IMG/VR virus record: IMGVR_UViG_3300048691_000181
Span: 1-64,000 of that record
From: a virus
Reading direction: 5' to 3' (one strand)
Length of the DNA stretch: 64,000 bases
In this document: in pieces, positions 1 through 64,000 of the stretch
How the letters are laid out: each line of letters opens with the position of its first letter
Position numbering within the stretch: position 1 is the stretch's first letter
Made by a program: the position numbers and the translations under genes
Notes under the pieces: model-generated
The model's database searches: none
What the model was told of the DNA's origin: nothing
What the model saw: only the letters and a program-made list of their open reading frames with translations

Positions 1-485
1 AACAGAGAATCCAAGTCGGTTTCCTGAAGTGCTTCGTAGTCCAGTCCGATGAAAAGCGGTGGTTCGGTTTTCGGCGACTTGAACTGGAATTCGATAGCAT
101 CAGAAGTTTGCTGGCTTCCCCAGAGGCTCTCAACCAGAGAGTCAACCTCCGAATAAGAACGTGGCAGTTTCAGCTCGAATTCGACATCTTCAGTCGCATT
201 ATGCGCTGCAACTGCCATGTGCAACTTCCGAATTGAACCTTCGTGCATGTCAGAGAATCGCAAATCTTCTTCAGATAGAATCTGAAGCAATTGGTCGCAA
301 TTTGAAGCATCGAACTTCAAATTGACCAAAGGCGATTGAGCTTGGAGCTGTGGTCTTAAGCTTGGCAATGGCTCTGCTTTGTCGAGCAGGTTGAGGCAAG
401 CAAGTGTGCTTACCATGTTTTCAATTGCCATGTTCCAGAGCTTAAAGCTCGATGGAACAAGTGGCGTCATTTTTGCTGGCGTCAT
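1..485 (-). CDS. hypothetical protein, truncated by left window edge
   Basis: Manual translation: open frame MTPAKMTPLVPSSFKLWNMAIENMV... from ATG at 485 with no stop before position 1; same strand as neighbours. Confidence 0.6.
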   Translation of the reverse strand, partial: MTPAKMTPLVPSSFKLWNMAIENMVSTLACLNLLDKAEPLPSLRPQLQAQSPLVNLKFDASNCDQLLQILSEEDLRFSDMHEGSIRKLHMAVAAHNATEDVEFELKLPRSYSEVDSLVESLWGSQQTSDAIEFQFKSPKTEPPLFIGLDYEALQETDLDSL

Positions 486-819
486 TTTTTGCTTGATTTT
501 CAGTGTAACACATTCTCTTAACAAGCGAATACTCCCAATAAGGAGTAGCGGCCAAGAGCATTAATTTAAGGCTTTTAAGCCTCTTCTTATCTTCCCCTTC
601 TCTTAATGCGTACATCGCATTAAAGTAGCTTAGAAGAAAGAAAACACGGCTTCCTGTCCAATATAGCTGAAACAGAAGTAACAACATAGACTGAGAAGGT
701 CTATTCATTACTAAGGTTAAAGAAACTATATACACTGATAAGAGTATCAGTTGACACGTGGCGTGTTTTAGGGAAAGAGCTAAAACGTGGGAAGAGAGGA
801 TGGGCAAGAACTTAGCCAT
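442..819 (-). CDS. hypothetical membrane protein
   Basis: Track ORF 442..957; likely start MAKFLPILSS at 819, just after the upstream stop; hydrophobic segments. Confidence 0.5.
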   Translation of the reverse strand: MAKFLPILSSHVLALSLKHATCQLILLSVYIVSLTLVMNRPSQSMLLLLFQLYWTGSRVFFLLSYFNAMYALREGEDKKRLKSLKLMLLAATPYWEYSLVKRMCYTENQAKNDASKNDATCSIEL

Positions 820-820
820 A

Positions 821-1477
821 TCATGCTCCCTTTTGCCCAAATGAATGAAGGAAATCACACGCGATTTCATTGGCATAAGCCAAATATTCCCGCAAGATTT
901 TTCCTTCTCTGTAGTCCATGCCAACTCCAGCTTTAATCTTAACCGATGATTCAACATGCATACAATTTGTACGCTCGTTGAACTTCAAGTCAAAATTAAT
1001 TTGGGTTAGCCCAAACTTAGCGAACCAGCCTCCTCCGAGCTCAATACAGAGCTTCTTAGGAACATAGCTACCTCGTTTTTGGAGCCACATTTTACCCATG
1101 CCTGCTCGAATTGTCGTAGCAGCAGTGGGTGTGTTTTCGATGGCATTGATGAGGCATTGGGGAATATGCAGCCCTGTTTTGGAAGCTTGATTTCCATAGT
1201 CCCTCATTCTGCTGTGGAAGCAGAATTCCTTCCATAGGGTGATGAAATGTGCTTCATGAGGCACATTACATACAACAGTTGGATAGCCGACTTTCCAGTC
1301 GACTGGTTTCAGTTCCATCTTTTCGTAGTTGTGAGCTGAGCCTACGGGTTGCACCTCTCGCTGGTTGAAGGTACGAAATCCGTAGCGCATAGTTTCTGTT
1401 CCTTGAAATACTTCAAGTACATGGAATGCGCTTTGGCTCAGGTCGAACTGGTATTTACAGAGCTTTTCCATTGCCAT
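821..1477 (-). CDS. hypothetical protein
   Basis: Track ORF 821..1495; start probably ATG 1477 or 1471, overlapping the L7/L12 gene end. Confidence 0.55.
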   Translation of the reverse strand: MAMEKLCKYQFDLSQSAFHVLEVFQGTETMRYGFRTFNQREVQPVGSAHNYEKMELKPVDWKVGYPTVVCNVPHEAHFITLWKEFCFHSRMRDYGNQASKTGLHIPQCLINAIENTPTAATTIRAGMGKMWLQKRGSYVPKKLCIELGGGWFAKFGLTQINFDLKFNERTNCMHVESSVKIKAGVGMDYREGKILREYLAYANEIACDFLHSFGQKGA

Positions 1478-1715
1478 TGCCCTTCTCTTTTTCAATTTTC
1501 ACAATCGCTCCATGCTCTTCAATAGCAGCCTTAATCTCTAAGGCTCTTTTTTTTGTAACATTTTTAGCAAGCGTGCCGCTACCTCCAAAGTATGGCATTA
1601 TTTCCTTGGCCTCTTTGAGGCCAATATCAAGCGTGAATTTAATTGCCTTGCAGCAACTAAGCTTATTTGGACCTTCGTCAACAAGGATGACGAGGCACTT
1701 AGGCGATTTATCCAT
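1455..1715 (-). CDS. rplL-like: ribosomal protein L7/L12 (bL12) C-terminal-domain protein
   Basis: VILVDEGPNKLSCCKAIK...IGLKEAKEIM...LAKNVTKKRALEIKAAIEEHGAIVKIE matches the bL12 CTD pattern (GLKEAK motif); no N-terminal dimerisation domain or hinge. Confidence 0.85.
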   Translation of the reverse strand: MDKSPKCLVILVDEGPNKLSCCKAIKFTLDIGLKEAKEIMPYFGGSGTLAKNVTKKRALEIKAAIEEHGAIVKIEKEKGNGNGKAL

Positions 1716-1718
1716 TTA

Positions 1719-2492
1719 TTAAGGTTTAGCCTCCGCTGGAGGCGGTTTTCCAATATAATCAATTGCCTGTATTCTCTCTAAATAAGACTTAGGCAATTGA
1801 AATCCGTCTTTCACTGCTCTCTTATGAGCAGCATTGATTGAAGCCCAATATTCTTCAGAGGGCTTCAACGGGTTATGTATGTCCTTATTCAACGACCATG
1901 AGGTCACATTAAAGAACATGATTCCTCCTTCTGGAATGACGTTTGGAATCCCTGCCGATTCTCCCAATTGAGGGAAAATCGAAGGTGTTTCTCGAACGTC
2001 ATTCTGTACTGCATGGAGCGGATGCCAGTTAGACAGCAACATATAGTGATTTCCCTCACCAGAGAAATCAGAATTGTTACAGCCTTCCTTCAGCATCAAT
2101 GGAGACCCAAAACGAAGTGCTATCTTTGGTATCGCAAAGACACCAATATAGCAAACGTCTGTTTCGTCTCCTTGTCTCAATGTAGCCTTTCCCTCTACGG
2201 TTGAGAATTCAAGGCTATCTGCCAACCAAGCCTTCTTCTGGAAGGAGAGTTTGACAAATGGAAACTTGTACCAACCGACAAAGTGTGAGCTGAACAGGTC
2301 TTCATTTGGAACGTCCATTCCAATTTCCTTAAAGGAAGGAGCTAAACGTTCGATGAAGTTTGAAGCTTTGAATAAAGCTCCATACGTGCCAATCAGCACA
2401 AAATCTTTAGCTGGATTGCCACGTCCAGCAAGATTATAGTCATTTGGCGCTAATTCAATTCGAGGAATTAAATCCTTATTGAATGGTTTCAT
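1719..2492 (-). CDS. hypothetical protein
   Basis: 257-aa ORF, tightly packed with neighbours. Confidence 0.7.
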   Translation of the reverse strand: MKPFNKDLIPRIELAPNDYNLAGRGNPAKDFVLIGTYGALFKASNFIERLAPSFKEIGMDVPNEDLFSSHFVGWYKFPFVKLSFQKKAWLADSLEFSTVEGKATLRQGDETDVCYIGVFAIPKIALRFGSPLMLKEGCNNSDFSGEGNHYMLLSNWHPLHAVQNDVRETPSIFPQLGESAGIPNVIPEGGIMFFNVTSWSLNKDIHNPLKPSEEYWASINAAHKRAVKDGFQLPKSYLERIQAIDYIGKPPPAEAKP

Positions 2493-2728
2493 TAGTCGCC
2501 ATAGTTATGAAACGAAGACACTAATTCAGTTGTAACAACTGAAAATAGTGCTCCAATGAGCAAAGTTGCCTGTACCGCACTATAATAGCCAATTTGTGGC
2601 ATATTAAACTGCGGTACGTCTCTTGCAATTCCATTCCAAAATACCATTACCAAGAATGGTGAAATTAGGAATGTTGAAACTAAGCGAACTGCAAACTTTG
2701 CAATTTTTATTTTTTTTTGCTTTTCTAT
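2492..2728 (-). CDS. small two-TM membrane protein with apparent non-AUG (ATA) start
   Basis: Manual translation IEKQKKIKIAKFAVRLVSTFLISPFLVMVFWNGIARDVPQFNMPQIGYYSAVQATLLIGALFSVV...; its TAA overlaps the next ATG (TAATG). Confidence 0.5.
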   Translation of the reverse strand: MEKQKKIKIAKFAVRLVSTFLISPFLVMVFWNGIARDVPQFNMPQIGYYSAVQATLLIGALFSVVTTELVSSFHNYGD

Positions 2729-2973
2729 TAGTACAGTAAAAATTTGTAGAACAATGCAACTTCTTCGATTCTATGACTTATTCCTTTTTTATTGCACCAG
2801 TCAAGGCACAAAGGGAGAAAGTGGCTTAGAATCAAAATAAAGAGCATTGTCCAAAGCTTTTGAATAACGTCTGCTTCATACCAGAGGAATATGACTAAGC
2901 TCAATAACCCTATCAGTGCTAAGAATATTAGGCTGATACTTATGGTTACGGCTTTTTCAATCAACGCAATCAT
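2728..2973 (-). CDS. small membrane protein
   Basis: 81 aa with two hydrophobic stretches. Confidence 0.55.
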   Translation of the reverse strand: MIALIEKAVTISISLIFLALIGLLSLVIFLWYEADVIQKLWTMLFILILSHFLPLCLDWCNKKGISHRIEEVALFYKFLLY

Positions 2974-3029
2974 TCAATCCAAAGATTGATGTGTCTCTGG
3001 CGTAGGTATGTGTTCCAATTATTTTTCAT
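2970..3029 (-). CDS. 19-aa mini ORF (MKNNWNTYLRQRHINLWIE)
   Basis: Fills the gap after the TROVE gene; ATGA overlap with the next gene. Confidence 0.3.
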   Translation of the reverse strand: MKNNWNTYLRQRHINLWIE

Positions 3030-3041
3030 TGGAAGTTTATT

Positions 3042-4559
3042 TTACTGGTTACGGAAAGACACAGTCGAATTTGTATCTCCTTTTTCCATTGGATTGGCTA
3101 TGCCATTTTGTTGGCATATCCATTCAAGGAAATAGTCGGAGTGACCGTGAATCCGTGTAAACATGGATTGAACCTCAGTCCCATATTTCTCGGCATGTGC
3201 CTGAACGTTCATAACGAACTGACGTTTACAAGCCGTAATAACGGGGAATTGAGTATCCCCTAACTTATTTGCTGAATCTCCTCTCCAAGAAACTTGGAGC
3301 CTGTTATCACATTCTTCTCCATCGCAGAAAAGAAAGATATTAGAAGCCGAATGGCTTGGATTGGACTTTATGTCCTTCTCAACTGTAGCAAAGAAGTCGT
3401 ACTCGAATATGCCTCCGCCTTGCAGCTTGTACTTTCTTTCGAGTTTATCTCCTGCATCCATTGAGAATATATTCTCAAATAATGCAAGTCTATCTTCTTC
3501 ATTGAGCTTTATGTGAAGCCCAATGTCTTTTCCATTATTTGGTGCACTTGTATCTCCAGAGAACCAAATTTCACATTCTTCGCACACCAGCGATAGCATA
3601 TATGCCATAAGTATAGCAGCATGCCTTCGCTCCATCCTTCCTCCTCCGCCAGAAGCGATTGGGTGCTTCATACTTCCAGACCAGTCAATTCCGATATGTG
3701 TCATGCCAGGAATCTTTTTAATTCCCTTGTGTGTGAACATATTGAATATCAGCTCTTGAAACAATGGAGCGAAAGAGCTATTGTTCACAGCATTAGCATT
3801 CAGCTCGGTTTTATAGAGAACCGTAGGTGGCATCAAGCCTTTCGGCATTTTTGCACGCAGGTTCTCTTCGAGCCATGCTCTATCTATGCCTAACTCATCG
3901 GCAAATGGCATCGAATTGATGTACGCGATTACATTCAATTCGATTAGCTCCATCTTGGCTTGGTCAATAGACAGAGCTTTGAATGCACTTGGCATCGAAG
4001 TGTTTCCCCAACGAGACAACGTCTCTAACTTCTCCCAGTTCACCTTTGACAGTTTACCGATTGAAGTTGCGCTGTTCGCTTTTGTATATGTTTCATATAC
4101 CTGTCTAAGTTGTGGAAGAACAGGTAAGGTAGGTTCGTCGAGCAGTATCGTATCGATGAGTGGTCTGACCGTGCTGGTCAAGGACATACCTACTACACGG
4201 AACTTCATGATATGCTCGAACAGTTTTTGAGCTTCACTTTCTTTCAGAAAGACAGAAGCCCAATGTATCGTATACATCAGTATTGGCTGATGTAGTAGGA
4301 GTTCAGGTACGAAGCTCGCCAATGCAGGCGTAGGCGCGTACTTGAAAACAATAACTATGTATGCCGCGATAGAACTTTGAAGCTTGGCCAATTGCATCAA
4401 ATTCTTTGCAGCGTCGTAATCGTCGTAGATTAAATCTACGTCATGAGATTGGCTCTTAATCAATGGCTCAATCTCGTTAACAACAACTTTTTGGACGAAG
4501 CTGTCATTTTCCTGCAATATGAATTGCGAGAAAATTCCAGCTAACGTTTTTTTTTTCAT
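3042..4559 (-). CDS. divergent Ro60/Rsr-like TROVE + vWA protein
   Basis: C-terminal vWA with MIDAS GIDWSGSM followed by RRHAAILMA, IFLFCDGEECD, FVMNVQA and FTRIHGHSDYFLEWI, resembling bacterial TROVE C-termini; helical N-terminal two thirds; 505 aa. Confidence 0.7.
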   Translation of the reverse strand: MKKKTLAGIFSQFILQENDSFVQKVVVNEIEPLIKSQSHDVDLIYDDYDAAKNLMQLAKLQSSIAAYIVIVFKYAPTPALASFVPELLLHQPILMYTIHWASVFLKESEAQKLFEHIMKFRVVGMSLTSTVRPLIDTILLDEPTLPVLPQLRQVYETYTKANSATSIGKLSKVNWEKLETLSRWGNTSMPSAFKALSIDQAKMELIELNVIAYINSMPFADELGIDRAWLEENLRAKMPKGLMPPTVLYKTELNANAVNNSSFAPLFQELIFNMFTHKGIKKIPGMTHIGIDWSGSMKHPIASGGGGRMERRHAAILMAYMLSLVCEECEIWFSGDTSAPNNGKDIGLHIKLNEEDRLALFENIFSMDAGDKLERKYKLQGGGIFEYDFFATVEKDIKSNPSHSASNIFLFCDGEECDNRLQVSWRGDSANKLGDTQFPVITACKRQFVMNVQAHAEKYGTEVQSMFTRIHGHSDYFLEWICQQNGIANPMEKGDTNSTVSFRNQ

Positions 4560-4576
4560 AAATTACGGGTTAATGT

Positions 4577-4720
4577 GTTCCTGTTTAAGCATCTTTTTTA
4601 GAAATCGATATACTCTTTTGATTTGCAGTCAAGAGTCTATATATCGTATTCTTCATTAGGTCAGCTCGTGGTATGCTATGTGATATAGCGAATTAACGAG
4701 TCTGTTTCTTAAACAGGAAC
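4577..4720 (-). ncRNA. structured RNA upstream of the TROVE gene (candidate Y-RNA-like or leader RNA)
   Basis: Perfect 13-bp terminal stem GTTCCTGTTTAAG (4577-4589)/CTTAAACAGGAAC (4708-4720) enclosing two hairpins, one capped by TTGA-CTGCAAA-TCAA. Confidence 0.55.
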
Positions 4721-4737
4721 GAGTTTAAAACGACTTA

Positions 4738-4902
4738 CTATCTGTCCACTGGACAGTTAGCGCAACCGCCTGTTGCGCAATTTGACCCGCTACAACCGCC
4801 TTTGAAGGCAGTGCAAGTAGCAGGTTTTGGTCCAGTAGACCCTTCGACTTTATAAGTCGGAATTGAATTTGAAATGATTGGATTTTTCATACCAGTTGCC
4901 AT
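4738..4902 (-). CDS. 54-aa Cys-rich peptide
   Basis: Manual translation MATGMKNPIISNSIPTYKVEGSTGPKPATCTAFKGGCSGSNCATGGCANCPVDR, ending in tandem TAG TAA. Confidence 0.6.
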   Translation of the reverse strand: MATGMKNPIISNSIPTYKVEGSTGPKPATCTAFKGGCSGSNCATGGCANCPVDR

Positions 4903-4957
4903 TTGAAATTGTTAATTTTGCCTTGTAGTAGAGCCCCTTTTTTGGAGGGCGCAGATG

Positions 4958-5137
4958 CTACTTAGCGAAAAAGAGTGAACAGGCGCGTGCCCATCCACTT
5001 GTTTCAGCGATTTTAACCGCAGCCTGAGCCGCAGTTAGGTCGCTACCCATTCCTACACTATTTGGCACTTGAGCCAAACGAAGAATGGATTCTCGTTGTT
5101 GTGCCACCTTTTCGAGGTTGGCTCTATGTTTTTCCAT
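4958..5137 (-). CDS. 59-aa hypothetical protein
   Basis: Manual translation MEKHRANLEKVAQQRESILRLAQVPNSVGMGSDLTAAQAAVKIAETSGWARACSLFFAK; fills an intergenic gap. Confidence 0.55.
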   Translation of the reverse strand: MEKHRANLEKVAQQRESILRLAQVPNSVGMGSDLTAAQAAVKIAETSGWARACSLFFAK

Positions 5138-5160
5138 TTGACAATCTCTATTTAGGTTTC

Positions 5161-6234
5161 TTAATAATTAAATATGTATGTTAAATATTGATCTGCTACG
5201 TTATAGCCCTGATAGGGTCTAATACGTGTCTGAATTCTTTCTGATCTGAAACCACTTTTCTTCAGAGCTTCAATACCGCAATCAATACGTGCTTGAGCTA
5301 TTTTCTGATTTTTTAGTTTCGTTCCAGTACTCGAACTTGCTCCAATGACGAGTACTTGAGCTGTCTTGGGAATCTTATCCACAAAGGATAAGATTCCGTC
5401 TAATTGCTCAAACGACAAATCTGAAGCTCCTGCTTTAAAATGCAGGGTTAGTGTTTCGGATTTAGCTTGTTTCTGAATTGGCGCTTCCTGTTTTTGCTGT
5501 TCAAGAACTTCAGTACGTTGAAAAACGCGTTGAATCTTGGAAAGCAAAAAGGAATCGTTTTTCCTCAACGGTTCTGTTTCTTGACGAACCAAATAGCTCG
5601 TCAATTGGACAATTGCTTGTCCAAAAACGCTGTCGTTCAATAGGCGGTCACGTGTTTCCTGAACGGAAAACACAGGAGCGGGTGCTTGAACGACGGGTGG
5701 TTTCGCTTGCCGCTGTTTTTTAAACAGCGGCAAGCGAACAAATACGCGTGGCGTAACCACGATGTCGTGTTTTCCGCGAATAGCATTGTCAAGCCCATCT
5801 GGAACCGCAATGTTGCGTTCCCCAGATAAACTAACACCTATAACGGTGTTAGCTTTGGTACGCCATTGGGCGCCCATTGCAACGTTTGCGTTTGCGGCTG
5901 CGTAACGGAATGGACGGGCTGTAATGGAGCCTTCTCCGAAGAGTTGGAACCGATTGCCCGTTTGAATTCTGGCTCCGATTTCACCGTATCCGTGGTCGCG
6001 TACAAAACTGCCGAGACGTAAAGCGCGATAAGCCACACCAGTAAAAACCCCGCCTGTGATGTTTGGGGTAATAGAAAAATCATAGCCCAAACGAAGGCCA
6101 ATTTCAGACCCCGCCTTTGCGGTCTCGAAATCAGTATAAGCGATGGGAGCTGCCAATCGCGTTTCAAGAGTGAGTTGAGCATTAGCGACAGTTGTTGTGG
6201 CTAAGATAGCCACAATTAAAAGAATCTGTTTCAT
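5161..6234 (-). CDS. OmpA-family outer membrane protein
   Basis: Sec signal (MKQILLIVAILATTTVANAQ), amphipathic beta-strand region, C-terminal OmpA-like domain (LHFKAGASDL...VLVIGASSSTG...NQKIAQAR...GFRSERI). Confidence 0.8.
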   Translation of the reverse strand: MKQILLIVAILATTTVANAQLTLETRLAAPIAYTDFETAKAGSEIGLRLGYDFSITPNITGGVFTGVAYRALRLGSFVRDHGYGEIGARIQTGNRFQLFGEGSITARPFRYAAANANVAMGAQWRTKANTVIGVSLSGERNIAVPDGLDNAIRGKHDIVVTPRVFVRLPLFKKQRQAKPPVVQAPAPVFSVQETRDRLLNDSVFGQAIVQLTSYLVRQETEPLRKNDSFLLSKIQRVFQRTEVLEQQKQEAPIQKQAKSETLTLHFKAGASDLSFEQLDGILSFVDKIPKTAQVLVIGASSSTGTKLKNQKIAQARIDCGIEALKKSGFRSERIQTRIRPYQGYNVADQYLTYIFNY

Positions 6235-6283
6235 AAAATCAAGTGTTTTTTGTGGCTTTCGCCGTTTATTTTTTTAATTAAGC

Positions 6284-7381
6284 TCACAAATCGTCGAGCT
6301 TTTGTAGTTGCCACTTCTCGATAATGGCAACAAGATTAGCCCCATAATTTGGGTCAGTGGCATAATGCCACTTTTGTAATGACTCTGCCCACCTTTTATA
6401 GTTTGCATTCTGCCTTGCTAATGCAGCATACTTACCATAATAGACAGATTTGTCCGTTAGCCATTCTGAATGGGCGCGATAGCTCTCCCAAGCAGAGGCG
6501 AAATTGCGATAGCGCTCTCCTGCTTTGTCACCTTTGTGAATGGTGACAATTGGGCTACAATGCCCAGAATCGCAATTCTTCTCCCAACACTTAATGCCAA
6601 AATGAGCATTGTGTTGGGAGGCTAAAATAGACATTCCATTTGCTGACTCCAATGCTCCTTGAGCAAGGATAATTGAAGCTGGAATGCCAAATTTGTCCTT
6701 TTCGCCGATAGCAATTTTTGAGAACCTCTGAAAGTAAGAGGCTCTCTGTTGGTCGGGCAAAGATATAGAGCTCACCGACTTTGTTGAGACAAACTGAGCT
6801 GTTCCTCCTTTTGGAAGGGAGGGTTCAATTCGTTCTATTCCGTCGGTAGCCAGCTCCTTCGCTGGAGCTTTGATAAGAGTCGTAGAATTCTCTACAATCC
6901 CCTTTATTTGCCTTCTAACAGACTTTTCTTGTGTCTGTGGTACACTGTGGTTCATAGCCCCAACATAACCTAAGAAACAAGAAATGGTCAATGCCCCAGC
7001 AGCAAGTAACCCTAAGAAGAGATTTGCTTGTTCCGCATCACGGAATTCAGCGTACTCTTCTAAACCCGCATTGTACGGGTTGTTTTTTAGGGTGACGAGA
7101 TAGTTTCTCCATCGCTTGACGAACCGAGAAGCGCGCCATGCCATTGCTGCGAATAGGCAGAATGACACGATGAAAACTATCTGACTATAATTGGCAGTCG
7201 GATACCAGACCGACATACCAAAAGCAGCAAGTGTGGAAATAGACATGCCGACTGCTCCCCTGATTAGGGTTTCAATCAGATGTTTCTTTAGCCAGACAGC
7301 CGCCTGTTCGGTCAATTGGCCGACATCTGCTACAATGGCAGGAAGCACCTCGTAACGGTGCTTGTTCACAGTGCCGTTCAT
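6284..7381 (-). CDS. membrane-anchored GH73 glucosaminidase (FlgJ-like)
   Basis: GIPASIILAQGALES, HFGIKC, F.SAWESYRAHS and YATDPNY motifs; three N-terminal TM segments. Confidence 0.9.
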   Translation of the reverse strand: MNGTVNKHRYEVLPAIVADVGQLTEQAAVWLKKHLIETLIRGAVGMSISTLAAFGMSVWYPTANYSQIVFIVSFCLFAAMAWRASRFVKRWRNYLVTLKNNPYNAGLEEYAEFRDAEQANLFLGLLAAGALTISCFLGYVGAMNHSVPQTQEKSVRRQIKGIVENSTTLIKAPAKELATDGIERIEPSLPKGGTAQFVSTKSVSSISLPDQQRASYFQRFSKIAIGEKDKFGIPASIILAQGALESANGMSILASQHNAHFGIKCWEKNCDSGHCSPIVTIHKGDKAGERYRNFASAWESYRAHSEWLTDKSVYYGKYAALARQNANYKRWAESLQKWHYATDPNYGANLVAIIEKWQLQKLDDL

Positions 7382-7390
7382 GTTTGTTTT

Positions 7391-7648
7391 TTATTTTATA
7401 GAGCCGTATTTGGCATTGAATGCCTTTATACGGTTACCAGATTCAATTGGCCCTAATTGAGCCAACTCTTCCTTAAACTCGTCCGACATACTGTCGGTTT
7501 CCGTTCGAGGGATTTGAACCCCGTAGGGTTCGAGCTGGAAGTCTTGGAGACAATTGTTCTCCAAGATAAAGTCCAGCAGCTCCGTTTCCCCTTTAGCTAA
7601 CTCTGCCAATATAGCATCTCTAACTAAAGGGCGTACAATCGCTCTCAT
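7391..7648 (-). CDS. hypothetical protein
   Basis: 85-aa ORF with an A-rich leader. Confidence 0.6.
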   Translation of the reverse strand: MRAIVRPLVRDAILAELAKGETELLDFILENNCLQDFQLEPYGVQIPRTETDSMSDEFKEELAQLGPIESGNRIKAFNAKYGSIK

Positions 7649-7727
7649 GGGATTTGTTTTTATTCTAAGCTATTATTGTCTCTTTTCCATGTATATGGAT
7701 AGTTAGAGAATAATAATGGCTTAGGAG

Positions 7728-7976
7728 TTAGAAATTACGGAATGCCATTCCATCGAACTCGAAGAATAGGGCGCTAACCCATCCTGAATCCAATTTGACC
7801 ATTCCGTTTTGTTGAAGGACTTCAACAGGAAACTTAATAGGCTCCATCCCATTACCGACTTTGGTAAGGGTTGAAGCAGATAGTCTCCTGTTGAAGCCCG
7901 TTAATTCGACTGCCACAGGCTTATTCTTCTTTTCAGGAAGAATCGCCTTCGGCAGAATTGGATTAGCCATAACCAT
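7728..7976 (-). CDS. hypothetical protein
   Basis: 82-aa ORF, co-oriented with neighbours. Confidence 0.5.
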   Translation of the reverse strand: MVMANPILPKAILPEKKNKPVAVELTGFNRRLSASTLTKVGNGMEPIKFPVEVLQQNGMVKLDSGWVSALFFEFDGMAFRNF

Positions 7977-8144
7977 TTTTCAGTTGCGGTGGCAACGCCC
8001 CCTCGTTCAGAAGCTTCACTAACCTATTGAATTCTTATACTACGTATAAGAATCAATATAAGGTACGTGCGTTATGCGTACCTTATTATATGGTTACATT
8101 GAATTCTAAAACAAAGGGACGTTGCCTCATTTTGAGTAACGTTT

Positions 8145-8984
8145 CTAAATCCTCCGAATGCCATTTACCCGAACCCAAGAGATGGGCTGGGTTGGTTTTG
8201 AAGGGAGATACTTGACAATCAGACAGAATCCCTTATCAGGGAAACTGTAAAAAATGTAAGCAAATCCACCTTCCTCAATGGCGCTCATGTTCTCGAGCTC
8301 CACCAATGGGAGCTCTTTGCCCATGATTTCTAATTGAGCTCTCGAATCGGTCAAGAAACGAATACGAAGAGGCACTGAATCTGCGTTGTACGCCGTTTGT
8401 TCTTTTGGAACAAACGCATACTGTGCAGACACAGAATAGCCCGTTAGAATGAAAAGAAATGCCACTGTAAGTACTTTCAACCCCTTCTTAGGGGGTTTCA
8501 CCATCCATAATATAATTGTGATTAGCACCAATAGCAAAACTGGGAACCAGCTACCATGCGAAGTACCAGAAGGTACTTCTATGATGTGACCATCAGCTTG
8601 AGCATTAGCTGAAACAAATAGGCTCATAGCTAAAGCGCTAAGACCTATTTTTTTCAGGAACTTACTCTCATTAAACACACCATCGACAAATCCCACTACT
8701 GCAAACAAGCAGAGTGCAATCGTCAAAAATCCCATCATTCCAGTAGGGTCTGGATTAGGATGATGGACTGCTACAGTCTCTTGAGCCACAGCCAAGAATG
8801 GCATAGTTACAAGAGCCGAAATTGCCCTTGTTGTGTGGCACCCTTTGCCCAATGCCGAAAAGCAAAGGGTCATGAAAACTGCTCCTGCAATAATGGAGCA
8901 CGCTACGACTTCGGACATCGTAGCGAATAAAAGGCAGACTACTGCCATTCCGAGGGTGGCCAATTGGCCTGTTTGTTTTGTCAT
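8145..8984 (-). CDS. multi-pass membrane protein with repeated signal-peptide-like segments
   Basis: Hydrophobic segments ending in AVAQ, ANAQ and VSAQ, preceded by basic residues. Confidence 0.65.
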   Translation of the reverse strand: MTKQTGQLATLGMAVVCLLFATMSEVVACSIIAGAVFMTLCFSALGKGCHTTRAISALVTMPFLAVAQETVAVHHPNPDPTGMMGFLTIALCLFAVVGFVDGVFNESKFLKKIGLSALAMSLFVSANAQADGHIIEVPSGTSHGSWFPVLLLVLITIILWMVKPPKKGLKVLTVAFLFILTGYSVSAQYAFVPKEQTAYNADSVPLRIRFLTDSRAQLEIMGKELPLVELENMSAIEEGGFAYIFYSFPDKGFCLIVKYLPSKPTQPISWVRVNGIRRI

Positions 8985-9251
8985 TTTTAAAATGAAGTTT
9001 TTAAAGTAAAACTTAATCGGGGTAGTAGCCTAAGCCACTACCCCAGAAAAGAAACTTTGTTCTCAATCACAAGAACAGATTCAACCTCCTAACTGGAGCG
9101 AGGAACCTGTTTTTCTTTAGTCTAAGCGTACTTCTCTAACTTTCCGATACATTATAAGGGAGCATGAAAAGAAGTGCTTAGAAAGCAATTATTTTAAAAG
9201 GGAAAGGGAAGCTAATTCACAAATGAGAAAAGAACCCAATCCCTAATATTG

Positions 9252-9343
9252 TCGCATGTTTGGGACTCGAACCCAAATCTTTTCTCTATTGAAGAAGAAC
9301 GTGTCACCTCCCTCTCTTATCAAGAGGCTACCACCGACATGCG
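9252..9343 (-). tRNA. tRNA-like RNA with a hairpin inserted in the D arm and an 8-nt loop CUUCAAUA (UCA-containing)
   Basis: Acceptor CGCATGT/ACATGCG; T arm TTGGG-TTCGAGT-CCCAA; anticodon arm TTCTT-CTTCAATA-GAGAA. Confidence 0.6.
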
Positions 9344-9534
9344 TAAAACTCGTTCTGGAATCTAAACACAACAAAAAATTCAGAACCAGAACGAGGTATC
9401 TTTCTCTAAGGGCGGCTCATTATAATTCGAGAACCCGAAGAGAAATTCCTTAATTTAGAAGAAGCTAAAAAACCGTGTTCAAGAAATAAGATTATTTCTC
9501 AAACACGGAACCTAAGAACTTCATCTAAAACTTG

Positions 9535-9607
9535 TGGACAGTACGGGACTCGAACCCGTGTCTTATGGTTTTTATGCCATCCAGTTACCGCTACTTTACA
9601 ACTGCCC
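9535..9607 (-). tRNA. tRNA-like RNA, 8-nt loop CAUAAAAA, identity undetermined
   Basis: Acceptor GGGCAGT/ACTGTCC; T arm ACGGG-TTCGAGT-CCCGT; ATGG-CATAAAAA-CCAT. Confidence 0.65.
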
Positions 9608-9680
9608 AATTTGACTACTTTTTTTAAGGGAACATAGTCATACCCCACTAAATCTAAATCTAAATCTAATAAAATTTTTT

Positions 9681-9869
9681 GACCCGTAAAGGATTGAAAC
9701 CTTTAGCCGATAATAAACCCAGTGACCAACTCTTTGATTCCCCCTTGTTCCCGAAGGAAGCTCGTGGAATGCTCGAATGGTGTACTTTATTTCGGTATGC
9801 CTATATTGTTCTTTGCATGCCATTCAACCTTGCGGAAGAAAGCGAAAGTAATAAATATAGATAACGGGT
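9681..9869 (-). ncRNA. about 190-nt RNA with tRNA-like ends and a pseudoknot-prone core
   Basis: ACCCGT/ACGGGT closing stem; T-arm-like AAAGG-TTTCAAT-CCTTT; internal CTATATT/AATATAG, TTGAATGG/CCATTCGA and TTCC-TTCG-GGAA. Confidence 0.45.
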
Positions 9870-9873
9870 ACTG

Positions 9874-9946
9874 AGGAGAAGACGGGACTCGAACCCGTAT
9901 AACCTGACTTTCAAGTCAGGTGCTCTACTAATTGAGCTACTTCTCC
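9874..9946 (-). tRNA. tRNA-like RNA, 8-nt loop CUUGAAAG
   Basis: GGAGAAG/CTTCTCC; D arm GCTC-AATTAGTA-GAGC; CCTGA-CTTGAAAG-TCAGG; T arm ACGGG-TTCGAGT-CCCGT. Confidence 0.8.
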
Positions 9947-9954
9947 ACCTCGGA

Positions 9955-10260
9955 TTAACCGAGCAATTCACCAGCCAAACGGCTGATGCTATTGATACGT
10001 TCCTTGTCAATACTGTAATAAATAAACTTGCCTTGGCGTTCCGTAGCAACAACACCTGCACGACGTAAAATAGCGAGGTGTTGCGAAGTAACTGATTGTT
10101 CCAAACGGAGTTTGGTGTACAATTCATTAACTGCCATCTTTTCGTTTTCTTCTAACAGCTCGAGAATTTGCTGACGGACCTTGTGGTTCACAGCGCGAAG
10201 AACCAATAGCGCTTTACGGATGTTGGCGTAGTCTGCTACGCCTTTTTTAATATTTTTCAT
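9955..10260 (-). CDS. ArsR/SmtB family transcriptional regulator
   Basis: LRAVNHKVRQQIL...V.EL...LEQSVTSQHLAILRRAGVVATERQGKFIYYS winged HTH, of the Bacteroidota type. Confidence 0.92.
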   Translation of the reverse strand: MKNIKKGVADYANIRKALLVLRAVNHKVRQQILELLEENEKMAVNELYTKLRLEQSVTSQHLAILRRAGVVATERQGKFIYYSIDKERINSISRLAGELLG

Positions 10261-10301
10261 TTTTAAATGAAATTTAAGTCTTGAGACATTTCAAGACCAA
10301 G

Positions 10302-10374
10302 TGCGCCCTAAAGGAATCGAACCTTCTACCTCTTGCAAACCTAAGCAAGTGCTCTGCCATTGAGCTATGGACAC
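10302..10374 (-). tRNA. tRNA-like RNA, 8-nt loop UUAGGUUU
   Basis: GTGTCCA/AGGGCGC; D arm GCTC-AATGGCA-GAGC; CTTGC-TTAGGTTT-GCAAG; T arm GAAGG-TTCGATT-CCTTT. Confidence 0.75.
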
Positions 10375-10380
10375 AAAACC

Positions 10381-11100
10381 ATCACGTAGAAACTAATCTA
10401 CGTCCCAGACGCTTCTCTTTGAGAAATCAAAGAGAAGCTGTTTAATCCGAGCATTTCAACTCGGTATCTAACTTTTTTATTACATCTTATCCAGAAGGTT
10501 AATTACGCCTCCTGAATAAGATGCTCACTCTCTTTACCAGTCTTTGCCAGAGATACTGGGATTCTACGTGCAATAGTAGGTAATACACTCCTTGCGGAGG
10601 AAAGGCTCCTTGCGGACACCAAGCACGAATAAGGAAAATCTATCCTTTAATAGCCCTGTTATTTAACAGGGAAATGTGGATTCGCACCACATTTAGAATC
10701 TTTCTACTCCAAGCCACTCCTATTCTATTAGATTGTTAGTGGTACTCGTAATTGGTACTTAATTTTTTAAGAGTGATTTAGCCGACCAATCAGCAAACCT
10801 TCACTCCGAGCCACTCTGTTTTTCAGTGGCAACTCTTCTTCGTAATCTCCTCTACTCCCATCTCCTCTAAACTCTACGCTTGCAATCGTAAAGAATAAAG
10901 TTGAATCAGCCTCTCGGCAATTAGAGAATCCTTCCCAGTCTCTCTCTGGGCTTCTTTCCGTTGCGTATACTACGGGTCATTTGTGGTTTAAGGCTTGAAG
11001 TTTTACCACAATTCGTTGGACTATGATTGTCCATAGCACCCTGCTTTCACCCTGCAGGTCGAGGCTCGATTGGTCGCCCTTGAATTAGGGCGAGCCTCTA
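10381..11100 (-). ncRNA. large ornate non-coding RNA candidate (about 720 nt)
   Basis: No ORF >=60 aa in the track; more than 12 hairpins, two TCC-GCAA-GGA tetraloops, T-loop-like AAATGTGG-TGCGAAT-CCACATTT, a long-range 9-bp complement; flanked by tRNA-like genes. Confidence 0.65.
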
Positions 11101-11154
11101 ATATTTAATTTCATTAAATTGAATATTATTCTCACCAACATTGGTGAGACAAAG

Positions 11155-11227
11155 TGGTAGTGAAAGGACTCGAACCCTCTTTCCCCTTCGTTTTATAACG
11201 AAGCGCTCACCCATGAGCTACACTACC
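11155..11227 (-). tRNA. tRNA-like RNA, 8-nt loop UUAUAAAA
   Basis: GGTAGTG/CACTACC; D arm GCTC-ATGGGT-GAGC; CTTCG-TTATAAAA-CGAAG; T loop TTCGAGT. Confidence 0.75.
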
Positions 11228-11244
11228 TTATCCTTAATGCCGTA

Positions 11245-11922
11245 TCAATGAATCAATACGGCATTAAGGTCAATTGCTGCCCATAATTTAGACCCGACAG
11301 CAAGGTCTCTTTCCTTAATGACTATATCTCTGAAAGAATAATAGTCATTAAGGTTTTTAACTTGGAACGCAAATGCATAGAGTAGCATCTGCGCCAGTAA
11401 ATCCTCGGGTAAGATAAAACCCGAGAAGTATTTGTTCTCCACACGTGACGCTTTGGCATATTTGCCTTCAAAGTCATAGTGGCCTGCATTTGAGTATCTG
11501 TTCGCAACACATTGTTGCACATCAGATACTATATTCAAATGGATAGACCCAGAAGAGTCTATCTTGCATTGCCTCAACTGACGTGTGAAGCGTACGACCG
11601 AGGACACGAAGTCACTCGGTTTCAGTGTGGGAAATAGCTGGACAAGTTCCAGCTCTCTCCCGACATAGGGATGAGTAGTATAACGGCTATGCTTAAAGCC
11701 GTTATATACGTGAAGTTTGGAGTGGTAATTGGTATCCACTCGGGTTTCTTCCCCGAATTTATACTCCAGCTCAATTCCAACCTTGTCGATGCCCTTGAAC
11801 AAGAGCCTGAAACAGGCATACATGGAAGGACTCCATGATGCCTGATTCAAACCCTTACCCAAACCGCGAAACAGGGCAGCTATAAGCCACCCCATTTCGC
11901 GGGTTTTGTATTTTGTTCCCAT
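11245..11922 (-). CDS. putative amidoligase (COOH-NH2 ligase fold) protein
   Basis: Ordered motifs VGIELEY, ELE, SGSIHLNI and RVENKYF resemble amidoligase/glutamate-cysteine-ligase-like enzymes. Confidence 0.5.
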   Translation of the reverse strand: MGTKYKTREMGWLIAALFRGLGKGLNQASWSPSMYACFRLLFKGIDKVGIELEYKFGEETRVDTNYHSKLHVYNGFKHSRYTTHPYVGRELELVQLFPTLKPSDFVSSVVRFTRQLRQCKIDSSGSIHLNIVSDVQQCVANRYSNAGHYDFEGKYAKASRVENKYFSGFILPEDLLAQMLLYAFAFQVKNLNDYYSFRDIVIKERDLAVGSKLWAAIDLNAVLIH

Positions 11923-12269
11923 TAGAAAAGCAATGGAAATTTGTTTTTAATCTTCTGCTCCTCCGTAGAAGGAAGAGCGTTGAAGATTGAACGAAAATTG
12001 CTCGCATTCCAATTTGAGCAGCTTTGGGGATTGATACCGCCCTCTGCCAATTCGGACAGGATGCAGAATAGTCCGCCTGTTTTGCAGGCGCGCTCCCAAT
12101 CGATACTGGGAATGTTAGTTGATTTGATAACGGTTTCAGCAACGGGGACAACTGGTACAACAGGAGCCGTCATAAGGGAAGCCAACATAGCCTTCCCTTC
12201 TTTCGTTGTGAGCTTCAATCCAGCAGCTCGTACAGCAGCCTTAGCTGCTTCGTTTGTCAATCCAGTCAT
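11922..12269 (-). CDS. hypothetical protein
   Basis: 115 aa; TAATG coupling with the next gene. Confidence 0.65.
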   Translation of the reverse strand: MTGLTNEAAKAAVRAAGLKLTTKEGKAMLASLMTAPVVPVVPVAETVIKSTNIPSIDWERACKTGGLFCILSELAEGGINPQSCSNWNASNFRSIFNALPSTEEQKIKNKFPLLF

Positions 12270-12524
12270 TGTTAGATGAGTTTTATGGATTCATGAGCAT
12301 GCAATATCGCAGCTCACTTATTCTTGACCACGCAGAACAACTATGTTTTTTATGACATAACCCGCGTGGCAATTTCTTAGTCAGTCTCTTCAGCTATGGT
12401 AGACTAATTCCATAGGACAGCACGAAGGCTGTTTCGACTTTAACCGATAAAGAAATAAAAACTGGGGCTATCTAACGATACAGACAACCCCAGAACAAAA
12501 AATTTATTTCTTAACCAACTCATG

Positions 12525-12595
12525 CGAAGGGAATAGGACTCGAACCCTACTCTAACAGGACTAAACCTGTCGCGCACCCATTGCACTTCCCCTTC
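12525..12595 (-). tRNA. tRNA-like RNA, 6-nt loop UUUAGU
   Basis: GAAGGGG/TCCCTTC; GTGC-AATGGGT-GCGC; ACAGG-TTTAGT-CCTGT; GGTTCGAGTCC. Confidence 0.65.
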
Positions 12596-12705
12596 CTACT
12601 TAACATTGCACGGATTAATGACCGTGCTCAATTTGCCAATTCCGTTTCACTCCATTTGCCAATGAACGTGTGTTGCTAACCCTGCAACAAGGTTTCAAAA
12701 GAGAA

Positions 12706-12909
12706 CTACAATTGGCTCTCTACCGTCTCCACACTTAACATAACCGAAGCGGTTACGCCATTGTGGAGAAAAGTTCCCCAATAATGGGGCATGAAATCGT
12801 CACTTCCCAATCCGAAAACATCGCTGCCTTCTTCCTTGGTGCACTTAGTAGATAAATCTACGAGTGCAAGGGTTTTTACCCCAAAGTGGTTAAAATACAC
12901 TTTTTTCAT
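12706..12909 (-). CDS. hypothetical protein
   Basis: 67-aa ORF starting immediately after a T-arm-bearing element. Confidence 0.5.
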   Translation of the reverse strand: MKKVYFNHFGVKTLALVDLSTKCTKEEGSDVFGLGSDDFMPHYWGTFLHNGVTASVMLSVETVESQL

Positions 12910-12984
12910 GACAAGAACAAAGGAATCGAACCTTCATGCTTAGAATTTACCTTACGTTCACTCCTCATTACGAGGCTTACTTGT
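12910..12984 (-). ncRNA. degenerate tRNA-like element
   Basis: ACAAG/CTTGT ends, CCTC-GTAAT-GAGG hairpin, T arm GAAGG-TTCGATT-CCTTT. Confidence 0.35.
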
Positions 12985-13422
12985 AAGTGCTAAACACCCT
13001 ACCCAATGTAGGATTCTTGTTGTCTTATTGGCTGTTAAAAAATAAGATAATGTCTTAATCAGAGCTAACCAACACTCACTCTGATTAAGAACACTAAATT
13101 CACTCATTCTATACACCCTGTCAAATGACGTTATCTTGACAGACAGGCATGTACACGGTTGAGGGAAACCGTTATTTTTTTTAGCTTTAAATTTTGACCG
13201 TTCAAAAGAACACGCTTTGAGCCTAACAAACTGTTTTACTTCGCTCAAACGAAGAATCGTACACGCCAAGAAGCATACAATTGAAAACAATAATAAAATA
13301 AAAAAGAATTGGTTGCACATACAACAATAATTATTGCATGTGCAAACAATTGAACGGCTTTTTAAGGCATATTTGAGGTACAAATATTGCTATTTATACC
13401 TCAAAATACCTTAAACTTTTTC

Positions 13423-14124
13423 CTAAAAATCGAAACCGATTTTATAGGAAGATTTTACGATGTCTGTGGCGTTGTTTGATAACCACAGTCCGTTTGCCAC
13501 TGCAAACTTGCTGTCAAGTACGCTACCAATTTCGGCGGAGGCTAAAAAGCCAGCCGTAAACTTTACGGCTTGTGTTTGGTCTTCAAATCTCTTTGTTGGA
13601 GCAATGCCAATATTGAACGCAACCTCCTTTGAAGTTCCTTTAGCATCAACAAGATGCCCTTTTACCCCGTAACACAGGGTTGTGCTTGGCAAACTTGTTG
13701 CGTTACCAGCAAATTCCTTGCTAAAGATTCGAGTAACGAAAAGTTTTCCGCCTTTTATAGCATTAATAATACTGGTCTCTAATGCTAATCGGTCACTCAT
13801 TTTCCAAATTCCATTTTCCATTACGTAGCCTAATGAGGCTATCGTTGAATCAAACGAGATTCCACCTTTAGCGGTGAAATTGCTAAATGGAACAGACGCC
13901 AATGAAACAGCTAATGCTGTTACGGCTTTGAGTGTTTCAGCGTTCCGCGTAGCGATTGGTGTTGCACCAACCTGAGTAGCAGGAAATTCTACACTATTAC
14001 GCGTATATACATCTTCCAAATCCGCATCTTGCGACAATGTGAAATATGTTTCAAGTTTAGTGTTTGGTTCTTGGATGTTTGCATCCGTTAAGGCTTTAAT
14101 AGCCTTGCCTTTGGTAAGTGTCAT
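13423..14124 (-). CDS. hypothetical protein, first gene of the left arm
   Basis: Track ORF 13423..14268; plausible start MTLTKGKAIK at 14124. Confidence 0.65.
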   Translation of the reverse strand: MTLTKGKAIKALTDANIQEPNTKLETYFTLSQDADLEDVYTRNSVEFPATQVGATPIATRNAETLKAVTALAVSLASVPFSNFTAKGGISFDSTIASLGYVMENGIWKMSDRLALETSIINAIKGGKLFVTRIFSKEFAGNATSLPSTTLCYGVKGHLVDAKGTSKEVAFNIGIAPTKRFEDQTQAVKFTAGFLASAEIGSVLDSKFAVANGLWLSNNATDIVKSSYKIGFDF

Positions 14125-14285
14125 ATCGTTATGATATTTAAAGAGTAAAGAATGTCTTGTCCGTTTCAGAAACGTAACACAACTCGCAAATTTTAAAGAG
14201 TTTTGAACTCTAACCAGATTCCAAGCATCCCTACCCGTGTGGGGGGGGCTGTCTTTGACTCTCGTCAAATCTATACTGGAGTGTA

Positions 14286-14371
14286 TTGGGGAACCACACG
14301 CTAATTTTTTTACATAAATTTTTTTTTGGGGAAAAACCAGACGCTAATATTTTTATATTTTTTTTGGGGAA
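14286..14371. repeat. about 40-nt direct repeats (TTGGGGAA..CCA.ACGCTAAT + T-tracts) at the divergent junction
   Basis: Two full units plus a third TTGGGGAA; a G8 run lies just upstream. Confidence 0.7.
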
Positions 14372-14628
14372 GCAAGTAAAAGTGAGATACCATATATATA
14401 AGCGATTAGACATTTTAAGTTTTAGTTAAATAGGTCTTAAATACCATAGTAGCAAGCATACTAAACACGTTTTTTAATGGTTATTTAGTTAAGAAAGTGT
14501 TAAGATTTAGAGATGCTGGTTGGTGTTCCAGTAGTATGTTTAATACAGTTATAACTGTATGTTTGTATACATTATACCAGTATATTTTAATCGAGAGATT
14601 ATATTTTGTACTTTTTTTTTACGTAGCT

Positions 14629-14660
14629 ATTGACATTTGAGTTGCAGTAGTGTATCTTTG
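14629..14660 (+). promoter_or_regulatory. Bacteroidota sigma-A-type promoter
   Basis: TTG, 20 nt, then TATCTTTG (TAnnTTTG -7 box), 19 nt before ATG 14680. Confidence 0.65.
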
Positions 14661-14679
14661 TTAAAAAAGATAAAACAAC

Positions 14680-15222
14680 ATGGAAATGAGACAACGATAT
14701 AAAAGAGGAAAGCTTGCGACTTATATTGACCCTGATACAGGAGAGTTAATAGAGTTAACTCCTTCTTATATTCAGAACTATGTTGCGAATGATGGAGAGT
14801 CTTTTTACCAATTGTATGCTGGCTTTATTGGATTATTGCAAGATGGTGTAGAGAAATCAGAGATGAAGATATTTGGCTATTTGCTTGAACATTACATGCA
14901 TAACAATGTCTTCAATATAGGAAAGGCAGTAAAGCAAGACATGGAAGATAGATTAGGGGTAAAGCTAAGAACTATAGAGGGATGTTTAGTTTCTCTAAGA
15001 AAACCGAGAGGAGATGGAACAGCTTTATTACTATATAACACTTCAAACAAAAGTTACTGTATTAATCCAAGATATGTGATACAGAGTTTTGATGGTAAAG
15101 ATGCTCGACTTCAAAAGATTAAGATTTGCCTATCCAATGGATTTGAACCTATTAACTTTTTAAAAAAGAAACAAAATGCAAAGGACGTTCCTGATGATTC
15201 AGAAAGAAAACAACAAGGATAG
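14680..15222 (+). CDS. RepL-like winged-HTH protein
   Basis: EMKIFGYLL...KQDMEDRLGVKLRTIEGCLVSL...SYCINPRY resembles RepL-type HTH proteins. Confidence 0.55.
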   Translation: MEMRQRYKRGKLATYIDPDTGELIELTPSYIQNYVANDGESFYQLYAGFIGLLQDGVEKSEMKIFGYLLEHYMHNNVFNIGKAVKQDMEDRLGVKLRTIEGCLVSLRKPRGDGTALLLYNTSNKSYCINPRYVIQSFDGKDARLQKIKICLSNGFEPINFLKKKQNAKDVPDDSERKQQG

Positions 15223-15409
15223 TTATACTTACGAAGACCTTGTTAGAGATAGCGAAGGAACTACTAATCCTTTAGATGAAAGTTATCCCTTAAGGATTCG
15301 ACGAGTACAATCAGTCTTTTCAAGAGATGTAAAAAGGATTCTCTTAGAAGAGGAGGAGATTAAGCGTAAAGAGTTAGAGTGGAATAAAAAGATAAAGCGA
15401 ACTAAGTAA
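15176..15409 (+). CDS. hypothetical protein
   Basis: ORF track; coupled to the next gene. Confidence 0.5.
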   Translation: MQRTFLMIQKENNKDSYTYEDLVRDSEGTTNPLDESYPLRIRRVQSVFSRDVKRILLEEEEIKRKELEWNKKIKRTK

Positions 15410-15624
15410 TGACAATTAAGATAAGCCTATCTGAGCCTCAAACAAAGGAAGATAAAGATTACGTTAAAGACTTAAGGAGTCATCTAAAAACAGGATTTTC
15501 AAAAGAAAGAGATACTATCTATTATGCTCCAATAAACAAGAATCAAGTATCTCTTTTGGTAAAGAAACGAATGAGAGAAGCTGAGGTTGAAAGGCGTTAT
15601 AAGAAATCACACGAAATCTATTAG
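15409..15624 (+). CDS. hypothetical protein
   Basis: ORF track; TAATG overlap. Confidence 0.55.
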   Translation: MTIKISLSEPQTKEDKDYVKDLRSHLKTGFSKERDTIYYAPINKNQVSLLVKKRMREAEVERRYKKSHEIY

Positions 15625-15626
15625 AC

Positions 15627-16283
15627 ATGACAGCTAAGATTACAATGCACATAGCAAGAGATGATTTATCGAAGCGTATTATCCAATGGATACAGTTTTT
15701 GAATCCTAAGTTATCTCCTCTTACAGAGAAGGAAATGAATCTCTTAGAGGAAGTATTCAGATTGCCTGATAAGTTCTTTGCTGTTCCTTTCTCTACTATT
15801 CCTAAGAGGTTATATGGTGAGCGGTTGAAGATAGAACCTTTAGCGTTACAGAGATTGATTGCCTCCTTGTTTAAGAAGGGCTATCTGGTTAAGGATGAAT
15901 ATGAAGAGATGGATATATTACATCTATTAAAGGGAACTATGGTTAGAGGATTAAAGGAAGAGAGTAAAATAAGATTTGAATTAGACTGGGTATTAGATGG
16001 AGATAATATACGAACCATTGAATCTAAAAGCATTCGAGGAATACATCCAGATATTATTCGAGAAGCAAAGAAAGAGGTATCCCCTTCATCAAGATTATCC
16101 TCGCTTAAGCAAGAAGTAGAAGAAAAAGAAACGAAAGAACATAAACAAATCTTAAATGAAGACACTATTCAATCCTCCGATAAGTCTGGAACAAGCAATG
16201 GAGTACCTTTATCTTCACTGGAACTTATTGAAGCTCAAAAGAAAAGACTGGCAGAATATAGAGCCAGAAGAAAACAATCTTAA
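15627..16283 (+). CDS. hypothetical protein, possible winged HTH
   Basis: LTEKEMNLL...ERLKIEPLALQRLIASLFKKGYLVK. Confidence 0.6.
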   Translation: MTAKITMHIARDDLSKRIIQWIQFLNPKLSPLTEKEMNLLEEVFRLPDKFFAVPFSTIPKRLYGERLKIEPLALQRLIASLFKKGYLVKDEYEEMDILHLLKGTMVRGLKEESKIRFELDWVLDGDNIRTIESKSIRGIHPDIIREAKKEVSPSSRLSSLKQEVEEKETKEHKQILNEDTIQSSDKSGTSNGVPLSSLELIEAQKKRLAEYRARRKQS

Positions 16284-16285
16284 TT

Positions 16286-16816
16286 ATGCAAACTAAGAAC
16301 GCCGATATAAAGCTCAAGGAAGCGATGAAACTCTATAACGAGGATAAGCTACCTTCTTTACAAATAGACGAAGCTAAGGCAGATAAGATGCTAAAGACTC
16401 AATTTCTTTATTTAAAGAAGGCTATGACTTTACCTTATACGACCGAGATTAGAGTGCCGAGGTTGCTAACGTTAAAGATGCGCTACCGTCATGTTCGAGC
16501 CAAGATTAATGATTGCATAACTGAAGCTAAGGAACTTCGAGATAAGAAGTGCTATAACTGTGATGATATAGAATTAGAGCGTTCACAAGAAGATACGGAG
16601 AAGTTACAATCCTTAAAGAAAGAAATCAAGTACCAATGGATTTTAAAAGAGAAGTGGATGTCTATTTATACAAAGACGGCTACCTATGCGCGATTAAGAA
16701 AGCTTCGAGCTATGTGGCAAGAAAGGAATAAGGACATAAGACTGAAAGAAGATTATGTCAAGAATAGAAAATTAACTCAAATGCCTCGAACCAATGAGGT
16801 GTTTAATATCGACTAA
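16286..16816 (+). CDS. hypothetical basic protein
   Basis: ORF track; operon packing. Confidence 0.65.
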   Translation: MQTKNADIKLKEAMKLYNEDKLPSLQIDEAKADKMLKTQFLYLKKAMTLPYTTEIRVPRLLTLKMRYRHVRAKINDCITEAKELRDKKCYNCDDIELERSQEDTEKLQSLKKEIKYQWILKEKWMSIYTKTATYARLRKLRAMWQERNKDIRLKEDYVKNRKLTQMPRTNEVFNID

Positions 16817-17270
16817 CATGTACGATAACGATTCTTATTGGACTAAGAAATTTAAAGTTTATCTTGAATCTGGCAGTCAGAGACTATGCTTTGAGTTTAA
16901 ACCTTCAGCAGAAAATATATTTTCAAAATTAGCAAACGATAAACAACCAGAAAAAATGAACCAAGTAGTTACATTAGACTTAAACGCATTAGACTATTGC
17001 TCGGTTGAGCAACTTAAAGAAATTACAGCTTTGATTGAGAAAATTTCAAAACAGAAGACGACTCTTGATAATCAGAAGATATATCAAGAAATTAAAGCAA
17101 AAGAAAGACAAGAATTAGAGGCTAAGTTTAAAGCACACGAAGCAGTCTCTATGCGTATCGTTACACAAGAAAGATTCATTGCTCAACAAAGAGAACTAAA
17201 GAAAGAATTAGAAAAAGAATATAGAGCTTTAAAAGAAGCTTACGTAGCAAAATATAAAACCACTAACTAA
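16794..17270 (+). CDS. hypothetical coiled-coil protein (start uncertain)
   Basis: E/K-rich heptads. Confidence 0.55.
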   Translation: MRCLISTNMYDNDSYWTKKFKVYLESGSQRLCFEFKPSAENIFSKLANDKQPEKMNQVVTLDLNALDYCSVEQLKEITALIEKISKQKTTLDNQKIYQEIKAKERQELEAKFKAHEAVSMRIVTQERFIAQQRELKKELEKEYRALKEAYVAKYKTTN

Positions 17271-17279
17271 GAAAGAATT

Positions 17280-17843
17280 ATGACAACAAGAACAATTCCA
17301 CAAGTAAAACCACAAGTACAGATGCAACAAGAACAGACAATAACGAATCGTTTCCAACAAGACTTAAAGAAACGTATTGAAGAGAATAAGAAGTTCAATC
17401 AGAACATTCTTGAACACAAAGAATCTTTAGACAAAGTAGAATTCATCACGGGCGATATTATCGTACGGATGTTAAAGTTTGAAGGAGAGCAAGACAATGA
17501 AGGTTTACTCTTAGAGCGGAAGTTTAAACCGTTTGAGACAGAGGGTGGTAGACCTGCTTCTAAGATTGATGACTGGGACTATTCAACTAAGGCTGTCGTG
17601 GTCAAGATGCCAAGCAAGCGTTTCTTAGCACTCTTAACACCAGAGAATAGAGCACGTTACGAACTGGTTAAGGAAGGAGATATAATCTGGTTAAATATGA
17701 GTGTAATGCAGCGAGCTGAACAGTATGCTTTTATTCACGAAAGAAACTATCCTGTTCAAGGCTATGAAGGCTATCTTTTGATTCCAGTCAATAGATTTGA
17801 TGTAATTGAAGGAAATATAGCAGAGTTAAATAAAACCGCTTAG
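17280..17843 (+). CDS. GroES-like co-chaperonin
   Basis: DIIVRM...EGLLL...KAVVVKM...VKEGDIIW...GYLLIP follows the Cpn10 strand pattern; lies upstream of GroEL. Confidence 0.55.
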   Translation: MTTRTIPQVKPQVQMQQEQTITNRFQQDLKKRIEENKKFNQNILEHKESLDKVEFITGDIIVRMLKFEGEQDNEGLLLERKFKPFETEGGRPASKIDDWDYSTKAVVVKMPSKRFLALLTPENRARYELVKEGDIIWLNMSVMQRAEQYAFIHERNYPVQGYEGYLLIPVNRFDVIEGNIAELNKTA

Positions 17844-17856
17844 AATAAAGAAAAAC

Positions 17857-18450
17857 ATGCTTGTATGGGATTTAGATAAGAATTTCTGGGAGATAAATAG
17901 CATGTTCTATTTGTTCTTCAAAGAACTTAAAGATGAAGATGCTTCTAAGAATAAGGAAGTATCTTCAATCAAGATGTGGTGTATATCGATGATGGGAGCG
18001 GATACTTCTCCGTTAAAAAATATGACGCAAGAGGAGAAAGAATTGATACTAAGAGATTCTTTCTTGAAAGCACATGAGAATGTTATTCTTCCAGAGAAAG
18101 TGTCTAAGAATAAAGATAAAGCATCTTCTAAGTCAGAATACGTTAACGTGTTTAAGATATTCGACAAGAACTTAGATGCGCCTCTGGTTGAGAGGATGGT
18201 AAATATCACACATAGTAAAGCTAAGAAGCTGTTACGAATGTGGGAGAATAAGTTAGAAGAGCGTCAATACTTCATCAATACGACACCTTATGATAAGACA
18301 TCTTACGAGATGTTAGAGAAGATAATACCCCCTACGGCTAAGATGTGGCAAGAGTATTATCGGTTGAAAAAAGAATCAGAAGAAGAGAATGAACAATCTG
18401 TTCACGGTGGTACAGAAGAATCCTTCTTAGAAAAAGAATATGGAAATTAA
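17857..18450 (+). CDS. hypothetical protein upstream of terminase (possible TerS)
   Basis: 197-aa helical protein; assignment by position only. Confidence 0.55.
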   Translation: MLVWDLDKNFWEINSMFYLFFKELKDEDASKNKEVSSIKMWCISMMGADTSPLKNMTQEEKELILRDSFLKAHENVILPEKVSKNKDKASSKSEYVNVFKIFDKNLDAPLVERMVNITHSKAKKLLRMWENKLEERQYFINTTPYDKTSYEMLEKIIPPTAKMWQEYYRLKKESEEENEQSVHGGTEESFLEKEYGN

Positions 18451-18850
18451 CATGACAGATAAAGAAAAGCTTAATCAGGTAAAAGAAATAATAGCCTCCT
18501 TAGAAATACCAAAGGGTTCTATATCAGACGGCAACCACACCTTCGATGAACTCTACGAGCATAGATGTATTCTCTGGATTGCACTATGCAAAATGGAAGC
18601 AAATATTGAATTCTATATAGGTGGCACAGCAGGTTCTTCATGGAAAACAACTACACACTCTTCAGGAGATGTAATGGAAGGTTGGTTCCTATTAGGAATG
18701 GGAAAAATAAAAGGAGAACAGATAACATATCATCTACCAATTAAATATTGGAATGATTGTGAATTTGCTCAAATATTAGTAAAAGCTCCAGAATACGATG
18801 GACACTCTTCAAGTGATGTACTTGAAAGAATTAAAAAATTAGAAGACTAA
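18440..18850 (+). CDS. WDGH-domain-like conserved phage protein
   Basis: SDGNHTFDELYEHR...GWF...QITYHLP...APEYDGHSSSDVLERI. Confidence 0.7.
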   Translation: MEINMTDKEKLNQVKEIIASLEIPKGSISDGNHTFDELYEHRCILWIALCKMEANIEFYIGGTAGSSWKTTTHSSGDVMEGWFLLGMGKIKGEQITYHLPIKYWNDCEFAQILVKAPEYDGHSSSDVLERIKKLED

Positions 18851-18861
18851 AAGCAAGAATA

Positions 18862-20568
18862 ATGCAAGCTAAAGAATATACAAATCACTATAAAAACGAT
18901 GCACGGGATGTACTCATTGAAGGAGTTAACCAATTAGCCGATATGGTTAATGTAACCTTAGGTGCAGGAGGTCGATTGGTCGCTATCGAGAATACATTTA
19001 AAGAGCCTTACCTTACCAAAGATGGCGTAACAGTGGCTAAGAAGATTAAGATTAAACCACCTTATCATCTTGGTGCAGCCATGTTAAGACGTGCTGCCGA
19101 GAGGTTGGGTAATGAGTTTGGTGATGGCACGTCTACTGTTACATGTATGACGCAAAGCTTGGTCAACTCTGGTAGAGACCTTATTTTAAAGAAAGGACTC
19201 AATACACGTCAACTTGTTTATGACCTTGAACAGAAGAAGGGCTTAGTCTTAGAGAACTTAAGACATCAGAAGAAAGACTTAACAGATGATGTACGTCCTG
19301 AACATATTGTCCTAACTTCTACCAACAATGATACAGAGATTACGACAACGATTATGAATGCGTATGCTTCTGTTGGTTCAGAAGGGCTTATCTTAATCGA
19401 AGAATCTAAGTCTATGGATACTCTGGTTCAGCTCACTTCTGGTTATGCTTATGATAGAGGCTATGTTTCTTCTCAGTTCATTAAGGACAATGCTTCTCTC
19501 TCAATTACGATGAACGATGTGAAGTTTCTTTTATGTGATAGAAAGATTGAACGAACAGAGCAGGTCAAAGATATTATTCTTCAGATTGGTATGTCTAATC
19601 GGATGAATAAGACCAATACGAGCTTAGTGATTATTGCAGATGACTTTGACCCTCAGGTATTGGCTATGTTGATTATGACGAATAGGAACTATGATGGGTT
19701 AGGCATTTGTTGTATTAAAGCACCAAGCTATGGTGAAAATCGTTTCTTCATGTTAGAGGACATTGCCGCTTTAACAGGTGCTACTGTTATCTCTCAAAAC
19801 AATGGTCTTTCCTTAGGTGACTTAAGATACGAAGATTTAGGTTCTGCTGGTCAAGTCTTTATCTCGTCAGAACAGTTTATCATTAAAGAACCTTCGCTTG
19901 ATGAAGAACGCGTAAACAAGCGAATAGAACATGCCAATGCTCAATACCACAACGATTCCATTATCTTGTGGGAAAGAGAACAAGCAAGAAAGCGCATGGC
20001 TAAGCTGATGTCTAAGACGGCTATCATCATGGTGGGTGGTACATCCGACTTAGATGTTAAAGAAAAGATGGATAGATACGATGATGCGATTAAGGCTTTG
20101 ATGGTTTCCTTGAAAGGGGGTATCGTTGCAGGTGGTGGAGTAGCGATGTTACAGAGTCGACTTCAAGAAAAAGAAAACGACTGGGCAGCAACCATGCTAA
20201 ACAAGGCTTTATATGCTCCCTTTAAGCAGATTATGGATAATGCAGGTGTAATGCCTAAGGAACGAGTTAGTGTCTTAGAAGCCATTAGGTCAGGTAAATT
20301 CTATACGTTAAAGATGAAAGTAAATAGAGAGAATGATGTATGCGATTTAAGTTCAAACTGCAAATACATATCACCTTTCTTAGCTATTTCAGATTCTTTA
20401 AGAGATACACAATGTATTGACCCTTATCTTGTTACAGAGGCTTGTGTCAATACATCAGTGGCTATTGCAACGTCTATCTTACTTACTGCAGGAATAGTAC
20501 AATCAGAAGTAGCTTTGTCTAACCAACAGCTTCAGTTAGCTGAAGAGATAGACATGATTAACGGATAA
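18862..20568 (+). CDS. groEL: phage chaperonin GroEL
   Basis: VTLGAGGR, TKDGVTVAK, GDGTST, KAPSYGENR, LEDIAALTGA, GIVAGGG and IDP motifs; no GGM tail. Confidence 0.95.
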   Translation: MQAKEYTNHYKNDARDVLIEGVNQLADMVNVTLGAGGRLVAIENTFKEPYLTKDGVTVAKKIKIKPPYHLGAAMLRRAAERLGNEFGDGTSTVTCMTQSLVNSGRDLILKKGLNTRQLVYDLEQKKGLVLENLRHQKKDLTDDVRPEHIVLTSTNNDTEITTTIMNAYASVGSEGLILIEESKSMDTLVQLTSGYAYDRGYVSSQFIKDNASLSITMNDVKFLLCDRKIERTEQVKDIILQIGMSNRMNKTNTSLVIIADDFDPQVLAMLIMTNRNYDGLGICCIKAPSYGENRFFMLEDIAALTGATVISQNNGLSLGDLRYEDLGSAGQVFISSEQFIIKEPSLDEERVNKRIEHANAQYHNDSIILWEREQARKRMAKLMSKTAIIMVGGTSDLDVKEKMDRYDDAIKALMVSLKGGIVAGGGVAMLQSRLQEKENDWAATMLNKALYAPFKQIMDNAGVMPKERVSVLEAIRSGKFYTLKMKVNRENDVCDLSSNCKYISPFLAISDSLRDTQCIDPYLVTEACVNTSVAIATSILLTAGIVQSEVALSNQQLQLAEEIDMING

Positions 20569-20579
20569 GTAAAATGGAA

Positions 20580-20663
20580 AGAAGTAGGAGCTCGGTAGGT
20601 AGAGCAAAGATTAAATGAAAGGCTTTAATCTTCGGAACGTGGGTTCGATTCCCACTACTTCTT
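20580..20663 (+). tRNA. tRNA-like RNA with a 9-bp anticodon stem and 8-nt loop UGAAAGGC
   Basis: AGAAGTA/TACTTCT; GCTC-GGTAGGTA-GAGC; AAGATTAAA-TGAAAGGC-TTTAATCTT; GTGGG-TTCGATT-CCCAC. Confidence 0.7.
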
Positions 20664-20672
20664 CAAAATAAT

Positions 20673-20754
20673 GCTACGATACGCTAAATTGGTATTGCGG
20701 CTCCCGTGGAGGGAGTGGTCGAAAGACGTGAAGGTTCAACCCCTTCTCGTAGCA
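20673..20754 (+). tRNA. class II (Leu/Ser-like body) tRNA-like RNA with an aberrant anticodon loop
   Basis: GCTACGA/TCGTAGC; CTCCC-GTGGA-GGGAG; variable arm GTC-GAAA-GAC; GAAGG-TTCAACC-CCTTC. Confidence 0.7.
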
Positions 20755-20773
20755 CAAATAAACACAAAGCAAT

Positions 20774-23314
20774 ATGTTTCTTAAAAATGTAGATTGGCAA
20801 AGACATGTCACAAATAAAGCCTTTAAGGTAGATATTATAAAAGCACATCCACGCTCTTATGATTATCAATCTTTCTGGAAAGAGCAACTAAAGAAAGTCA
20901 GAGAAGGCGTCTGGGAGCAAGGGAAATGGATGCCAGGACGCCTTTACTATTTTACTAACTTTCATAATATCTATCGGAATAAAGGCAAAAACATTACTCA
21001 AAAAGTCTATGCCTTACCAGATTTAAGAGATATAGAATGGGAAATATTTCTTTTGATTGAGGAGATGCGCGGCTTTTCTGGTTTTGATGGGGATGAAGAA
21101 TATACTTGCTTAGAAGAATACGAATACATGGATATTCATAAGTCTAATATTGATATAGAAAGTGAAGCGTTCTTACACGATAGAAGTGTCTTAAAGAAAG
21201 ATAAACCTGAAATATGGTCAGAGATACTGGGGCAATGGAAAGAGTATATTCCTGCAAGACACTATCTTAAACAAATACATAGTCATAATAAAGGGATTCC
21301 TATGTACAGGAATCAGGCAAAGAATATGCTCTGGCTAACTGGACGTGGTGGTGGTAAGTCTATTATACTTGCAGCTCAAGCACTTTACGAATGGTTATTC
21401 GATGGAAAGCCACCAGTTAATAAATATTTAGACTCGGAAGATAGGGTTTCTTTGAAAGATATGAAAGCTTCTATTATAATGGGAGCAGGAGATAAAGGAA
21501 AGACTTCAACAATGGTGCGCTATATGAGAGATGCTTATTCACGTCTTCCAGGAATATACGAATCTCCAGACAGAGCTTACCCTGCACCTTTCTCTAAGCA
21601 ATATACAGGAGGATTTGACACTAAGATTGTATCATCTTACAAGAAAAAAGAAAAAGGCAAATGGTATAAGGATGCTGGGTCAGGTAGTATTATTAGAAAT
21701 CTTTCTTTCTTAGACAATCCCTTTGCGGGTCAAGGGGATAGAAATGGGCTAATTTTATTGGAAGAAATTGGGATGTTTAATAATCTTATTAAAGTATACA
21801 ATGCTTTAACACCTAATACTAAATACGATACTACTAAAAAATTTGGTTCTATATTTATGACTGGTACTGGTGGCGATATTGCTGGAGGCGGAACCGTTGA
21901 CGCTCAATATATGTTCTATAATCCTAAGAACTTTGACCTATTGACATTTGATGACCAGTGGGAACATCGAGGCATGATAGCTTATTTTATGTCTTCTTAT
22001 ATGTTACTTAATCAGCATAGAGATGAAGAAGGCATTGTAGATTTGCCTAAGGCAAAGATTACCCTTGACAATGACCTCGAAAAGATGAGGTTGACTAAGG
22101 ATAGGGATGCCTATGAGATGGAAATGATATATAAAGCTCGTGTTCCTTCTGAAGTATTTTTAACACCTAATGGTAATATCTTCCCAATCGTAGAATTGAA
22201 AGAGCGTTTAACCCAATTAGAGATAGATGGAGAGTTAGACATGTTAGAGAAAAAAGTAAGTCTTCACTATTCTCCAAATGGCATTAATGGTGTAACCTAT
22301 AAACTCTTAGACAAAGGAGAGGCCTTGCCAATAAATAAGTTCCCATGGTCTGATGGTGCATCTAAGGAAGGATGTGTTGTCCTTTACGAATTACCAATAG
22401 AAGAAAAGAGAGTCATAGACGAGACTAATTATCGGAATCAAGATTATAGCTCGATGATGTATGTACCAGAAGGGTTGTACGTTATTGGGCATGACCCGTT
22501 TAGGACCAATTCAGAGAACGGCTCTTTAGCTGCTACCGTGGTTATGAAAACAAAGAAGTATGGTCACAAGTATGGTCACGATGAGATTGTTGCTGTTTAC
22601 TATGGCAGGCCCTTTGAAGGTCGTGATGCATCTAATGAGATACTGTTCAAGTTGGCATTAATGTACAATGCTAAGGTCATGTTTGAGAACAATGTGGGTA
22701 ATGTTAAGGACTTCTTTGAAAAGAAGAAAAGATTAGACTTGCTCTATAAACGACCTTCTTCCGTACTCTCGAACAAGGATGCGTTACACTCTGTCTCTAT
22801 GTCTATTGACTACGGCTATCCACTCTCTAATCAGAAGTTAAAGATGGAAGCACTTCAATATCTTAGAACATGGTTATTGGAAGAACGTGGTAGAGAAAAT
22901 GTAAAAAAGCAGATAGTAACGTATGATAAGTTTGGAAAGAAGAAAATTTTAGAAATCATCGAATCTCAATCGGTTAAGGAAGAAGATGCGATTCGGATGA
23001 AAAACGGAGAAGACTTATCATCAGAGCGATATAAGCAGATAAGAAATTTAGATAAAATTCACGACCGAAGACTCTTAGAAGAGTTAATTTCCTATAACTT
23101 AGATGGCAACTTTGATGCGGTTCATGGATGCATAGGAGCAGTCTTAGCCTTAGAAGAGGACTATAATAAAAAGACATCTGAAGTATTTCAACAAGAGAAT
23201 GCAAATAAGATGAAATACTTCACCGAGAACCGTCGAATATTCAAAGACTTAGACTATATCGAGAAACGAAGAATCGTCGCTTACAATCAAAATAAAGTGG
23301 GTTCTCCGACATAA
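20774..23314 (+). CDS. terL: terminase large subunit
   Basis: Walker A TGRGGGKS, Walker B LILLEEIG, TGTGG coupling motif, nuclease GHDPF and GNFD; directly upstream of the portal. Confidence 0.9.
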   Translation: MFLKNVDWQRHVTNKAFKVDIIKAHPRSYDYQSFWKEQLKKVREGVWEQGKWMPGRLYYFTNFHNIYRNKGKNITQKVYALPDLRDIEWEIFLLIEEMRGFSGFDGDEEYTCLEEYEYMDIHKSNIDIESEAFLHDRSVLKKDKPEIWSEILGQWKEYIPARHYLKQIHSHNKGIPMYRNQAKNMLWLTGRGGGKSIILAAQALYEWLFDGKPPVNKYLDSEDRVSLKDMKASIIMGAGDKGKTSTMVRYMRDAYSRLPGIYESPDRAYPAPFSKQYTGGFDTKIVSSYKKKEKGKWYKDAGSGSIIRNLSFLDNPFAGQGDRNGLILLEEIGMFNNLIKVYNALTPNTKYDTTKKFGSIFMTGTGGDIAGGGTVDAQYMFYNPKNFDLLTFDDQWEHRGMIAYFMSSYMLLNQHRDEEGIVDLPKAKITLDNDLEKMRLTKDRDAYEMEMIYKARVPSEVFLTPNGNIFPIVELKERLTQLEIDGELDMLEKKVSLHYSPNGINGVTYKLLDKGEALPINKFPWSDGASKEGCVVLYELPIEEKRVIDETNYRNQDYSSMMYVPEGLYVIGHDPFRTNSENGSLAATVVMKTKKYGHKYGHDEIVAVYYGRPFEGRDASNEILFKLALMYNAKVMFENNVGNVKDFFEKKKRLDLLYKRPSSVLSNKDALHSVSMSIDYGYPLSNQKLKMEALQYLRTWLLEERGRENVKKQIVTYDKFGKKKILEIIESQSVKEEDAIRMKNGEDLSSERYKQIRNLDKIHDRRLLEELISYNLDGNFDAVHGCIGAVLALEEDYNKKTSEVFQQENANKMKYFTENRRIFKDLDYIEKRRIVAYNQNKVGSPT

Positions 23315-23348
23315 TTAGCAGAAACAAAAACACCTAACAAAAACATAG

Positions 23349-26012
23349 ATGCAACTCTATCCAAACCAGCGTATTCCTTACGCAGATAAGATAAAAAACG
23401 ACAACGAATGGGGAAGAAAGATGCTCGACTATCTGGCACGTTACTCTAATCTCTTTAATAATAATTATGCGCGTAAGCTCTCTAACTATCGCTTGTTCAA
23501 TAACCAACTGGACCAGAAAGACTTCGAGAGAGACTGTAACGCAATGGGCATAGATGTAGGACAATGGAAAGATGAAGTCTTGCCCTATAATAAGACATAT
23601 AACAAGATTCAAGTTCTCCTCGGTGAAGAATTAAAACGTCCTTTCAAGTTTACCGTAGCACTCGTTAATGCTTCAGGCATTAGAAAGAAAGAAAGGGCTA
23701 AAACAGATATGCTCCAGAATTGGATAGAAGCTACGGTTGAGCAATATGGTATTCAAGTACAACAAGAGCAACAACAAAAGAAATTAGCCTTAGATGAGAA
23801 GTATAAGCAGCTAAAACTACAACAGCAGAAGGAGCAATCACCTGCACAGATGCAAGAGCAACAGACGATGCAAGAGATTCAACAGATGCAGCAGCAACAG
23901 GATGACCAGTTAGAGCAACAGTATCAGCAAGAGTTAGATATGCAGTCTAAGAAAGTTCAAGCACGTATGGACAACTTAGTACCACCTAATGAGATAGACA
24001 AATGGTATTCTTCTAAGTATAGGGATTCTCGAGAGATATTGTCTTCTAAGATGTTGAATTATCTGGTTCAGAGACAAGACTTAAAATCGAAGAAGAATGA
24101 CGGATTTAAGCACGGTTGCATCTCTGGTGAAGAAATCGTATATGTAGGCATAGAAGGTAACGAACCTGTGGTTAAGGTTATTAATCCGCTTAACTTATTC
24201 TATCACAAGTCAGTGGATACTAAGTATATGCAAGATGGATTATTTGCTGGCCAAAGAACTTTTATGACCAATGCAGATATTCTTTCTATCTATGGAGATT
24301 ACTTGTCCGAAGAAGACCAAAAGTCTATAACAGGTAAATTAGAAGGCTCTGCAACAACATGGGGAACATCTACTTCTAATCCGAATGAGTATGCGACCGA
24401 TACTGTTGAAGATATGTTCTGGCAAGACTCTGTGATTAACAATGGACTTTCTGGTAACTTAAACATGGTACATGGTCAATATTCTGCACGGACATCACAA
24501 GAACTTCAAGTGGTTCATGCAGAGTGGGTAAGTCAGCGCCAAGTAGGCTTTTTAACCTTTACCAACGAGTTTAATGAAGAAGAGACTGTTTTGGTAGACG
24601 AAAACTTTATCGTACCTAAGAACGCAAGAAAAGAGAAGAAAAAGGTAAACGGAAAGAATGTTGAATGTGCTTACTTTACAATAGAAGAGGAAGGAATGGA
24701 TGAGCAAGGGCAGACTACTATTGTTCCTAAGGAATATAAGTATGAAGCACAATGGATTCCTCAAGTATGGGAAGGCGTCAGAATTGGTATGGACAAATAT
24801 TGTTGTATCCAACCAAAGAGACATGCTTATTTCTCAATAGACCATCCAAACAAGACCAAGTTAGGCTATCATGGCGTTATCTATAATAACATGAACGCTG
24901 AATCTGTTTCTATTATGGACAGAATGAGACCTTATCAGATGCTCTATTTTATCGTGATGCACAAGATGAAGAAACTCGTAGCTCAAGATAGAGGCAAGAT
25001 TCTTCATTTGGACACGTCTATGATTCCTGCTGATATAGGACACGAAAAGACGATGTACTATCTTCAAGAGTTGAATATTGACCTATATAACCCGTTAGAG
25101 AATATAGAAGTCCCAGGAGGTTATCAGAGAGGTGGTAAAGTAACTCAAACATCAGACTGGTCTAATATGCAATACATCCTATCTTATGTTCAGTTGTTAA
25201 ATTATTTAGATGGCATGATTGGAGACAGTGCGGGTGTTACGCGACAAAGAGAAGGTCAATCTTCACCAGACGAAGCTGTTAGAAATGTTCAATCGGATTT
25301 AACCCAATCTGCTGTGGTTACGGAAATCTTCTTCAATATCCATAACAAGTTATGGGAAGATGTCTTAAACAGTCTATTGAGTACGGCAAGACGGTTCTAT
25401 AAAGACTCGAAACAATCTCATATTCAATATATATTAGATGACCTTTCGTTAGAGACCTTATCTTTATCGGAAGACGATTTAGAAGACTCTGACATTGGTG
25501 TATTTGCTACTTCTTCTATTCAAGAAAACGACATCTTTAATACGCTAAAAAGTTTGTCTCAAGCGCTACTTCAGAACGACAAGGCTAATATGAGTCATAT
25601 TATCGACATCTTAGAGTCTAACTCTTTGGCTGAATTGAAGAAAGATATTAAACAGTTCGAGAAAGAAACAGCAGAGAAAGAACAAGCAGCTTATGACAAC
25701 CAGATGAAGCAACAGCAAGATGCTCAAGCTTATGCTCGAGAAACAATGATGATGAAAGAGAAGGAGATTACTGATAGAGAATTGAAGAAGGCAGAAATCG
25801 ACGTTTTCAAATTCCAGAAGGACTTGGATGTTGACAATGATGGTATCCCAGATTTTATAGAAGTCCAGAAGCTGAAGCTCCAGCAAGAGACAAATGAAAA
25901 AGATAGAATTCTTAAAGAGAAAGAATTAAACATGAAGAAGGACGAATTAAAAGCAAAAGAGCGTATCGAGAAGTACAAGGTGGATAATAAACCACGTCCA
26001 ACGGCCAAATAA
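23349..26012 (+). CDS. portal protein (crAss-like)
   Basis: 887 aa after TerL; YNKIQVLLGEELKRPF, WEGVRIG, GVTRQREG; C-terminal DVDNDGIPD plus coiled coil. Confidence 0.88.
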   Translation: MQLYPNQRIPYADKIKNDNEWGRKMLDYLARYSNLFNNNYARKLSNYRLFNNQLDQKDFERDCNAMGIDVGQWKDEVLPYNKTYNKIQVLLGEELKRPFKFTVALVNASGIRKKERAKTDMLQNWIEATVEQYGIQVQQEQQQKKLALDEKYKQLKLQQQKEQSPAQMQEQQTMQEIQQMQQQQDDQLEQQYQQELDMQSKKVQARMDNLVPPNEIDKWYSSKYRDSREILSSKMLNYLVQRQDLKSKKNDGFKHGCISGEEIVYVGIEGNEPVVKVINPLNLFYHKSVDTKYMQDGLFAGQRTFMTNADILSIYGDYLSEEDQKSITGKLEGSATTWGTSTSNPNEYATDTVEDMFWQDSVINNGLSGNLNMVHGQYSARTSQELQVVHAEWVSQRQVGFLTFTNEFNEEETVLVDENFIVPKNARKEKKKVNGKNVECAYFTIEEEGMDEQGQTTIVPKEYKYEAQWIPQVWEGVRIGMDKYCCIQPKRHAYFSIDHPNKTKLGYHGVIYNNMNAESVSIMDRMRPYQMLYFIVMHKMKKLVAQDRGKILHLDTSMIPADIGHEKTMYYLQELNIDLYNPLENIEVPGGYQRGGKVTQTSDWSNMQYILSYVQLLNYLDGMIGDSAGVTRQREGQSSPDEAVRNVQSDLTQSAVVTEIFFNIHNKLWEDVLNSLLSTARRFYKDSKQSHIQYILDDLSLETLSLSEDDLEDSDIGVFATSSIQENDIFNTLKSLSQALLQNDKANMSHIIDILESNSLAELKKDIKQFEKETAEKEQAAYDNQMKQQQDAQAYARETMMMKEKEITDRELKKAEIDVFKFQKDLDVDNDGIPDFIEVQKLKLQQETNEKDRILKEKELNMKKDELKAKERIEKYKVDNKPRPTAK

Positions 26013-26016
26013 CTTC

Positions 26017-26051
26017 ATTCTAAGCAACGATAATATATTCTACTTTAGAAT
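26017..26051 (+). promoter_or_regulatory. conserved intergenic element, copy 1 (ATTCTAAGCAACGAT-N14-TAGAAT)
   Basis: Same core and spacing as 30806-30840. Confidence 0.5.
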
Positions 26052-26068
26052 TATAGAACCCTAATTAA

Positions 26069-26103
26069 AACGAGCACTTGATGAAAATAATCAAGTGCTC
26101 GTT
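26069..26103. terminator. strong hairpin after the portal gene
   Basis: AACGAGCACTTGAT/ATCAAGTGCTCGTT 14-bp stem. Confidence 0.5.
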
Positions 26104-26136
26104 CAAAAATAAGATAACTTTACACAAGAATAATCA

Positions 26137-27222
26137 ATGGACGATTTTTCAATCATATTTGAAGATGATGCACCTGCATCGCAGATATTTGGGATGCCAC
26201 AAGAACAAGAGAAACCTATCGTAGACTTAGGTGTTGTTAATCCCGTAGTACCTCCAGCTACAAAAGAAGATGAAGAAGCTTTTTTTAAGCCTTACGATAA
26301 AAATGAAGCACATTCTAAAAGTGAGGATAAAATAGACAACGGATTTCATCAAGCTGCCACTTCAAATCCCGAACCAGATAAAGATGATTCGATTACTAAG
26401 AAGTATTACGAATTTATGAAAGAGTCTAATCTTCTTATGGTTCCAGACGATTTTGAATTTGATGGCACAAATGAGAAGCTAACAGAGGCGCATGAAACAA
26501 CCTTAGCAAATATGCAGCAATTGGCTTATTCTGCCATTATGGAAAGACTACCAGAAGAAGTACAGTCCTTAGTTCAATATTCACTCAAAGGTGGTAAGGA
26601 TTACGAAGCTTTTCTTAAACAAGATAACAGCTTCGATATCTCAAACGAACAAGGACAGATTTCTCTGATTAAGCACTATTATAAGAATACAGTCAAGTGG
26701 GACGATGCCCGCATTGAACGCTATCTGTCTAAAACAGATGAAGGCGAATTAGCGGCTGAAGCAGAATCTATCAAAGAGGAATTAGAAGAGTCTCAATCAG
26801 AACAGCGTAAGTTAAAAATAGCAGAACAAGAAAGATTGGAAAAGCTGGCTATGGAACAACAAAAAGCGGTTCAAGTAAAGATTACAGACACAATAGGAAA
26901 TGCAGGCTTTATCGAAGACAAGCGAAAGCAACCCTTAAAGAACTTTATATTTAATGCGGTTAGAAAAGATGATGGGAAAGCTACAGACTTTCAGAGAGCA
27001 TTAAATCAAATACAAACAAATCCTGAACATCTTATCCAATTAGCAGACCTCTTAATGGACTATGATAAGGTAAAAGGACTGAAATATGAACGCTTTGAAA
27101 ACAAAGCAACGACGAGGGTGACCAAAGACTTAAAAGCTAAATTAGAGCAAACTGTATCTAAGAAGCTTGGCAGTATTGGCAATTCGTCTAAAGAAATTGA
27201 TTGGGCTAAGTTTATAGGTTAG
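26137..27222 (+). CDS. acidic scaffold-like protein upstream of the capsid gene
   Basis: Acidic, helical, between portal and MCP as in crAss-like gene order. Confidence 0.65.
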   Translation: MDDFSIIFEDDAPASQIFGMPQEQEKPIVDLGVVNPVVPPATKEDEEAFFKPYDKNEAHSKSEDKIDNGFHQAATSNPEPDKDDSITKKYYEFMKESNLLMVPDDFEFDGTNEKLTEAHETTLANMQQLAYSAIMERLPEEVQSLVQYSLKGGKDYEAFLKQDNSFDISNEQGQISLIKHYYKNTVKWDDARIERYLSKTDEGELAAEAESIKEELEESQSEQRKLKIAEQERLEKLAMEQQKAVQVKITDTIGNAGFIEDKRKQPLKNFIFNAVRKDDGKATDFQRALNQIQTNPEHLIQLADLLMDYDKVKGLKYERFENKATTRVTKDLKAKLEQTVSKKLGSIGNSSKEIDWAKFIG

Positions 27223-27330
27223 TAAATAACCGACGAGCCTGAATCTTTATTCCAATTAACGTTTAAGATTATTCTGAGACTAAGTGACGTACGAATAAGC
27301 AAACACAAACATACAAATCTCAAATTTAAC

Positions 27331-28809
27331 ATGATAGTTAAAAATCTGCCAATCATTAAACATTACGCTTCTCATGGTGGTAATTTTATTGATTCTATGT
27401 ATTTGGGTAATGCTTTTGACAATACAGGTAAACCGCATTACTTTAACATGATGACGAAATTATTCTCATCTAAATCACTCTTTTTCTCTTCTAAATTAGT
27501 CTTAGGTGCAACAGGCGGTATGGGTTCTGCTGGTCGTACTGAAATTGACGGTTATATCTACCGTTGGTTCTTACAAGGTTCAGAAGAAAAATTCTGCCGT
27601 TCACTCGAGAACTTAGAGCCTACAAACCTGACTCCAGGTCTTAACAATACCACGTTCAAGATTAAATTAGATGTTGACTATTTTGCTCAACCAGATGTCT
27701 TGATGGGTGAAGACAATGCGTATATGTTAGAAATCGTAGGAGACCCTGTTGTAGATGGTTCTATTGGTGCTATCTATACAGTACGTCTTCAAACAGACAA
27801 TCCTGCTCAATACTATGACCCTGCTTTATTAGAAGTTGGTAAAGAATATTCTAAGGTGTCTACCTCTATCCAACAAGAATTAAACCATGATTATGGTACA
27901 CAACAGTACGGTGGCAAGTTTATGTTGGAAGGTCAAATTGGCTCTTTCGGTCAAAAAGTTCAAATCACAGATGAAGCATGGAGACGTGACGGTATGATGG
28001 GTATGAATTTCCAAGCTGAAGATGCGAATGGAAATTCCCAAACAGTAACGAAGTTTATCCCAATGGCAGAAGCCAAAATGAGGGACGAACAAATGCGTTC
28101 TATCGAAGTAGCGATGATGTATGGTCAAAAGTCTACTCGTCAAATGGAAAATGGCTATACCAAGAAGACTGGTGCTGGCTTACGTGAACAACTACGTGGT
28201 TCATGGCAGCAATACTATAATGGTGCTTTAACAACACAAAGACTTCAAGACTTCTTGTTGAATATTTTCTATACACGTGAAACAGAAGCAAATCGCGCAA
28301 CAACGTTTATGACAGGTACTTATGGTCAGTTAATTTTCCATAAGATGTGTGCTAATGAAGCTAAGTCTTTCTTAACTGTAGATACGAATTATATCAATAA
28401 GATTTCTGGGTCTGGTACATCTACGCCACATTTGGCTTATGGTGCTCAGTTCACACGCTACAATGGTACTGTGGGTATTACAGTTGACTTGGTCTATAAC
28501 CAGATGTACGATGACCGTCGTTATTGCAAGATTTCACATCCAGCATATCCAGGTGTTCCGATTGATTCTTTCCGTATGACTGTTTTAGACTTTGGTAAAT
28601 CTGAAGGCGAAAATAATATTCAGATGTTACAAGCTAAAAATACATTTCACGACTTCACTGTATGTGGTGCTTGGGGACCATCTGGTGCCATCAAGGGCAT
28701 GGTAAATTCAGCTGAAATGTCTTATTCTGTTCATACGTCGGCAACTGCAGGAATTCTCCTGAGAGACCCGAGTAAAGCGGGTGAACTTATTTTTTCTTTG
28801 GCTGAGTAG
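27331..28809 (+). CDS. major capsid protein (crAss-like)
   Basis: 492 aa at the expected position; YRWFLQG, GAGLREQL and SFRMTVLDF segments resemble crAss-like MCPs. Confidence 0.82.
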   Translation: MIVKNLPIIKHYASHGGNFIDSMYLGNAFDNTGKPHYFNMMTKLFSSKSLFFSSKLVLGATGGMGSAGRTEIDGYIYRWFLQGSEEKFCRSLENLEPTNLTPGLNNTTFKIKLDVDYFAQPDVLMGEDNAYMLEIVGDPVVDGSIGAIYTVRLQTDNPAQYYDPALLEVGKEYSKVSTSIQQELNHDYGTQQYGGKFMLEGQIGSFGQKVQITDEAWRRDGMMGMNFQAEDANGNSQTVTKFIPMAEAKMRDEQMRSIEVAMMYGQKSTRQMENGYTKKTGAGLREQLRGSWQQYYNGALTTQRLQDFLLNIFYTRETEANRATTFMTGTYGQLIFHKMCANEAKSFLTVDTNYINKISGSGTSTPHLAYGAQFTRYNGTVGITVDLVYNQMYDDRRYCKISHPAYPGVPIDSFRMTVLDFGKSEGENNIQMLQAKNTFHDFTVCGAWGPSGAIKGMVNSAEMSYSVHTSATAGILLRDPSKAGELIFSLAE

Positions 28810-28989
28810 GGGAATTAGTCAAATTAAATCGCCATTACTATTTACTTTTGCTATTTTATAGTGTTTCTTTGTGCTATCAAAGCAATATTAAAGATACACT
28901 ATAAAATATCAGAAGTAAGAATTTTAAATATGGTAATCAATCCAGACTTAGGAGGTCGAGCCTAAGTAAAATAAACGATAACACAAAAC

Positions 28990-29964
28990 ATGAAAAAAGT
29001 ATTTATCCAGACTATTCCACGCGAGACAGCTCAAGGAATGGAACATTGGGTGATTGGTGCTAATGGCACTAAATCTCAGAAGACTAAGATTGGATTTATG
29101 GTAAACGATACGTTTTGCCCTATGTATTCATCAAAGATAGGTGGATTAGCCACAAACTTAGATAAACCGTGGATTGAGCAAGGTGTTCAAAAGAAAGACC
29201 CTATTACACAAGAACCACTTGTTATGCAGGACTATTACGAACAACGTTTTCGTAAACCCAAGGGATTCCTCCATAACAGGCCAGCAAATATTAGGTCAGC
29301 AGAAATTAACGAAAAAGACATGTCGTACTTCGAGAACTTAACCATCGTACTAAACGATGGTACAACTGTTCTTGATTTAGATAACTTTGATGATTGTATG
29401 AAGTATGAAGTAGCATTGGCAAGTTGGTGGTGCGCTAATTCTGAAAAGGAATGGAAAGGGCACAAATGGCCTAAAGCTCAATACTATATTGCTTTAGAGA
29501 ACGAGTCCGATGAGCTTAAATATCAGAAGAATGCAATTAAGTCTAACGCGATTGCTCAACTTCATAGTTCAGAATTAACCTTATCTTATAAGCGTTCTAT
29601 GATTGTGATTCTGAAGATAGCCAATGCACGAACAACCTTAACAGAAGCTCAAGTTCACAATCTTTTATACGAATATGTAGATGCTTCTACTGGTACAGTC
29701 GGAACCAATATTGATAAGTTTATGGAACTCGTTAACTTGATTAAGACAGTAAAAGGTAGGATTGATTTAGATGCTAAGTTCTTTCTTCAACAGTTACTCG
29801 ACTATCGTGTTATTGCTGAAAAGCAAGGCTCTTATACATGGATGCGTCCTACGGGTGCTATTGTCTTAGGAGAGACTTATACAGAAGCAATTGAGTTCTT
29901 AGTCAATCCAAAGAAACAAGCCCTTATTGAAGACTTACGTGCCCAGTTAAATATGGCTAAGTAA
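28990..29964 (+). CDS. conserved head-module protein
   Basis: Directly follows the MCP, crAss-like synteny. Confidence 0.6.
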   Translation: MKKVFIQTIPRETAQGMEHWVIGANGTKSQKTKIGFMVNDTFCPMYSSKIGGLATNLDKPWIEQGVQKKDPITQEPLVMQDYYEQRFRKPKGFLHNRPANIRSAEINEKDMSYFENLTIVLNDGTTVLDLDNFDDCMKYEVALASWWCANSEKEWKGHKWPKAQYYIALENESDELKYQKNAIKSNAIAQLHSSELTLSYKRSMIVILKIANARTTLTEAQVHNLLYEYVDASTGTVGTNIDKFMELVNLIKTVKGRIDLDAKFFLQQLLDYRVIAEKQGSYTWMRPTGAIVLGETYTEAIEFLVNPKKQALIEDLRAQLNMAK

Positions 29965-30014
29965 GAAACGATAAAGCAAAAAAAATAAAAAAAAATCTCT
30001 AATCAAGAAAAGCT

Positions 30015-30773
30015 ATGACCATCGAAGAATTACATCACGAATTCTATCTACTCTCTAATAAAATAGGCGGTAACGAGCGTCGTAGCTTTTCTGTTTCAGA
30101 GATAGATTGGTTGTTGAATAAAGCTCAAAGGATACTGATAGACCAATATACAGACCAGTTTGAACTTAACCAAAAAAGAATTCACGACTTAGGTTCACTT
30201 CATATTAAGTTCCCGTTACAGCCTGCTATTTCAGCAAGAAACACATTGAATACAATAGCCTCATCAAATGGTAATTATAATGTCTACGAGGTCTATCTTC
30301 CACAATTAGCATTACCTTATTACTCTTGGACTAAAGTATCTTGTGTTATCACTAAGAACTCGTGTAACTATCGAGCATTAGGAAGGTACATAGACAATGA
30401 CGATTTTGACGAAGCCCTTAAATCTTCGTTCGACATATCCGAAGAAGTATTTTTTTTCAATGCGGGCAGAAGTACGAATCATGGATATAACATTCCTTCT
30501 GTTTCAGACAATAAAAAAGTTTCTTTCTATCTTTATACACCTTATCTGATAGCGAACTCGGAAATCTTTATCGAATATATTAAAGAACCTAAACCAATGA
30601 ACTATGGTGGGTATATATATTTGGATAATGTTGTCACGGTACGCCAAGATTGTGAGCTTCCTACTAAGCTCCATAACAAATTAGTAGATATAGCAATAGC
30701 CTTAGCCTTCAACACGATGAACGACTCTGCTTATGCTCTGAAAAAAGATATACTTGGAAGTCTAAGTGAATAG
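30015..30773 (+). CDS. head-tail adaptor/ring protein
   Basis: EIDWLLNKAQ...YIKEP...CELPTKLHNKLVDIAI pattern. Confidence 0.65.
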   Translation: MTIEELHHEFYLLSNKIGGNERRSFSVSEIDWLLNKAQRILIDQYTDQFELNQKRIHDLGSLHIKFPLQPAISARNTLNTIASSNGNYNVYEVYLPQLALPYYSWTKVSCVITKNSCNYRALGRYIDNDDFDEALKSSFDISEEVFFFNAGRSTNHGYNIPSVSDNKKVSFYLYTPYLIANSEIFIEYIKEPKPMNYGGYIYLDNVVTVRQDCELPTKLHNKLVDIAIALAFNTMNDSAYALKKDILGSLSE

Positions 30774-30805
30774 TCTTATTCTTAACGAGAAGGCTGTTTA
30801 TTTTG

Positions 30806-30840
30806 ATTCTAAGCAACGATGTAGTTAAATACAATAGAAT
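30806..30840 (+). promoter_or_regulatory. conserved intergenic element, copy 2
   Basis: ATTCTAAGCAACGAT-N14-TAGAAT. Confidence 0.5.
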
Positions 30841-30910
30841 GCTAAGGCTGATACTTTAGCGCGTTTAAAACAAAGATTTCCTCGAGAAATCAAAAACCAA
30901 AACCAATCTC

Positions 30911-32278
30911 ATGGCAAACAGAGATACAAAAAGGAAAGTAGAATCTTTTGTATTAGGCAAACGTGGCGTAGCCCTTTTGAATACAGTAGCTCCTTTTCTT
31001 ACAACAAATACACACATTAATGGCGCTGCTGGCAATATCGTTTTGGCAGACGGTCAAGTAGGCTTTTTTTCCGATTCAGGCACTATTGTTAACAAGTCGG
31101 TTATCACTCAAGGTGGAACACCTGATACTTCTTTAACAGTACCACAATTGGTTGTTTATCAAGGTACAGACCATTCAGCTAATCCTGGTGATTCAACATA
31201 TATGGCACCGCTTTGGTATCGTCCTTACGAGCGCACATCGGCTGTTGATTCTCGCTACCCTGTAAATGTAACCTTACAACCTTATAAGAAACCAGCTTTC
31301 TCTACTTGGGTAATTAAGAATATTGCAGCTATTTCATCATCTTCTTTCGGTTTGAAGATTGCAATGCGCGGTCGTCACATTCAAGAATTCGCAGGTAATC
31401 AAGAAGCATTAGACTTAATGACGGATTATATCACACCAGTCTATACATCAGCTCAACTCTTGACCACTAACCCTGTTTCAGATATTATCAACAACACGGT
31501 TTACCAGATTCTCCAAAACAGCCAAGCATTGACTATTTCTATGCGTAGTCGTGGCGGTATGTTCCCTATCATTGGTTTAGCAATTGATTCTACGGCTACA
31601 AGTACAGGTACAGTTCTTTCAGCTATCGTTCATGGAACACCAGTTCCAGTTATCGTTTCTGTTGCGGGTCAAACGCGTTCAGTAACGTTTACGCAAGACA
31701 TGATTGATTCTTTATTGGTTGCTACAACGGCAGCTGGTATTCCTAATACAGCGAAGATTAAACCAGTAGACCTATCTAACACTGCTGCTTATCCTTTAGC
31801 AGATGCGATGATTATTATGGGTCTTGACCGTCAACAAGCATTTCTTGATTACGAACCTTTGGTTAAGACAAAATTAGAAGTAGGTTTAAACTATGGCTTT
31901 GCTTATGGTACGACTTATAATAAGCAGTTGTCTTTTGCTCAAGAAGCTCAAGGTTCAGGTGCTCAATATTTCTTGAAATACCGTGTGACTCAAGGTCAAC
32001 GTAAATATAATCATCTTACAATTGAAGTGCCAATCGTAGACTTTCCTAACATCTTTGATAAGACTGAGACATACGATACAATCGTTATTGACCATTCTGT
32101 TTCTAATGTTATCGATGCTTCAGGTGCTCATATCAATTCTCCTTTGAAAGAGTTTATCGTATTCCCTACGGCAGTTAAAGGTGTTGAAGGTGTTTCTACG
32201 GCTTATACAGATACGTTTACGTATATCAACAGGTGGTTAGCTTCAGCAAATATGCCATCTGCTACACAAAACGGATAG
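30911..32278 (+). CDS. virion structural protein (possible auxiliary capsid protein)
   Basis: 455 aa, T/A/V-rich, within the structural module. Confidence 0.6.
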   Translation: MANRDTKRKVESFVLGKRGVALLNTVAPFLTTNTHINGAAGNIVLADGQVGFFSDSGTIVNKSVITQGGTPDTSLTVPQLVVYQGTDHSANPGDSTYMAPLWYRPYERTSAVDSRYPVNVTLQPYKKPAFSTWVIKNIAAISSSSFGLKIAMRGRHIQEFAGNQEALDLMTDYITPVYTSAQLLTTNPVSDIINNTVYQILQNSQALTISMRSRGGMFPIIGLAIDSTATSTGTVLSAIVHGTPVPVIVSVAGQTRSVTFTQDMIDSLLVATTAAGIPNTAKIKPVDLSNTAAYPLADAMIIMGLDRQQAFLDYEPLVKTKLEVGLNYGFAYGTTYNKQLSFAQEAQGSGAQYFLKYRVTQGQRKYNHLTIEVPIVDFPNIFDKTETYDTIVIDHSVSNVIDASGAHINSPLKEFIVFPTAVKGVEGVSTAYTDTFTYINRWLASANMPSATQNG

Positions 32279-32318
32279 GAATAATTCTTCAAATAAGAAC
32301 AAGTTTAACTTAAAACAT

Positions 32319-32358
32319 AAAGGGAATCGAACTGGAGACATATCGATTCCTTTTTTTT
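32319..32358 (+). terminator. intrinsic terminator
   Basis: GGAATCGA/TCGATTCC stem followed by T8. Confidence 0.65.
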
Positions 32359-32374
32359 AAACAAAGAAAACAAA

Positions 32375-33553
32375 ATGGTACAAAAAATATATCTACCTAA
32401 ATCCTTAGGTATTTACAATCCGCCTCGCAAAAGTGGTATCTTTGGTACTGCTATTGATACAGACACCTTAGATGTTGCAGATTGGATTACGCAAGCTGCA
32501 TCAGATGGAACAATTACTATTTCAGGTGTTGGTGCTGTTAGTTCTGTTGCAGGACGTACAGGAGCAGTTACTCTTGCTAAAGTAGACGTTGGGTTAACGA
32601 ATGTGGACGATACATCAGATGCAAACAAGCCAGTCTCTATTGCACAAGCAACAGCTATTGGACTTAAGGCAAATTCAACTGTAACAGACAACTTGACTAC
32701 TTTAAGCGGAGTGGCTGCTAATGCTACCAATCTTGGCACTTTTACGGGTGTTACAATTCCTGATAATGCCACAGTCAAGTCAGCACTGGCTCAACTTGAA
32801 GCACACGGAGAAACGCTTGAATTACTCGTTGCAGCCAAGCAAGATAAGATTCAATATAAACAAGCAGGCACAAACGTTTCTACTCTTGGTGCTTTCGATA
32901 AGATAAATGTTATTGGTGGCACAGCAGTTATAAATGGTGGTGATGCTACTCAATTAGACATCACTATTCCTTCCGTAGGAGCTACTACAAATACTTTAAC
33001 GAGTAATCTTGCTTCAGGTATTGTTTCAACTGTTAATGGTATAGTAGCGACCCTAACTCCTCCAACAGGAACTATTGCGACACAATTAGGTTTCGATGGT
33101 ACGGGTGCTATTGTTAAAGCTCTTCCAGTAGCTTCTGCTCCAATAACAGTCGTCAATAATGGTGCTTCTATTAAGTATTTTGTAGTATCTGGAACACCTG
33201 TTGTAACATTTACTAAAGCCGCTGGAGTAACACAAGTTGTTTCTACTGGTGGATTAATTGAAGTTATCCGTGTTCAAGTAGGTTTTGATACTGCTACGGA
33301 TACAGATGGTGCAAATTCTATTACAGTTCAAGTACCTACAACACAATCTGGCTCTATGATTCAAGTTCCTGTTGCAGAAATCTTCAACACTCAAAATGGC
33401 GCTACACCTTCAGTTACACCGTGGTTATATAAGAATCCAGGTTCTACACCTACACTTTCAGTTTCAGGTGGTACGGCAGGCTCTTTTGTTATTGTTAAAG
33501 CAACTGGAACGAATGTATTGGGTACAACAGCTACACTTGTAATGAACTTTTAA
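32375..33553 (+). CDS. fibre/decoration-like structural protein
   Basis: VSSVAGRTGAVTLAKVDVGLTNVDDTSDANKPVS fibre-type motif. Confidence 0.7.
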   Translation: MVQKIYLPKSLGIYNPPRKSGIFGTAIDTDTLDVADWITQAASDGTITISGVGAVSSVAGRTGAVTLAKVDVGLTNVDDTSDANKPVSIAQATAIGLKANSTVTDNLTTLSGVAANATNLGTFTGVTIPDNATVKSALAQLEAHGETLELLVAAKQDKIQYKQAGTNVSTLGAFDKINVIGGTAVINGGDATQLDITIPSVGATTNTLTSNLASGIVSTVNGIVATLTPPTGTIATQLGFDGTGAIVKALPVASAPITVVNNGASIKYFVVSGTPVVTFTKAAGVTQVVSTGGLIEVIRVQVGFDTATDTDGANSITVQVPTTQSGSMIQVPVAEIFNTQNGATPSVTPWLYKNPGSTPTLSVSGGTAGSFVIVKATGTNVLGTTATLVMNF

Positions 33554-33578
33554 GTTTAATAAAACACAAAGAATAAAA

Positions 33579-34166
33579 ATGAAAAAAATATTATCAATTA
33601 TAGCATTACTTGCTATTACAGTAATGTCTTATGCTCAGAATATTACATTTGCGACTACTTATAATATCATAGGAACTACAAGTTTAGTATCTGGCAATAC
33701 TTATACAGTTATAGGCAATGTAACTGATTTTAATGGGATTTATAATGGTACAAGTGTGGCTGTTGGAGATAGTTTATTTTACATGGAAGATGGAATAATC
33801 TATGCTGGCGCAGTAACTCTTATCAATTCTACCTCTGGCAATCAAGTATCTTTTAGGTTCTTATCAACAGACGCTTTACTTTCTACATCTCCATCAGCAA
33901 CTATGTCTGGGCAAATTATAATATCTCGCAAGAATCCACAAGGTTATTGTGCTGTTCCTGCTGGAACAAACGAAGGACTACGTTGGTCATTAGAGAATAG
34001 ATTTAAGAAGCTACTTGCAAGCGATATTATAAATTCTAAAATATACGGAAGTTTTAAAAATCCCATTAATGCAGCATTATTTACGCCCATTAATGGGATT
34101 TGGGAAACAAGTATAGATAATGAAATGGGTCAAGTCGAAGGCACATTAATACGTAGAAAAAATTAA
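33579..34166 (+). CDS. signal-peptide-bearing protein
   Basis: MKKILSIIALLAITVMSYAQ. Confidence 0.7.
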   Translation: MKKILSIIALLAITVMSYAQNITFATTYNIIGTTSLVSGNTYTVIGNVTDFNGIYNGTSVAVGDSLFYMEDGIIYAGAVTLINSTSGNQVSFRFLSTDALLSTSPSATMSGQIIISRKNPQGYCAVPAGTNEGLRWSLENRFKKLLASDIINSKIYGSFKNPINAALFTPINGIWETSIDNEMGQVEGTLIRRKN

Positions 34167-34189
34167 TTAACAATTTGAGCTTAATAAAA

Positions 34190-34309
34190 ATGAGTACATT
34201 TATTAATGACCATGTTGGTCAATTTATTAGCATAATAGCAATCGTAATTATTGTTGCATTTATAATTTATTTTGTTCGTTATTACGAAAAAGAAAACAAA
34301 GATATTTAA
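34190..34309 (+). CDS. 39-aa single-TM protein
   Basis: MSTFINDHVGQFISIIAIVIIVAFIIYFVRYYEKENKDI; TAATG overlap with the next gene. Confidence 0.55.
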   Translation: MSTFINDHVGQFISIIAIVIIVAFIIYFVRYYEKENKDI

Positions 34310-34743
34310 TGATACAAATTATAATATTATACATAGTCCTATCTATATTAATAGGACTAACTAAAAGTCTTGCAGATACAATTATTTCAGGGTCTTTCGC
34401 AGCTAAGTTTCCACACTTAGCAAATAAATCTAATTCATGGTGGGGTAATACCTCAAGGAAATGGAAGAATGGAGATAAAAGTCAGGGGGAGGCATTTTGG
34501 CTATCATCTTCAATATTAGTTCCGTTTACTGATTTTTGGCATTTCTTAAATCTATTAAATGCTAATTTATATAATGTACTAATGCTACTATCATGTTACT
34601 TATGCTATAAGTATTCATATTTTCCGCAAAATACATATTATATTTATTCGGTTATATTTGTGTTTGGTAGCTATATTTTAGCACGGACTACACATCATAT
34701 AAATTTTACACTTATTTTTAACGCTAAAACAAAACAATATTAA
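34309..34743 (+). CDS. membrane protein, paralog 1
   Basis: KWKNGDKSQGEAFWLSSSILVPFTDFWH, shared with 37786..38211. Confidence 0.7.
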   Translation: MIQIIILYIVLSILIGLTKSLADTIISGSFAAKFPHLANKSNSWWGNTSRKWKNGDKSQGEAFWLSSSILVPFTDFWHFLNLLNANLYNVLMLLSCYLCYKYSYFPQNTYYIYSVIFVFGSYILARTTHHINFTLIFNAKTKQY

Positions 34744-35553
34744 ATGAAAAAAGTACTTATTTTTCTTTTTATAGCTATTAGCTATATTTCAGTAAATGCA
34801 CAAAGTCCTGTGGGTGGTGCAGGCATTTGCCTTACCGCAGGAGACCCTAATACAGGGTCACTCCAAGTAATCAATTCAAAATATTCTTGTCAGATTGTCA
34901 AGGATTCGGTTTCAAACTTATACTATCGCTATGATAATTCACTCGCAAGTGGTAGTAAGTGGGTAGTAATGACTTTAAGTGAAGTTGATGGTAGTATCAC
35001 AAACGAAGGTTTCATAGGTGTTACTGCTGGTTCAGCTACAACATCAATTTTGCAAGGTTATAACTCAGTAGGTACGGCTACTGGTGCAGGTGTAACTGTT
35101 ACAGCAGGAACAGGTTTATCTATTGCAGAAACAACCTCAATAGATGGTGGTGTTATCACATTAACAAATAGCCTACCAGACCAAGTAGTATCTATTACTG
35201 GTGCTGGAATTAGTGTTATTACTGGTACATATCCTAACTTTACCGTTACTTCAACGGAAGTAGATGGTTCTGTAACTAATGAGATTCAAACAATTTCAGC
35301 AACAGCAGCAGCTTCCAACTCAACAACAGTAGCCCTTAACTTAGCAGGTGGTTCATTTGCATTATCAGCAACAGCACCTTTGACTTTAACAGGTGCAGCA
35401 AATTCTCCTATTATCGGATTCGGAACACTTATAGCATATACGGATGATATTGCCGCAGGAACAGGTGGCGTGGCAATTGGAGGATGGTATCAAGCAAGTG
35501 CGGCTAACACAATGGGAGTGAAACAAGGAACGCCTCTAATCAGAGTATATTAA
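34744..35553 (+). CDS. signal-peptide-bearing fibre-like protein
   Basis: Sec signal; EVDGS(I/V)TNE repeats; G/T/A-rich. Confidence 0.7.
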   Translation: MKKVLIFLFIAISYISVNAQSPVGGAGICLTAGDPNTGSLQVINSKYSCQIVKDSVSNLYYRYDNSLASGSKWVVMTLSEVDGSITNEGFIGVTAGSATTSILQGYNSVGTATGAGVTVTAGTGLSIAETTSIDGGVITLTNSLPDQVVSITGAGISVITGTYPNFTVTSTEVDGSVTNEIQTISATAAASNSTTVALNLAGGSFALSATAPLTLTGAANSPIIGFGTLIAYTDDIAAGTGGVAIGGWYQASAANTMGVKQGTPLIRVY

Positions 35554-35611
35554 TTCACATATAAAAATAGGTCATCCTAATTTATTAACTTAATTAGGAT
35601 GACTAAAAATA

Positions 35612-37780
35612 ATGAAAAAAATAATGAAAAAAATAATATTATTTTTGTTGTTGATTATTCCATTTTTAATTTCTGCTCAAATTGTAGGTGGTAGTGGACA
35701 ATGCAAGATAAATGGTAGTCCTAATTCAGTTGCAAATTTACAAGTACTCAATCAGTCTTATAGTTGTTCATCCGCTATTGATACGTTGACGGGTGACGAA
35801 TGGGTGTATAATGTATCGTTAGCACAAGGGTCAAGATGGGAAAATAAAACACTAATGCTTTCTAACAAATGGAAACTTGGTGGCAATACATTAACAGCTA
35901 ATACTGTTTTTGGAACAAATAGTGACCATGATTTAGTATTTATTAGAAATGGTGTACGCGCTGGCTTAGTAAATAGTTCGTTAGCTAATACTTCTTTTGG
36001 TGTAAGTGCTTTACAATCTAACACTACTGGTTATAATAACACAGCTAATGGTCTAAATGCTTTATATTATAACACTACTGGCAATTCTAACACAGCTAAT
36101 GGTCTAAATGCTTTATATTATAACACTACTGGCAATTATAACACAGCTTTTGGTCTAAGTGCTTTACAATCTAACACTACTGGTTATTATAACACAGCTA
36201 ATGGTGTAAGTGCTTTACAATCTAACACTACTGGTTATAATAACACAGCTAATGGTCTAAGTGCTTTACAATCTAACACTACTGGCAATTCTAACACAGC
36301 TAATGGTGTAAGTGCTTTACAATCTAACACTACTGGTTATTATAACACAGCTAATGGTGTAAATGCTTTACAATCTAACACTACTGGTTATAATAACACA
36401 GCTAATGGTGTAAGTGCTTTACAATCTAACACTACTGGCAATTCTAACACAGCTAATGGTGTAAATGCTTTACAATCTAACACTACTGGCAATTCTAACA
36501 CAGCTAATGGTGTAAATGCTTTACATTATGGAAAAACAGGCAGTAACAATACAGTATTACTAAGCAGGGGAGACGGTATAGTTAGAAGTATTATAGCAGA
36601 CAGCTCTATGAATAACTCTTTAGTATTAGGTGCTGGTGAAAACATACGTATTTATTCTGATTCTCTTGCAAACACAGGATTTGGAACTACAACACCTACA
36701 AATAAACTGCACATTGAGGGTACTACTAATCCTATTCGTGCAGTAGGATTAGTAAGTGGTGTAAATACAGACAGTGTTGTAACAGTAGATGCAACAGGCG
36801 TTTTTCGTATGTCTAATTTGCAAGATATTGTAAAACGAAATGTCAATAATATATTTACTGTAAATCAAACTATAAATGGTATTACAGTAGGTAGGTCTGC
36901 TGGAAATACAACAAACTCTTTAGCGATTGGTCAAAATGCTTTAGCGTCTAACACTACGGGAAGTACTAATACGGCTATTGGTACAATATCACTTTTGTCA
37001 AATACTACGGGTTCTAATAATACAGCAGTAGGTTCAGGTTCTTTATATTCAAATGATATTGGTTCTCAGAATGTCGCAGTTGGGCAAAACTCATTATTAA
37101 ATAATAGTATTGGTAATACAAACACATCAATAGGACAAGGCTCATTATACAACAATATAGACGGAAATGGTAACACCGCCATTGGTCAAAATAGTATGGA
37201 CGCGCTTATAAATGGCGATAACAATACAGCTATAGGTAAAAATGCGAACGTACAAGATGCATTAACAAATGCTACGGCAATTGGTTATAATGCCAATGTA
37301 GATTCAGATAATTCACTGGTTTTAGGTAGTAATGTTAATGTTGGTATAGGTACATCATCACCCGTTTATAAATTAGATATTAATGCTATTTCAGGTGGTA
37401 CTGGAAACCCTATTCGTTTATTGGGGTTACAAACAGGCACAATAACAGATAGTATTGTAACATCCGCAAGTGGTGTACTAAAACGCATGTCACTTGCAGA
37501 TTTAAGTGTATCACAAATTATCAAATCTTCTAATACCGTAGTCAACATTCCATCTATTACAGGAATGGGAACAGTAGGGACAGTATCAGTAACAGTAACG
37601 GGTGCTGTTGTGGGTATGCAAGTATCAGCAAGCCCAAGAACAAACGTAATGACATCAGGAGTAAGTGCACCTATTGTTTATGTTAGTGCAGCAGATACAG
37701 TAACATTTAGTTTTAGCGGATTAACTGTAGGTGCTAATGGCAACATTTCTTCAAATTGGGATATAGTAATTCAAAAATAA
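35612..37780 (+). CDS. signal-peptide-bearing adhesin/fibre with beta-roll repeats
   Basis: Sec signal; 17-aa NTANG..AL..NTTG repeats; YadA-like NATAIG segments. Confidence 0.8.
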   Translation: MKKIMKKIILFLLLIIPFLISAQIVGGSGQCKINGSPNSVANLQVLNQSYSCSSAIDTLTGDEWVYNVSLAQGSRWENKTLMLSNKWKLGGNTLTANTVFGTNSDHDLVFIRNGVRAGLVNSSLANTSFGVSALQSNTTGYNNTANGLNALYYNTTGNSNTANGLNALYYNTTGNYNTAFGLSALQSNTTGYYNTANGVSALQSNTTGYNNTANGLSALQSNTTGNSNTANGVSALQSNTTGYYNTANGVNALQSNTTGYNNTANGVSALQSNTTGNSNTANGVNALQSNTTGNSNTANGVNALHYGKTGSNNTVLLSRGDGIVRSIIADSSMNNSLVLGAGENIRIYSDSLANTGFGTTTPTNKLHIEGTTNPIRAVGLVSGVNTDSVVTVDATGVFRMSNLQDIVKRNVNNIFTVNQTINGITVGRSAGNTTNSLAIGQNALASNTTGSTNTAIGTISLLSNTTGSNNTAVGSGSLYSNDIGSQNVAVGQNSLLNNSIGNTNTSIGQGSLYNNIDGNGNTAIGQNSMDALINGDNNTAIGKNANVQDALTNATAIGYNANVDSDNSLVLGSNVNVGIGTSSPVYKLDINAISGGTGNPIRLLGLQTGTITDSIVTSASGVLKRMSLADLSVSQIIKSSNTVVNIPSITGMGTVGTVSVTVTGAVVGMQVSASPRTNVMTSGVSAPIVYVSAADTVTFSFSGLTVGANGNISSNWDIVIQK
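35987..36547 (+). repeat. 51-bp coding tandem repeat, about 11 units
   Basis: Unit aacacagctaatggt(g/c)ta(agt/aat)gcttta(caatct/tattat)aacactactgg(ttat/caat)nnn. Confidence 0.9.
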
Positions 37781-37785
37781 AAGAT

Positions 37786-38211
37786 ATGACAACATTTTAT
37801 ATAATCCTTGCTTTATGTGCAATAGGGCAAGGGTTCTTTAAAGACATTTCAGATGCTTTAATGTCTGGAAAATTTCAAGATGCTTTTGGTGTGAAAAATC
37901 CTAATGGTTTCTTTGGTACAACAAGTTGGACAAGAAAATATAAAAATGGAGACGTGAAGCAAGGAGAAGCCTTTTTGTTCAGTTCTTCTATTTTGGTATT
38001 CCTAACAGATGCTTGGCATTTATCAAATTCTTTTGAGATGTTGTGTAATATGGGGTGTTTAGTATTGGTGTTAAATCTTAACTTTACATTAACTATGTCA
38101 ATTGCAGTAGCATTAGTATATTGGTTTCTAAGAAGTGGTACACATCATGTTATGTTTACTTGGTGTTATGCTATAATTAAACGCATTCGATTAAAAAATA
38201 AAAAGACATAA
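37786..38211 (+). CDS. membrane protein, paralog 2
   Basis: KYKNGDVKQGEAFLFSSSILVFLTDAWH. Confidence 0.7.
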   Translation: MTTFYIILALCAIGQGFFKDISDALMSGKFQDAFGVKNPNGFFGTTSWTRKYKNGDVKQGEAFLFSSSILVFLTDAWHLSNSFEMLCNMGCLVLVLNLNFTLTMSIAVALVYWFLRSGTHHVMFTWCYAIIKRIRLKNKKT

Positions 38212-39413
38212 TGAAAAAATATATTTTTTTAATTCTTAGTATTTGTGTATTTTCATTAAATGCACAAATTACGATAACACCACAAGGTACAATTATGGGT
38301 ACGCTATCAACAAATTACGCTTCGCTTTCAACAAGCGATTCCTTTGTCAGGATGAAGTCGGATGGTACATTATTGGGTTCACCTATTTCAGGCTGGATAC
38401 AACCAGCTATTGTAGTTCCGACATCTTTTAATTCTACATTAACTCAAAAGCTACTATCGGGGCTTGTAGTAAATGGTACGAATACGGATAGTGTTATTTG
38501 CTTTAACGCTACAACGAAAGTTTATACAAAAGTGGCAAGAACAGCATTAACTACGGTTAGTACTGTTGATTATCTACAAGCTAAACTATCAGCAGCACAA
38601 ACAAAGACTGCTGTAAGCGATATCATTCTTAATACACTTGTATCGGGAAATATCCCACTCAATACAGCAACAGGGGTAATTACATTAACAGCAGGAAAGA
38701 CTTATAAGTTAGAAGCACGTGTTTATTCCCAAAATACAACAGGAGGGGCAAATGACTTTTATTTTGAGTTTGTAGATGCTACTTCAAATGTTGGAATAAT
38801 TAGTGGCTTGAATGGTATTGGCGGTATTTTAACAACTGGTTCTTTTTTGAGAAACTACAATCCGAACGTTTCTTTGATTTATACTCCTTCTACTAATCAA
38901 GCAATTAAGTTAAGGATTACCAGTTTCAGCGTTACTTCAACAGATATTATGGCTGCTACAAATATGACAGTAGAACAAATAGGCTTGACGGGAGTTAACG
39001 TACTGCCTATTGCAAATGGTGGTACTGGTTCGTCTACTCAAAATTTTGTAGATTTATCTTCAACAGCACAGGGCAGATTGGGCAGTCTTGGTATTGGTGT
39101 ATTAATTCCTACATCAAATTTGCATATTGTTGGCAGTTTAGCAACATCTATTAGAGAAAGCACTGTAACAGCTATAACAGTAGCAGCAATAGACCGCACA
39201 GTTATTTACACAATAACAACAGGCATGCCTGCATTTACCTTACCTGCCGCAAATACGTGTAGTGGTAGAGAGTATAGATTAGTTAATTATTCTGCAACGG
39301 CAGGAAGTGTAAGTAGTTATACTGGATTTACGGGTATAGCAGCCACGACAATACTTGCCCAATCTTCCATCGTAGTTCAATCAAATGGAACGACATGGAG
39401 ACGTGTTGAATAA
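38211..39413 (+). CDS. signal-peptide-bearing fibre-like protein
   Basis: Sec signal; C1q/BclA-like segment; VLPIANGGTG fibre motif; C-terminal TLPAA...GREYRLVN...VQSNGTTW. Confidence 0.7.
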   Translation: MKKYIFLILSICVFSLNAQITITPQGTIMGTLSTNYASLSTSDSFVRMKSDGTLLGSPISGWIQPAIVVPTSFNSTLTQKLLSGLVVNGTNTDSVICFNATTKVYTKVARTALTTVSTVDYLQAKLSAAQTKTAVSDIILNTLVSGNIPLNTATGVITLTAGKTYKLEARVYSQNTTGGANDFYFEFVDATSNVGIISGLNGIGGILTTGSFLRNYNPNVSLIYTPSTNQAIKLRITSFSVTSTDIMAATNMTVEQIGLTGVNVLPIANGGTGSSTQNFVDLSSTAQGRLGSLGIGVLIPTSNLHIVGSLATSIRESTVTAITVAAIDRTVIYTITTGMPAFTLPAANTCSGREYRLVNYSATAGSVSSYTGFTGIAATTILAQSSIVVQSNGTTWRRVE

Positions 39414-39424
39414 ACTAAATAAAC

Positions 39425-39886
39425 ATGATAAAGCTATATCTAATCTTAGCAATAGTTTTATTTATAACGCTATTCGCTTACTTAATAATCAAATTTTTAA
39501 AAAGACTAACAATGTTTACACTTCAAACAACAGTTGACTTCAATCAACTCATAACAGGACAAGCTGTTCAAGATACACAGCTTCAAAATATTGCAGCAGT
39601 AACAGCAGAATTGACTGCCAATGTTCAACCAGCACTTGATTTGGTCACTTCAACACAAGCACAATTGGTTCTTGACCAAGAAGCTATCGTAGCCGCACAA
39701 GCAGTTATAGATGCAGCTAATGCTAAATTGGCAGCAAATCAAGTAATTGCTGATGCAGCAATTACTATGTATCAAGTAGCTTCGATTGACCTTACAGCAT
39801 GGACGACTTATGCACAGGACTTATCTGATGACATGGCTACGGTCGAAGGTTTGAAAGATATATATACTCGGAACAACGGACAGTAA
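39425..39886 (+). CDS. coiled-coil protein with an optional N-terminal TM anchor (second start at 39512)
   Basis: ORF track; A/Q-rich heptads. Confidence 0.6.
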   Translation: MIKLYLILAIVLFITLFAYLIIKFLKRLTMFTLQTTVDFNQLITGQAVQDTQLQNIAAVTAELTANVQPALDLVTSTQAQLVLDQEAIVAAQAVIDAANAKLAANQVIADAAITMYQVASIDLTAWTTYAQDLSDDMATVEGLKDIYTRNNGQ

Positions 39887-39970
39887 CTTTTAGTATTCAT
39901 TGGAGGAGATTAAGCCCTCCTCCAATATTATGTCTTTAACACAAAAAAGAAATATTCAAACAAAACAACA

Positions 39971-40393
39971 ATGCCACAAATATCTAACCCCCAAACAGTA
40001 GGGAATAGCTTAGATTTACAACAAGCTGTTTAGTCTGCCATGTTTGCTTTTGCAACTCAATTATTAAAAGATGAAAAAGCAATATCGGCGCCTAATCAAG
40101 GCTATCAAATGTACGCTAAACGTATTGCATTTGCCAACCTTGTAATGCAGTCATATAGTCCCGATTCGATTTCCCAATGGGCAAAACGAGCAGCTACATT
40201 AATTGCCATAATTCAGCCAGATATTGTATTAAATGAACAAGCTACATTTAGATATCTGCTTCAAGATAATCCAATGGGACGTAATTGCATGGAAACGGAA
40301 TTCGCTTTGTTTCAATGGAATCAACAAGGCGAAACTTCGGGTCGCCAATTATGGGATACACTATCTGGTGTAAGCCAATTAGATTTACAATAA
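39971..40393 (+). CDS. hypothetical protein with an in-frame TAG at 40031-40033
   Basis: ATG 39971 after an A-rich leader reads MPQISNPQTVGNSLDLQQAV*SAMFAF..., in frame with track ORF 40040..40393. Confidence 0.55.
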
Positions 40394-40415
40394 AAAACTT
40401 AAACAATAATATTTT

Positions 40416-40880
40416 ATGAAACACGTATTAATTTTGGCTATGAGCCTATTCGCATTCACACTATCTGCACAAGATGTCAACTGTACAACAATCAAGGCTG
40501 TTCAAGCCGAACTTAAAATCTCAACCGAGAAGGTAATGATTAAGGCTCCGAGAACTCATTTTGAAGAGCGTTCTGAAACTGTTATGGTAAAAGCTGCTCG
40601 CACGCATTGGGAAGAGAAAGCATCTGACAAGCTTTTGTCAGATGAATATACTAAGGTTTTTCAAGACGCTACTGGCAAGTGGTGTGAATTGAAAGTTCCT
40701 GCTGTTTATATCTCTGTTGTAGAGAGCGTTGAGATTATCGATACGCCAGCAGAATACAGAACATTTACAAGATACATCGAGGTAGTAGACGTTCCTGCTG
40801 AATATAAGATGATTACAATTACTCATCGCATTAAAGATGGTTATGTTCGCGTTATCAATGTTGACTGTTCTGGTCGATAG
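40416..40880 (+). CDS. secreted protein with (V)PAEY repeats
   Basis: Sec signal; WCELKVPAVY, TPAEYRT and VPAEYKM. Confidence 0.7.
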   Translation: MKHVLILAMSLFAFTLSAQDVNCTTIKAVQAELKISTEKVMIKAPRTHFEERSETVMVKAARTHWEEKASDKLLSDEYTKVFQDATGKWCELKVPAVYISVVESVEIIDTPAEYRTFTRYIEVVDVPAEYKMITITHRIKDGYVRVINVDCSGR

Positions 40881-40909
40881 TTTAAGATAAACTTTAAAGC
40901 ATTTTAAAC

Positions 40910-41230
40910 ATGGACAATAACATACAAACGGTACTTTGGGGAGCAGTTGGCGCGGCAGGCACCGCCTTATCTGCATGGATTTTTAAGCTGGCTTTAACGC
41001 CCAACCAAAGAATTTCTGAGATGAATACCATTGTGGCAGCGCACTCAAAGATGCTTGTAGATATATCCAATGAGCTTCAAGAGGTCTTAATTGAGAATAG
41101 AAATTTCAAGGAACGCATCAAAGAGTTGGAGAAAGAAAATCACGAACTCTATACCAAAATAGAAAAATTAGAAAAGTCGGATGAAAACAATACACGAATT
41201 AACAAGCAGGCTCGAAGAATTGGGTCATAA
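40910..41230 (+). CDS. holin-like protein (TM plus coiled coil)
   Basis: Single TM segment, directly upstream of the lysin candidate. Confidence 0.5.
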   Translation: MDNNIQTVLWGAVGAAGTALSAWIFKLALTPNQRISEMNTIVAAHSKMLVDISNELQEVLIENRNFKERIKELEKENHELYTKIEKLEKSDENNTRINKQARRIGS

Positions 41231-41756
41231 GATATATCGAGAACCATGGGAGTTAAATCTTGTTTTCATTAGAACAAGTCAGAGATTTACTAATAAGTTT
41301 GATGATGAAGCTTACTGGTTTTGGTGGAATGATAAGGGGGAGTTGGGATTTAAGTCTGCTAAGTGTACAACAAAAGCTGGCTTCTATTATGCTTTACATC
41401 CTATGGGTTCCAACGGAACAGCAATCCTTAAAGAGCAGCAATATTTGGATTCGTGGAAGTTAGGCTTACACCATTCTGATTATGCTGCTCTTGTTCAGGC
41501 TAAACCTATATCCGTTTGGAGAGATAACAATAAGGATTCTAAGTTAGATAACAGGGCAGAAGAGACTGGTTCTTTTTATATCAATATTCATCGAGCATCT
41601 AAGAATAAAGAATCTATGATTGTAGGTAACTGGTCAGCAGCATGCATTGTTCTTGCGAATCCTATTATGTTTCAGACCCTTATTCGTGCGGTCAACCAAC
41701 AATTAACTTTGGGGAAAAGAGATGTCTTTTCTCCTACAATACTAAAAAACTTTTAG
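41181..41756 (+). CDS. putative endolysin, L,D-transpeptidase-like
   Basis: INIHRAS...VGNWSAACIV His/Cys catalytic pattern; lysis-cassette context. Confidence 0.65.
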   Translation: MKTIHELTSRLEELGHKIYREPWELNLVFIRTSQRFTNKFDDEAYWFWWNDKGELGFKSAKCTTKAGFYYALHPMGSNGTAILKEQQYLDSWKLGLHHSDYAALVQAKPISVWRDNNKDSKLDNRAEETGSFYINIHRASKNKESMIVGNWSAACIVLANPIMFQTLIRAVNQQLTLGKRDVFSPTILKNF

Positions 41757-41758
41757 AC

Positions 41759-42157
41759 ATGAAACAAAGAATTTTAACCTCGTTAACACCTATTGCGGTA
41801 TCGCTCTATAAATCATTCCAACAAAAACATCCTGTCGTTGCTTTAGCAATTGGAGGTACGGTTATGTTTACATGGGGAGCTTTAACGGCTGTAACACAAT
41901 CAGGTATTCTTCAAGGAACGCCTATGGAAGAACATGTAGGTACGATTACAAATGCTCTATCCTTCTTAGGTATGGTGGTGAATTTGCTTCTAAGCGCTTC
42001 TAATATACCTACTGCTACAATTGTAGCAAATAAGGGGGAAGTGTTCTCAGAATCAAAAGAAAAGCCATCTACGAGCATCGTAGTAACACCTGCTACTATG
42101 ATTAAACAACCTCAGTTAGGTTCTATCCAAGACGTTCTAAATAAGACTAAAAAATAG
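41759..42157 (+). CDS. two-TM membrane protein (holin-like)
   Basis: Start MKQRILTS after the lysin stop; two TM segments. Confidence 0.55.
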   Translation: MKQRILTSLTPIAVSLYKSFQQKHPVVALAIGGTVMFTWGALTAVTQSGILQGTPMEEHVGTITNALSFLGMVVNLLLSASNIPTATIVANKGEVFSESKEKPSTSIVVTPATMIKQPQLGSIQDVLNKTKK

Positions 42158-42162
42158 GAATA

Positions 42163-42576
42163 ATGATATTCACATTGAACTCAACTGGCACATATACTAT
42201 TGACTTAGATGTGTCTATTAAAACACAATATAACTTAACCAATGTTCTTACTATTGATGGCGTTATTATTGTGGCTGCTACAAATCTTCCCTATACGGCT
42301 ACGTTTACCGCAGGGGCGCACTCGATTGAGATTTTAAGAACAGGTGCTTCTGGGACATATAAAGAAAAGGCTTGTAAGCTAACTGATAAAGATATTCTAT
42401 GTAAAGTTATAAAACACATTGAGTCTTTACCAGAAGAAAAGCGTTATAAGTCACAAGCTCTCTATTTGTATTATATCTTAAATGCTGGAATAAATACATT
42501 AGAATGTACGTGTCAATGTACAGACCTAAAGACTATCTATACTGACTTAAATAACCTAATTACTGACTGCTGTTAA
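42163..42576 (+). CDS. hypothetical structural protein
   Basis: ORF track; Cys-rich C-terminus. Confidence 0.6.
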   Translation: MIFTLNSTGTYTIDLDVSIKTQYNLTNVLTIDGVIIVAATNLPYTATFTAGAHSIEILRTGASGTYKEKACKLTDKDILCKVIKHIESLPEEKRYKSQALYLYYILNAGINTLECTCQCTDLKTIYTDLNNLITDCC

Positions 42577-42578
42577 AT

Positions 42579-43157
42579 ATGGACTGTAATATTATATCTA
42601 ACTATAAGAGTATTAAGACTCAATTGGGTAATGGCATTGAATGTGACGAGAAGATAAATAAACTGAGTCAGCTTGTCTTAGTGGACTATTCTACTATTCT
42701 ATCTAATCAGACGGGTTATACGTGCAAGGATAAAGAGATTTGCAACTATTGCAATAGTTGCTCTACAAGTACTATCTCATGCAATATCGTAGAGATTACG
42801 TCTAATGGACCTAATAACCTTATGGTATCTTATTTAGGAGAGTCTAATTGTTACGATATAGGAGCAATGAACGATTGGCGTGTAAGTCTTTATCTAAATG
42901 TTACTTTTAACAATATAGGAACTGTATTGACTTCAAATATAACCTCTGTCTATTTAGATGCTGTCTTAACTACGATAACGTCTCAATCAAATGTTGTTTA
43001 CGATACGCTTAATAGCAGATACGAGATTCAGTTCAAGGCGCTTGATAATCTTCTGAATAATACTGGAACTATGAAAGTTAACTATACTGTTTCAGATGGT
43101 ACTTCTACGATAAGCCTATTCCAATATATCTCTTTAGACAATAAGAATTTATGCTAA
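42579..43157 (+). CDS. hypothetical structural protein
   Basis: ORF track; Cys-rich N-terminus, beta-rich C-terminus. Confidence 0.6.
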   Translation: MDCNIISNYKSIKTQLGNGIECDEKINKLSQLVLVDYSTILSNQTGYTCKDKEICNYCNSCSTSTISCNIVEITSNGPNNLMVSYLGESNCYDIGAMNDWRVSLYLNVTFNNIGTVLTSNITSVYLDAVLTTITSQSNVVYDTLNSRYEIQFKALDNLLNNTGTMKVNYTVSDGTSTISLFQYISLDNKNLC

Positions 43158-43184
43158 GAGAAAATAACACTTAAATTTACTATT

Positions 43185-43292
43185 ATGCGTATCAATATAT
43201 TACCTAATCCTGCATCGGCTTATTTCGATGATGAGACATTGGAACTGTTTGCTATTTATGCTCAAGGGCGCATTAATCCTTTTGGACTCTAA
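43185..43292 (+). CDS. 35-aa small protein
   Basis: MRINILPNPASAYFDDETLELFAIYAQGRINPFGL, followed by a terminator. Confidence 0.35.
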   Translation: MRINILPNPASAYFDDETLELFAIYAQGRINPFGL

Positions 43293-43311
43293 GATAGCAT
43301 ACACTAAAAAT

Positions 43312-43357
43312 AAAAAGCGTTTTTGGTATCTCCAATGATACCAGACACGCTTTTTTT
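43312..43357 (+). terminator. intrinsic, possibly bidirectional, terminator
   Basis: AAAAAGCGT..TGGTATC/GATACCA..ACGCTTTTTTT; followed by TATATTTG (-7-like box) at 43361. Confidence 0.65.
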
Positions 43358-43408
43358 ATGTATATTTGTATTTAAAGTAAAAAAAGAAAATAAGAAAATC
43401 ATAACCAG

Positions 43409-44140
43409 ATGAACTTAAAAACACATATAGACGCACTTAAACAGTTAATGCATGGCGGCATCCCTTCTGATGATAGACGCCTTTCTGACGGCTTCTTATC
43501 GCATATTCTCTTTGCGGTCAGAAATGACCTTTTGAGAAAACGCTTAGACAAGGGAGTGGCTCTATCGGAAGAAGTTTATAGTACACTTTGTATGGATGTT
43601 TCAGATTCCGCCTTTCATAATTGTAATTGCGCAGAAGGTGGATGTCCTGTAAAGAGGACTGTCTTTCACGTACCTAATGCACTTCAAACAAAGAAAGGCG
43701 TTACATTAAAGGTGATGAATCTAAATGGAGAAGTTATAGATAACCTGAGTGTAGATACCAACAAATACTCTAAAGAGCATGGACTCATACAACGCCTTAA
43801 AAGCCCCGATTCCTTTGATATAAGCCAGATGAATTGGTATTTCCACGCGAACCACATCTTCGTTCAAAACAACCCGCATATCAAAAAAATACTTGTCAAA
43901 GGCGTCTTTGCAGAATCCGTTTCAAACTTAAATCTTGAACAGTGTACAGGCATAAATACTAATTGTGTCTATCCTTATTCTGATTCAGGATTCATTGACC
44001 AAGACTTATTACCTGCGCTTTATGCGATGAGTCTTCATCTGATTAACCGTCCTGTTCAAGATAAGGTGTCAGATGAAATAGATGCGACTGTGCCTACGGA
44101 AGCCATGAGTCAAAGGCAGTCCAGAAGAAGAACTAATTAA
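43409..44140 (+). CDS. tail/neck ring-like protein
   Basis: SDDRRLS...LCMDV...KILVKGVF pattern and crAss-like position. Confidence 0.55.
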   Translation: MNLKTHIDALKQLMHGGIPSDDRRLSDGFLSHILFAVRNDLLRKRLDKGVALSEEVYSTLCMDVSDSAFHNCNCAEGGCPVKRTVFHVPNALQTKKGVTLKVMNLNGEVIDNLSVDTNKYSKEHGLIQRLKSPDSFDISQMNWYFHANHIFVQNNPHIKKILVKGVFAESVSNLNLEQCTGINTNCVYPYSDSGFIDQDLLPALYAMSLHLINRPVQDKVSDEIDATVPTEAMSQRQSRRRTN

Positions 44141-44194
44141 GAAAAGAGAAGTAAAAAATAAAAGAAGAATAACTAAGAATAAAAAATAAAAAGA

Positions 44195-44806
44195 ATGCAA
44201 TTAAGAGATACATATTTACCAGAATATTTAGAACTATTCGATTATACCGAAAAAGATAAGAGTTTAGTCGCATCAAGAAAAACAGTAGGGCTTAAAGACT
44301 TTTATCTTCATTATGCCTCTGATAGAGCAAAAGAAGGGAAAGCAGTAGAATTCACATTCTCTGAATTTAAAGAGTTCTGTTCTATTTATAACGAATACTT
44401 AGCTCAAGAGATATGTCGAGAAGGTACATGGATTAAATTACCTTTTGGTATGGGACTAATAGGTATATCTAAATTTACGCCAAGATACTATAAACCACGG
44501 TTTAAGAAAGAAGGTGTAGAGCTATATACGAATCCACATTCAGAAGGTTTTGTCGCTAAGTTCTCGTGGGATAAAGAGAAAGCTATGCTAACGAATAAGA
44601 CTCTTTGGAGGCACGTAGCTCCATCTTCTCTTAGGCAGAATATAGCTAAGGCTATCTTCAACTATGATGCTGCTGGTAAATACCATATCTTAGATAGAGA
44701 ATCAGAGAAGTTAACACGTCAAGCGTTTAGGAAAGAAAAGAAACAAAAAGAAATGAACGAACGAGCTGAAAAGCTTAATCTAAAACAAGGAAAAACAAAA
44801 GCTTAA
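44195..44806 (+). CDS. IHF/HU-like protein (crAss-type)
   Basis: IKLPFGMGLIGISK...NPHSEGFVAKFSW. Confidence 0.6.
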   Translation: MQLRDTYLPEYLELFDYTEKDKSLVASRKTVGLKDFYLHYASDRAKEGKAVEFTFSEFKEFCSIYNEYLAQEICREGTWIKLPFGMGLIGISKFTPRYYKPRFKKEGVELYTNPHSEGFVAKFSWDKEKAMLTNKTLWRHVAPSSLRQNIAKAIFNYDAAGKYHILDRESEKLTRQAFRKEKKQKEMNERAEKLNLKQGKTKA

Positions 44807-45636
44807 TGAAATACGTCTCAATAAAATCCATCCTCTATGACCTCTCAACCACGATAGAGCCAAGCGAATGGAACGAATCTACGGTTATAGAATGGGCTCT
44901 AAAGGCTTCGAGAAAGATAGGTGTTATAGATATGTTGACACCTAAGCACGAGTTATGTGAAGTTATTGGACATACGTTTAAGAAACCTGACGACTTAAAG
45001 ACTTTAACTCAAGTATGGGTTTATACACTTTCTGTTTCTAATCCCTACTTTAACTCTTCAATAGAGTTGGCAAGACTTAGGCAACAAGTTGTAGACAGAC
45101 TTCAAGTACCTAAGCCAGACATCTGGTTAGATGGTATTCTCAATGCACGAGGAGGTTCAATTTCTCAAACATCAAAGACATGGCGTGTGCTCTATAAGAA
45201 TACGGGAACACCTATGATGCCCTGCTTACAAGAGAAAAGTTGTATGATGGAATATCGAGAAGAAGGTAATGCGATTAAGGTAACCCCTAAAACAGCAATT
45301 GTTTTATTGTCTTATCTGGCTTATGCCCAAGACAATGGAGAGTATATGATTCCTGATAACGAGAATTTTAAAGAAGCCTTGACCAATTATATCCTTTATC
45401 GCCTATACGACGCTAAAGTAAAAGTAGAGCCTAACCAGTTCAATCAAGCTGAAAGGAATATGCATCTTCAACGATATAATACACTGGCTGCACGTGCCAA
45501 GGGTGAATTGAATTCACCTGATGTAGGCACACTTGAAAACTTGAAGAATATTCGTACCAGAATGATGCCTAAGGGGAATCTCTTTGAATCAGGTTTTCAA
45601 TCTCTAAATCAACCAGAAAGAGGTAACCGCTTCTAA
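44806..45636 (+). CDS. tail ring/tubular protein
   Basis: KYVSIKSILYDL...VLLSYLA...MIPDNENFKEALTNYI; precedes the muzzle gene. Confidence 0.6.
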   Translation: MKYVSIKSILYDLSTTIEPSEWNESTVIEWALKASRKIGVIDMLTPKHELCEVIGHTFKKPDDLKTLTQVWVYTLSVSNPYFNSSIELARLRQQVVDRLQVPKPDIWLDGILNARGGSISQTSKTWRVLYKNTGTPMMPCLQEKSCMMEYREEGNAIKVTPKTAIVLLSYLAYAQDNGEYMIPDNENFKEALTNYILYRLYDAKVKVEPNQFNQAERNMHLQRYNTLAARAKGELNSPDVGTLENLKNIRTRMMPKGNLFESGFQSLNQPERGNRF

Positions 45637-45648
45637 ACCAAAAAGAAA

Positions 45649-48600
45649 ATGCAAAAGACACTATCTAATACTTTTACAGGCGGGATGAACTGGGCGCTTC
45701 TTCCACAACTGGTACCGCCTAATCAATACGAGCAAGCCCTTAATGCTGTAACACAAGATAGAGAAGGGCAATTAGGTGGCTTATCTACGGAACAATCTAA
45801 CTTCAAGTGTGGTACACTTCCATTAGACTATGTGCTCATAGGGCATCAACTTCTTTCTGATACAGATAAAGAACTCTATGTCTTATTCTATGCAGGAGCT
45901 AATGGCTATGGAGAAATAGGTATTCATAATCCTACTGATTGTGGTTACACTAAAATAGTCGGTTCTACGTGTTTAAACTTTAATGAACAATATCCTGTTT
46001 CTGCCTTGTTGAAAATACAAGACAATTCAAATCGGTTTGTTTATTTTACGGATGGCGTAAATCCATACCGTGTAATAAATATAGACGATAAGGCAAGATA
46101 TGTTACAGACCCTAATCTTCCTACTGAGACACTTATTTGCGACGCCCTCTTGTTTGCGCCTAATATGGAAACACCTTATCTAAAGGCTATAGAAGTCTTA
46201 GATGGCGGTTCTTTGAAGATGGGGCATTATCAGTGTTATGCACGTTATGTTGATAAAGAACTTATCGTCACAAATGTCATAGCTCAGTCTAATGACGTAA
46301 TGATAAATAGATACGCTGCTTCAGAAGGATATTTCACTATAGATGGAGGCTACAATATTTCTGATGCTGGCATAGCTGCTGGTACAGAGCAATATCCTAA
46401 GACTAATAAGTCTATCAAGTACACTTTATACAACACGGACAATCGGTTTGATTATGTCGAATTCTTGATTGTCCTTTTTACTGGTGGAGACAATGCTATC
46501 TCTACGGTAGAAAAGAGTGCCCCTATTGCTATATCCAAAACTTCGTCAAATCCAACAGACCCTAATGGTACAGTAACATGGGTTTATACAGGATATAATG
46601 GACTATCGGGATATTCTATCAATGAGGTGATTATAGATAAGACCATCCTTAGCACAGTAAAAGCGCATATTCAAAAAGACAATAGACTATTTATTGCTAA
46701 TACTGTTGAAGAAACGACTATGGACTATTCTCTAATCCAACAAGCAGCATTGTCTATACCAGTTAGATGGAGAGCAGAACGATTACCTAAGTTTACAGCA
46801 AATATAGAAGGAAACTCGAAAAATATGTTAGAGCACAAGACGTATATGCGTGATGAAGTATATGCCTTAGGTGTTCAAGGAAGAAAGAAGAATGGTCAAA
46901 GGACACCTGTATTTCATATTCCTGGAAGAGCTCCTTTAACAGGGATAGGAGCGCCCCTGTCCTCTGGTGAAATATTTACTATTCGTACCAACCCTACCTC
47001 TGGTTGGGATAAGAAACTCTTAAACATAGTATCTTCTACTACGATTGATGCTACGGGAAATTCTGTTCAAACACATGAAGTAGAACACTTGACCAAGTAT
47101 ATAATAGGAAATCAGATAGAACGTTGGAGAGTTTATAACACGTCAAATATAGATATAGTTACGCCAACAGAATTTGGAGGCATCATGGCTTACTATGAAT
47201 GCGATGAAGTTTACCCTACGATTAAGACACCAAACGGTTTAAATCTTTATGGTTCTTTAACAGGAAAATCTATTAGGCATCATAAGATGCCTGATACAAA
47301 TACGATACTCCACTGTACAGATGACGAAGTTCGGCCTTTATCTTTAGACATCGATTTAAGTCTATTTGTCTCATCTCTGCCGTCCGTTATTACAAATCAG
47401 GTAGAATCATGGCATATTGTACAAGCTGAGCGTACAGATGAAAACAAGACCGTTCTTGACAAAGGCTTTACCACGTACAACGAGTTTAACCTATATAGAG
47501 ATACACCTCTTGCCTTCTATGATTCAGATAAAGTTATTTCTTTCTATTCTCCTAAGTCTGTATTCCAGAGAGCAGGACTAAATGGGACACACTATAAGAT
47601 AGAATGGTATAATCGAGAACAAGATGTAGAGGCAAATGTTTCAGACTATACATATTTACAACCTAATTTTGTTTCTATGGGAGGAGATAACAGAAAGATA
47701 GTACGAGAGTTTATTCAAAAGTTAGACACACTTGGACCACTTAAATACAATCCTTCTAATTTGGCAATAAAGGCATTTACTTATATTTCTCCTACGACAT
47801 TGAGCTTAACCACAGATAATTTCACATTAGGAAGTCTGGGCAATATTACTGTAACGTTAAGGAATAGAAGCTTCTCTAATGCGCTTTTGTTGTTTCAGAT
47901 GGAAAATGGAAAAGTAATAAAGAATCCTACTGATTCTGCGGCATTCCCTAATGCCAAACCTTTCTTGACGTATGGTGCTATTAAGCAAGAGAAGTCTGTC
48001 TATGGAAACTTAGACCTATTGACCTATTTCGATACCTCCAGAATGCTCAATAGTCCAAACATTAATACGACCATTAATTCTAATCTTCATATTATCAAAT
48101 CAGGAGATACGTTTATTACACCTTTGCACGTACATAATATAGCTTTCATTAACTACGGTTCAGTCCAGAACAATATCACAGAAGATTTCTATTACTATAT
48201 AGTAGAGTCTGATTTGAATGCGGGTATGAGGCATCAATGGAATGTGAATCAAAAGACTCAGGGTAATCTTTATCATAAAGGATGGTACACATGGAATGGT
48301 GCACCTCAACGCTTTGGTGAAGACATTGAAGAATATTTAGTCAGAATGAACGGAGGTATATATGCTGGTTTCTGGTCTAATTCAACGGCAGACAAAAGAC
48401 TATTTGCTCCTGCCTATCTCTATAACAAAGACTACGGCTATCAGGCTCCAATTAAGCCTCAGTATGCCTTGTCGGGACAATACGATTATATCAAATTCTC
48501 TGAAAAAAATAGGCACTATTATCGAATTAGATATTCAGAGAAGTCTTTCCAATCAGCAAGGACAGATGCTTATAGAGACTTGCGTCCTAATAACTATGTA

Positions 48601-49914
48601 GATATAGATGCTCAGTATGGACAGATTAATGACCTGTTTGTGGACAAGAATAATATCTATGCACGCACCCATAAGTCTATCTTAATGGTTCCTACAAATG
48701 TCCAACAGATAGAAGGCAATGAGACATCTGTCTATCTCGGTAAAGCAGAAGTTATTCCATACGAACCTAAGGCAGTTTCAAACACAACTTGGTATGCTGG
48801 TGGTTATAATTTTATGCACCGCGTAAATACTGAATTTGGTACACTATTAGTAGACATCTATAACCATAAGATATTTCTGTTTAGAGACGGTTTAGAAGAC
48901 ATTACCTTATCTATGCAACCTTTCTTTGATTCGTTCCTTAGATGGGACTTATTAGACTTTAACGTTGATTATAAATATAATAGAGTTATTACATACTATG
49001 ATGCATGGAGAAAGAGAGTTCTTATTACAATGCACCGTTGGGTATTGAATCCGAATACGCTTGAGAAGATTAAGGCTGGGCCAATATCCTATAATGATTC
49101 AACTAAACTCTTTAGATTTTCCTATAATGTTCTTGGAGTTCCATTTGAAGACTTACCGATAGAAGATATAGCAACCTTAGAGAAATATACCATCTCTTAC
49201 GACTTCTCTAATAAAGCATGGGTGTCTTTTCATTCGTATGTTCCAGATTATGCTTTTGGACTTAAACAGGGATTCTTAACTCAGCATAAATATCCAGATA
49301 GTACACTAAACACAAATGCACTATGGCAACACTCTGATTCTAAGTTCAATGACAAGTCATACCTCATGTTTCAAGAACAGGACTATTCCTTCTCGATTGA
49401 GACAACAATTAATGGAGCGAACGAGATGTCTACTTACCAGAAACAGTTAGATACGTTGATTATAGATTCTGCTCAATCGAAACAAGATAGTATAAATACA
49501 GTTAGGTGGGATACATTAGAAGCGTATACAGACAAACAACATACGGGCGTAATTAACATATTACCTATTGTTCAAGATAAGACTTCGATGATACGTCAGA
49601 ATCTTTATTCTACTAACTTTGCTGAACTATCAGAGAAAGAAGGTTATTATCACATCAACAAGATACTTGATAGAATTAAGGTCGTGAACAATTCGGCTAA
49701 CTTTATCTGGACATTTAATAACCGTTTAAGAAAAACACTCGATACGGCCAATATATACACGTCTCAAACAATGAATGCTGGAAGACTAAGTTCTAAGTGG
49801 ATACGTGTTAAGTTAGGCTTACAATACAATAAAATAACAGACATCGGAATTACGAATAAGGTCAAGCAAACAATTTTTTCTCTTGGTTCAGATGTAGATA
49901 TAGTTCTAAGATAA
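45649..49914 (+). CDS. tail stabilisation/muzzle protein
   Basis: 1421 aa; NTFTGGMN, VYFTDGVNPYR, YMRDEVYALG, YTISYDF...WVSFHSY.PD. Confidence 0.75.
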   Translation: MQKTLSNTFTGGMNWALLPQLVPPNQYEQALNAVTQDREGQLGGLSTEQSNFKCGTLPLDYVLIGHQLLSDTDKELYVLFYAGANGYGEIGIHNPTDCGYTKIVGSTCLNFNEQYPVSALLKIQDNSNRFVYFTDGVNPYRVINIDDKARYVTDPNLPTETLICDALLFAPNMETPYLKAIEVLDGGSLKMGHYQCYARYVDKELIVTNVIAQSNDVMINRYAASEGYFTIDGGYNISDAGIAAGTEQYPKTNKSIKYTLYNTDNRFDYVEFLIVLFTGGDNAISTVEKSAPIAISKTSSNPTDPNGTVTWVYTGYNGLSGYSINEVIIDKTILSTVKAHIQKDNRLFIANTVEETTMDYSLIQQAALSIPVRWRAERLPKFTANIEGNSKNMLEHKTYMRDEVYALGVQGRKKNGQRTPVFHIPGRAPLTGIGAPLSSGEIFTIRTNPTSGWDKKLLNIVSSTTIDATGNSVQTHEVEHLTKYIIGNQIERWRVYNTSNIDIVTPTEFGGIMAYYECDEVYPTIKTPNGLNLYGSLTGKSIRHHKMPDTNTILHCTDDEVRPLSLDIDLSLFVSSLPSVITNQVESWHIVQAERTDENKTVLDKGFTTYNEFNLYRDTPLAFYDSDKVISFYSPKSVFQRAGLNGTHYKIEWYNREQDVEANVSDYTYLQPNFVSMGGDNRKIVREFIQKLDTLGPLKYNPSNLAIKAFTYISPTTLSLTTDNFTLGSLGNITVTLRNRSFSNALLLFQMENGKVIKNPTDSAAFPNAKPFLTYGAIKQEKSVYGNLDLLTYFDTSRMLNSPNINTTINSNLHIIKSGDTFITPLHVHNIAFINYGSVQNNITEDFYYYIVESDLNAGMRHQWNVNQKTQGNLYHKGWYTWNGAPQRFGEDIEEYLVRMNGGIYAGFWSNSTADKRLFAPAYLYNKDYGYQAPIKPQYALSGQYDYIKFSEKNRHYYRIRYSEKSFQSARTDAYRDLRPNNYVDIDAQYGQINDLFVDKNNIYARTHKSILMVPTNVQQIEGNETSVYLGKAEVIPYEPKAVSNTTWYAGGYNFMHRVNTEFGTLLVDIYNHKIFLFRDGLEDITLSMQPFFDSFLRWDLLDFNVDYKYNRVITYYDAWRKRVLITMHRWVLNPNTLEKIKAGPISYNDSTKLFRFSYNVLGVPFEDLPIEDIATLEKYTISYDFSNKAWVSFHSYVPDYAFGLKQGFLTQHKYPDSTLNTNALWQHSDSKFNDKSYLMFQEQDYSFSIETTINGANEMSTYQKQLDTLIIDSAQSKQDSINTVRWDTLEAYTDKQHTGVINILPIVQDKTSMIRQNLYSTNFAELSEKEGYYHINKILDRIKVVNNSANFIWTFNNRLRKTLDTANIYTSQTMNAGRLSSKWIRVKLGLQYNKITDIGITNKVKQTIFSLGSDVDIVLR

Positions 49915-49931
49915 ACAAATCTTAAACGAGA

Positions 49932-52901
49932 ATGAAAAAGAAAATACAAAAACTTAGTCAAGGTGGAGATATTCTTGGAGGTATATCTAAATTTGCACCT
50001 CTGTTAAATATGGTAGCACCAGGATTAGGAACAGGCATAGGTGCTGTTGCGGGATTAGGTTCTTCCTACTTAAATAACCAAGAGATGAAACAGAAACAAG
50101 CAGAAATGGCTATGAACAATCCTGCTAACTATTCTAATCAGAATGCATTTGGTTATGCTCAAGGCGGTCCAGTTCTTCCTGCTCGAGACAATACATCTGT
50201 TCCTAATCCGATATTAAGACCTACGTGGATGGGAAATATGCAGAATCAACAACACTTCTATGCTCATAATTCTCCAACACAAGCGAATCTAAACATGATG
50301 AACATGTACGGACAAGGAGCTCAAGACCTAAATAACCAGAATGCAGCATATAAGAAATCTTTAACAAGTCCTTCTACATTAGGTTCTGTTATGGGCAACA
50401 CAGCCCTTGATGCTTTAGGCTTGTTTGGAGGCAATATGATTAAGCCTGCTGTCAAAGGCGTTCAAATGGGAAGTGCAAATAAAGTAGAAGACCTTATGCC
50501 ATTCTCTAATCTATTGAGATGGGCTGATGACATTAAGGTTCTTCCTAAGTCTAATATAGGATTTAAAGACGGTGGAGACTTGTCTAAATTAGCCCAAGGT
50601 GCTGGCTTAGTTACAGGAGCTCCTAATCAGATAGATGGTAATAACATGAACTATAAAGGTTCTCCAATAGCCCTTAATCATGGTGAGACCTTAGATACGA
50701 ATAAGGATAGAGTTATCTCTACCAATTACTTTAATCCTGTTACAGGAAAGAAAATAGTAGATGAAGATAAAGCGTTAAAGAGAAGTAGAGGGAAAGCAGA
50801 AAAGATACTTCAGAATGGTTCAGATGTAGCTGCCATGAATACTGTTAAATATACACAACAGAAAGAAGATGGACTCTATCGTATGCAAGAGATGATTGCT
50901 CAAATGGCAGGAGATAGGAATAGACCACAAGACCAACCTCCGCAAGGATATTACAAAGGTGGAGAGATTGGCAATGAACAAGGAGTTCCTCTAAACAAGT
51001 TCTATGAAGAGATGATGAATTCACAAGGAAGAGGCATTCAAGTAGAACAAGTTACAAATAACGATACTTTGAATCAAGTAATAGTAGATGCATCTAATAA
51101 AGCAGCTAAAAATATTAAACAGAATAAAAAGTCTATTGCTCATTCTGAAGATACGGCTAAGATTCAGAGAGAACTAAAAGCTCTTGGTTACGATTTAGGT
51201 AATTATGGGAATAAAGGCGTAGATGGTATATGGGGTAAGAAAACTGAATCTGCTTATAATGATTCGGTTAAGAAAGGAATATACTATAAAGAAGGAGAGT
51301 TAGATTTAACAGATGAGCAGCAAGGATATCAAGCGAAGTTTAAGCATGGCAATAAAGATACAGACGCTTTTCTTACTGGGCTTCAAAATTCTAATGCTCT
51401 AAAGTTTGATGAATTTAATAGTGGAAATGGATTACTCGATAGCATGATTTATGGACTTGGAGCGAATCAAAGAAAACATGATGAAAAAGTTCAAAAATGG
51501 TATGAAGCTCATCCTTACGAAGGTGTTCCTAAATCTTCTCTAATGAGTAAAGAAAACTCAATTCGCAAACAAAAGGTAAAAGCTGCTATTTCTAAAAAAG
51601 AGATGATTCGTCCTGATGATAGTTCAACTGTCATAGGTACTCCATTTGTGACCAATAGCACTACTAAAAAAAAAGAACCTGTTTCAGCTCCCATTAAATC
51701 TACTCCAAATTGGGAAAATGCTCCATTGATTGAAGCGTATAGAAATGACCCTGACAAGAGTAGTTATCGTAATGCGCCTAAAAAAGAAGAAGGCAATTCT
51801 ATGTTATGGCAAATGCTAACTATACTAAAGAATAACGAAGAAGGAAAATCATTAAGAAATGGTAGAGCTCAAGACGAAGTTACTAAGCAGGTATTATCTA
51901 AAAAGTATGTTACAGGTGGTCCAATAGACTGGGAAAAGAATATGCAAAACTTAGGGAATGTGAATCAACGCTATATGCCTGATGGTTCAGAGATTGACCC
52001 GATATACGGAACTAATCCTTTGCCATTAAGAACACCTATGATTCCAGACTCTATTCAGTCTATGTTTAATCCTGATGCTGGTAGGGGAGATAATGGCGCT
52101 TTCTTAAATAGGAGTAATCACTACATTACGGCGCCTTTGCCATTAGGAAGAGAAAAAGGAAGTCACGCATTAGATGTTCGAGTTAATCCTGATTTAGCTT
52201 CTTTGGATACAGACCCTTATGGGAATGCGCTTCAGACTGCTTTATCAGAGCAAGGAGCTGGCATTGATACTAAGTTTGCGCCTAAGCAACATAATCCTAA
52301 TTTCTGGTCTCAATCAACACAAGGAGAAAAGATAGGCATGGCAGGACAAGCAGCTTCTCTTATTGCTAAAGGAATAGAATCCTTTCAACCGCTTCAACAA
52401 CAAGCTACACGTCTTAATACAGCTCCTATTTCTTTAACTCAATTAGACCCTTCTTCTATCTTAAACAGAAATCAACAATCCTACCAATCAGCCTTAGCAG
52501 CCAATCAAGGCAATACCTCTAATCAGAATGTAGGTATACAACAAGCCTTATTTGCAAACAAGCTATCTGCGGATAATCAAGCACTTTCTCAATTTCAACA
52601 ACAGAATGCTTCGCTCAAAGATAACTATGAACAAAGATTGGCTCAACGTATGGGAGAGAATAATCAATCTGCTAACCAAACAGATGATATTATGGCAAGA
52701 CGTAGAGGAACACGAGAAAACATGAGAATGGGACTTTATGGAGATGTTGCTACTATGGGTATGAATGTAGGTAACTTGATGAATACACGTATGTCTAACC
52801 AAGCAGGCTTACAAATGATGAAAGGAATAGCACCTGATGTATGGGCTAATCAAATGAAAAATATGTCTCCAGCAATGAAGCAATACTTTGGACTTCAATA
52901 A
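49932..52901 (+). CDS. virion cargo/ejection protein with a peptidoglycan-binding domain
   Basis: N-terminal Gly-rich helix; recurring (Y/F)xxGG motifs; KIQRELKALGYDLG...VDGIWGKKTESA PG-binding motif. Confidence 0.65.
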   Translation: MKKKIQKLSQGGDILGGISKFAPLLNMVAPGLGTGIGAVAGLGSSYLNNQEMKQKQAEMAMNNPANYSNQNAFGYAQGGPVLPARDNTSVPNPILRPTWMGNMQNQQHFYAHNSPTQANLNMMNMYGQGAQDLNNQNAAYKKSLTSPSTLGSVMGNTALDALGLFGGNMIKPAVKGVQMGSANKVEDLMPFSNLLRWADDIKVLPKSNIGFKDGGDLSKLAQGAGLVTGAPNQIDGNNMNYKGSPIALNHGETLDTNKDRVISTNYFNPVTGKKIVDEDKALKRSRGKAEKILQNGSDVAAMNTVKYTQQKEDGLYRMQEMIAQMAGDRNRPQDQPPQGYYKGGEIGNEQGVPLNKFYEEMMNSQGRGIQVEQVTNNDTLNQVIVDASNKAAKNIKQNKKSIAHSEDTAKIQRELKALGYDLGNYGNKGVDGIWGKKTESAYNDSVKKGIYYKEGELDLTDEQQGYQAKFKHGNKDTDAFLTGLQNSNALKFDEFNSGNGLLDSMIYGLGANQRKHDEKVQKWYEAHPYEGVPKSSLMSKENSIRKQKVKAAISKKEMIRPDDSSTVIGTPFVTNSTTKKKEPVSAPIKSTPNWENAPLIEAYRNDPDKSSYRNAPKKEEGNSMLWQMLTILKNNEEGKSLRNGRAQDEVTKQVLSKKYVTGGPIDWEKNMQNLGNVNQRYMPDGSEIDPIYGTNPLPLRTPMIPDSIQSMFNPDAGRGDNGAFLNRSNHYITAPLPLGREKGSHALDVRVNPDLASLDTDPYGNALQTALSEQGAGIDTKFAPKQHNPNFWSQSTQGEKIGMAGQAASLIAKGIESFQPLQQQATRLNTAPISLTQLDPSSILNRNQQSYQSALAANQGNTSNQNVGIQQALFANKLSADNQALSQFQQQNASLKDNYEQRLAQRMGENNQSANQTDDIMARRRGTRENMRMGLYGDVATMGMNVGNLMNTRMSNQAGLQMMKGIAPDVWANQMKNMSPAMKQYFGLQ

Positions 52902-52921
52902 CCTAAACAAAAAGAAACGCA

Positions 52922-55057
52922 ATGCCAATTAATCAATATTTTAACTACCAACCACTACAACAGGCAGACTATTCATTCCATGCACCATTAGAGATGATGG
53001 GTAAGACTTTGTCCTATCTTCAGGATAAGTCTGACAAGAACTATGCTGCATTAGGAGAAGTGCCAAGTCTGCTCAATGTTCCTGTTTTAGAAAAAGATGC
53101 TCAGTTAAGAGCCAATATAGAGAATAAGTATAGAGATAGGATTAAACAATTAGTCGATAAAACAGGAGGAGACTATTCTGGTGTCCAGAAAGATGTACTT
53201 GCTATCCAGAATGACCTTAGAAAAGACTTATCTTTCTCTGGAAACTTAGGCGCGTTGAAGTCTAACTATGACGAGTTTGGTGCTTACCAGAAAAGATTAA
53301 CAGACAATAAAACCCTAACGAACTACCAGCGTTCAGGTGCAATAAATACATCTCTAAAGAATTATCAAGGTGCAGGAGAGGTAGACGCTTTAACAGGCAA
53401 GTATAACCGATTCTCTGGTATAGACATAGATGGATTTGATGTCCAGAAACATTTGCACGATATTAGAGACCTTAAACCTTCATCAGAAGAACAGATAAGA
53501 ACTTATAAAGAAGGTAATGACATCATAGATAGAAAGTCTGCTGTTAAGGGTGTATCTTATAAGAATGCCTATGAAGTAGCCAAAGCTGACTTATTTTCCA
53601 ATCAGGCTTATCAACAACATAGGAGACAAATGGCAGCTATTGGAATGGCTATTGACCCGAGAGATGAACATGCTGCCTTAGATGCTTTTGCAGAACAAAG
53701 AAGCTTTAAAGAAGTATCAGATGACTTAAAGAGAACCAATACTGGTGATAGAGAATTTGCAGAAAGAAGAAGACACAATTTAATGATGGAAGGATATATG
53801 AAACCCGAACCTGTTGGACAATTAACATTAGAAGCTGGTAAAGGGAATGGAATACCATTAGAAAGAGAAATTAATACCACATCTAAATTAGAGCCAATTT
53901 ATGATAAAGACTTCATTGAACTGTCTGAAGGACAGGCATATCTTGGATATAAGCCAGTATCTAAAGGTGATGAAACATTAGACTATAATCACTCTTATGT
54001 TAAAACAGACCAATATGGAATATCTGGTCAAGCTCTAACAATGGCAGGTAACCAATTAATGAGAGGTCAAAAGACAGCATTGAAGATGAAAGAAGTTAAA
54101 GATAAAGATGGTAATAAGACTCAAGTACCCGTTCCTTTCTCTGAACTCAATATTGATGAGAAGCAAGCTCAATTAGGTGCATGGAATAAAGACAAGTCAA
54201 CTCAACAATCTCTTGTTCAGTTTACTAAGAATAACTATGGAACAATTGCACGTCAAAAGAACTTTACTTCCTCTTCAGTATTTACTATTGGAGATACTAA
54301 GAAACAAGATGAATTAGGTGGGTTGTATGAAGGTCAATCAGGATTGATTACTGTTTCAGATACCCAAGGTGCTTCACAAGGAACACTTCAAGACCAGATA
54401 TCGGCTTTCTCAAATACAGTAGGCGATGGCTCTAAAGTTAAAGTAACAGCAATTGGACCTTCTCCTTCAGCCAATCCTTCTGTAACAGGAAAGATGTCAG
54501 TTCGTCTTACTGTTCAAGGAAAGGCAGGACAACCTATTTCTAAGATACTATTCCTCGACAATCAAGACCCTGCTCTTCAACAGACTTATAAATCTGCTGT
54601 TGCAGCCTTTGCTCCTAATCAAGAGCAATTTGTATTTCAGCATAACGGAAAACCTGTACATTATGAAACATCTTATACAGAGTCTTTAACGTCTCCAGAT
54701 GGAAGTATATCTTCTATGTTTAGGGTTGCTCGACCTACTTCGCCATCAGAAATAGCAGAGAATAAGCGCTTAGGAATTGATGGGACTGCCTTCATAGACA
54801 ATGAAGCTGCTCTTAGCTTAGGCTCTCAAGTAGGTGTTAACCATACTATTATTGGCGGTAATAACAGAAAGGGATTAATTGAAGTGTTAGAGAATCTACC
54901 AAATGGCAAGTCTGTTAAAAAGACTTATCGGATTAATTCTCTAACACAATTGTATCCTTCTTTACAGGAAGCAACACCTCAATTAGCGCCATCTAAAGCA
55001 ACAAAGTCTACTCGTTATAGTCAATCCCAATCTTCAAGTTATTCGGAGAATGATTAA
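52922..55057 (+). CDS. virion cargo/ejection protein
   Basis: 711 aa, between the cargo gene and the giant protein. Confidence 0.55.
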   Translation: MPINQYFNYQPLQQADYSFHAPLEMMGKTLSYLQDKSDKNYAALGEVPSLLNVPVLEKDAQLRANIENKYRDRIKQLVDKTGGDYSGVQKDVLAIQNDLRKDLSFSGNLGALKSNYDEFGAYQKRLTDNKTLTNYQRSGAINTSLKNYQGAGEVDALTGKYNRFSGIDIDGFDVQKHLHDIRDLKPSSEEQIRTYKEGNDIIDRKSAVKGVSYKNAYEVAKADLFSNQAYQQHRRQMAAIGMAIDPRDEHAALDAFAEQRSFKEVSDDLKRTNTGDREFAERRRHNLMMEGYMKPEPVGQLTLEAGKGNGIPLEREINTTSKLEPIYDKDFIELSEGQAYLGYKPVSKGDETLDYNHSYVKTDQYGISGQALTMAGNQLMRGQKTALKMKEVKDKDGNKTQVPVPFSELNIDEKQAQLGAWNKDKSTQQSLVQFTKNNYGTIARQKNFTSSSVFTIGDTKKQDELGGLYEGQSGLITVSDTQGASQGTLQDQISAFSNTVGDGSKVKVTAIGPSPSANPSVTGKMSVRLTVQGKAGQPISKILFLDNQDPALQQTYKSAVAAFAPNQEQFVFQHNGKPVHYETSYTESLTSPDGSISSMFRVARPTSPSEIAENKRLGIDGTAFIDNEAALSLGSQVGVNHTIIGGNNRKGLIEVLENLPNGKSVKKTYRINSLTQLYPSLQEATPQLAPSKATKSTRYSQSQSSSYSEND

Positions 55058-55135
55058 GATGAGACATATCAAACTAATCGCTATTGCCTATCTTTGCCGT
55101 AAAAAATAAAACATAACTTCTAAATTCTACCTTTC

Positions 55136-58100
55136 ATGGACGAACAAGGACAAGACCCGTTTGCAGGAGGACTGCAACCACTAAAGAATACATACCAAAG
55201 ACAATTTCAGACATTAGATAAGCCGACAGAAATGGAGGCTTATAATGAATACGATAGAGGCTTTATTCCTAATTCAGGAATGAGTCAAGAACACAATAGA
55301 GCAAATAACCAGTCAAGTGGAGACTTACTTGCTAAGGCTGTTAAACGCTTAGCAATCTCTACTCCATTAAAGTTTGCTGAAAGTATCTCAGACTTAGGAG
55401 GTTTCTTGACAGGAACTTCAGCTATGGACAATCCATTATCTGTTGGATTAAGACAAGCAGAAGATGCATGGAAAGAAATGAATCCTGTTTATCGTTCTCA
55501 AAAGTATGACGAAGGAACAGTATGGGACAAGATGACATCTGGTTCATTCTTAGCTAATGACCTTATTGATGGTGTGGCTTATATGGCTTCAGCATGGGGT
55601 GGTACAAAGCTGATTGGTGCTGGTGTAGGAATGGCACTGAAGGCTACTATGCCTGAATTGGCATTAGCAGAAGCAGCAATGGCTAATGGTCAACAATTGA
55701 GTGGCGGTTCTAAGTTTGTCCAGACACTTCTTAATCGTGGCTTAGACGCCAATAATATTACACGTGGTACTGTAACAGCTTTAAATACGATTTCAGAAGC
55801 AACAGCAGAATCCGTAGACTCTTATACTCAAGTCAAACAAAACTTGCTCAGAAAGAAGCAATTAGGGCTTATGGGCCATTCTGGTTATGAGGACTATGCA
55901 AATATAGGAGATGACCAAATAGAATCTGAAGCAAGAAGTGCTTATAAGGAAACCTTTGTTGGTAATGCGGCTATCTTAATCCTGCCTAACTGGTTAGAAT
56001 CTGGTTGGTGGTTAGGAAAAGCAGGTAAAGCAGGTGCTCGTGCAACCTTAACAACAGCTTTCAGAGCAGGAGAAACGCAATTGGCTCAAGAGGCAGAAAA
56101 AATGGGTTTCAAACATGGAGCTATTGCTTTTGCTAAAGGCTTTGCTACGGAAGGCTTATGGGAAGAGAATCTTCAAGGCGCACTTCAAATGTACGAGAAG
56201 TCTATCTCTGACCCGACACTCTCTAATCGCGATAGAGGGCTATTTCCTGGCATTGCAGGCACTTTAAAGAATTCAGCAACAAACTTAGCAGGGTTTAGCA
56301 AAAGTCTCTTAGGAGGCAATATTGATGCCAATTCAGAAGAAGGTCAAGGTGCTATCTCTATCTGGTTAGGCGGTGCTTTAGGCTCTCCTATGGCATTGAT
56401 GGGTCATTACCGTGAACAAGTGGACAATAAGAAACAGAGAACAGAACTTCAGGCTGAGTTAGATAGAGCACATCAGAATAGTAAAATATTAGGTCATGGA
56501 TTCAATAAAGAGATAAACTTTGCTGTTGACTCGATTGAGAAAGATGATACTGGAAAGATAAAGAAAGATGCTGAAGGTAATCCTATTATCAAGTTTGATA
56601 TAGAGAAGAAGACTCGAGATTTGATTTCAGGATTTTTTAAAGAGATGTCTGCTAACCATGCTGTTTTAGCGGATATGGCAGACAATGAAATCTATGGTGC
56701 TGTTAATACACATTTCTCTGCCTTCAACGCGGCTATGGAAATAGAACAGTCAAGATGGGATAAAGGGATTAAGGATGTCTTTGCTGAAAGATTGGTTAAA
56801 AACTTTGAAGAGATGTCTAAGGGAACAGAAGCTGTACCAGAAAGTAAAGACGAACAAGGCAATGTTATACCAGCTCAAGAAGCTGTTGAAGGAACGAATG
56901 TAGGTAGAGGACTTTTTAAATTAGAGCTCTTAAACTCTTATCGTGACTTGTACCGTAATGAATATCAAGCAGCCTATAACAAAGCATTTAGAAGCTTTGA
57001 CGGCAATGACGAGAACAAGAAACGTTTCTTATTAGACATGGTTCAGAATAGAACGATTGAGATGTTTAGGTTACAGATGTTAAAGAGCTTGAGAGATGGT
57101 AATGGTTCTCTAACAACAGATGGTTTAGCAGAACCCTATATCAAGTCTAAGCAAGGAAGAGAAGACATAGAGAAGTTGATTGCCGAGAAAGAAGCTCAAA
57201 TAGAAAAGTTTAATCTTAGGACAAACTCGAAAGGCATAGAAGCAATGTATGGAGAATATCAGAAGTCTCAATCGGTAGATGATGTTCAGGAAGCATTGGG
57301 TAATGCAGTAAAAGAAGTAGCAGATTTAACCAAAGAACTTTCTGCAACAACAGAAACAGAGGTAGAGCAAACAACTAAAGATGCAGACGGCAAAGATGTA
57401 GTGACTAAAGTAAAGCAACAAGTAGGCATTTCAGAAGAAAAAAGAAAAGAGCTGAATCGGAAGATTCAAGAAAAGAAGAATGAAGTATTTCTTAAACGTC
57501 AAGAATATGAAGAACAGGCTGGTATTCACGCTAAGTCTATCTCAACCAACTTTTATCATGATAAAGACCTTGCAAAAGATGCCTTAGCTGGTAAAGATGT
57601 TAGAGGAATGGGACGTTACCAATATGAAAGGTTAGCTCATTCAAGAACTAAGATAGGTGGTAGATTTAGTAGATACCAGAATAGAAGAATGGGTCAAGTT
57701 CAAGATAGTCTTATCGCTCAAGTAGCGGCTAATATTCAAGCGAATAGAGAAAAGATGGCAGGGGACTTAACCTTAGTTGACCGTGTTCAAGACTTGATGG
57801 ACCAATATGAAGATGCACTACTTAATCCTCAAGCAGGTTCAGAAGAAATACGTCAACAATTACAAGAAAATGAAGAGAAGTCTCATCTATTATATCAAGA
57901 AGAAAAAGATTTAGATTTAAGATATACAGAAGAATTAAAGTATGCAACAACTTCTTTGTTGCGAAATCGCATTGATAAGACTTTCCAAAAACAAAGAGCC
58001 TTATTAAGTGAAAGAAGAGAGCTGTTAATTAACGAGTATAAAAACTTAGAGCAAGAATATAAAGACTTTGCTGATGACAAAGCCTTAGATATTATTGAAG

Positions 58101-61100
58101 AAATGCTTCAACTGATAACCCAGAATCAACGTGTCTTATTTCAAGCTTCTTTGTTTGATGGTTCTGTTATAGCTAAGTTTATGAATTTGGTTGAGACCAT
58201 TAGAGATAAATCAGAAAAGGCAATAGTAGAATACAATGACCTTATTGAACAAAGAGATGAGTTAGGGCAGAAGATTCAAGAAGGTGTATTTGATAAACCT
58301 ATCATAGAAGGATTACGAGAACTAAAGAATATAGACCTATATGGAATTAAACCAGAATACTTCTTATCTACGCCTATTGTTAAAGATGAAGATGAAGATG
58401 GTAATGAATTTGCTTTAGGTTTTGGTATAAGACAAGGAACACATATCTTTCCTTCTAATTTTGATGATGTAGTTGAACTTCAAAAGAACTTATTAAAGGC
58501 AATTAAAGCAAAGGATGATGCGCTTAACCAATATAAAACTCTTTTAAGTCAAATAGACGAGAAAGATTCTCTAACACGTAAATATGCAAATATTCTTAAT
58601 GGAGCAGAAGCTACAGCTGCTTTACCAGAAAGGGCTGGTTTAGAAGAAGCAGTTACTAAATATAAAGAGCATGTTAAAGAAAGAAGTAAACTTAATCTTG
58701 AACACACTAAGCTAAAGGACTATGATAAGAAAGCTCAATTAGCAATAGAAACAGAATGGTTGGTCAATCCTAATGAAGCTTACTTTAGACAATATCTCGT
58801 AGAACAAAATACGGATGATGTCTTAAACGCATTGTCTATCGAGTTCTCGAACATAGCTGCTGGTAAACTCTTTGATTCAGCTTTCGATATTGACGATAAA
58901 TCTACATGGACTATTCTTCCCGATGTAGCTTTTACAATGCCATTGGTTACTGCACGCTACTTTAAAGAGAAGTTAGAGGAAATAGTCAATATGACTAAGC
59001 ATACAACAGAAGATGAGACAGCAAAAGGAATTATAGAAGCCTATAAGAAAGTGTCTCAAATAATGGGGATGGGTAAATATGAGATTACACTGCCTAAAGC
59101 TCTCGATATGCTAAATGCCATTATTGCACACGAAGACAATCGTCAGAACATTAATATTGGTAGAATGGAAGCCTTTGAGAAGAATCAGAAAGCGTCACAT
59201 CAAGAAGTCTTAGATATTATTCATGGTTCAGATGCAATTAAGCTGGATGACTCTTATGGCCTATTTCGTGAGCTGCAAGCGATTAAATCCAGCGAGCGGT
59301 CTACTAAGAAGGCTGATGCTTTAAAGAGCTTAGAAGCAAAAGAAAAGGCTATCTTGCTTGAAGTAGATACTTTGATTGCACAGATGGGCATAACAGCATT
59401 GCCATCTGGTTATGAGTCTATGTCTGGTACGACCAAGCTGAATGCACTCTTATTCTCATTAGGTGGACTAAGTTCTTTTCTCTCTTTAGCAGGAGGAGAA
59501 AAGTTAAATGAACAGATGCGTGTAGCATTTAAGTTTCATGCCTTTGTTCGTGTGCTTCAATCAACAGGAGACATCAATCAGACACTCTACGAGATTTCTA
59601 AGGACGCTAAGTTAAATGATACTCAAAAAGCACAACTTACTGGCTTAATCACAAAGCTTACTTCCCTCTCTCCGATTGAGACAGCACAAGGATATTTGAA
59701 TTCTACGATTGGTGATAAAGGGAAGAATGATGCTAAGTATCAGGCTTTTGTAAATATCTTAACCAGTATAGATAAAGCACCTATGGATGGATTAGGCTAT
59801 TCGCCCAACTATCTTCAGATGAATGCCTTTATCGAATCAGTTATCAACTTCGACTTATCTCAAAAAGAGAACGAATCTCGTGTTACAGGCCTTAAAAAGA
59901 AGTTCAATTCGGACTCATTCCCTCAAGATGTCTTAGCTAAAGAATATATTAAAGACTTAAACGATAGACCTTTAAATGCGAGTTTACTCTTAGGCGTTTC
60001 TGGTTCAGGAAAAACAATAGGTACTCAACTCTTAATCAAATATTACTTAGCTGCTGGTTCAGGAAATAGACCTTCTGAAACAAAGAGAGTTCTCTTAGTA
60101 GGACATACTTCTGCTTCTTCAGAGAATCTAAAGAACGAAGCTGTTAGAACTATTCCTGCTGCTAATGCGATGACTGCTGTAACCAATGTCGAGTTCTATA
60201 ACATGACACCAGAGCAGCGTTCAGAGTTTGATTTGATTATTGCAGACGAACAGTTTACTCTTTCTACGGATGAGTTTAGAATATTCCAGAACGCGGGGAG
60301 AAATGCGTACAATGACGAAGGTGGCCCAGCAGTCTATGGTAAAGACGGATTAAAGATTCTTCAAACACCTGTTCTATTTATTATGGGTGACTCTTCTCAA
60401 CCACGAGGAGAGATTATGAACTACCTGACTGATTTAGAATCTGTTAAAGATGCTGCATATAAGTCGGTTAAGAGACTAACGCCATTGTCTATTGGCTATC
60501 GCGCTTCTGTTCAAGCCATAGAGTCTGTTGCTTACCAGTTTAAGTCCAGCACAGAGCATGTCCAACTGGAAACAACTGAAGCCAACAAGACAATAGAAGA
60601 GTTTAGAATTCAAGATAAGAACGCTATTATTGCCGCTAATGATAACCAAGCTTTAAAGGAATCTTTGTCTATCATTGGACTTATCTCTGATAATGATGCA
60701 GATGAACAAACACGTCAGAATAAGATATTAGACTTGGTTACACTCTTAGACAATAATACATCCACAGAGAAGACTGTTATTATTGTAGCCAACGAGAAGA
60801 AGAAGCAAGCATATATTGAAGGTTTAGTTAGGCTTAGTCCAAACATTAAGCCTGATTACGCAAAAGAAGGAAGGATTCAAGTAATGACCTTTAATGACGT
60901 TCAAGGGAGAACCTTTGATAACGTCTTAATCGACTATGTACCTACGGACAAGATGGTTCAGAGAAGTGTTGTCTTTAATCCTGCAACAAGAAAATATGAA
61001 CAGAAATATACAGAGATAGCCTTAGCCGACTTACAATTAGCTGTCGGTTCAGAATACAAGAAGAACTCTAATGTCTATATGGCTATAACAAGAGGAAAGA

Positions 61101-64000
61101 AGTTTGTCTATATGAATGGTATTTCTCAAGCAAAGTTAGAGACAGATAATAAACTTCAGAAGCACGTTTTTTCAGGCACTAAGGAAGCAGAAGCATTAAG
61201 AAAGAATTATGAAGAGGTTAAGAAGAACTTTGGGGTACAGGTCAATCAAGCAGTCACTACGACGCCTATTGCACCAACTCCTGCTCCAGCTGCTTCTTCT
61301 ACGAATACAAATCCTCCTCCTGCTGCAACACCTCCTGCTCCACCAGTAGCACCAACTCCTGCTCCAACCAATCCCCCTCCTACACCCCCTGTTTCAGATA
61401 TAGATAATTCAACTCCTATTATAGATAATACTGTTGAAGAAGATGAGGACGAATTAACAGAAGATGCTTTAGCAGATGTGAATACAGATGGACTTATTGA
61501 AGAAGATAAACAAGATTATCAAGACCAGATAGACCATATTGGAATAGCTCAAGTTATTGCTGCTATCAATCCAGACTTCTTTGCTGAAGGTTCAGATAAG
61601 ATTATTCTTCAACACCCAGAGACAATAGAAGATATAACTATTAATGATGGTGATACACACCTCATGGTTAAGCAAAGATTTAGAATACGTCAAGGGCTGG
61701 AGAATATTCATCAAGATGGCATAGATTATACGGTAGTTTATCCTGCTGCTATTGACTCTATTCCTGTTGAAGGAACAACTATTCCTAATTCGATTACGGT
61801 GCCTATCTTCTCAAACACAAACGATGGCAAGAGAGTAACTGTTCAAGTATATGTGCCTCTGGTTACGAAAGAAGGAGAGAGAGAACGTTTTACGGGTAGA
61901 TATATCAATTCTGGAACATTTAGATATATGACAGAAGGTGTATTTAAGTCTGAAACAGAGCATCTTGGCATGGGATTAGACACTGTCTTAAATGATATGA
62001 ATTCTAATGAGATGAGTGAATATACGACAGAATCTAAATACTTCAATGGAACTACGCTTACTCAAAAAGAGATAGATGACCACAAGAAGGTCTTGAAGGA
62101 CAAAGGATTAGATACAGACTTGCTTATGCAAGAGATGGTTGTTCACGAACAATCAGATATGAACTTTAGAAACTATGACCCTACTAAGGCTGATTCCGAT
62201 AAGATGAAGTCTGTTTCTCAAACAATAATACAAGTACTTACTGACCTCAAGAGCAAGGATAACAACGTTAATGACTCTACGTTAGAAGCATTTATATCAG
62301 AGATAACAATAAACGAGAATGGTGTTATTCGATTAAATCCTAAGTTCCTATTAGACGGTCAAGCTAAAGTTCAGCAAAAACTACCTGCTATGTTATGGGA
62401 AATTTCTACGATGGCATTAGTTAATAGTAAATCAGAAAGAGGAGTGAACTTCTTATCTTCTGCTTCACCAGCATTAAAAGCAGCCTTTGGTCAAAAAGGA
62501 CGTTCTAATGGTATTTACGGTATGCCTGTTATTATTTTAAAGAATATTCCTATTGGTACTAAGAACGGTAAGACTACAATAAGAGATTTCTTTATTCCGC
62601 TTAACCAGCCTAAGATGCAAGCAACATCTGAAATTGTATCTACATTCACTTCGTTGAAGTCTAATCTGGATAACTTCAAAGCTGTTTTAGATGAAGTAGT
62701 AGCTTCCTTAGGAAGTGATGCAAGTACCGCTTCTATTTTAGGATTAGATGCGATTAAAGGAGAAGCAGAGAGAATAGAGAATAAGAATGGCAGAGAACGT
62801 GCATTAGCAAATGGCACTTCTCATATCGAGACAAACAATACGCAAACCAATCTTTTAAACACGTCTTTTCTTAATATGGTACTCTATGCTGGTCAAGACC
62901 TATTTGACCTTCAAGATGATACGTTTGCGCCCAAGACTATTTCTGATGCAGATATAAAGAAGGTGCTCTTAGATTCATTAAAGACATCATTTGAGGCGGC
63001 TAAGGAGAAGATAGTCTTAGAAATATTCAAGAATCAAAACTTAGGAAAGAATATAGATGAACTCTTAGCTAAGGATAAATCACCAGAAGCAACAAAGAGT
63101 AAGAGAGACCAATTAGCTAAGATTAAAAGGGAACAAGAAGATAAGATTAATTTCCCTCAATCAGAGACAAATATATTAGGAAGCCAATATGTCCTATTAA
63201 CGCAAGGAATAATTGCTTCACCAGCTGAAAAGCTTCAACAATTAAAGAATGTTATCGTACCAATGGTGTATGGTAATAAGGGCTCTTTCTTTGGTACAGC
63301 TCTAAAGAATAAGCCTTATACAGTAGAGCAAGTAGCAAAACAGACAGGAATTGAATCTGCAGCTGAAGTTGCTGGTAAGCAGCCTTCAGACTATCTTGCT
63401 GAAGAGATAATTAAACAATTTCTTTCTGGTTCAGACACCTTTAAGCAGTCTGATATAGGCTTTTATTTCAATCCTAACGAAGGAAATGAAGCTATGCAAA
63501 CTAAGAACGAGTCGGTTAAATTTAAGCTCTTAGAAGGCAAATTACCTGCTGTTGTTTATGCGTACTTGAATGCAATGAAGGATTCTTTAGATGGTAAAGA
63601 TGTGAATACGATTCAATTAGAAGAACTCTTTAACATAAGAAATAAATCTAAGATTAAAAATGATGCTGCCTTTACTTCATATCAAGAGTTAAAGGACGAG
63701 ATAGCTAAATTAAATTTCAAGAAATTTAATTTTACCACAGAAACGACACCTCGAGAAATCTTAGAAAAGACTAAAGGATTTGACCTTAAAGCTTCTTTGG
63801 CTTCTAAGGCTCTCGAACACTTTGCTAAGGCTAACTATAAGATTAAGGATGAGAATGGCAACGAGAAAAGGCTCTTAATGTCTAAGCAAGATAAAAACAA
63901 TCAGACTGCTGAACAAAGGTCTAAAACAGGTAGACAAGCACAATTCAATGTCTTTGCTCGTTTAACAGAGACTAACTTCAACTTTGCATCAAGACAAAAG
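55136..64000 (+). CDS. giant (>2950 aa) virion-associated protein with an SF1 helicase domain, truncated by right edge
   Basis: ATG 55136; same frame at 59981 and at the window end; absent from the track, consistent with no stop; motifs GVSGSGKT, IIADEQ, MGDSSQ, YR, VQGRTFDNV and YMAITRG. Confidence 0.8.
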   Translation, partial: MDEQGQDPFAGGLQPLKNTYQRQFQTLDKPTEMEAYNEYDRGFIPNSGMSQEHNRANNQSSGDLLAKAVKRLAISTPLKFAESISDLGGFLTGTSAMDNPLSVGLRQAEDAWKEMNPVYRSQKYDEGTVWDKMTSGSFLANDLIDGVAYMASAWGGTKLIGAGVGMALKATMPELALAEAAMANGQQLSGGSKFVQTLLNRGLDANNITRGTVTALNTISEATAESVDSYTQVKQNLLRKKQLGLMGHSGYEDYANIGDDQIESEARSAYKETFVGNAAILILPNWLESGWWLGKAGKAGARATLTTAFRAGETQLAQEAEKMGFKHGAIAFAKGFATEGLWEENLQGALQMYEKSISDPTLSNRDRGLFPGIAGTLKNSATNLAGFSKSLLGGNIDANSEEGQGAISIWLGGALGSPMALMGHYREQVDNKKQRTELQAELDRAHQNSKILGHGFNKEINFAVDSIEKDDTGKIKKDAEGNPIIKFDIEKKTRDLISGFFKEMSANHAVLADMADNEIYGAVNTHFSAFNAAMEIEQSRWDKGIKDVFAERLVKNFEEMSKGTEAVPESKDEQGNVIPAQEAVEGTNVGRGLFKLELLNSYRDLYRNEYQAAYNKAFRSFDGNDENKKRFLLDMVQNRTIEMFRLQMLKSLRDGNGSLTTDGLAEPYIKSKQGREDIEKLIAEKEAQIEKFNLRTNSKGIEAMYGEYQKSQSVDDVQEALGNAVKEVADLTKELSATTETEVEQTTKDADGKDVVTKVKQQVGISEEKRKELNRKIQEKKNEVFLKRQEYEEQAGIHAKSISTNFYHDKDLAKDALAGKDVRGMGRYQYERLAHSRTKIGGRFSRYQNRRMGQVQDSLIAQVAANIQANREKMAGDLTLVDRVQDLMDQYEDALLNPQAGSEEIRQQLQENEEKSHLLYQEEKDLDLRYTEELKYATTSLLRNRIDKTFQKQRALLSERRELLINEYKNLEQEYKDFADDKALDIIEEMLQLITQNQRVLFQASLFDGSVIAKFMNLVETIRDKSEKAIVEYNDLIEQRDELGQKIQEGVFDKPIIEGLRELKNIDLYGIKPEYFLSTPIVKDEDEDGNEFALGFGIRQGTHIFPSNFDDVVELQKNLLKAIKAKDDALNQYKTLLSQIDEKDSLTRKYANILNGAEATAALPERAGLEEAVTKYKEHVKERSKLNLEHTKLKDYDKKAQLAIETEWLVNPNEAYFRQYLVEQNTDDVLNALSIEFSNIAAGKLFDSAFDIDDKSTWTILPDVAFTMPLVTARYFKEKLEEIVNMTKHTTEDETAKGIIEAYKKVSQIMGMGKYEITLPKALDMLNAIIAHEDNRQNINIGRMEAFEKNQKASHQEVLDIIHGSDAIKLDDSYGLFRELQAIKSSERSTKKADALKSLEAKEKAILLEVDTLIAQMGITALPSGYESMSGTTKLNALLFSLGGLSSFLSLAGGEKLNEQMRVAFKFHAFVRVLQSTGDINQTLYEISKDAKLNDTQKAQLTGLITKLTSLSPIETAQGYLNSTIGDKGKNDAKYQAFVNILTSIDKAPMDGLGYSPNYLQMNAFIESVINFDLSQKENESRVTGLKKKFNSDSFPQDVLAKEYIKDLNDRPLNASLLLGVSGSGKTIGTQLLIKYYLAAGSGNRPSETKRVLLVGHTSASSENLKNEAVRTIPAANAMTAVTNVEFYNMTPEQRSEFDLIIADEQFTLSTDEFRIFQNAGRNAYNDEGGPAVYGKDGLKILQTPVLFIMGDSSQPRGEIMNYLTDLESVKDAAYKSVKRLTPLSIGYRASVQAIESVAYQFKSSTEHVQLETTEANKTIEEFRIQDKNAIIAANDNQALKESLSIIGLISDNDADEQTRQNKILDLVTLLDNNTSTEKTVIIVANEKKKQAYIEGLVRLSPNIKPDYAKEGRIQVMTFNDVQGRTFDNVLIDYVPTDKMVQRSVVFNPATRKYEQKYTEIALADLQLAVGSEYKKNSNVYMAITRGKKFVYMNGISQAKLETDNKLQKHVFSGTKEAEALRKNYEEVKKNFGVQVNQAVTTTPIAPTPAPAASSTNTNPPPAATPPAPPVAPTPAPTNPPPTPPVSDIDNSTPIIDNTVEEDEDELTEDALADVNTDGLIEEDKQDYQDQIDHIGIAQVIAAINPDFFAEGSDKIILQHPETIEDITINDGDTHLMVKQRFRIRQGLENIHQDGIDYTVVYPAAIDSIPVEGTTIPNSITVPIFSNTNDGKRVTVQVYVPLVTKEGERERFTGRYINSGTFRYMTEGVFKSETEHLGMGLDTVLNDMNSNEMSEYTTESKYFNGTTLTQKEIDDHKKVLKDKGLDTDLLMQEMVVHEQSDMNFRNYDPTKADSDKMKSVSQTIIQVLTDLKSKDNNVNDSTLEAFISEITINENGVIRLNPKFLLDGQAKVQQKLPAMLWEISTMALVNSKSERGVNFLSSASPALKAAFGQKGRSNGIYGMPVIILKNIPIGTKNGKTTIRDFFIPLNQPKMQATSEIVSTFTSLKSNLDNFKAVLDEVVASLGSDASTASILGLDAIKGEAERIENKNGRERALANGTSHIETNNTQTNLLNTSFLNMVLYAGQDLFDLQDDTFAPKTISDADIKKVLLDSLKTSFEAAKEKIVLEIFKNQNLGKNIDELLAKDKSPEATKSKRDQLAKIKREQEDKINFPQSETNILGSQYVLLTQGIIASPAEKLQQLKNVIVPMVYGNKGSFFGTALKNKPYTVEQVAKQTGIESAAEVAGKQPSDYLAEEIIKQFLSGSDTFKQSDIGFYFNPNEGNEAMQTKNESVKFKLLEGKLPAVVYAYLNAMKDSLDGKDVNTIQLEELFNIRNKSKIKNDAAFTSYQELKDEIAKLNFKKFNFTTETTPREILEKTKGFDLKASLASKALEHFAKANYKIKDENGNEKRLLMSKQDKNNQTAEQRSKTGRQAQFNVFARLTETNFNFASRQK

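Follow-up and report, generated by a model that had tools for sequence, protein, structure and literature searches.

Nine tRNA-shaped RNA genes in a crAss-like phage that lack a decoding anticodon loop and may act as processing signals

We describe nine tRNA-shaped RNA genes (elements A-I, Table 1) in the 106,963-bp genome of a crAss-like phage, across the whole of which no canonical tRNA was found. All nine have a canonical acceptor stem and T arm, and eight retain the D-loop GG, but none shows the anticodon loop of a decoding tRNA, which is 7 nt long with U33 and purine 37. We give roughly even odds to the explanation that these non-decoding RNAs are RNase P/RNase Z cut marks on phage transcripts.

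A first-pass annotation of the window (the whole 64,000-nt stretch of DNA analyzed) had listed eight cloverleaves, all of which are present where it placed them; it missed a ninth, element I. Its central proposal, a set of non-decoding mimics held by selection rather than drifting by random decay, is borne out: canonical loops are absent, and neither the stems nor the D-loop/T-loop elbow is broken.

Table 1. tRNA-like elements, ARAGORN calls and neighboring features, in window coordinates
Feature	Position	Strand	Description
Element F	9252..9343	-	92-nt tRNA-like RNA; 7-bp acceptor stem, canonical T arm; T-arm plus acceptor scan
Terminator-like hairpin and T run	9473..9508	-	Intrinsic type; 16 pairs, then TTTTTT; just after E
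Element E	9535..9607	-	73-nt tRNA-like RNA; T-arm plus acceptor scan
Element A	9874..9946	-	Perfect 73-nt cloverleaf; Rfam tRNA 65.5 bits
ARAGORN call	c9873-9946		4-nt anticodon tgaa (element A)
ArsR-family HTH gene	9955..10260	-	Pfam HTH_5, E = 5e-11; B upstream, A downstream
Element B	10302..10374	-	73-nt cloverleaf; Rfam 45.2 bits
ARAGORN call	c10301-10374		Anticodon aggt (element B)
Element C	11155..11227	-	73-nt cloverleaf; Rfam 43.9 bits
ARAGORN call	c11154-11227		Anticodon ataa (element C)
Terminator-like hairpin and T run	12462..12493	-	Intrinsic type; 13 pairs, then TTTTTATTT; just after D
Element D	12525..12595	-	71-nt cloverleaf; Rfam 34.8 bits
Element I	12911..13019	-	109-nt tRNA-like RNA; 7-bp acceptor stem, extra interior hairpins
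Pistol self-cleaving ribozyme	13193..13254	-	Rfam RF02679, 54 bits (cut-off 34.5)
GroEL-like chaperonin gene	18862..20568	+	Pfam Cpn60_TCP1, E = 7e-43; G after stop codon
Element G	20580..20663	+	84-nt tRNA-like RNA; T-arm plus acceptor scan
Element H	20673..20754	+	82-nt class II-type tRNA-like RNA; Rfam 32.3 bits
ARAGORN call	20673-20755		'Pro-tgg' (element H)
Large terminase gene	20774..23314	+	PHROG 6681, E = 9e-84

Detection of the elements

ARAGORN, one of the checks proposed with the first-pass annotation, made four tRNA calls in the whole genome, three of them with 4-nt anticodons, against 3/324 (0.9%) in background metagenome loci. The Rfam tRNA model (RF00005, cut-off 29 bits) matched A, B, C, D and H, with a score for A close to that of a relative's canonical Lys tRNA (66.9 bits). 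F and G gave no match to this model; in each, the acceptor stem is paired perfectly over 7 bp and the T arm is of the canonical UUCRANN type. Our own scan of the 107-kb genome, which required a T arm together with an acceptor stem of 7 bp, returned eight matches, seven of them perfect, compared with a mean of 0.15 over 40 dinucleotide shuffles. Scan and Rfam together confirm the paired acceptor stems and canonical T arms first reported. The unusual anticodon frequency, together with giant ORFs that run unbroken and make assembly error unlikely, supports selection over decay, and we conclude that the elements are neither chance nor assembly error.

The body of these RNAs is the same cloverleaf as in canonical bacterial and phage tRNAs (RF00005), with an interior that varies: lengths run from 71 to 109 nt, the acceptor stems differ among the nine copies, and E, F, G and I keep only the acceptor stem and T arm of the tRNA features. 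CCA is encoded in no element, as had been noted, and the base directly 3' of the discriminator is C in 7/8.

Anticodon arms and individual elements

Read with a 5-bp stem, the loop lengths first reported hold: nominally 8 nt in A, B, C, E and F, 6 nt in D and 5 nt in H. They do not hold for every fold, as the loop edges of A and C are Watson-Crick complementary, leaving 4-nt loops after closure, and a 7-nt loop is an alternative for H. RNAfold turns the nominal loop of A, CUUGAAAG, into a 7-bp stem with a UGAA tetraloop (8 bp if the A26-U pair is included; MFE fold frequency 0.57, z-score -5.4), and that of C, UUAUAAAA, into a 7-bp stem with an AUAA tetraloop (z-score -3.5). Element B has a 5-bp stem and an 8-nt loop, UUAGGUUU, with no purine after the anticodon, and D a loop UUUAGU in which low-threshold ARAGORN reads a 2-nt "anticodon".

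In F (z-score -2.7) the D region carries an extra hairpin, and the nominal loop, CUUCAAUA, includes CU-UCA-A plus additional bases; in G a 9-bp "anticodon" stem bears an 8-nt loop, UGAAAGGC. In element H (z-score -3.1) the D stem spans 3 bp, the variable arm is long and A73 is present; the anticodon arm has either a 6-bp stem and the loop GUGGA or the alternative 7-nt loop, which has G33 plus a C32-G38 pair. Element I (z-score -2.6), which low-threshold ARAGORN reads differently, shares its T arm with B (the same 17-mer), just as the T arms of E and A are an identical 17-mer. Element E has a weak D arm, a 4-bp stem and an 8-nt loop, CAUAAAAA, without U33, and an acceptor with a G3:U70 pair and A73 (alanine/tmRNA-type). 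Its sole Rfam match (9532-9607) is to the tRNA-like domain of the tmRNA model, with which it shares these acceptor features, a canonical T arm and a reduced D arm and whose ends it matches; low-threshold ARAGORN also picks up E. We rejected E as a tmRNA: the match scores 20 bits against a 47-bit cut-off, ARAGORN -m reports no tmRNA, and E, only 73 nt long, lacks an mRNA-like region, pseudoknots and a tag peptide. A YrlA-type Y RNA mimic was likewise rejected; the acceptor ends are open as in tRNA, and the candidate Ro60 gene, a 505-aa ORF at 3042-4559, has no Pfam or PHROG match.

Gene context and relatives

The elements lie close against genes and each other. Element A starts 8 nt past the ArsR stop, C 17 nt past the stop of ORF 11245-11922, and G 11 nt past the GroEL stop; 9 nt separate G from H, and H ends 19 nt before the terminase ATG, so that the terminase mRNA would be either co-transcribed with H or started inside G/H. 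A gap of 41 nt separates element B from the ArsR start downstream of it, and D and E are followed within 26-31 nt (31 nt for D) by terminator-like hairpins. The island holding the elements is accessory, with no conserved genes, and RNA-rich: the pistol ribozyme stands at the head of an ORF-free unit containing I and D, indicating that the island also employs other cis-acting RNA-cutting devices. A homolog search for the gene next to C found none anywhere, and the island may therefore be young.

Comparisons of the elements cover relatives more distant than P0003, the closest (TerL 81%). The nearest IMG/VR relative carries, in the same GroEL-terminase gap, an element with a T arm, an 8-bp acceptor stem and a non-tRNA interior. 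A long tRNA-like family is common to four relatives, in which most acceptor and T stem positions differ and pairing is always kept. In related crAss-like phages the terminase gene is preceded by canonical UCA suppressors, and other non-decoding tRNA-like elements are also encoded; one relative (L019) has a true tmRNA (76 bits). Most of the present elements are absent from the closest comparators examined, and three complete relatives have only 0-4 such elements, so punctuation of this kind is no clade-wide need.

Processing signals and the alternatives

Natural quadruplet decoding, one use suggested in the first-pass annotation, is not supported. ARAGORN's 4-nt anticodons speak for it, and the nominal 8-nt loop of five copies is a likeness to +1 frameshift suppressor or quadruplet tRNAs of the sufD/sufB2 type (PMC9094753). 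However, only two of the five loops follow Y32-U33-NNNN-R-N, those of A (formally C-U-UGAA-A-G) and C (formally U-U-AUAA-A-A), and both can be shut to tetraloops by C-G/U-A and U-A/U-A pairs; U33 or the purine 3' of the anticodon is missing from B, E and F, and the loops of D and H have 6 and 5 nt. The phage uses the standard code, which gives ORFs over 91% of the genome (longest 6332 codons). Each downstream ORF has its own start codon, +1 overlaps do not exceed -1 overlaps, no genes are split relative to relatives over the 15-30 kb compared, and no frameshift-dependent genes were found in this phage, though these are weak tests. We consider it highly improbable that the elements are natural quadruplet or +1-frameshifting tRNAs for four-base codons in phage genes, and most improbable, too, that A and C are natural four-base decoders or +1 frameshifters for a few phage or host messages. 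To one-base indels within the loops, introduced by assembly or sequencing, we assign practically no weight. Short stretches of A or U occur in several loops, and the loop of A, minus one U, becomes a normal-looking CU-GAA-AG; but ORFs up to the longest are intact in the same assembly, B, C, E and F cannot be restored to U33 plus purine 37 by removing one base, and G, H, F and I depart from tRNA by far more than one base. A normal loop is reached by one-base deletion in at most one element, and by one-base addition in one more.

It is rather improbable that the elements are decaying genes, leftovers of a former set of tRNAs or suppressors that was disabled when unneeded (as might follow if stop-codon recoding were lost) and is incompletely eroded. 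The UCA suppressors of relatives, the standard code of this phage, the CU-UCA-A within the loop of F and the absence of most elements from the closest comparators fit such a history; damage to the anticodon arm in every copy, with 7-bp acceptor stems and T arms still paired, does not. Nor would junk be expected to fit tightly between genes, or odd loops to make up three of four ARAGORN calls against the low background, and the perfect top half of F, G and I despite large interior inserts implies long survival as non-decoding RNAs. Some elements might instead be chargeable carriers, aminoacylated by synthetases that ignore the anticodon for a non-ribosomal or ribosome-rescue-like process, and E, with its alanine identity pair and tmRNA-domain match, and the class II element H, with its short D stem, long variable arm and A73, are the candidates; one relative encodes a true tmRNA. 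We hold this to be very unlikely, as it covers at most two of nine elements, neither tag reading frame nor pseudoknots were found by ARAGORN -m or at the Rfam cut-off, and no tRNA-dependent enzyme was recognized near the elements. A further explanation, which we regard as unlikely, is that freed tRNA-shaped RNAs serve as decoys or sponges, occupying host factors that grip the tRNA body (tRNA-targeting defense nucleases, acceptor-modifying toxins, modification enzymes or synthetases), themselves of no use to the ribosome and safe from cleavage directed at the anticodon. The complete L-shape features of A-D and H exceed the needs of a cut mark, the nine copies have different acceptor stems, and the elements lie in an accessory island without conserved genes, a setting common for counter-defense loci. 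Phage tRNAs are known to counter tRNA-cleaving defenses, as passages of PMC10264068, PMC11464382 and PMC11555353 describe, but these precedents are decoding tRNAs with 7-nt loops. Nuclease-evading phage tRNAs with anticodon-loop mutations (PMC10264068) remain decoding tRNAs whose loops have 7 nt and U33, in contrast to the 4-, 5-, 6- or 8-nt loops here; a term search of that paper for insertions or loop length found nothing. A decoy for an anticodon nuclease would, moreover, require a matching loop, whereas the loops here all differ, and no defense or anti-defense proteins were recognized near the elements.

The gene-tight placement favors processing over decoys, and the spacing suggests that the elements are co-transcribed with their neighbors. 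As processing signals, they would be carried within longer phage transcripts, where host RNase P, RNase Z and CCA-adding enzyme would recognize the retained acceptor stem, T arm and, mostly, D-loop GG, and host cleavage would take place at both the 5' and the 3' end of each element. Such cuts would part neighboring mRNAs and non-coding RNAs, in the order GroEL, G, H, terminase on the plus strand, and ORF, C, large RNA, B, ArsR, A, RNA, E on the minus strand, setting free small stable tRNA-like by-products. Passages of PMC4919913 describe RNase P as measuring the acceptor/T-arm stack and elbow, not the anticodon, which matches canonical acceptor and T arms and D-loop GG around variable interiors. 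The anticodon arm would have been sealed, shortened, lengthened or replaced, selection probably having taken away decoding and so avoided mistranslation or anticodon-directed attack. A-D also have full D arms and anticodon stems, superfluous for a bare cut mark, which leaves room for a second role. A decoy role is compatible with a processing role.

Non-decoding tRNA-like RNAs have been found in other settings. The mascRNA/MALAT1-type 3'-end elements and the eight non-aminoacylated tRNA-like RNAs of murine gammaherpesvirus 68 are processed by host tRNA enzymes and release neighboring RNAs; these genome-encoded mimics belong to eukaryotic systems, in some of which RNA polymerase III drives transcription, and are unrelated in sequence to the phage elements. 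Phage T4 has two small stable RNAs of obscure role, species 1 and 2, within its tRNA cluster and processed with the tRNAs; unlike the present phage, T4 also has real tRNAs, and its stable RNAs are not altered-loop cloverleaves. The documented precedent is the t-element of plant mitochondria, in the mitochondrial tRNA-punctuation model (Forner et al., 2007, PMC1920247): like t-elements, the phage elements have a tRNA-like acceptor/T-arm fold without decoding capacity, lie at mRNA or RNA ends in what their spacing suggests are longer transcripts, and are proposed RNase P/RNase Z cut signals. In contrast to t-elements, for which cleavage has been mapped in mitochondria, they are putative cut signals, they belong to a bacteriophage genome and would depend on enzymes of its host, and several copies are complete cloverleaves with the loop alone altered. 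The phage elements keep the stem and elbow gripped by host tRNA-trimming enzymes, without a usable codon-reading loop.

Detection and anatomy of the tRNA-shaped elements

Across the genome as a whole ARAGORN called no more than four tRNAs, of which three have four-base anticodons; with introns allowed and a low threshold it returned only noise. Five elements exceeded the 29-bit cut-off of the Rfam tRNA model. A custom scan for a UUCRANN T arm whose following strand pairs with a 7-nt partner upstream gave eight matches in the genome, against a mean of 0.15 and a maximum of one in 40 dinucleotide shuffles, and found perfect 7-bp acceptor stems in F, E, A, C, G, and H. Together these searches establish that the eight cloverleaves proposed as non-decoding mimics in the first-pass annotation are all real, that a ninth (I) exists, and that the phage has no canonical tRNA (see table).

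The T loop is canonical in all nine elements and the D-loop GG is retained in eight, indicating that the tRNA elbow is preserved. CCA is encoded in none of them, as had been noted from the sequence, and the base directly 3′ of the discriminator is C in seven of eight. The anticodon loops reported in the first-pass annotation hold if 5-bp stems are drawn, but not for the predicted folds of A and C: here the outer loop bases are complementary (C-G and U-A in A; U-A and U-A in C), and RNAfold therefore closes both into 7-bp stems with tetraloops (UGAA in A, AUAA in C), a fold that is dominant in A (frequency 0.57, z-score -5.4). H can alternatively be drawn with a 7-nt loop, but position 33 is then G, C32 pairs with G38, and the body is of class II, a type found in no proline tRNA. 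Extra D-region hairpins occur in F and I, and the 17-nt T arm is identical between A and E, and likewise between B and I. E carries G3:U70 and A73, a signature of alanine tRNA and tmRNA; tmRNA identity was rejected for the elements.

The unusual loops are very unlikely to be an assembly artefact: the longest ORF, an intact frame of 6332 codons, contradicts an indel-prone assembly, and deleting one base restores a normal loop in A only, leaving B, C, E, and F still without U33 or purine 37. Anticodons of other than three bases occurred in 3 of 324 ARAGORN tRNAs from 120 unrelated metagenome loci, versus three of four in this phage. Stop-codon recoding was rejected, as ORFs span 91% of the genome with the standard code and TAA, TAG, and TGA are all in use.

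Elements, neighbouring features, and tRNA-like elements of relatives (island features in transcript order; bits refer to the Rfam tRNA model unless stated)
Feature	Position	Strand	Match or call	Structure or setting
Terminator	c13345-13313	-
Pistol ribozyme	13193-13254	-	54 bits (cut-off 34.5)	Directly after terminator
I	12911-13019	-	T-arm + acceptor scan	7-bp acceptor stem; extra interior hairpins
D	12525-12595	-	34.8 bits	Anticodon stem 5-6 bp, loop 6 nt
Terminator	c12493-12462	-
Two small ORFs between the terminator after D and C		-
225-aa ORF	11245-11922	-		Directly upstream of C
C	11155-11227	-	43.9 bits; ARAGORN c11154-11227, ataa	17 nt past stop codon
Hairpin-rich stretch	10381-11100	-		ORF-free, ~720 nt
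B	10302-10374	-	45.2 bits; ARAGORN c10301-10374, aggt	Anticodon stem 5 bp, loop 8 nt
ArsR-family gene	9955-10260	-
A	9874-9946	-	65.5 bits; ARAGORN c9873-9946, tgaa	8 nt past stop codon
RNA-like stretch	9681-9869	-		~190 nt
E	9535-9607	-	Both tmRNA-model ends only, 20 bits	Anticodon stem 4 bp, loop 8 nt without U33
Terminator	c9508-9473	-
F	9252-9343	-	No Rfam tRNA-model match
Terminator	c9045-9018	-
505-aa ORF	3042-4559	-
GroEL-like gene	18862-20568	+		Directly upstream of terminase gene
G	20580-20663	+	No Rfam tRNA-model match	Anticodon stem 9 bp, loop 8 nt
H	20673-20754	+	32.3 bits; ARAGORN 20673-20755, Pro-tgg	Anticodon stem 6 bp, loop 5 nt
Large terminase	20774-23314	+	crAss-type PHROG family
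Portal	23349-26012	+	crAss-type PHROG family
Major head protein	27331-28809	+	crAss-type PHROG family
L002 element	9840-9941	+		103 nt; canonical T arm, 8-bp acceptor stem, non-tRNA interior
L011 element	6922-7037		T-arm + acceptor scan	UAUACAAG family
L019 element	6850-6952		T-arm + acceptor scan	UAUACAAG family
L021 element	3616-3731		T-arm + acceptor scan	UAUACAAG family
L044 element	2000-2092		T-arm + acceptor scan	UAUACAAG family
L019 tRNA-like element distinct from the tmRNA, overlapping the L019 element above	6850-6956	+	tmRNA ends only	104 nt
L019 tmRNA	3723-3984	+	76 bits	Full tmRNA
L208 element	G004:C1:4136-4267		46.6 bits	132 nt
L011 group I intron	5212-5403		50.5 bits
L011 group I intron	16830-17007		35.6 bits

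Genomic setting

The virus record is a single contig of 106,963 bp, the window being its first 64 kb. Genes left of ~14.3 kb lie on the minus strand with a G+C content of 41-44%, and the remainder on the plus strand with 33-39%. The RNA island sits in the left arm (window 1-14300), with its higher G+C content; this arm may have been acquired separately or may represent an RNA-rich module.

The minus-strand elements occupy this gene-poor, RNA-rich island, in which the ribozyme heads an ORF-free unit of ~800 nt that closes with I, D, and a terminator. The hairpin-rich stretch between C and B had no Rfam match even with E up to 10, and the RNA-like stretch between A and E had none either; the latter is enclosed by an acceptor-like 6-bp stem, beside which lies a hairpin whose T-like loop, UUUCAAU, is non-canonical. 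The remainder of the genome gave no Rfam matches. The 225-aa ORF matched only itself among 5.8 billion proteins, which, in a gene beside C, suggests that the island is variable; it also had no Pfam match, leaving the label “amidoligase” unsupported. The 505-aa ORF matched neither Pfam (E up to 0.01) nor PHROG families, and a Ro60/Y-RNA link was rejected because it has no TROVE match.

On the plus strand the GroEL stop codon is followed by 11 nt, G, 9 nt, H, 19 nt, and the terminase start codon. As the gap between H and the terminase gene is too short for a promoter of its own, the terminase message must include H or start inside G or H.

tRNA-like elements in relatives

Terminase homologs were found at 81% identity on a 103,776-bp ENA contig (P0003) and at 58-62% on Logan contigs; several of the homologs contain intein/LAGLIDADG domains. 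DNA and protein queries of GenBank phages brought up nothing beyond generic tRNA or distant GroEL matches, a scan of GTDB genomes with a TerL profile gave only two distant matches, one in a Bacteroidota MAG, and IMG/VR had no match to GroEL or TerL queried alone or to exact anticodon-arm patterns from A and B. Scanning metagenomes with the D and anticodon stems of A and a 7-8-nt loop yielded no phage homolog: apart from a single Lys tRNA whose loop has 8 nt, all matches were ordinary tRNAs (Lys, Asn, Thr, and His).

A profile search of IMG/VR yielded 80 loci with identity of at most 61%. ARAGORN called ten tRNAs in them, all with 7-nt loops; eight of the ten lie upstream of the terminase gene and are UCA suppressors whose loops read CU-UCA-AA. 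The T-arm and acceptor scan found about fifteen long tRNA-like elements in the same loci that ARAGORN does not call. That of L002, the closest IMG/VR relative, lies in the GroEL-terminase gap, as G and H do here. Those of L011, L019, L021, and L044 share UAUACAAG..GGU..AAGCAG past the acceptor strand, and their acceptor and T stems vary at most positions with pairing always kept; none is called by ARAGORN, and the two loci scanned with Rfam (L011 and L019) lacked a tRNA match. The element of L208, another relative, has a normal acceptor stem, D arm, and T arm, with ~60 nt in place of the anticodon region; it is one of the relatives’ “top-half” elements (acceptor stem plus T arm). Whole-genome searches gave 0-3 tRNA-model matches per record in five records and 0-4 top-half elements per genome in three complete genomes. 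Non-decoding tRNA mimics thus recur across the clade, unevenly, and this phage carries the most of them, in the most tRNA-like form. Group I intron matches were also seen in L011.

Possible roles

The acceptor stem, T arm, and elbow are the parts of a tRNA used by RNase P, RNase Z, and the CCA-adding enzyme; the anticodon part is needed only by the ribosome and by anticodon-reading enzymes. The elements most likely act as cut-here marks: recognised by host tRNA enzymes, they would determine where phage mRNAs and non-coding RNAs begin or end. The analysis establishes the shape, loops, placement, and rarity of the elements; their co-transcription, cleavage, and maintenance by selection are inferred. 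Retention of acceptor stem, T arm, and elbow, the close packing against genes and ahead of terminators, and the presence of a ribozyme on the island point to this role, and loss of the anticodon would guard against mistranslation and anticodon-directed nucleases. Plant mitochondrial t-elements, which are tRNA-like, act as such cut marks (PMC1920247).

The released RNAs may additionally serve as stable decoys, consistent with A-D each retaining a full D arm and anticodon stem. E and H could even be aminoacylated, because alanine and class II synthetases do not read the anticodon. Quadruplet or +1 frameshift decoding, another proposal of the first-pass annotation, is highly improbable: A and C alone match the Y-U-NNNN-R-N loop pattern seen in frameshift suppressors, and both can fold shut; genes common to the phage and its relatives within 15-30 kb are unsplit, each downstream ORF carries a start codon of its own close to the stop of the ORF before it, and +1 overlaps are not commoner than -1.

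The usual explanations for tRNA genes in phages are codon supply and evasion of defences that cleave tRNAs. That the tRNA-shaped genes of a phage are all non-decoding suggests that phages put the tRNA fold to a third use, in which host tRNA-trimming enzymes are borrowed to cut and end phage transcripts, perhaps yielding stable decoy RNAs. We found no published description of such non-decoding elements in phages; work on defence-evading phage tRNAs concerns decoding tRNAs, and a term search of PMC10264068 returned no passage on insertions or loop length. If this suggestion is true, tRNA counts in phage genomes would be partly mis-read, the intergenic “pseudo-tRNAs” of crAss-like phages would count as regulatory parts, and the elements would be compact, portable RNA-processing signals.

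Follow-up and report, generated by a model that had tools for sequence, protein, structure and literature searches.

tRNA-shaped folds at the ends of genes and non-coding RNAs in a crAss-like phage: plausible sites of RNase P and RNase Z processing

Host RNase P, acting at a tRNA-like fold, generates the ends of the phage non-coding RNAs C4 of P1 and P7 and CI of P4; these are single small antisense RNAs, unlike the array described here, which brackets both genes and large RNAs. In plant mitochondria, t-elements set the ends of mRNAs (Forner et al. 2007, PMC1920247). RNase P cleaves the tRNA-like domain of a Y RNA, which has a 7-bp acceptor stem and is also extended with CCA (PMC4201824), and tRNAs can sit inside GOLLD RNAs (bioRxiv 10.1101/2024.12.08.627333). 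Our literature search found no paper describing processing of the tRNA-punctuation type in phages. We analyzed a stretch of 64,000 nt (hereafter the window) from a crAss-like phage of Saprospiraceae, in which tRNA-shaped folds lie at the ends of genes and RNAs, and these folds are most likely sites at which host tRNA-trimming enzymes cut long transcripts.

Eight tRNA-shaped modules lie on the minus strand of the window within a stretch of about 4 kb (9252-13020), and the standard 7-nt anticodon loop is absent from all of them. Five are cloverleaves, here called mimics and named by their first coordinate, with an anticodon loop of 8 nt in four and of 6 nt in one. Four of these exceed the gathering score of 29 of the Rfam tRNA model (RF00005) and, with 21 stem pairs each, show one mismatch among them: mimic 12525 (12525-12595, 6-nt loop UUUAGU; 34.8 bits, folding z = -3.3), mimic 11155 (11155-11227, 8-nt loop UUAUAAAA; 43.9 bits, z = -3.5), mimic 10302 (10302-10374, 8-nt loop UUAGGUUU; 45.2 bits), which has a single A-A mismatch at the base of the acceptor stem, and mimic 9874 (9874-9946, 8-nt loop CUUGAAAG; 65.5 bits, z = -5.4), in which every stem is perfect. 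The fifth, mimic 9535 (9535-9607, 8-nt loop CAUAAAAA), falls below the cut-off at 26.5 bits and combines a perfect acceptor stem and a perfect T arm with a degenerate D arm that lacks a proper D stem. When this module was considered as a tmRNA, its match was confined to the two ends of the model (20.1 bits compared with 47), and ARAGORN found no tmRNA in the window. The same program calls mimics 11155, 10302, and 9874 'tRNA-???' with the four-base anticodons ataa, aggt, and tgaa, which is its notation for an 8-nt loop. A decoding tRNA has a 7-nt loop with U33 and a purine at position 37; the mimics instead have loops of 8, 8, 8, 8, and 6 nt, among which no common motif was found. Every cloverleaf retains the elements that RNase P and RNase Z read, namely an intact 7-bp acceptor stem, 5-bp T stem, canonical T loop, and G+1, which fits a role as cleavage signals.

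The other three modules are acceptor-plus-T-arm frames with inserts of 30-150 nt, read directly from the sequence. In the frame at 12910-13020 (T-arm repeat family D2), an insert replaces the anticodon arm, while the acceptor (ACAAGAA/TTCTTGT), a D-like hairpin, and the T arm (GAAGG-TTCGATT-CCTTT) are recovered by the minimum-free-energy fold. The frame at 9252-9343 (repeat families D1 and D5, z = -2.6) combines the acceptor CGCAUGU/ACAUGCG with the T arm UUGGG-UUCGAGU-CCCAA. The third frame (9681-9869, T-arm family D2) is the 190-nt RNA that a preliminary description of this locus had placed between two mimics; its position is as described, but it is itself a frame, with an acceptor-like stem (ACCCGU/ACGGGU) and a T-like arm (AAAGG-UUUCAAU-CCUUU) around an insert of about 150 nt. 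The minimum-free-energy fold closes this frame, yet the z-score across 9608-9873 is only -1.1. All eight T loops retain GGTTCRAnTCC with at most two changes. This motif occurs 18 times in the window compared with 4.3 expected, a number reached in none of 100 shuffles, and therefore the pattern of modules is more than chance; eight same-strand copies fall inside 9263-12932.

The modules sit directly at the ends of mRNA and RNA units and in the same orientation, as t-elements do. The stop codon (11245) of a 225-aa ORF (11245-11922, minus strand) is separated by 17 nt from mimic 11155, and mimic 10302 is separated by 41 nt from the start (10260) of an ArsR gene, whose stop (9955) is followed by 8 nt, mimic 9874, 4 nt, and the 190-nt RNA. 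These gaps, together with the Rfam and ARAGORN calls, bear out the coordinates and spacings first given for the locus. The 225-aa protein had been labeled an amidoligase, a name that stands at the level of predicted fold (TM 0.54-0.59 to Amidoligase_2 clusters in the Atlas); sequence searches against Pfam, PHROGs, and the PDB returned nothing, and its sole match among 5.8 billion proteins is itself. The ArsR/SmtB-family regulator (9955-10260, minus strand; Pfam HTH_5, E = 5e-11) shares 75%-83% identity with Saprospiraceae proteins, and its DNA homology to Saprospiraceae ends at the start and stop codons. At none of 80 host loci does a tRNA lie within 3 kb of the ArsR copy. By these comparisons, the gene is a bare ORF captured from a Saprospiraceae chromosome.

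The preliminary description also assumed one long transcript, which conflicts with terminators that divide the stretch into two or three units. Canonical intrinsic terminators follow mimics 12525 and 9535 only, namely T1 (12462-12493, a 13-bp stem then TTTTTATTTC) 31 nt past the former and T2 (9473-9508, a 16-bp stem then TTTTTT) 26 nt past the latter, while a terminator-like hairpin, T3 (9018-9045), lies about 200 nt past the frame at 9252, in front of a 279-aa ORF; all are on the minus strand. The Bacteroidota -7 motif has only five matches on the minus strand of the arm (991, 1012, 6758, 10336, and 14266). The match at 10336-10343 falls within the mimic 10302 loop, 76 nt upstream of the ArsR gene; it was rejected as a promoter because the nearest upstream TTTG is 30 nt off, a spacing judged too long.

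Four mimics are preceded by units that end in unusually stable hairpins, located 2-12 nt ahead of the predicted RNase P cut. By folding energy, the 40-nt segments in front of mimics 11155, 9874, 10302, and 12525 rank in the lowest 1.3, 2.4, 12.6, and 14.3%, respectively, of 40-nt windows from the same, already structured arm; the statistic is weaker over all eight modules (Fisher combination ~0.025), and the arm is hairpin-rich throughout. In front of mimic 11155, a 15-bp hairpin (11234-11267, minus strand; -17.1 kcal/mol) spans the stop codon of the 225-aa ORF and ends 6 nt before G+1, and it is a candidate protector of the 3' end of this mRNA. Further hairpins begin 4-5 nt past mimics 11155 and 10302, one of them followed by UUAAAUUU, and could be weak terminators.

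Two strongly folded stretches of the minus strand adjoin mimics. The first is a candidate non-coding RNA of 780 nt (10375-11154, repeat family D4), which contains no minus-strand ORF of at least 40 aa and shows a 5' hairpin 5 nt past the mimic, three copies of GAGUGGCUYGGAGU, and several GNRA-capped hairpins. It has no Rfam match up to E = 10, the GOLLD and ROOL models included, and a search for homologues found none. Its status as an RNA therefore depends on its folding energy, and the opposite strand folds just as strongly (z = -7.7 and -261 kcal/mol for the minus strand; z = -8.8 and -235 kcal/mol for the plus strand). The second stretch, of about 600 nt (12596-13192; z = -7.1 against 100 shuffles), runs from a pistol ribozyme to mimic 12525 and contains the frame at 12910-13020, its only ORFs being one of 67 aa and a TTG ORF that overlaps the ribozyme. 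The pistol self-cleaving ribozyme (13193-13254, minus strand; Rfam RF02679 at 54 bits, gathering score 34.5, model positions 1-68) heads the first RNA unit after a 281-aa ORF (13423-14268), a boundary equivalent to the positions of the mimics. A relative (L084) likewise carries a pistol ribozyme (63 bits).

Taken together, we consider it about an even call that the minus strand between 9.25 and 13.25 kb is an RNA island derived from a tRNA island, with modules that are cut by host RNase P and RNase Z. The first unit would comprise the 281-aa gene, the ribozyme, the ~600-nt RNA, mimic 12525, and a terminator. The second would run from a 115-aa ORF (11922-12269, minus strand; no match in Pfam or PHROG) and the 225-aa gene through mimic 11155, the 780-nt RNA, mimic 10302, ArsR, mimic 9874, the 190-nt RNA, and mimic 9535 to its terminator, and a short third unit would contain the module at 9252. 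In each module, RNase P would cut at G+1 and RNase Z behind the discriminator base. The modules would thereby be freed, and the amidoligase-like mRNA would acquire its 3' end, the 780-nt RNA and the ArsR mRNA each both of their ends, and the 190-nt RNA its ends as well; hairpins just inside the new ends would shield the released pieces. We infer the co-transcription, the cuts, and the processing as a selected function from this arrangement. The Saprospiraceae genome that served as a stand-in for the host (G020) encodes both enzymes that act at t-elements, with a type A RNase P RNA (RF00010, 244 bits) and RNase Z (TIGR02651, 324 bits against a cut-off of 293). Its tRNA genes lack CCA, and thus the mimic genes, which do not encode CCA either, look like normal RNase Z substrates.

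Processing by RNase P and RNase Z is therefore a plausible reading of the layout, favored by the intact acceptor and T determinants, the host enzymes, the placement of the terminators, the hairpins before the mimics, and the pistol ribozyme. The further proposal that punctuation would explain relaxed anticodons fares worse, as four of the five loops are exactly 8 nt long, which is a pattern and not mere relaxation; punctuation alone does not account for these uniform loops. It is possible, though doubtful, that the tRNA island has become a dedicated RNA-maturation cassette in which the tRNA bodies were disabled by one extra loop base to spare translation. Their sole role would then be to mark cuts together with the pistol ribozyme, freeing RNAs of new classes (~780 and ~600 nt) and captured host genes, and the RNAs would work with a Ro60-like protein of the phage.

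Relatives at about 40% TerL identity encode canonical Lys, Met, Leu, and Arg tRNAs that are tightly interleaved with small ORFs and non-coding spacers. The layout was thus inherited from a tRNA island and does not require non-decoding modules or relaxed anticodons, and sequence comparison places the RNA island as an apparent descendant of such a phage tRNA island. In the nearest relative compared (TerL 61%), the contig covers 4 kb of this arm, and that part is free of tRNA-like elements. Two further tRNA-shaped modules occur elsewhere in the window on the plus strand (20580-20754), occupying the 205-nt gap between the stop of a GroEL-like gene (20568) and the start of TerL (20774) at distances of 11 and 19 nt from these genes. 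Rfam scores 32.3 bits at 20673-20754, a T arm lies at 20638-20655, and the ARAGORN call for the region is an 83-nt 'tRNA-Pro'; a tRNA-like match also occurs in the nearest relative at the equivalent GroEL-like/TerL place.

Among the alternatives, one that we regard as unlikely but worth weighing is that the excised tRNA-shaped RNAs are the products that matter, acting as non-decoding decoys or ligands, for example for host tRNA-targeting defense nucleases or tRNA-binding enzymes, or as partners of the Ro60-like protein, with the position at unit ends a leftover of the tRNA island. Selectively kept bodies with uniformly non-standard loops would suit such a role. The same phage encodes a divergent Ro60/TROVE-like protein (3042-4559; Atlas feature score 0.97, TM 0.65-0.68) whose weak phmmer relatives bear Pfam TROVE and which is absent from all 19 relatives, each of which has ordinary tRNAs. 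Just upstream of its gene lies a 144-nt Y-RNA-like element (4577-4720; z = -6.45) closed by a 13-bp stem and matching no Rfam family. With this gene and element 5 kb off, the mimics may be effectors in their own right. Among bacterial Y RNAs, which imitate tRNA, there is one with a 6-nt 'anticodon loop' (PMC4201824); like the mimics, the YrlA Y RNAs have non-standard 'anticodon' parts and are encoded near a Ro60 gene, phages included (Chen et al. 2014, PMC4201824). YrlA, however, has its two ends in the Ro60-binding stem and its tRNA-like domain inside the molecule, whereas the topology of the mimics is that of a normal tRNA, the acceptor stem containing both ends, and they lie 5-9 kb from the Ro60-like gene, which has its own separate 144-nt element adjoining it; the mimics were accordingly rejected as Y RNAs of the YrlA type. 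Also against an effector role, the mimics share no loop motif, no defense target or binding protein has been identified, the link to Ro60 comes from one genome, and the hairpins just before the modules are left unexplained. An effector role and processing at the modules are compatible with one another.

The layout might also reflect joints of gene-cassette exchange, with tRNA-like sequences as recombination hot spots, ArsR-type genes inserted into an older tRNA-like array, and tight spacing as a by-product. The bare ArsR ORF and its tRNA-free host loci agree with this, as do the higher G+C of the arm (41%-44% compared with 35%-38%), its variability between relatives, and the different small ORFs between the tRNAs of those relatives. 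We find this improbable, as the arm yielded no recognisable integrase or homing endonuclease, the abnormal loops and the end hairpins are left unexplained, and a promoterless inserted gene would still need read-through and processing.

We judge it similarly improbable that the mimics are decaying tRNA genes with no present function, flanked by RNAs and genes with independent transcription. In its favor, functional tRNAs occupy comparable positions in relatives, degeneration is seen in mimic 9535 and three further modules, and the large RNA has no detectable homologue. However, the cloverleaf stems are almost perfect and yet every loop is altered; if each body of ~73 nt had received one random indel, we estimate a chance of ~1e-5 that all five would fall in the 7-nt loop, which argues against simple decay. 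The conservation of the T-loop motif in all eight modules and the recurrence of like modules between the GroEL-like gene and TerL also oppose it.

That the mimics are working tRNAs with expanded anticodon loops, which read four-base codons or read triplets while evading host anticodon nucleases, is very improbable: four loops have exactly the 8 nt of known frameshift suppressors, most mimics keep the cloverleaf and the D/T elbow, relatives use suppressor tRNAs (an ARAGORN 'SeC(tca)' call upstream of TerL), and triplet decoding is known for a yeast mitochondrial tRNA-Thr whose loop has 8 nt (PMC3113583), but U33 or purine 37 is missing in UUAGGUUU, CAUAAAAA, and the 6-nt UUUAGU, three modules wholly lack an anticodon arm, the standard code gives intact reading frames for the large genes (TerL, portal, and ORFs of 1426, 992, and 717 codons), which leaves no frameshift to correct, and the only split-gene candidate (three +1 ORFs at 3-1498) is unsupported as one gene.

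If cleavage at the modules is true, it would provide a simple rule for locating the actual termini of phage non-coding RNAs and captured promoterless genes, and it would explain the perfect stems of the 'odd tRNAs' that gene finders report in phage genomes. Two large folded RNAs outside catalogued families, a Ro60-like gene, and a self-cleaving ribozyme also make this phage a compact test bed for phage RNA biology. Structured RNAs of little-known role among same-strand phage tRNA genes are a feature that the island shares with T4 RNAC and RNAD (PMC3014915) and with GOLLD and ROOL (bioRxiv 10.1101/2024.12.08.627333). The island departs from these in that its 780-nt RNA matches neither the GOLLD nor the ROOL model, the neighboring tRNAs are all non-decoding, and protein genes are interleaved. 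The island resembles t-elements and mitochondrial tRNA punctuation in having non-decoding tRNA-like folds directly at mRNA ends; there, the folds lie in long transcripts and cuts by RNase P and RNase Z make the mature ends (PMC1920247; PMC3790967), and for the island co-transcription and cleavage are predictions. It differs from t-elements in that its carrier is a bacterial virus, which would use the bacterial RNase P ribonucleoprotein and RNase Z, and in that its modules flank large non-coding RNAs besides mRNAs and are mostly full cloverleaves with 8-nt loops. In MALAT1/mascRNA and MEN-beta, RNase P cuts a tRNA-like fold directly after a long non-coding RNA and thereby sets its 3' end, which is then shielded by a structure just upstream, to which the hairpins before the mimics can be likened (PMC8457004). 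That system is eukaryotic and nuclear with a triple-helix protector (PMC8457004), whereas the island has simple hairpins 2-12 nt before the predicted cut. If the cuts occur, the island would represent a bacterial-virus counterpart of both mitochondrial tRNA punctuation and the MALAT1/mascRNA device.

The tRNA-punctuation layout described earlier for this part of the phage genome is confirmed and can be extended. The minus-strand elements at 11155-11227, 10302-10374, and 9874-9946, named hereafter by their lower coordinates, are tRNA-shaped by both ARAGORN and Rfam (43.9, 45.2, and 65.5 bits, against an Rfam tRNA gathering score of 29 bits), and ARAGORN names none of them because their anticodon loops consist of eight bases. 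In the fourth element of the preliminary description, 9535-9607, the acceptor stem and T arm are perfect and the loop again has 8 nt, but the match is weaker (26.5 bits) and the D arm is poor. The gaps of 17 nt, 8 nt, and 4 nt reported between these mimics and the 225-aa ORF, the ArsR gene, and the 190-nt RNA, respectively, are correct as read from the sequence. To this list we add, on the same strand, a cloverleaf with a 6-nt anticodon loop (12525-12595) and two acceptor-plus-T-arm frames with an insert (~12910-13020 and 9252-9343). The 190-nt RNA (9681-9869) is itself tRNA-framed, as its T-like arm AAAGG-UUUCAAU-CCUUU adjoins the 3' strand of the closing stem ACCCGU/ACGGGU in the manner of a tRNA. 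An A/T-rich spacer with approximately five tandem GATTTA units (9640-9680, minus strand) lies between this RNA and mimic 9535.

Every cloverleaf possesses a 7-bp acceptor stem, a 5-bp T stem, a canonical T loop, and G+1, and the D-loop GG is mostly kept; these retained features are what RNase P and RNase Z read, and abnormality is confined to the anticodon loops. Across the window there are 18 copies of the T-loop motif versus 4.3 expected. Two further tRNA-shaped modules on the plus strand (20580-20754) occupy the interval from the GroEL-like gene to TerL, where the genome of the nearest relative (G001) also carries a 103-nt tRNA-like match. The mimics are copies neither of host tRNAs nor of one another.

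The units between the mimics include both RNAs and genes. The 780 nt separating mimics 11155 and 10302 (10375-11154) contain no minus-strand ORF of at least 40 codons and fold far better than shuffled sequences on the minus strand (z = -7.7) and on the opposite strand (z = -8.8), with the absolute folding energy being lower on the minus strand. An Rfam search with this large RNA returned no family even at E = 10, and no Rfam family was found for the 190-nt RNA or for a Y-like element at 4577-4720. Three copies of a 14-17-nt motif, GAGUGGCUYGGAGU, are located within the large RNA (10703-10867, minus strand) at spacings of 51 and 97 nt, and could represent a repeated binding or docking site. The 597 nt between a pistol ribozyme and mimic 12525 are likewise strongly folded (z = -7.1), and the structure of region 9608-9873 as a whole is not significant (z = -1.1). 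The 225-aa ORF (11245-11922) has no sequence relatives, and its likeness to amidoligases comes from predicted-fold comparison only. The ArsR gene (9955-10260) was acquired from the host as an ORF alone, and its DNA similarity to host loci ends at the start and stop codons. Its capture together with a host tRNA was ruled out, as none of 80 host loci had a tRNA within 3 kb.

Strong folding is a wider property of this arm. Its transcripts (1-13500 on the minus strand together with 90-107 kb of the genome) contain 150-nt windows with z as low as -4 to -7, and the mean z of 3-kb bins is -1.5 to -3.5, compared with approximately -0.4 across the central 15-78 kb. This structure extends into a Pfam-supported gene, a GH73 hydrolase (6284-7381, minus strand).

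Mimics 12525 and 9535 are each followed by a canonical intrinsic terminator (12462-12493 and 9473-9508, respectively), and approximately 200 nt past mimic 9252 there is a terminator-like hairpin (9018-9045), all on the minus strand; a terminator search found none of comparable strength between 12.27 and 9.51 kb. Because of these positions, the stretch seems to form two or three units, each closed by a tRNA-like module and a terminator, and not one long transcript. At the corresponding boundary, the first unit has a self-cleaving pistol ribozyme, identified by Rfam at 13193-13254 (minus strand). The last 40 nt ahead of mimics 11155, 9874, 10302, and 12525 fall in the lowest 1.3-14.3% of arm windows by folding, a 15-bp hairpin covers the stop codon of the 225-aa ORF upstream of mimic 11155, and hairpins start 4-5 nt after mimics 11155 and 10302. 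End hairpins are expected if released pieces must survive exonucleases, although hairpins are common throughout the arm, which makes the statistic modest. A Bacteroidota -7 promoter motif within the loop of mimic 10302 was attributed to chance, as the closest TTTG on its upstream side is at a distance of 30 nt, which is too far.

The window covers the initial 64 kb of a virus record of 106,963 bp, rated complete by CheckV. Matches to crAss-type families were obtained for its large terminase and its portal, and the best GenBank relative by TerL is Cellulophaga phage phi14:2, at 28% identity. Genes left of ~14.3 kb are on the minus strand, and the G+C content of the arm is 41-44% versus 35-38% elsewhere. 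The host is probably a member of the Saprospiraceae, since the ArsR gene is 75-83% identical to chromosomal ArsR/SmtB genes in many Saprospiraceae genomes. A Saprospiraceae genome used as a stand-in host encodes a type-A RNase P RNA and RNase Z, and its tRNA genes do not encode CCA, so that mimics lacking CCA are similar to the usual RNase Z substrates. The proposed processing at the mimics is partly supported by their anatomy and by the enzymes of the likely host.

Relatives were gathered via an alignment of TerL homologues, yielding 80 related loci, and 19 whole records were searched. Those with ~40% TerL identity carry ordinary Lys, Met, Leu, and Arg tRNAs plus odd tRNA-like elements, as well as a pistol ribozyme and a tmRNA-like gene. 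Small ORFs, at gaps of 27-84 nt, and non-coding spacers of 170-390 nt alternate closely with these tRNAs. As ordinary tRNAs are interleaved in this way, the layout predates the loss of normal anticodon loops and is a property of the tRNA island of the clade. In one such relative (locus L084), the pistol ribozyme (88-148, plus strand) precedes a 222-aa ORF and not a non-coding RNA. In many related loci (L006, L011, L016, L019-L023, L032, L042, L045, L046, L060, L063; L082, 1352-1701), the region a few kb upstream of TerL contains a tRNA with anticodon UCA (an opal suppressor, 'SeC' in ARAGORN) and a tmRNA-like gene, which suggests TGA recoding in relatives with the suppressor; the phage under study has neither gene. 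The TerL proteins of several relatives (P0124, P0135, P0146, P0153, and others) are 300-400 aa longer and contain intein and LAGLIDADG domains, an insert lacking in TerL of this phage.

Closer TerL matches of 81%, 62%, and 58% identity (proteins P0123-P0125) are found on ~104-106 kb contigs from ENA and Logan. In the nearest reachable relative (TerL 61%), the 4 kb of the arm present on its contig contain no tRNA-like element. The 4.2-kb RNA stretch gave only generic tRNA matches by blastn against GenBank phages, and no match when 86 related-phage loci were searched with blastn and nhmmer. The 225-aa ORF, TerL, and the Ro60-like protein, each used singly as a query against viral contigs, revealed no relatives, nor did a pattern scan based on the loop of mimic 9874. 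A two-copy motif scan for the large RNA found nothing in viral contigs, and its 29 metagenome places were all unrelated tandem repeats. None of these searches yielded a homologue of the large RNA.

The strongest rival to processing assigns the function to the excised mimics themselves. The 505-aa ORF at 3042-4559 (minus strand) encodes a very divergent Ro60/TROVE-like protein (Atlas feature score 0.97, TM 0.65-0.68); its weak phmmer relatives carry Pfam TROVE and vWA, and a direct Pfam search returned nothing. Immediately upstream, at 4577-4720 (minus strand), lies a 144-nt RNA with a 13-bp closing stem (z = -6.45) whose architecture resembles that of a Y RNA. The Ro60-like protein is absent from all 19 related phage records. 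Mimicry of tRNA is a feature of bacterial Y RNAs, one of which RNase P cleaves (PMC4201824). However, the mimics have ordinary tRNA topology, unlike YrlA. Cassette exchange at tRNA-like sequences would account for the location of ArsR between two mimics, but leaves the abnormal loops unexplained. Decay of former tRNA genes is unlikely, because the stems are kept and damage is found in the loops only. Decoding by tRNAs with expanded anticodon loops is also unlikely, given that U33 or a purine at position 37 is missing in several loops, three modules lack an anticodon arm, and the large genes require no frameshift correction. Three successive ORFs of 224, 171, and >174 aa at 3-1498 (minus strand) overlap by 137 and 83 nt, each frame one base further along. 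They were considered as one DUF6057 gene needing four-base decoding and rejected, as only the middle ORF matches, weakly, and the profile positions misfit a single gene. The rival readings and processing at the mimics are not mutually exclusive.

Of the devices described so far, four groups come closest: t-elements of plant mitochondria together with mitochondrial tRNA punctuation (PMC1920247, PMC3790967); the tRNA-like 3' ends of MALAT1 and MEN-beta (PMC8457004); RNAC and RNAD of phage T4, which are co-transcribed with phage tRNAs (PMC3014915); and GOLLD and ROOL, located near tRNA islands and sometimes with embedded tRNAs (10.1101/2024.12.08.627333). Our literature search found no paper on tRNA-like punctuation in phages. 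Distinctive here is the presence, all in one phage arm, of full cloverleaves whose loops are uniformly 8 nt long, of a pistol ribozyme and a Ro60-like gene, and of two large RNAs without known relatives.

Follow-up and report, generated by a model that had tools for sequence, protein, structure and literature searches.

On the minus strand of a freshwater phage genome, two tRNA-like genes directly enclose a block of about 0.78 kb (10375-11154) that contains no ORF and is dense in hairpins. The window, i.e., the whole 64,000-nt stretch of DNA that was analysed, comprises the first 64 kb of an IMG/VR record of 106,963 bp, which is complete according to CheckV, and DNA of this phage was found again in freshwater metagenomes. 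We treat the block as a candidate non-coding RNA on the basis of its lack of ORFs, its negative coding score, its MFE z-score, its number of stems and the absence of a match in Rfam. A preliminary description of the window had delimited the block as 10381-11100 and had noted tRNA mimics on both of its sides; the mimics are confirmed as two tRNA-like genes on the same (minus) strand, and the bounds are corrected here to 10375 and 11154.

Genomic setting and coding status

The major capsid protein of the phage falls in the crAss-like capsid family and shares less than 30% identity with the capsid proteins of cultured crAss-like phages of Flavobacterium, Bacteroides and Cellulophaga, so that the phage can be regarded as a deep-branching freshwater crAss-like phage. 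Rightward genes, including the structural genes and a giant ORF of 6327 codons, occupy 14.7-78.6 kb of the genome, leftward genes occupy 78.7-107 kb and 1-14.3 kb, and the left arm has the higher G+C content (0.42-0.45 vs. 0.35-0.38). The 6327-codon ORF is a single reading frame on the plus strand that covers 55136-64000 of the window, runs on to genome position 74119 and is followed by an ORF of 1484 codons; it is very large even by the standard of the virion RNA polymerase region of crAss-like phages. For an ORF of 505 codons at 3042-4559 (minus strand), no Pfam or NCBIfam match was obtained at E ≤ 0.01, so that profile searches lend no support to a Ro60/TROVE-like identity. Additionally, a second gene-free gap of 901 bp is located in the leftward arm at genome positions 80830-81730, with 7 local stems compared to 1.7 expected, and this gap showed neither a match in Rfam nor similarity to the block at 10375-11154.

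The block is part of an RNA-rich island (approximately 8985-13420), which also contains at least four tRNA-like genes and a pistol ribozyme. On its upstream (5’) side lies the tRNA-like gene at 11155-11227 (minus strand; 43.9 bits with the Rfam tRNA model, ARAGORN anticodon ataa), which has an 8-nt anticodon loop and no encoded CCA, and on its downstream (3’) side the tRNA-like gene at 10302-10374 (minus strand; 45.2 bits, ARAGORN anticodon aggt), again with an anticodon loop of 8 nt. Two further tRNA-like genes on the minus strand, at 9874-9946 and 12525-12595, pass the Rfam tRNA threshold, resulting in four such genes in the island by Rfam and ARAGORN, fewer than had been counted by eye. ARAGORN assigned four-base anticodons (8-nt loops: tgaa, aggt, ataa) to three of these four genes, none of the four encodes a CCA end, and only the element at 9874-9946 resembles ordinary phage tRNAs, being 77-81% identical to tRNA-Ala and tRNA-Gly genes. 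The pistol ribozyme (13193-13254, minus strand; 54 bits vs. a gathering score of 34.5) sits inside the weak ‘ORF141’ (12958-13383), which has a poor coding score and probably does not represent a gene. The ribozyme would cleave the leftward transcript to which the tRNA look-alikes also belong.

Across 8800-14800 we counted 26 terminator-like sites compared to 5.3 expected, and strong minus-strand terminator-like hairpins at 12462-12493 and 9473-9508 bracket a larger unit. Inside the block, no promoter motif of the Bacteroidota -7 type was detected. The ArsR-family gene that adjoins the block, ORF101 (9955-10260, minus strand), encodes an ArsR/SmtB-family winged-helix regulator (NF033788, 8.6e-22) and is 65-81% identical to a gene that is widespread in metagenome contigs from varied habitats, including marine ones, where it often occurs in tandem pairs; ORF101 looks host-derived. 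A RepL-like gene is located 3.5 kb away from the block.

The description of the block as ORF-free holds throughout: every one of the six frames contains at least ten stop codons, and reassigning any single stop codon yields no open stretch longer than 120 codons. Moreover, a codon-usage score trained on the phage’s own genes is negative for the block in all six frames, and positive for the neighbouring ORFs in their own frame. The block is almost certainly non-coding. What we find is a long ORF-free stretch adjoining tRNA-like genes in a phage, a feature that it shares, in a generic sense, with the large non-coding RNAs of tRNA islands. Since the tRNA-like genes and the neighbouring ORFs all lie on the minus strand, this is the likely RNA strand, the RNA running from 11154 to 10375. 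The G-U pairs in the block also favour the minus strand (15 vs. 7), but we do not count this as evidence for the strand, given that in ordinary genes such an imbalance tracks GC skew. Overall, the non-coding status and the exact position between two tRNA-like genes, and not the folding energy, single out the block.

Predicted structure and the hairpin-rich arm

The block contains 11 perfect local stems of at least 7 bp compared to 1.2 expected, a number reached by none of 100 shuffles, which agrees with the stem density noted earlier. As a whole, it also folds far better than dinucleotide shuffles (z = -10.5 for the minus strand, -8.2 for the plus strand), but the neighbouring coding genes of the arm are just as structured or more so. 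Stability is highest in the plain perfect hairpins at both ends of the block: the 3’ end, with four plain hairpins and stems of up to 17 bp, reaches z = -8.7 and the 5’ end z = -6.0, and in neither case was any of 200 shuffles as stable. For four of the seven sub-blocks, the folding energy does not stand out from that of shuffles (z of -0.5 to -1.8), among them the sub-block with the twin GCAA hairpins described below, and long-range complements of 7, 8 and 9 bp occur at chance level (P = 0.34, 0.88 and 0.26 vs. shuffles). With long-range pairs at chance and more than half of the sub-blocks behaving like shuffled sequence, the global ‘ornate’ fold of the preliminary description is unsupported.

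Sliding windows of 200 nt revealed that the whole leftward arm is abnormally structured and that the block is not special in this respect. Coding ORF225 (11245-11922) reaches z = -5 to -12.7 in such windows and carries 11.8 stems per kb, and despite this hairpin excess it looks coding by codon-usage score; the windows over 1-8.6 kb average a z of about -3.5, and the leftward genes tested contain 4.6-11.8 perfect stems (≥7 bp) per kb, nearly all of them 3-10 times over shuffles. For the rightward structural genes, window z-scores are near 0 and perfect-stem counts are as expected. Considering that the leftward arm is saturated with hairpins, coding sequence included, folding energy alone cannot identify RNA genes here, and the result of this arm-wide control may matter as much as the candidate RNA.

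Read from 5’ to 3’ on the minus strand, the block begins with a terminal hairpin with an 8-bp stem (11130-11149, pair probability 0.94), followed by a near-palindromic 13-bp hairpin consisting of A and U only (11099-11128, from the inverted-repeat list and the predicted fold) and by a predicted composite hairpin (11061-11098) with its loop at 11080-11087 and a 3’ bulge that holds CGACCAAUC, one partner of a 9-bp complement. The second partner, GAUUGGUCG, is found in a predicted hairpin of the form GGAGUGA/UCACUCU with a small inner hairpin (10770-10807). This complement, for which a pseudoknot or kissing interaction had been suggested, does join 10783-10791 to 11068-11076; however, 9-bp long-range complements being at chance in the block (P = 0.26), the ‘pseudoknot’ pair by itself is no evidence. 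The composite hairpin is followed by a predicted 7-bp hairpin with a 17-nt loop (10981-11011) and by the 5’ arm (10933-10945) of a long-range helix, in which 12 of 13 positions are paired with the 3’ arm at 10549-10561 (pair probabilities 0.6-0.8 for both arms). In the thermodynamic model this helix closes a central domain of about 400 nt; by our estimate, about 0.2 long-range pairs of this kind are expected by chance.

We also observed a perfect 10-nt complement between 11028-11037 of the block and 10364-10373, i.e., positions 2-11 of the downstream tRNA-like gene, where about 0.05 such complements would be expected by chance according to our estimate. Pairing between the two could compete with cloverleaf folding and thereby gate processing. 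The same spot of the block, 11028-11037, is able to form two mutually exclusive small hairpins.

The central domain contains the duplicated module, whose presence at about 10703 and 10800, with a spacing of 97 nt, was confirmed. Copy 1 (10800-10850, by repeat comparison and fold) consists of AUUACGA, a hairpin GCCACU/AGUGGC and then CUCGGAGU, and copy 2 (10703-10758, by repeat comparison) of AUUACGA, a hairpin CCACU/AGUGG and then CUUGGAGU. Both copies share, in one and the same order, a 13-mer (12 of 13 positions identical), a 5-mer and a 7-mer, and the duplication looks non-random by our estimate. AUUACGA, CCACU and AGUGGCUYGGAGU are almost unchanged while the loops and spacers have diverged, which suggests constraint on those blocks. 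Just 5’ of copy 1, in a purine-rich stretch at 10845-10869 (minus strand), UAGAGGAGAU occurs twice, 15 nt apart; the two copies resemble Shine-Dalgarno sequences and have no suitably placed start codon.

A five-way junction of 141 nt (10617-10757), closed by 13 pairs including 3 G-U pairs, is predicted with pair probabilities of 0.9-0.99 and has a z of -4.7, none of 200 shuffles being as stable. Within its bounds lies an 8-bp hairpin with the 7-nt loop UGCGAAU (10672-10694, from sequence and predicted fold), which had been described as T-loop-like: the hairpin is present, but its loop is one base off the usual UUCGAAU. The two adjacent short hairpins with GCAA tetraloops, described earlier as twin TCC-GCAA-GGA hairpins, were found at 10588-10616 as a repeat; taken alone they are weak (sub-block z = -0.5). 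The motifs GATTCTA and TAGAATC, which were proposed to close a multiloop, do occur at 10560-10566 and 10694-10700, but the probability of that multiloop is essentially zero in the thermodynamic ensemble; forcing it costs 7.8 kcal/mol, and the model prefers the five-way junction together with the 12/13 helix. Towards the 3’ end, a 17-bp hairpin with 3 G-U pairs (10482-10524, pair probability 1.00) and a perfect 12-bp hairpin (10411-10438, predicted fold and inverted repeat) are followed by the 3’-terminal 7-bp hairpin (10384-10403) and then GAUGGUUUU, which by fold and terminator scan are weakly terminator-like and stand directly before the downstream tRNA-like gene.

Family models, relatives and strain variants

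No Rfam 15 family (4227 models) matched within the block at gathering scores, and none convincingly at E ≤ 10, the sole hit at that level being a chance-level RybB at 10373-10441 (19 bits vs. a gathering score of 40). Models for OLE, HEARO, RNase P, tmRNA, Y RNA and group I/II introns gave no match in the block, and the other gene-free gaps of the genome are likewise without an Rfam match. Furthermore, the GOLLD model RF02032 (conserved 3’ domain) yielded no hit at E ≤ 10 over the whole 106,963-bp record, with 20 candidate places scored, and the ROOL model RF03087 gave none over the whole record either, with 4 candidates scored; the control genomes were also without a ROOL hit, which limits the weight of the negative ROOL result. 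Membership in GOLLD or ROOL, one of the two options left by the preliminary description, is thus rejected on both the family models applied to the whole phage and the Rfam-wide scans, and the block RNA possibly represents a new class.

Searching for relatives by sequence, we compared the block and the whole RNA island with 50,697 phage records by blastn, and only one tRNA-like gene was matched, to ordinary phage tRNAs. In IMG/VR, neither ORF225 nor the GroEL-like gene used as anchors retrieved a relative, ORF101 led to two loci that are both densely coding upstream and lack the RNA, and the capsid led to relatives at 47% and 23% identity only. A metagenome scan with ORF101 recovered 80 loci of the widespread ArsR-family gene, none of them with the RNA, and in a genome collection both ORF225 and a 22-nt motif remained without a match; when compared with a database of 5.8 billion protein clusters, ORF225 proved to be an orphan. 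Pattern scans of IMG/VR returned 16 hits for the module and 98 for the twin-GCAA arrangement, the spacing of the latter suggesting coding repeats, and, apart from the motif, none of the loci fetched in either scan was similar to the block. A covariance model of the five-way junction, run on the phage and four related records, recovered nothing but the junction from which it was built, a self-comparison of the genome revealed no paralogue of the block, and 20-nt matches to two related phage records turned out to be T-rich low-complexity sequence. Altogether, no homologue of the block was retrieved from GenBank phages, IMG/VR, the metagenome scan or the genome collection.

Strain variants were obtained by aligning contigs from four other freshwater runs to the region. 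One contig of 943 nt covers 10262-11184, and hence the block in full; over these 923 nt it carries 48 substitutions, plus 16 gap letters, so the block persists at about 5% divergence. It has three indel events: 1 nt is inserted at a hairpin junction, 9 nt are deleted from a linker, and the loop of the hairpin at 11077-11090 is exactly flipped. All three fall at predicted unpaired positions, an outcome with a probability of about 0.1 by chance according to our estimate. In two other metagenomes the loop of the hairpin at 11077-11090 is exactly inverted, from CCCT-TGAATT-AGGG to CCCT-AATTCA-AGGG, as deduced from indels at 11081 and 11086 in runs X4 and X5; this inversion is a DNA-level flip at an inverted repeat. 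In the loose end of a more diverged contig (X6), the 5’ part of the 10981-11011 stem is kept before the loop diverges, and the one change in the stem still pairs as G-U on the minus strand. Taken together, the variants lend slight support to a folded RNA. Low-depth contigs from other freshwater runs, in addition, lead directly from one tRNA-like element into another, without the intervening sequence (9879-10367, 9943-12920 and 12521-12912), and in one case the whole block is missing along with ORF225 and ORF115. Either cassettes may be shuffled by recombination at the tRNA look-alikes, or these contigs may be repeat artefacts.

Interpretation and comparison with known systems

The reading that we favour, with a probability of roughly 45%, is that the block encodes a non-coding RNA of about 0.78 kb which is freed from a leftward polycistronic transcript at its tRNA-like flanks, and which would be an orphan among the large phage RNAs of tRNA islands. 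In the simplest arrangement, a single leftward transcript would carry ORF115, ORF225, a tRNA-like element, the block, a second tRNA-like element, ORF101, a further tRNA-like element and more, and each tRNA-like element would mark a site at which this transcript is divided. Given the good acceptor and T arms of the flanking elements, the block would most likely be freed by the tRNA-processing enzymes of the host: RNase Z or exonucleases would cut after the upstream tRNA-like element, and RNase P would cut at the 5’ end of the downstream tRNA-like gene, creating the 3’ end of the block RNA. The predicted product of about 0.78 kb would consist mainly of some 20 local stem-loops, with the very stable plain hairpins at its ends presumably protecting it from exonucleases, and with a more elaborate middle formed by the 141-nt five-way junction, the tandemly duplicated two-hairpin module and the two GCAA-tetraloop hairpins. 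As to its function, we can only guess that, together with the odd tRNA look-alikes, it might serve as a scaffold or decoy for host factors that bind or cleave RNA. A bolder version, which we consider rather unlikely, would see a new class of phage RNAs of about 0.8 kb, excised by tRNA look-alikes with 8-nt loops and forming with them and the pistol ribozyme a self-processing ‘RNA island’, in which the RNA acts as a scaffold, cage or decoy that captures tRNA-targeting or RNA-degrading factors of a Bacteroidota host.

As the main rival reading, the block might instead be a hairpin-rich intergenic spacer without a fold or function of its own, which we regard as quite possible, if only tentatively. 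Its stems would then be independent local elements, i.e., processing sites, terminators or attenuators, mRNA-stability hairpins, or the product of an arm-wide inverted-repeat process, for which DNA-level template switching is a candidate. Several of the results above fit a spacer well, as the excess of hairpins is found throughout the arm, with equal strength inside coding ORFs, long-range pairs do not exceed chance, the greatest stability resides in the plain perfect hairpins at the ends, terminator-like sites are enriched across 8800-14800 and no homologue was found; the loop flip between strains, moreover, is a typical DNA-level event at inverted repeats. A mere spacer is harder to reconcile with the compactness of phage genomes, the present one being tightly packed elsewhere yet leaving 780 non-coding bases precisely between two tRNA-like genes, and with the significant stability of the 141-nt multi-branch domain. 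The mosaic conservation of the duplicated module, which suggests constraint, and the retention of the block in a variant of about 5% divergence with indels in unpaired places only point in the same direction.

The remaining alternatives appear less probable still. The block could carry at least one tiny protein gene whose untranslated regions are structured, given minus-strand short ORFs of 37-39 codons such as the 37-codon ORF with an ATG start at 10921-11034 (minus strand); this is improbable, considering that the codon-usage score is negative in every frame, that these ORFs are no longer than expected at the given G+C content and that most of the block lies outside of them. We are equally sceptical of a DNA-level element, i.e., a replication origin, a packaging site or a regulator-binding region whose inverted repeats act in DNA. 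The A/T-only palindrome at 11099-11128, the many perfect inverted repeats, and the nearby genes for an ArsR-family DNA-binding protein and a RepL-like protein would suit such an element, but iterons or repeated binding motifs are lacking in the block, its G+C content is no lower than that of its neighbours, it is framed by RNA genes on one strand, and several of its stems need G-U pairs, which exist only in the minus-strand RNA. A very divergent GOLLD or ROOL member missed by the covariance models would agree in size class, phage origin and tRNA-island context, and GOLLD was first discovered in lake metagenomes; with no hit at E ≤ 10 even under permissive filters, and with all 20 GOLLD and 4 ROOL candidates having failed, we consider this highly improbable.

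The favoured reading, an RNA released at tRNA-like flanks, can be compared with several known systems. The tRNA operon of phage T4 contains species 1 and 2, stable non-coding RNAs of roughly 140 nt that are co-transcribed with tRNAs and released by tRNA-processing enzymes, whereas the block is about 780 nt in length and its flanks have abnormal 8-nt anticodon loops. In MALAT1/mascRNA and in mitochondrial tRNA punctuation, a tRNA-shaped element recruits RNase P/RNase Z and sets the end of the neighbouring RNA; these systems are eukaryotic or organellar, while the processing that we infer for the block would take place in a phage.

GOLLD and ROOL are large RNAs of phages and prophages which are often located near tRNA islands and form RNA-only cages, their function being unknown, and tRNAs are sometimes located inside the GOLLD linker (bioRxiv 10.1101/2024.12.08.627333). 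Like GOLLD (RF02032), the block is phage-encoded, measures about 0.8 kb, has many stem-loops and lies in or beside a tRNA cluster; unlike GOLLD, it shows no family-model match, no covariation-supported fold and no sign of multimer-forming kissing loops. With ROOL (RF03087) it would share the character of a large phage or prophage RNA, often found by tRNA islands, and it differs in the absence of a model match and in the host group, the phage being a freshwater crAss-like one, presumably of Bacteroidota. If the block does give rise to a discrete folded RNA, it would provide an unrelated example of the GOLLD/ROOL type from a deep-branching freshwater crAss-like phage, with ends set by abnormal tRNA look-alikes and with a self-cleaving ribozyme nearby. 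This would widen the class of large tRNA-island RNAs and offer a system for studying the link between tRNA islands and giant RNAs, the resemblance to GOLLD and ROOL being, as judged from context, one of kind.
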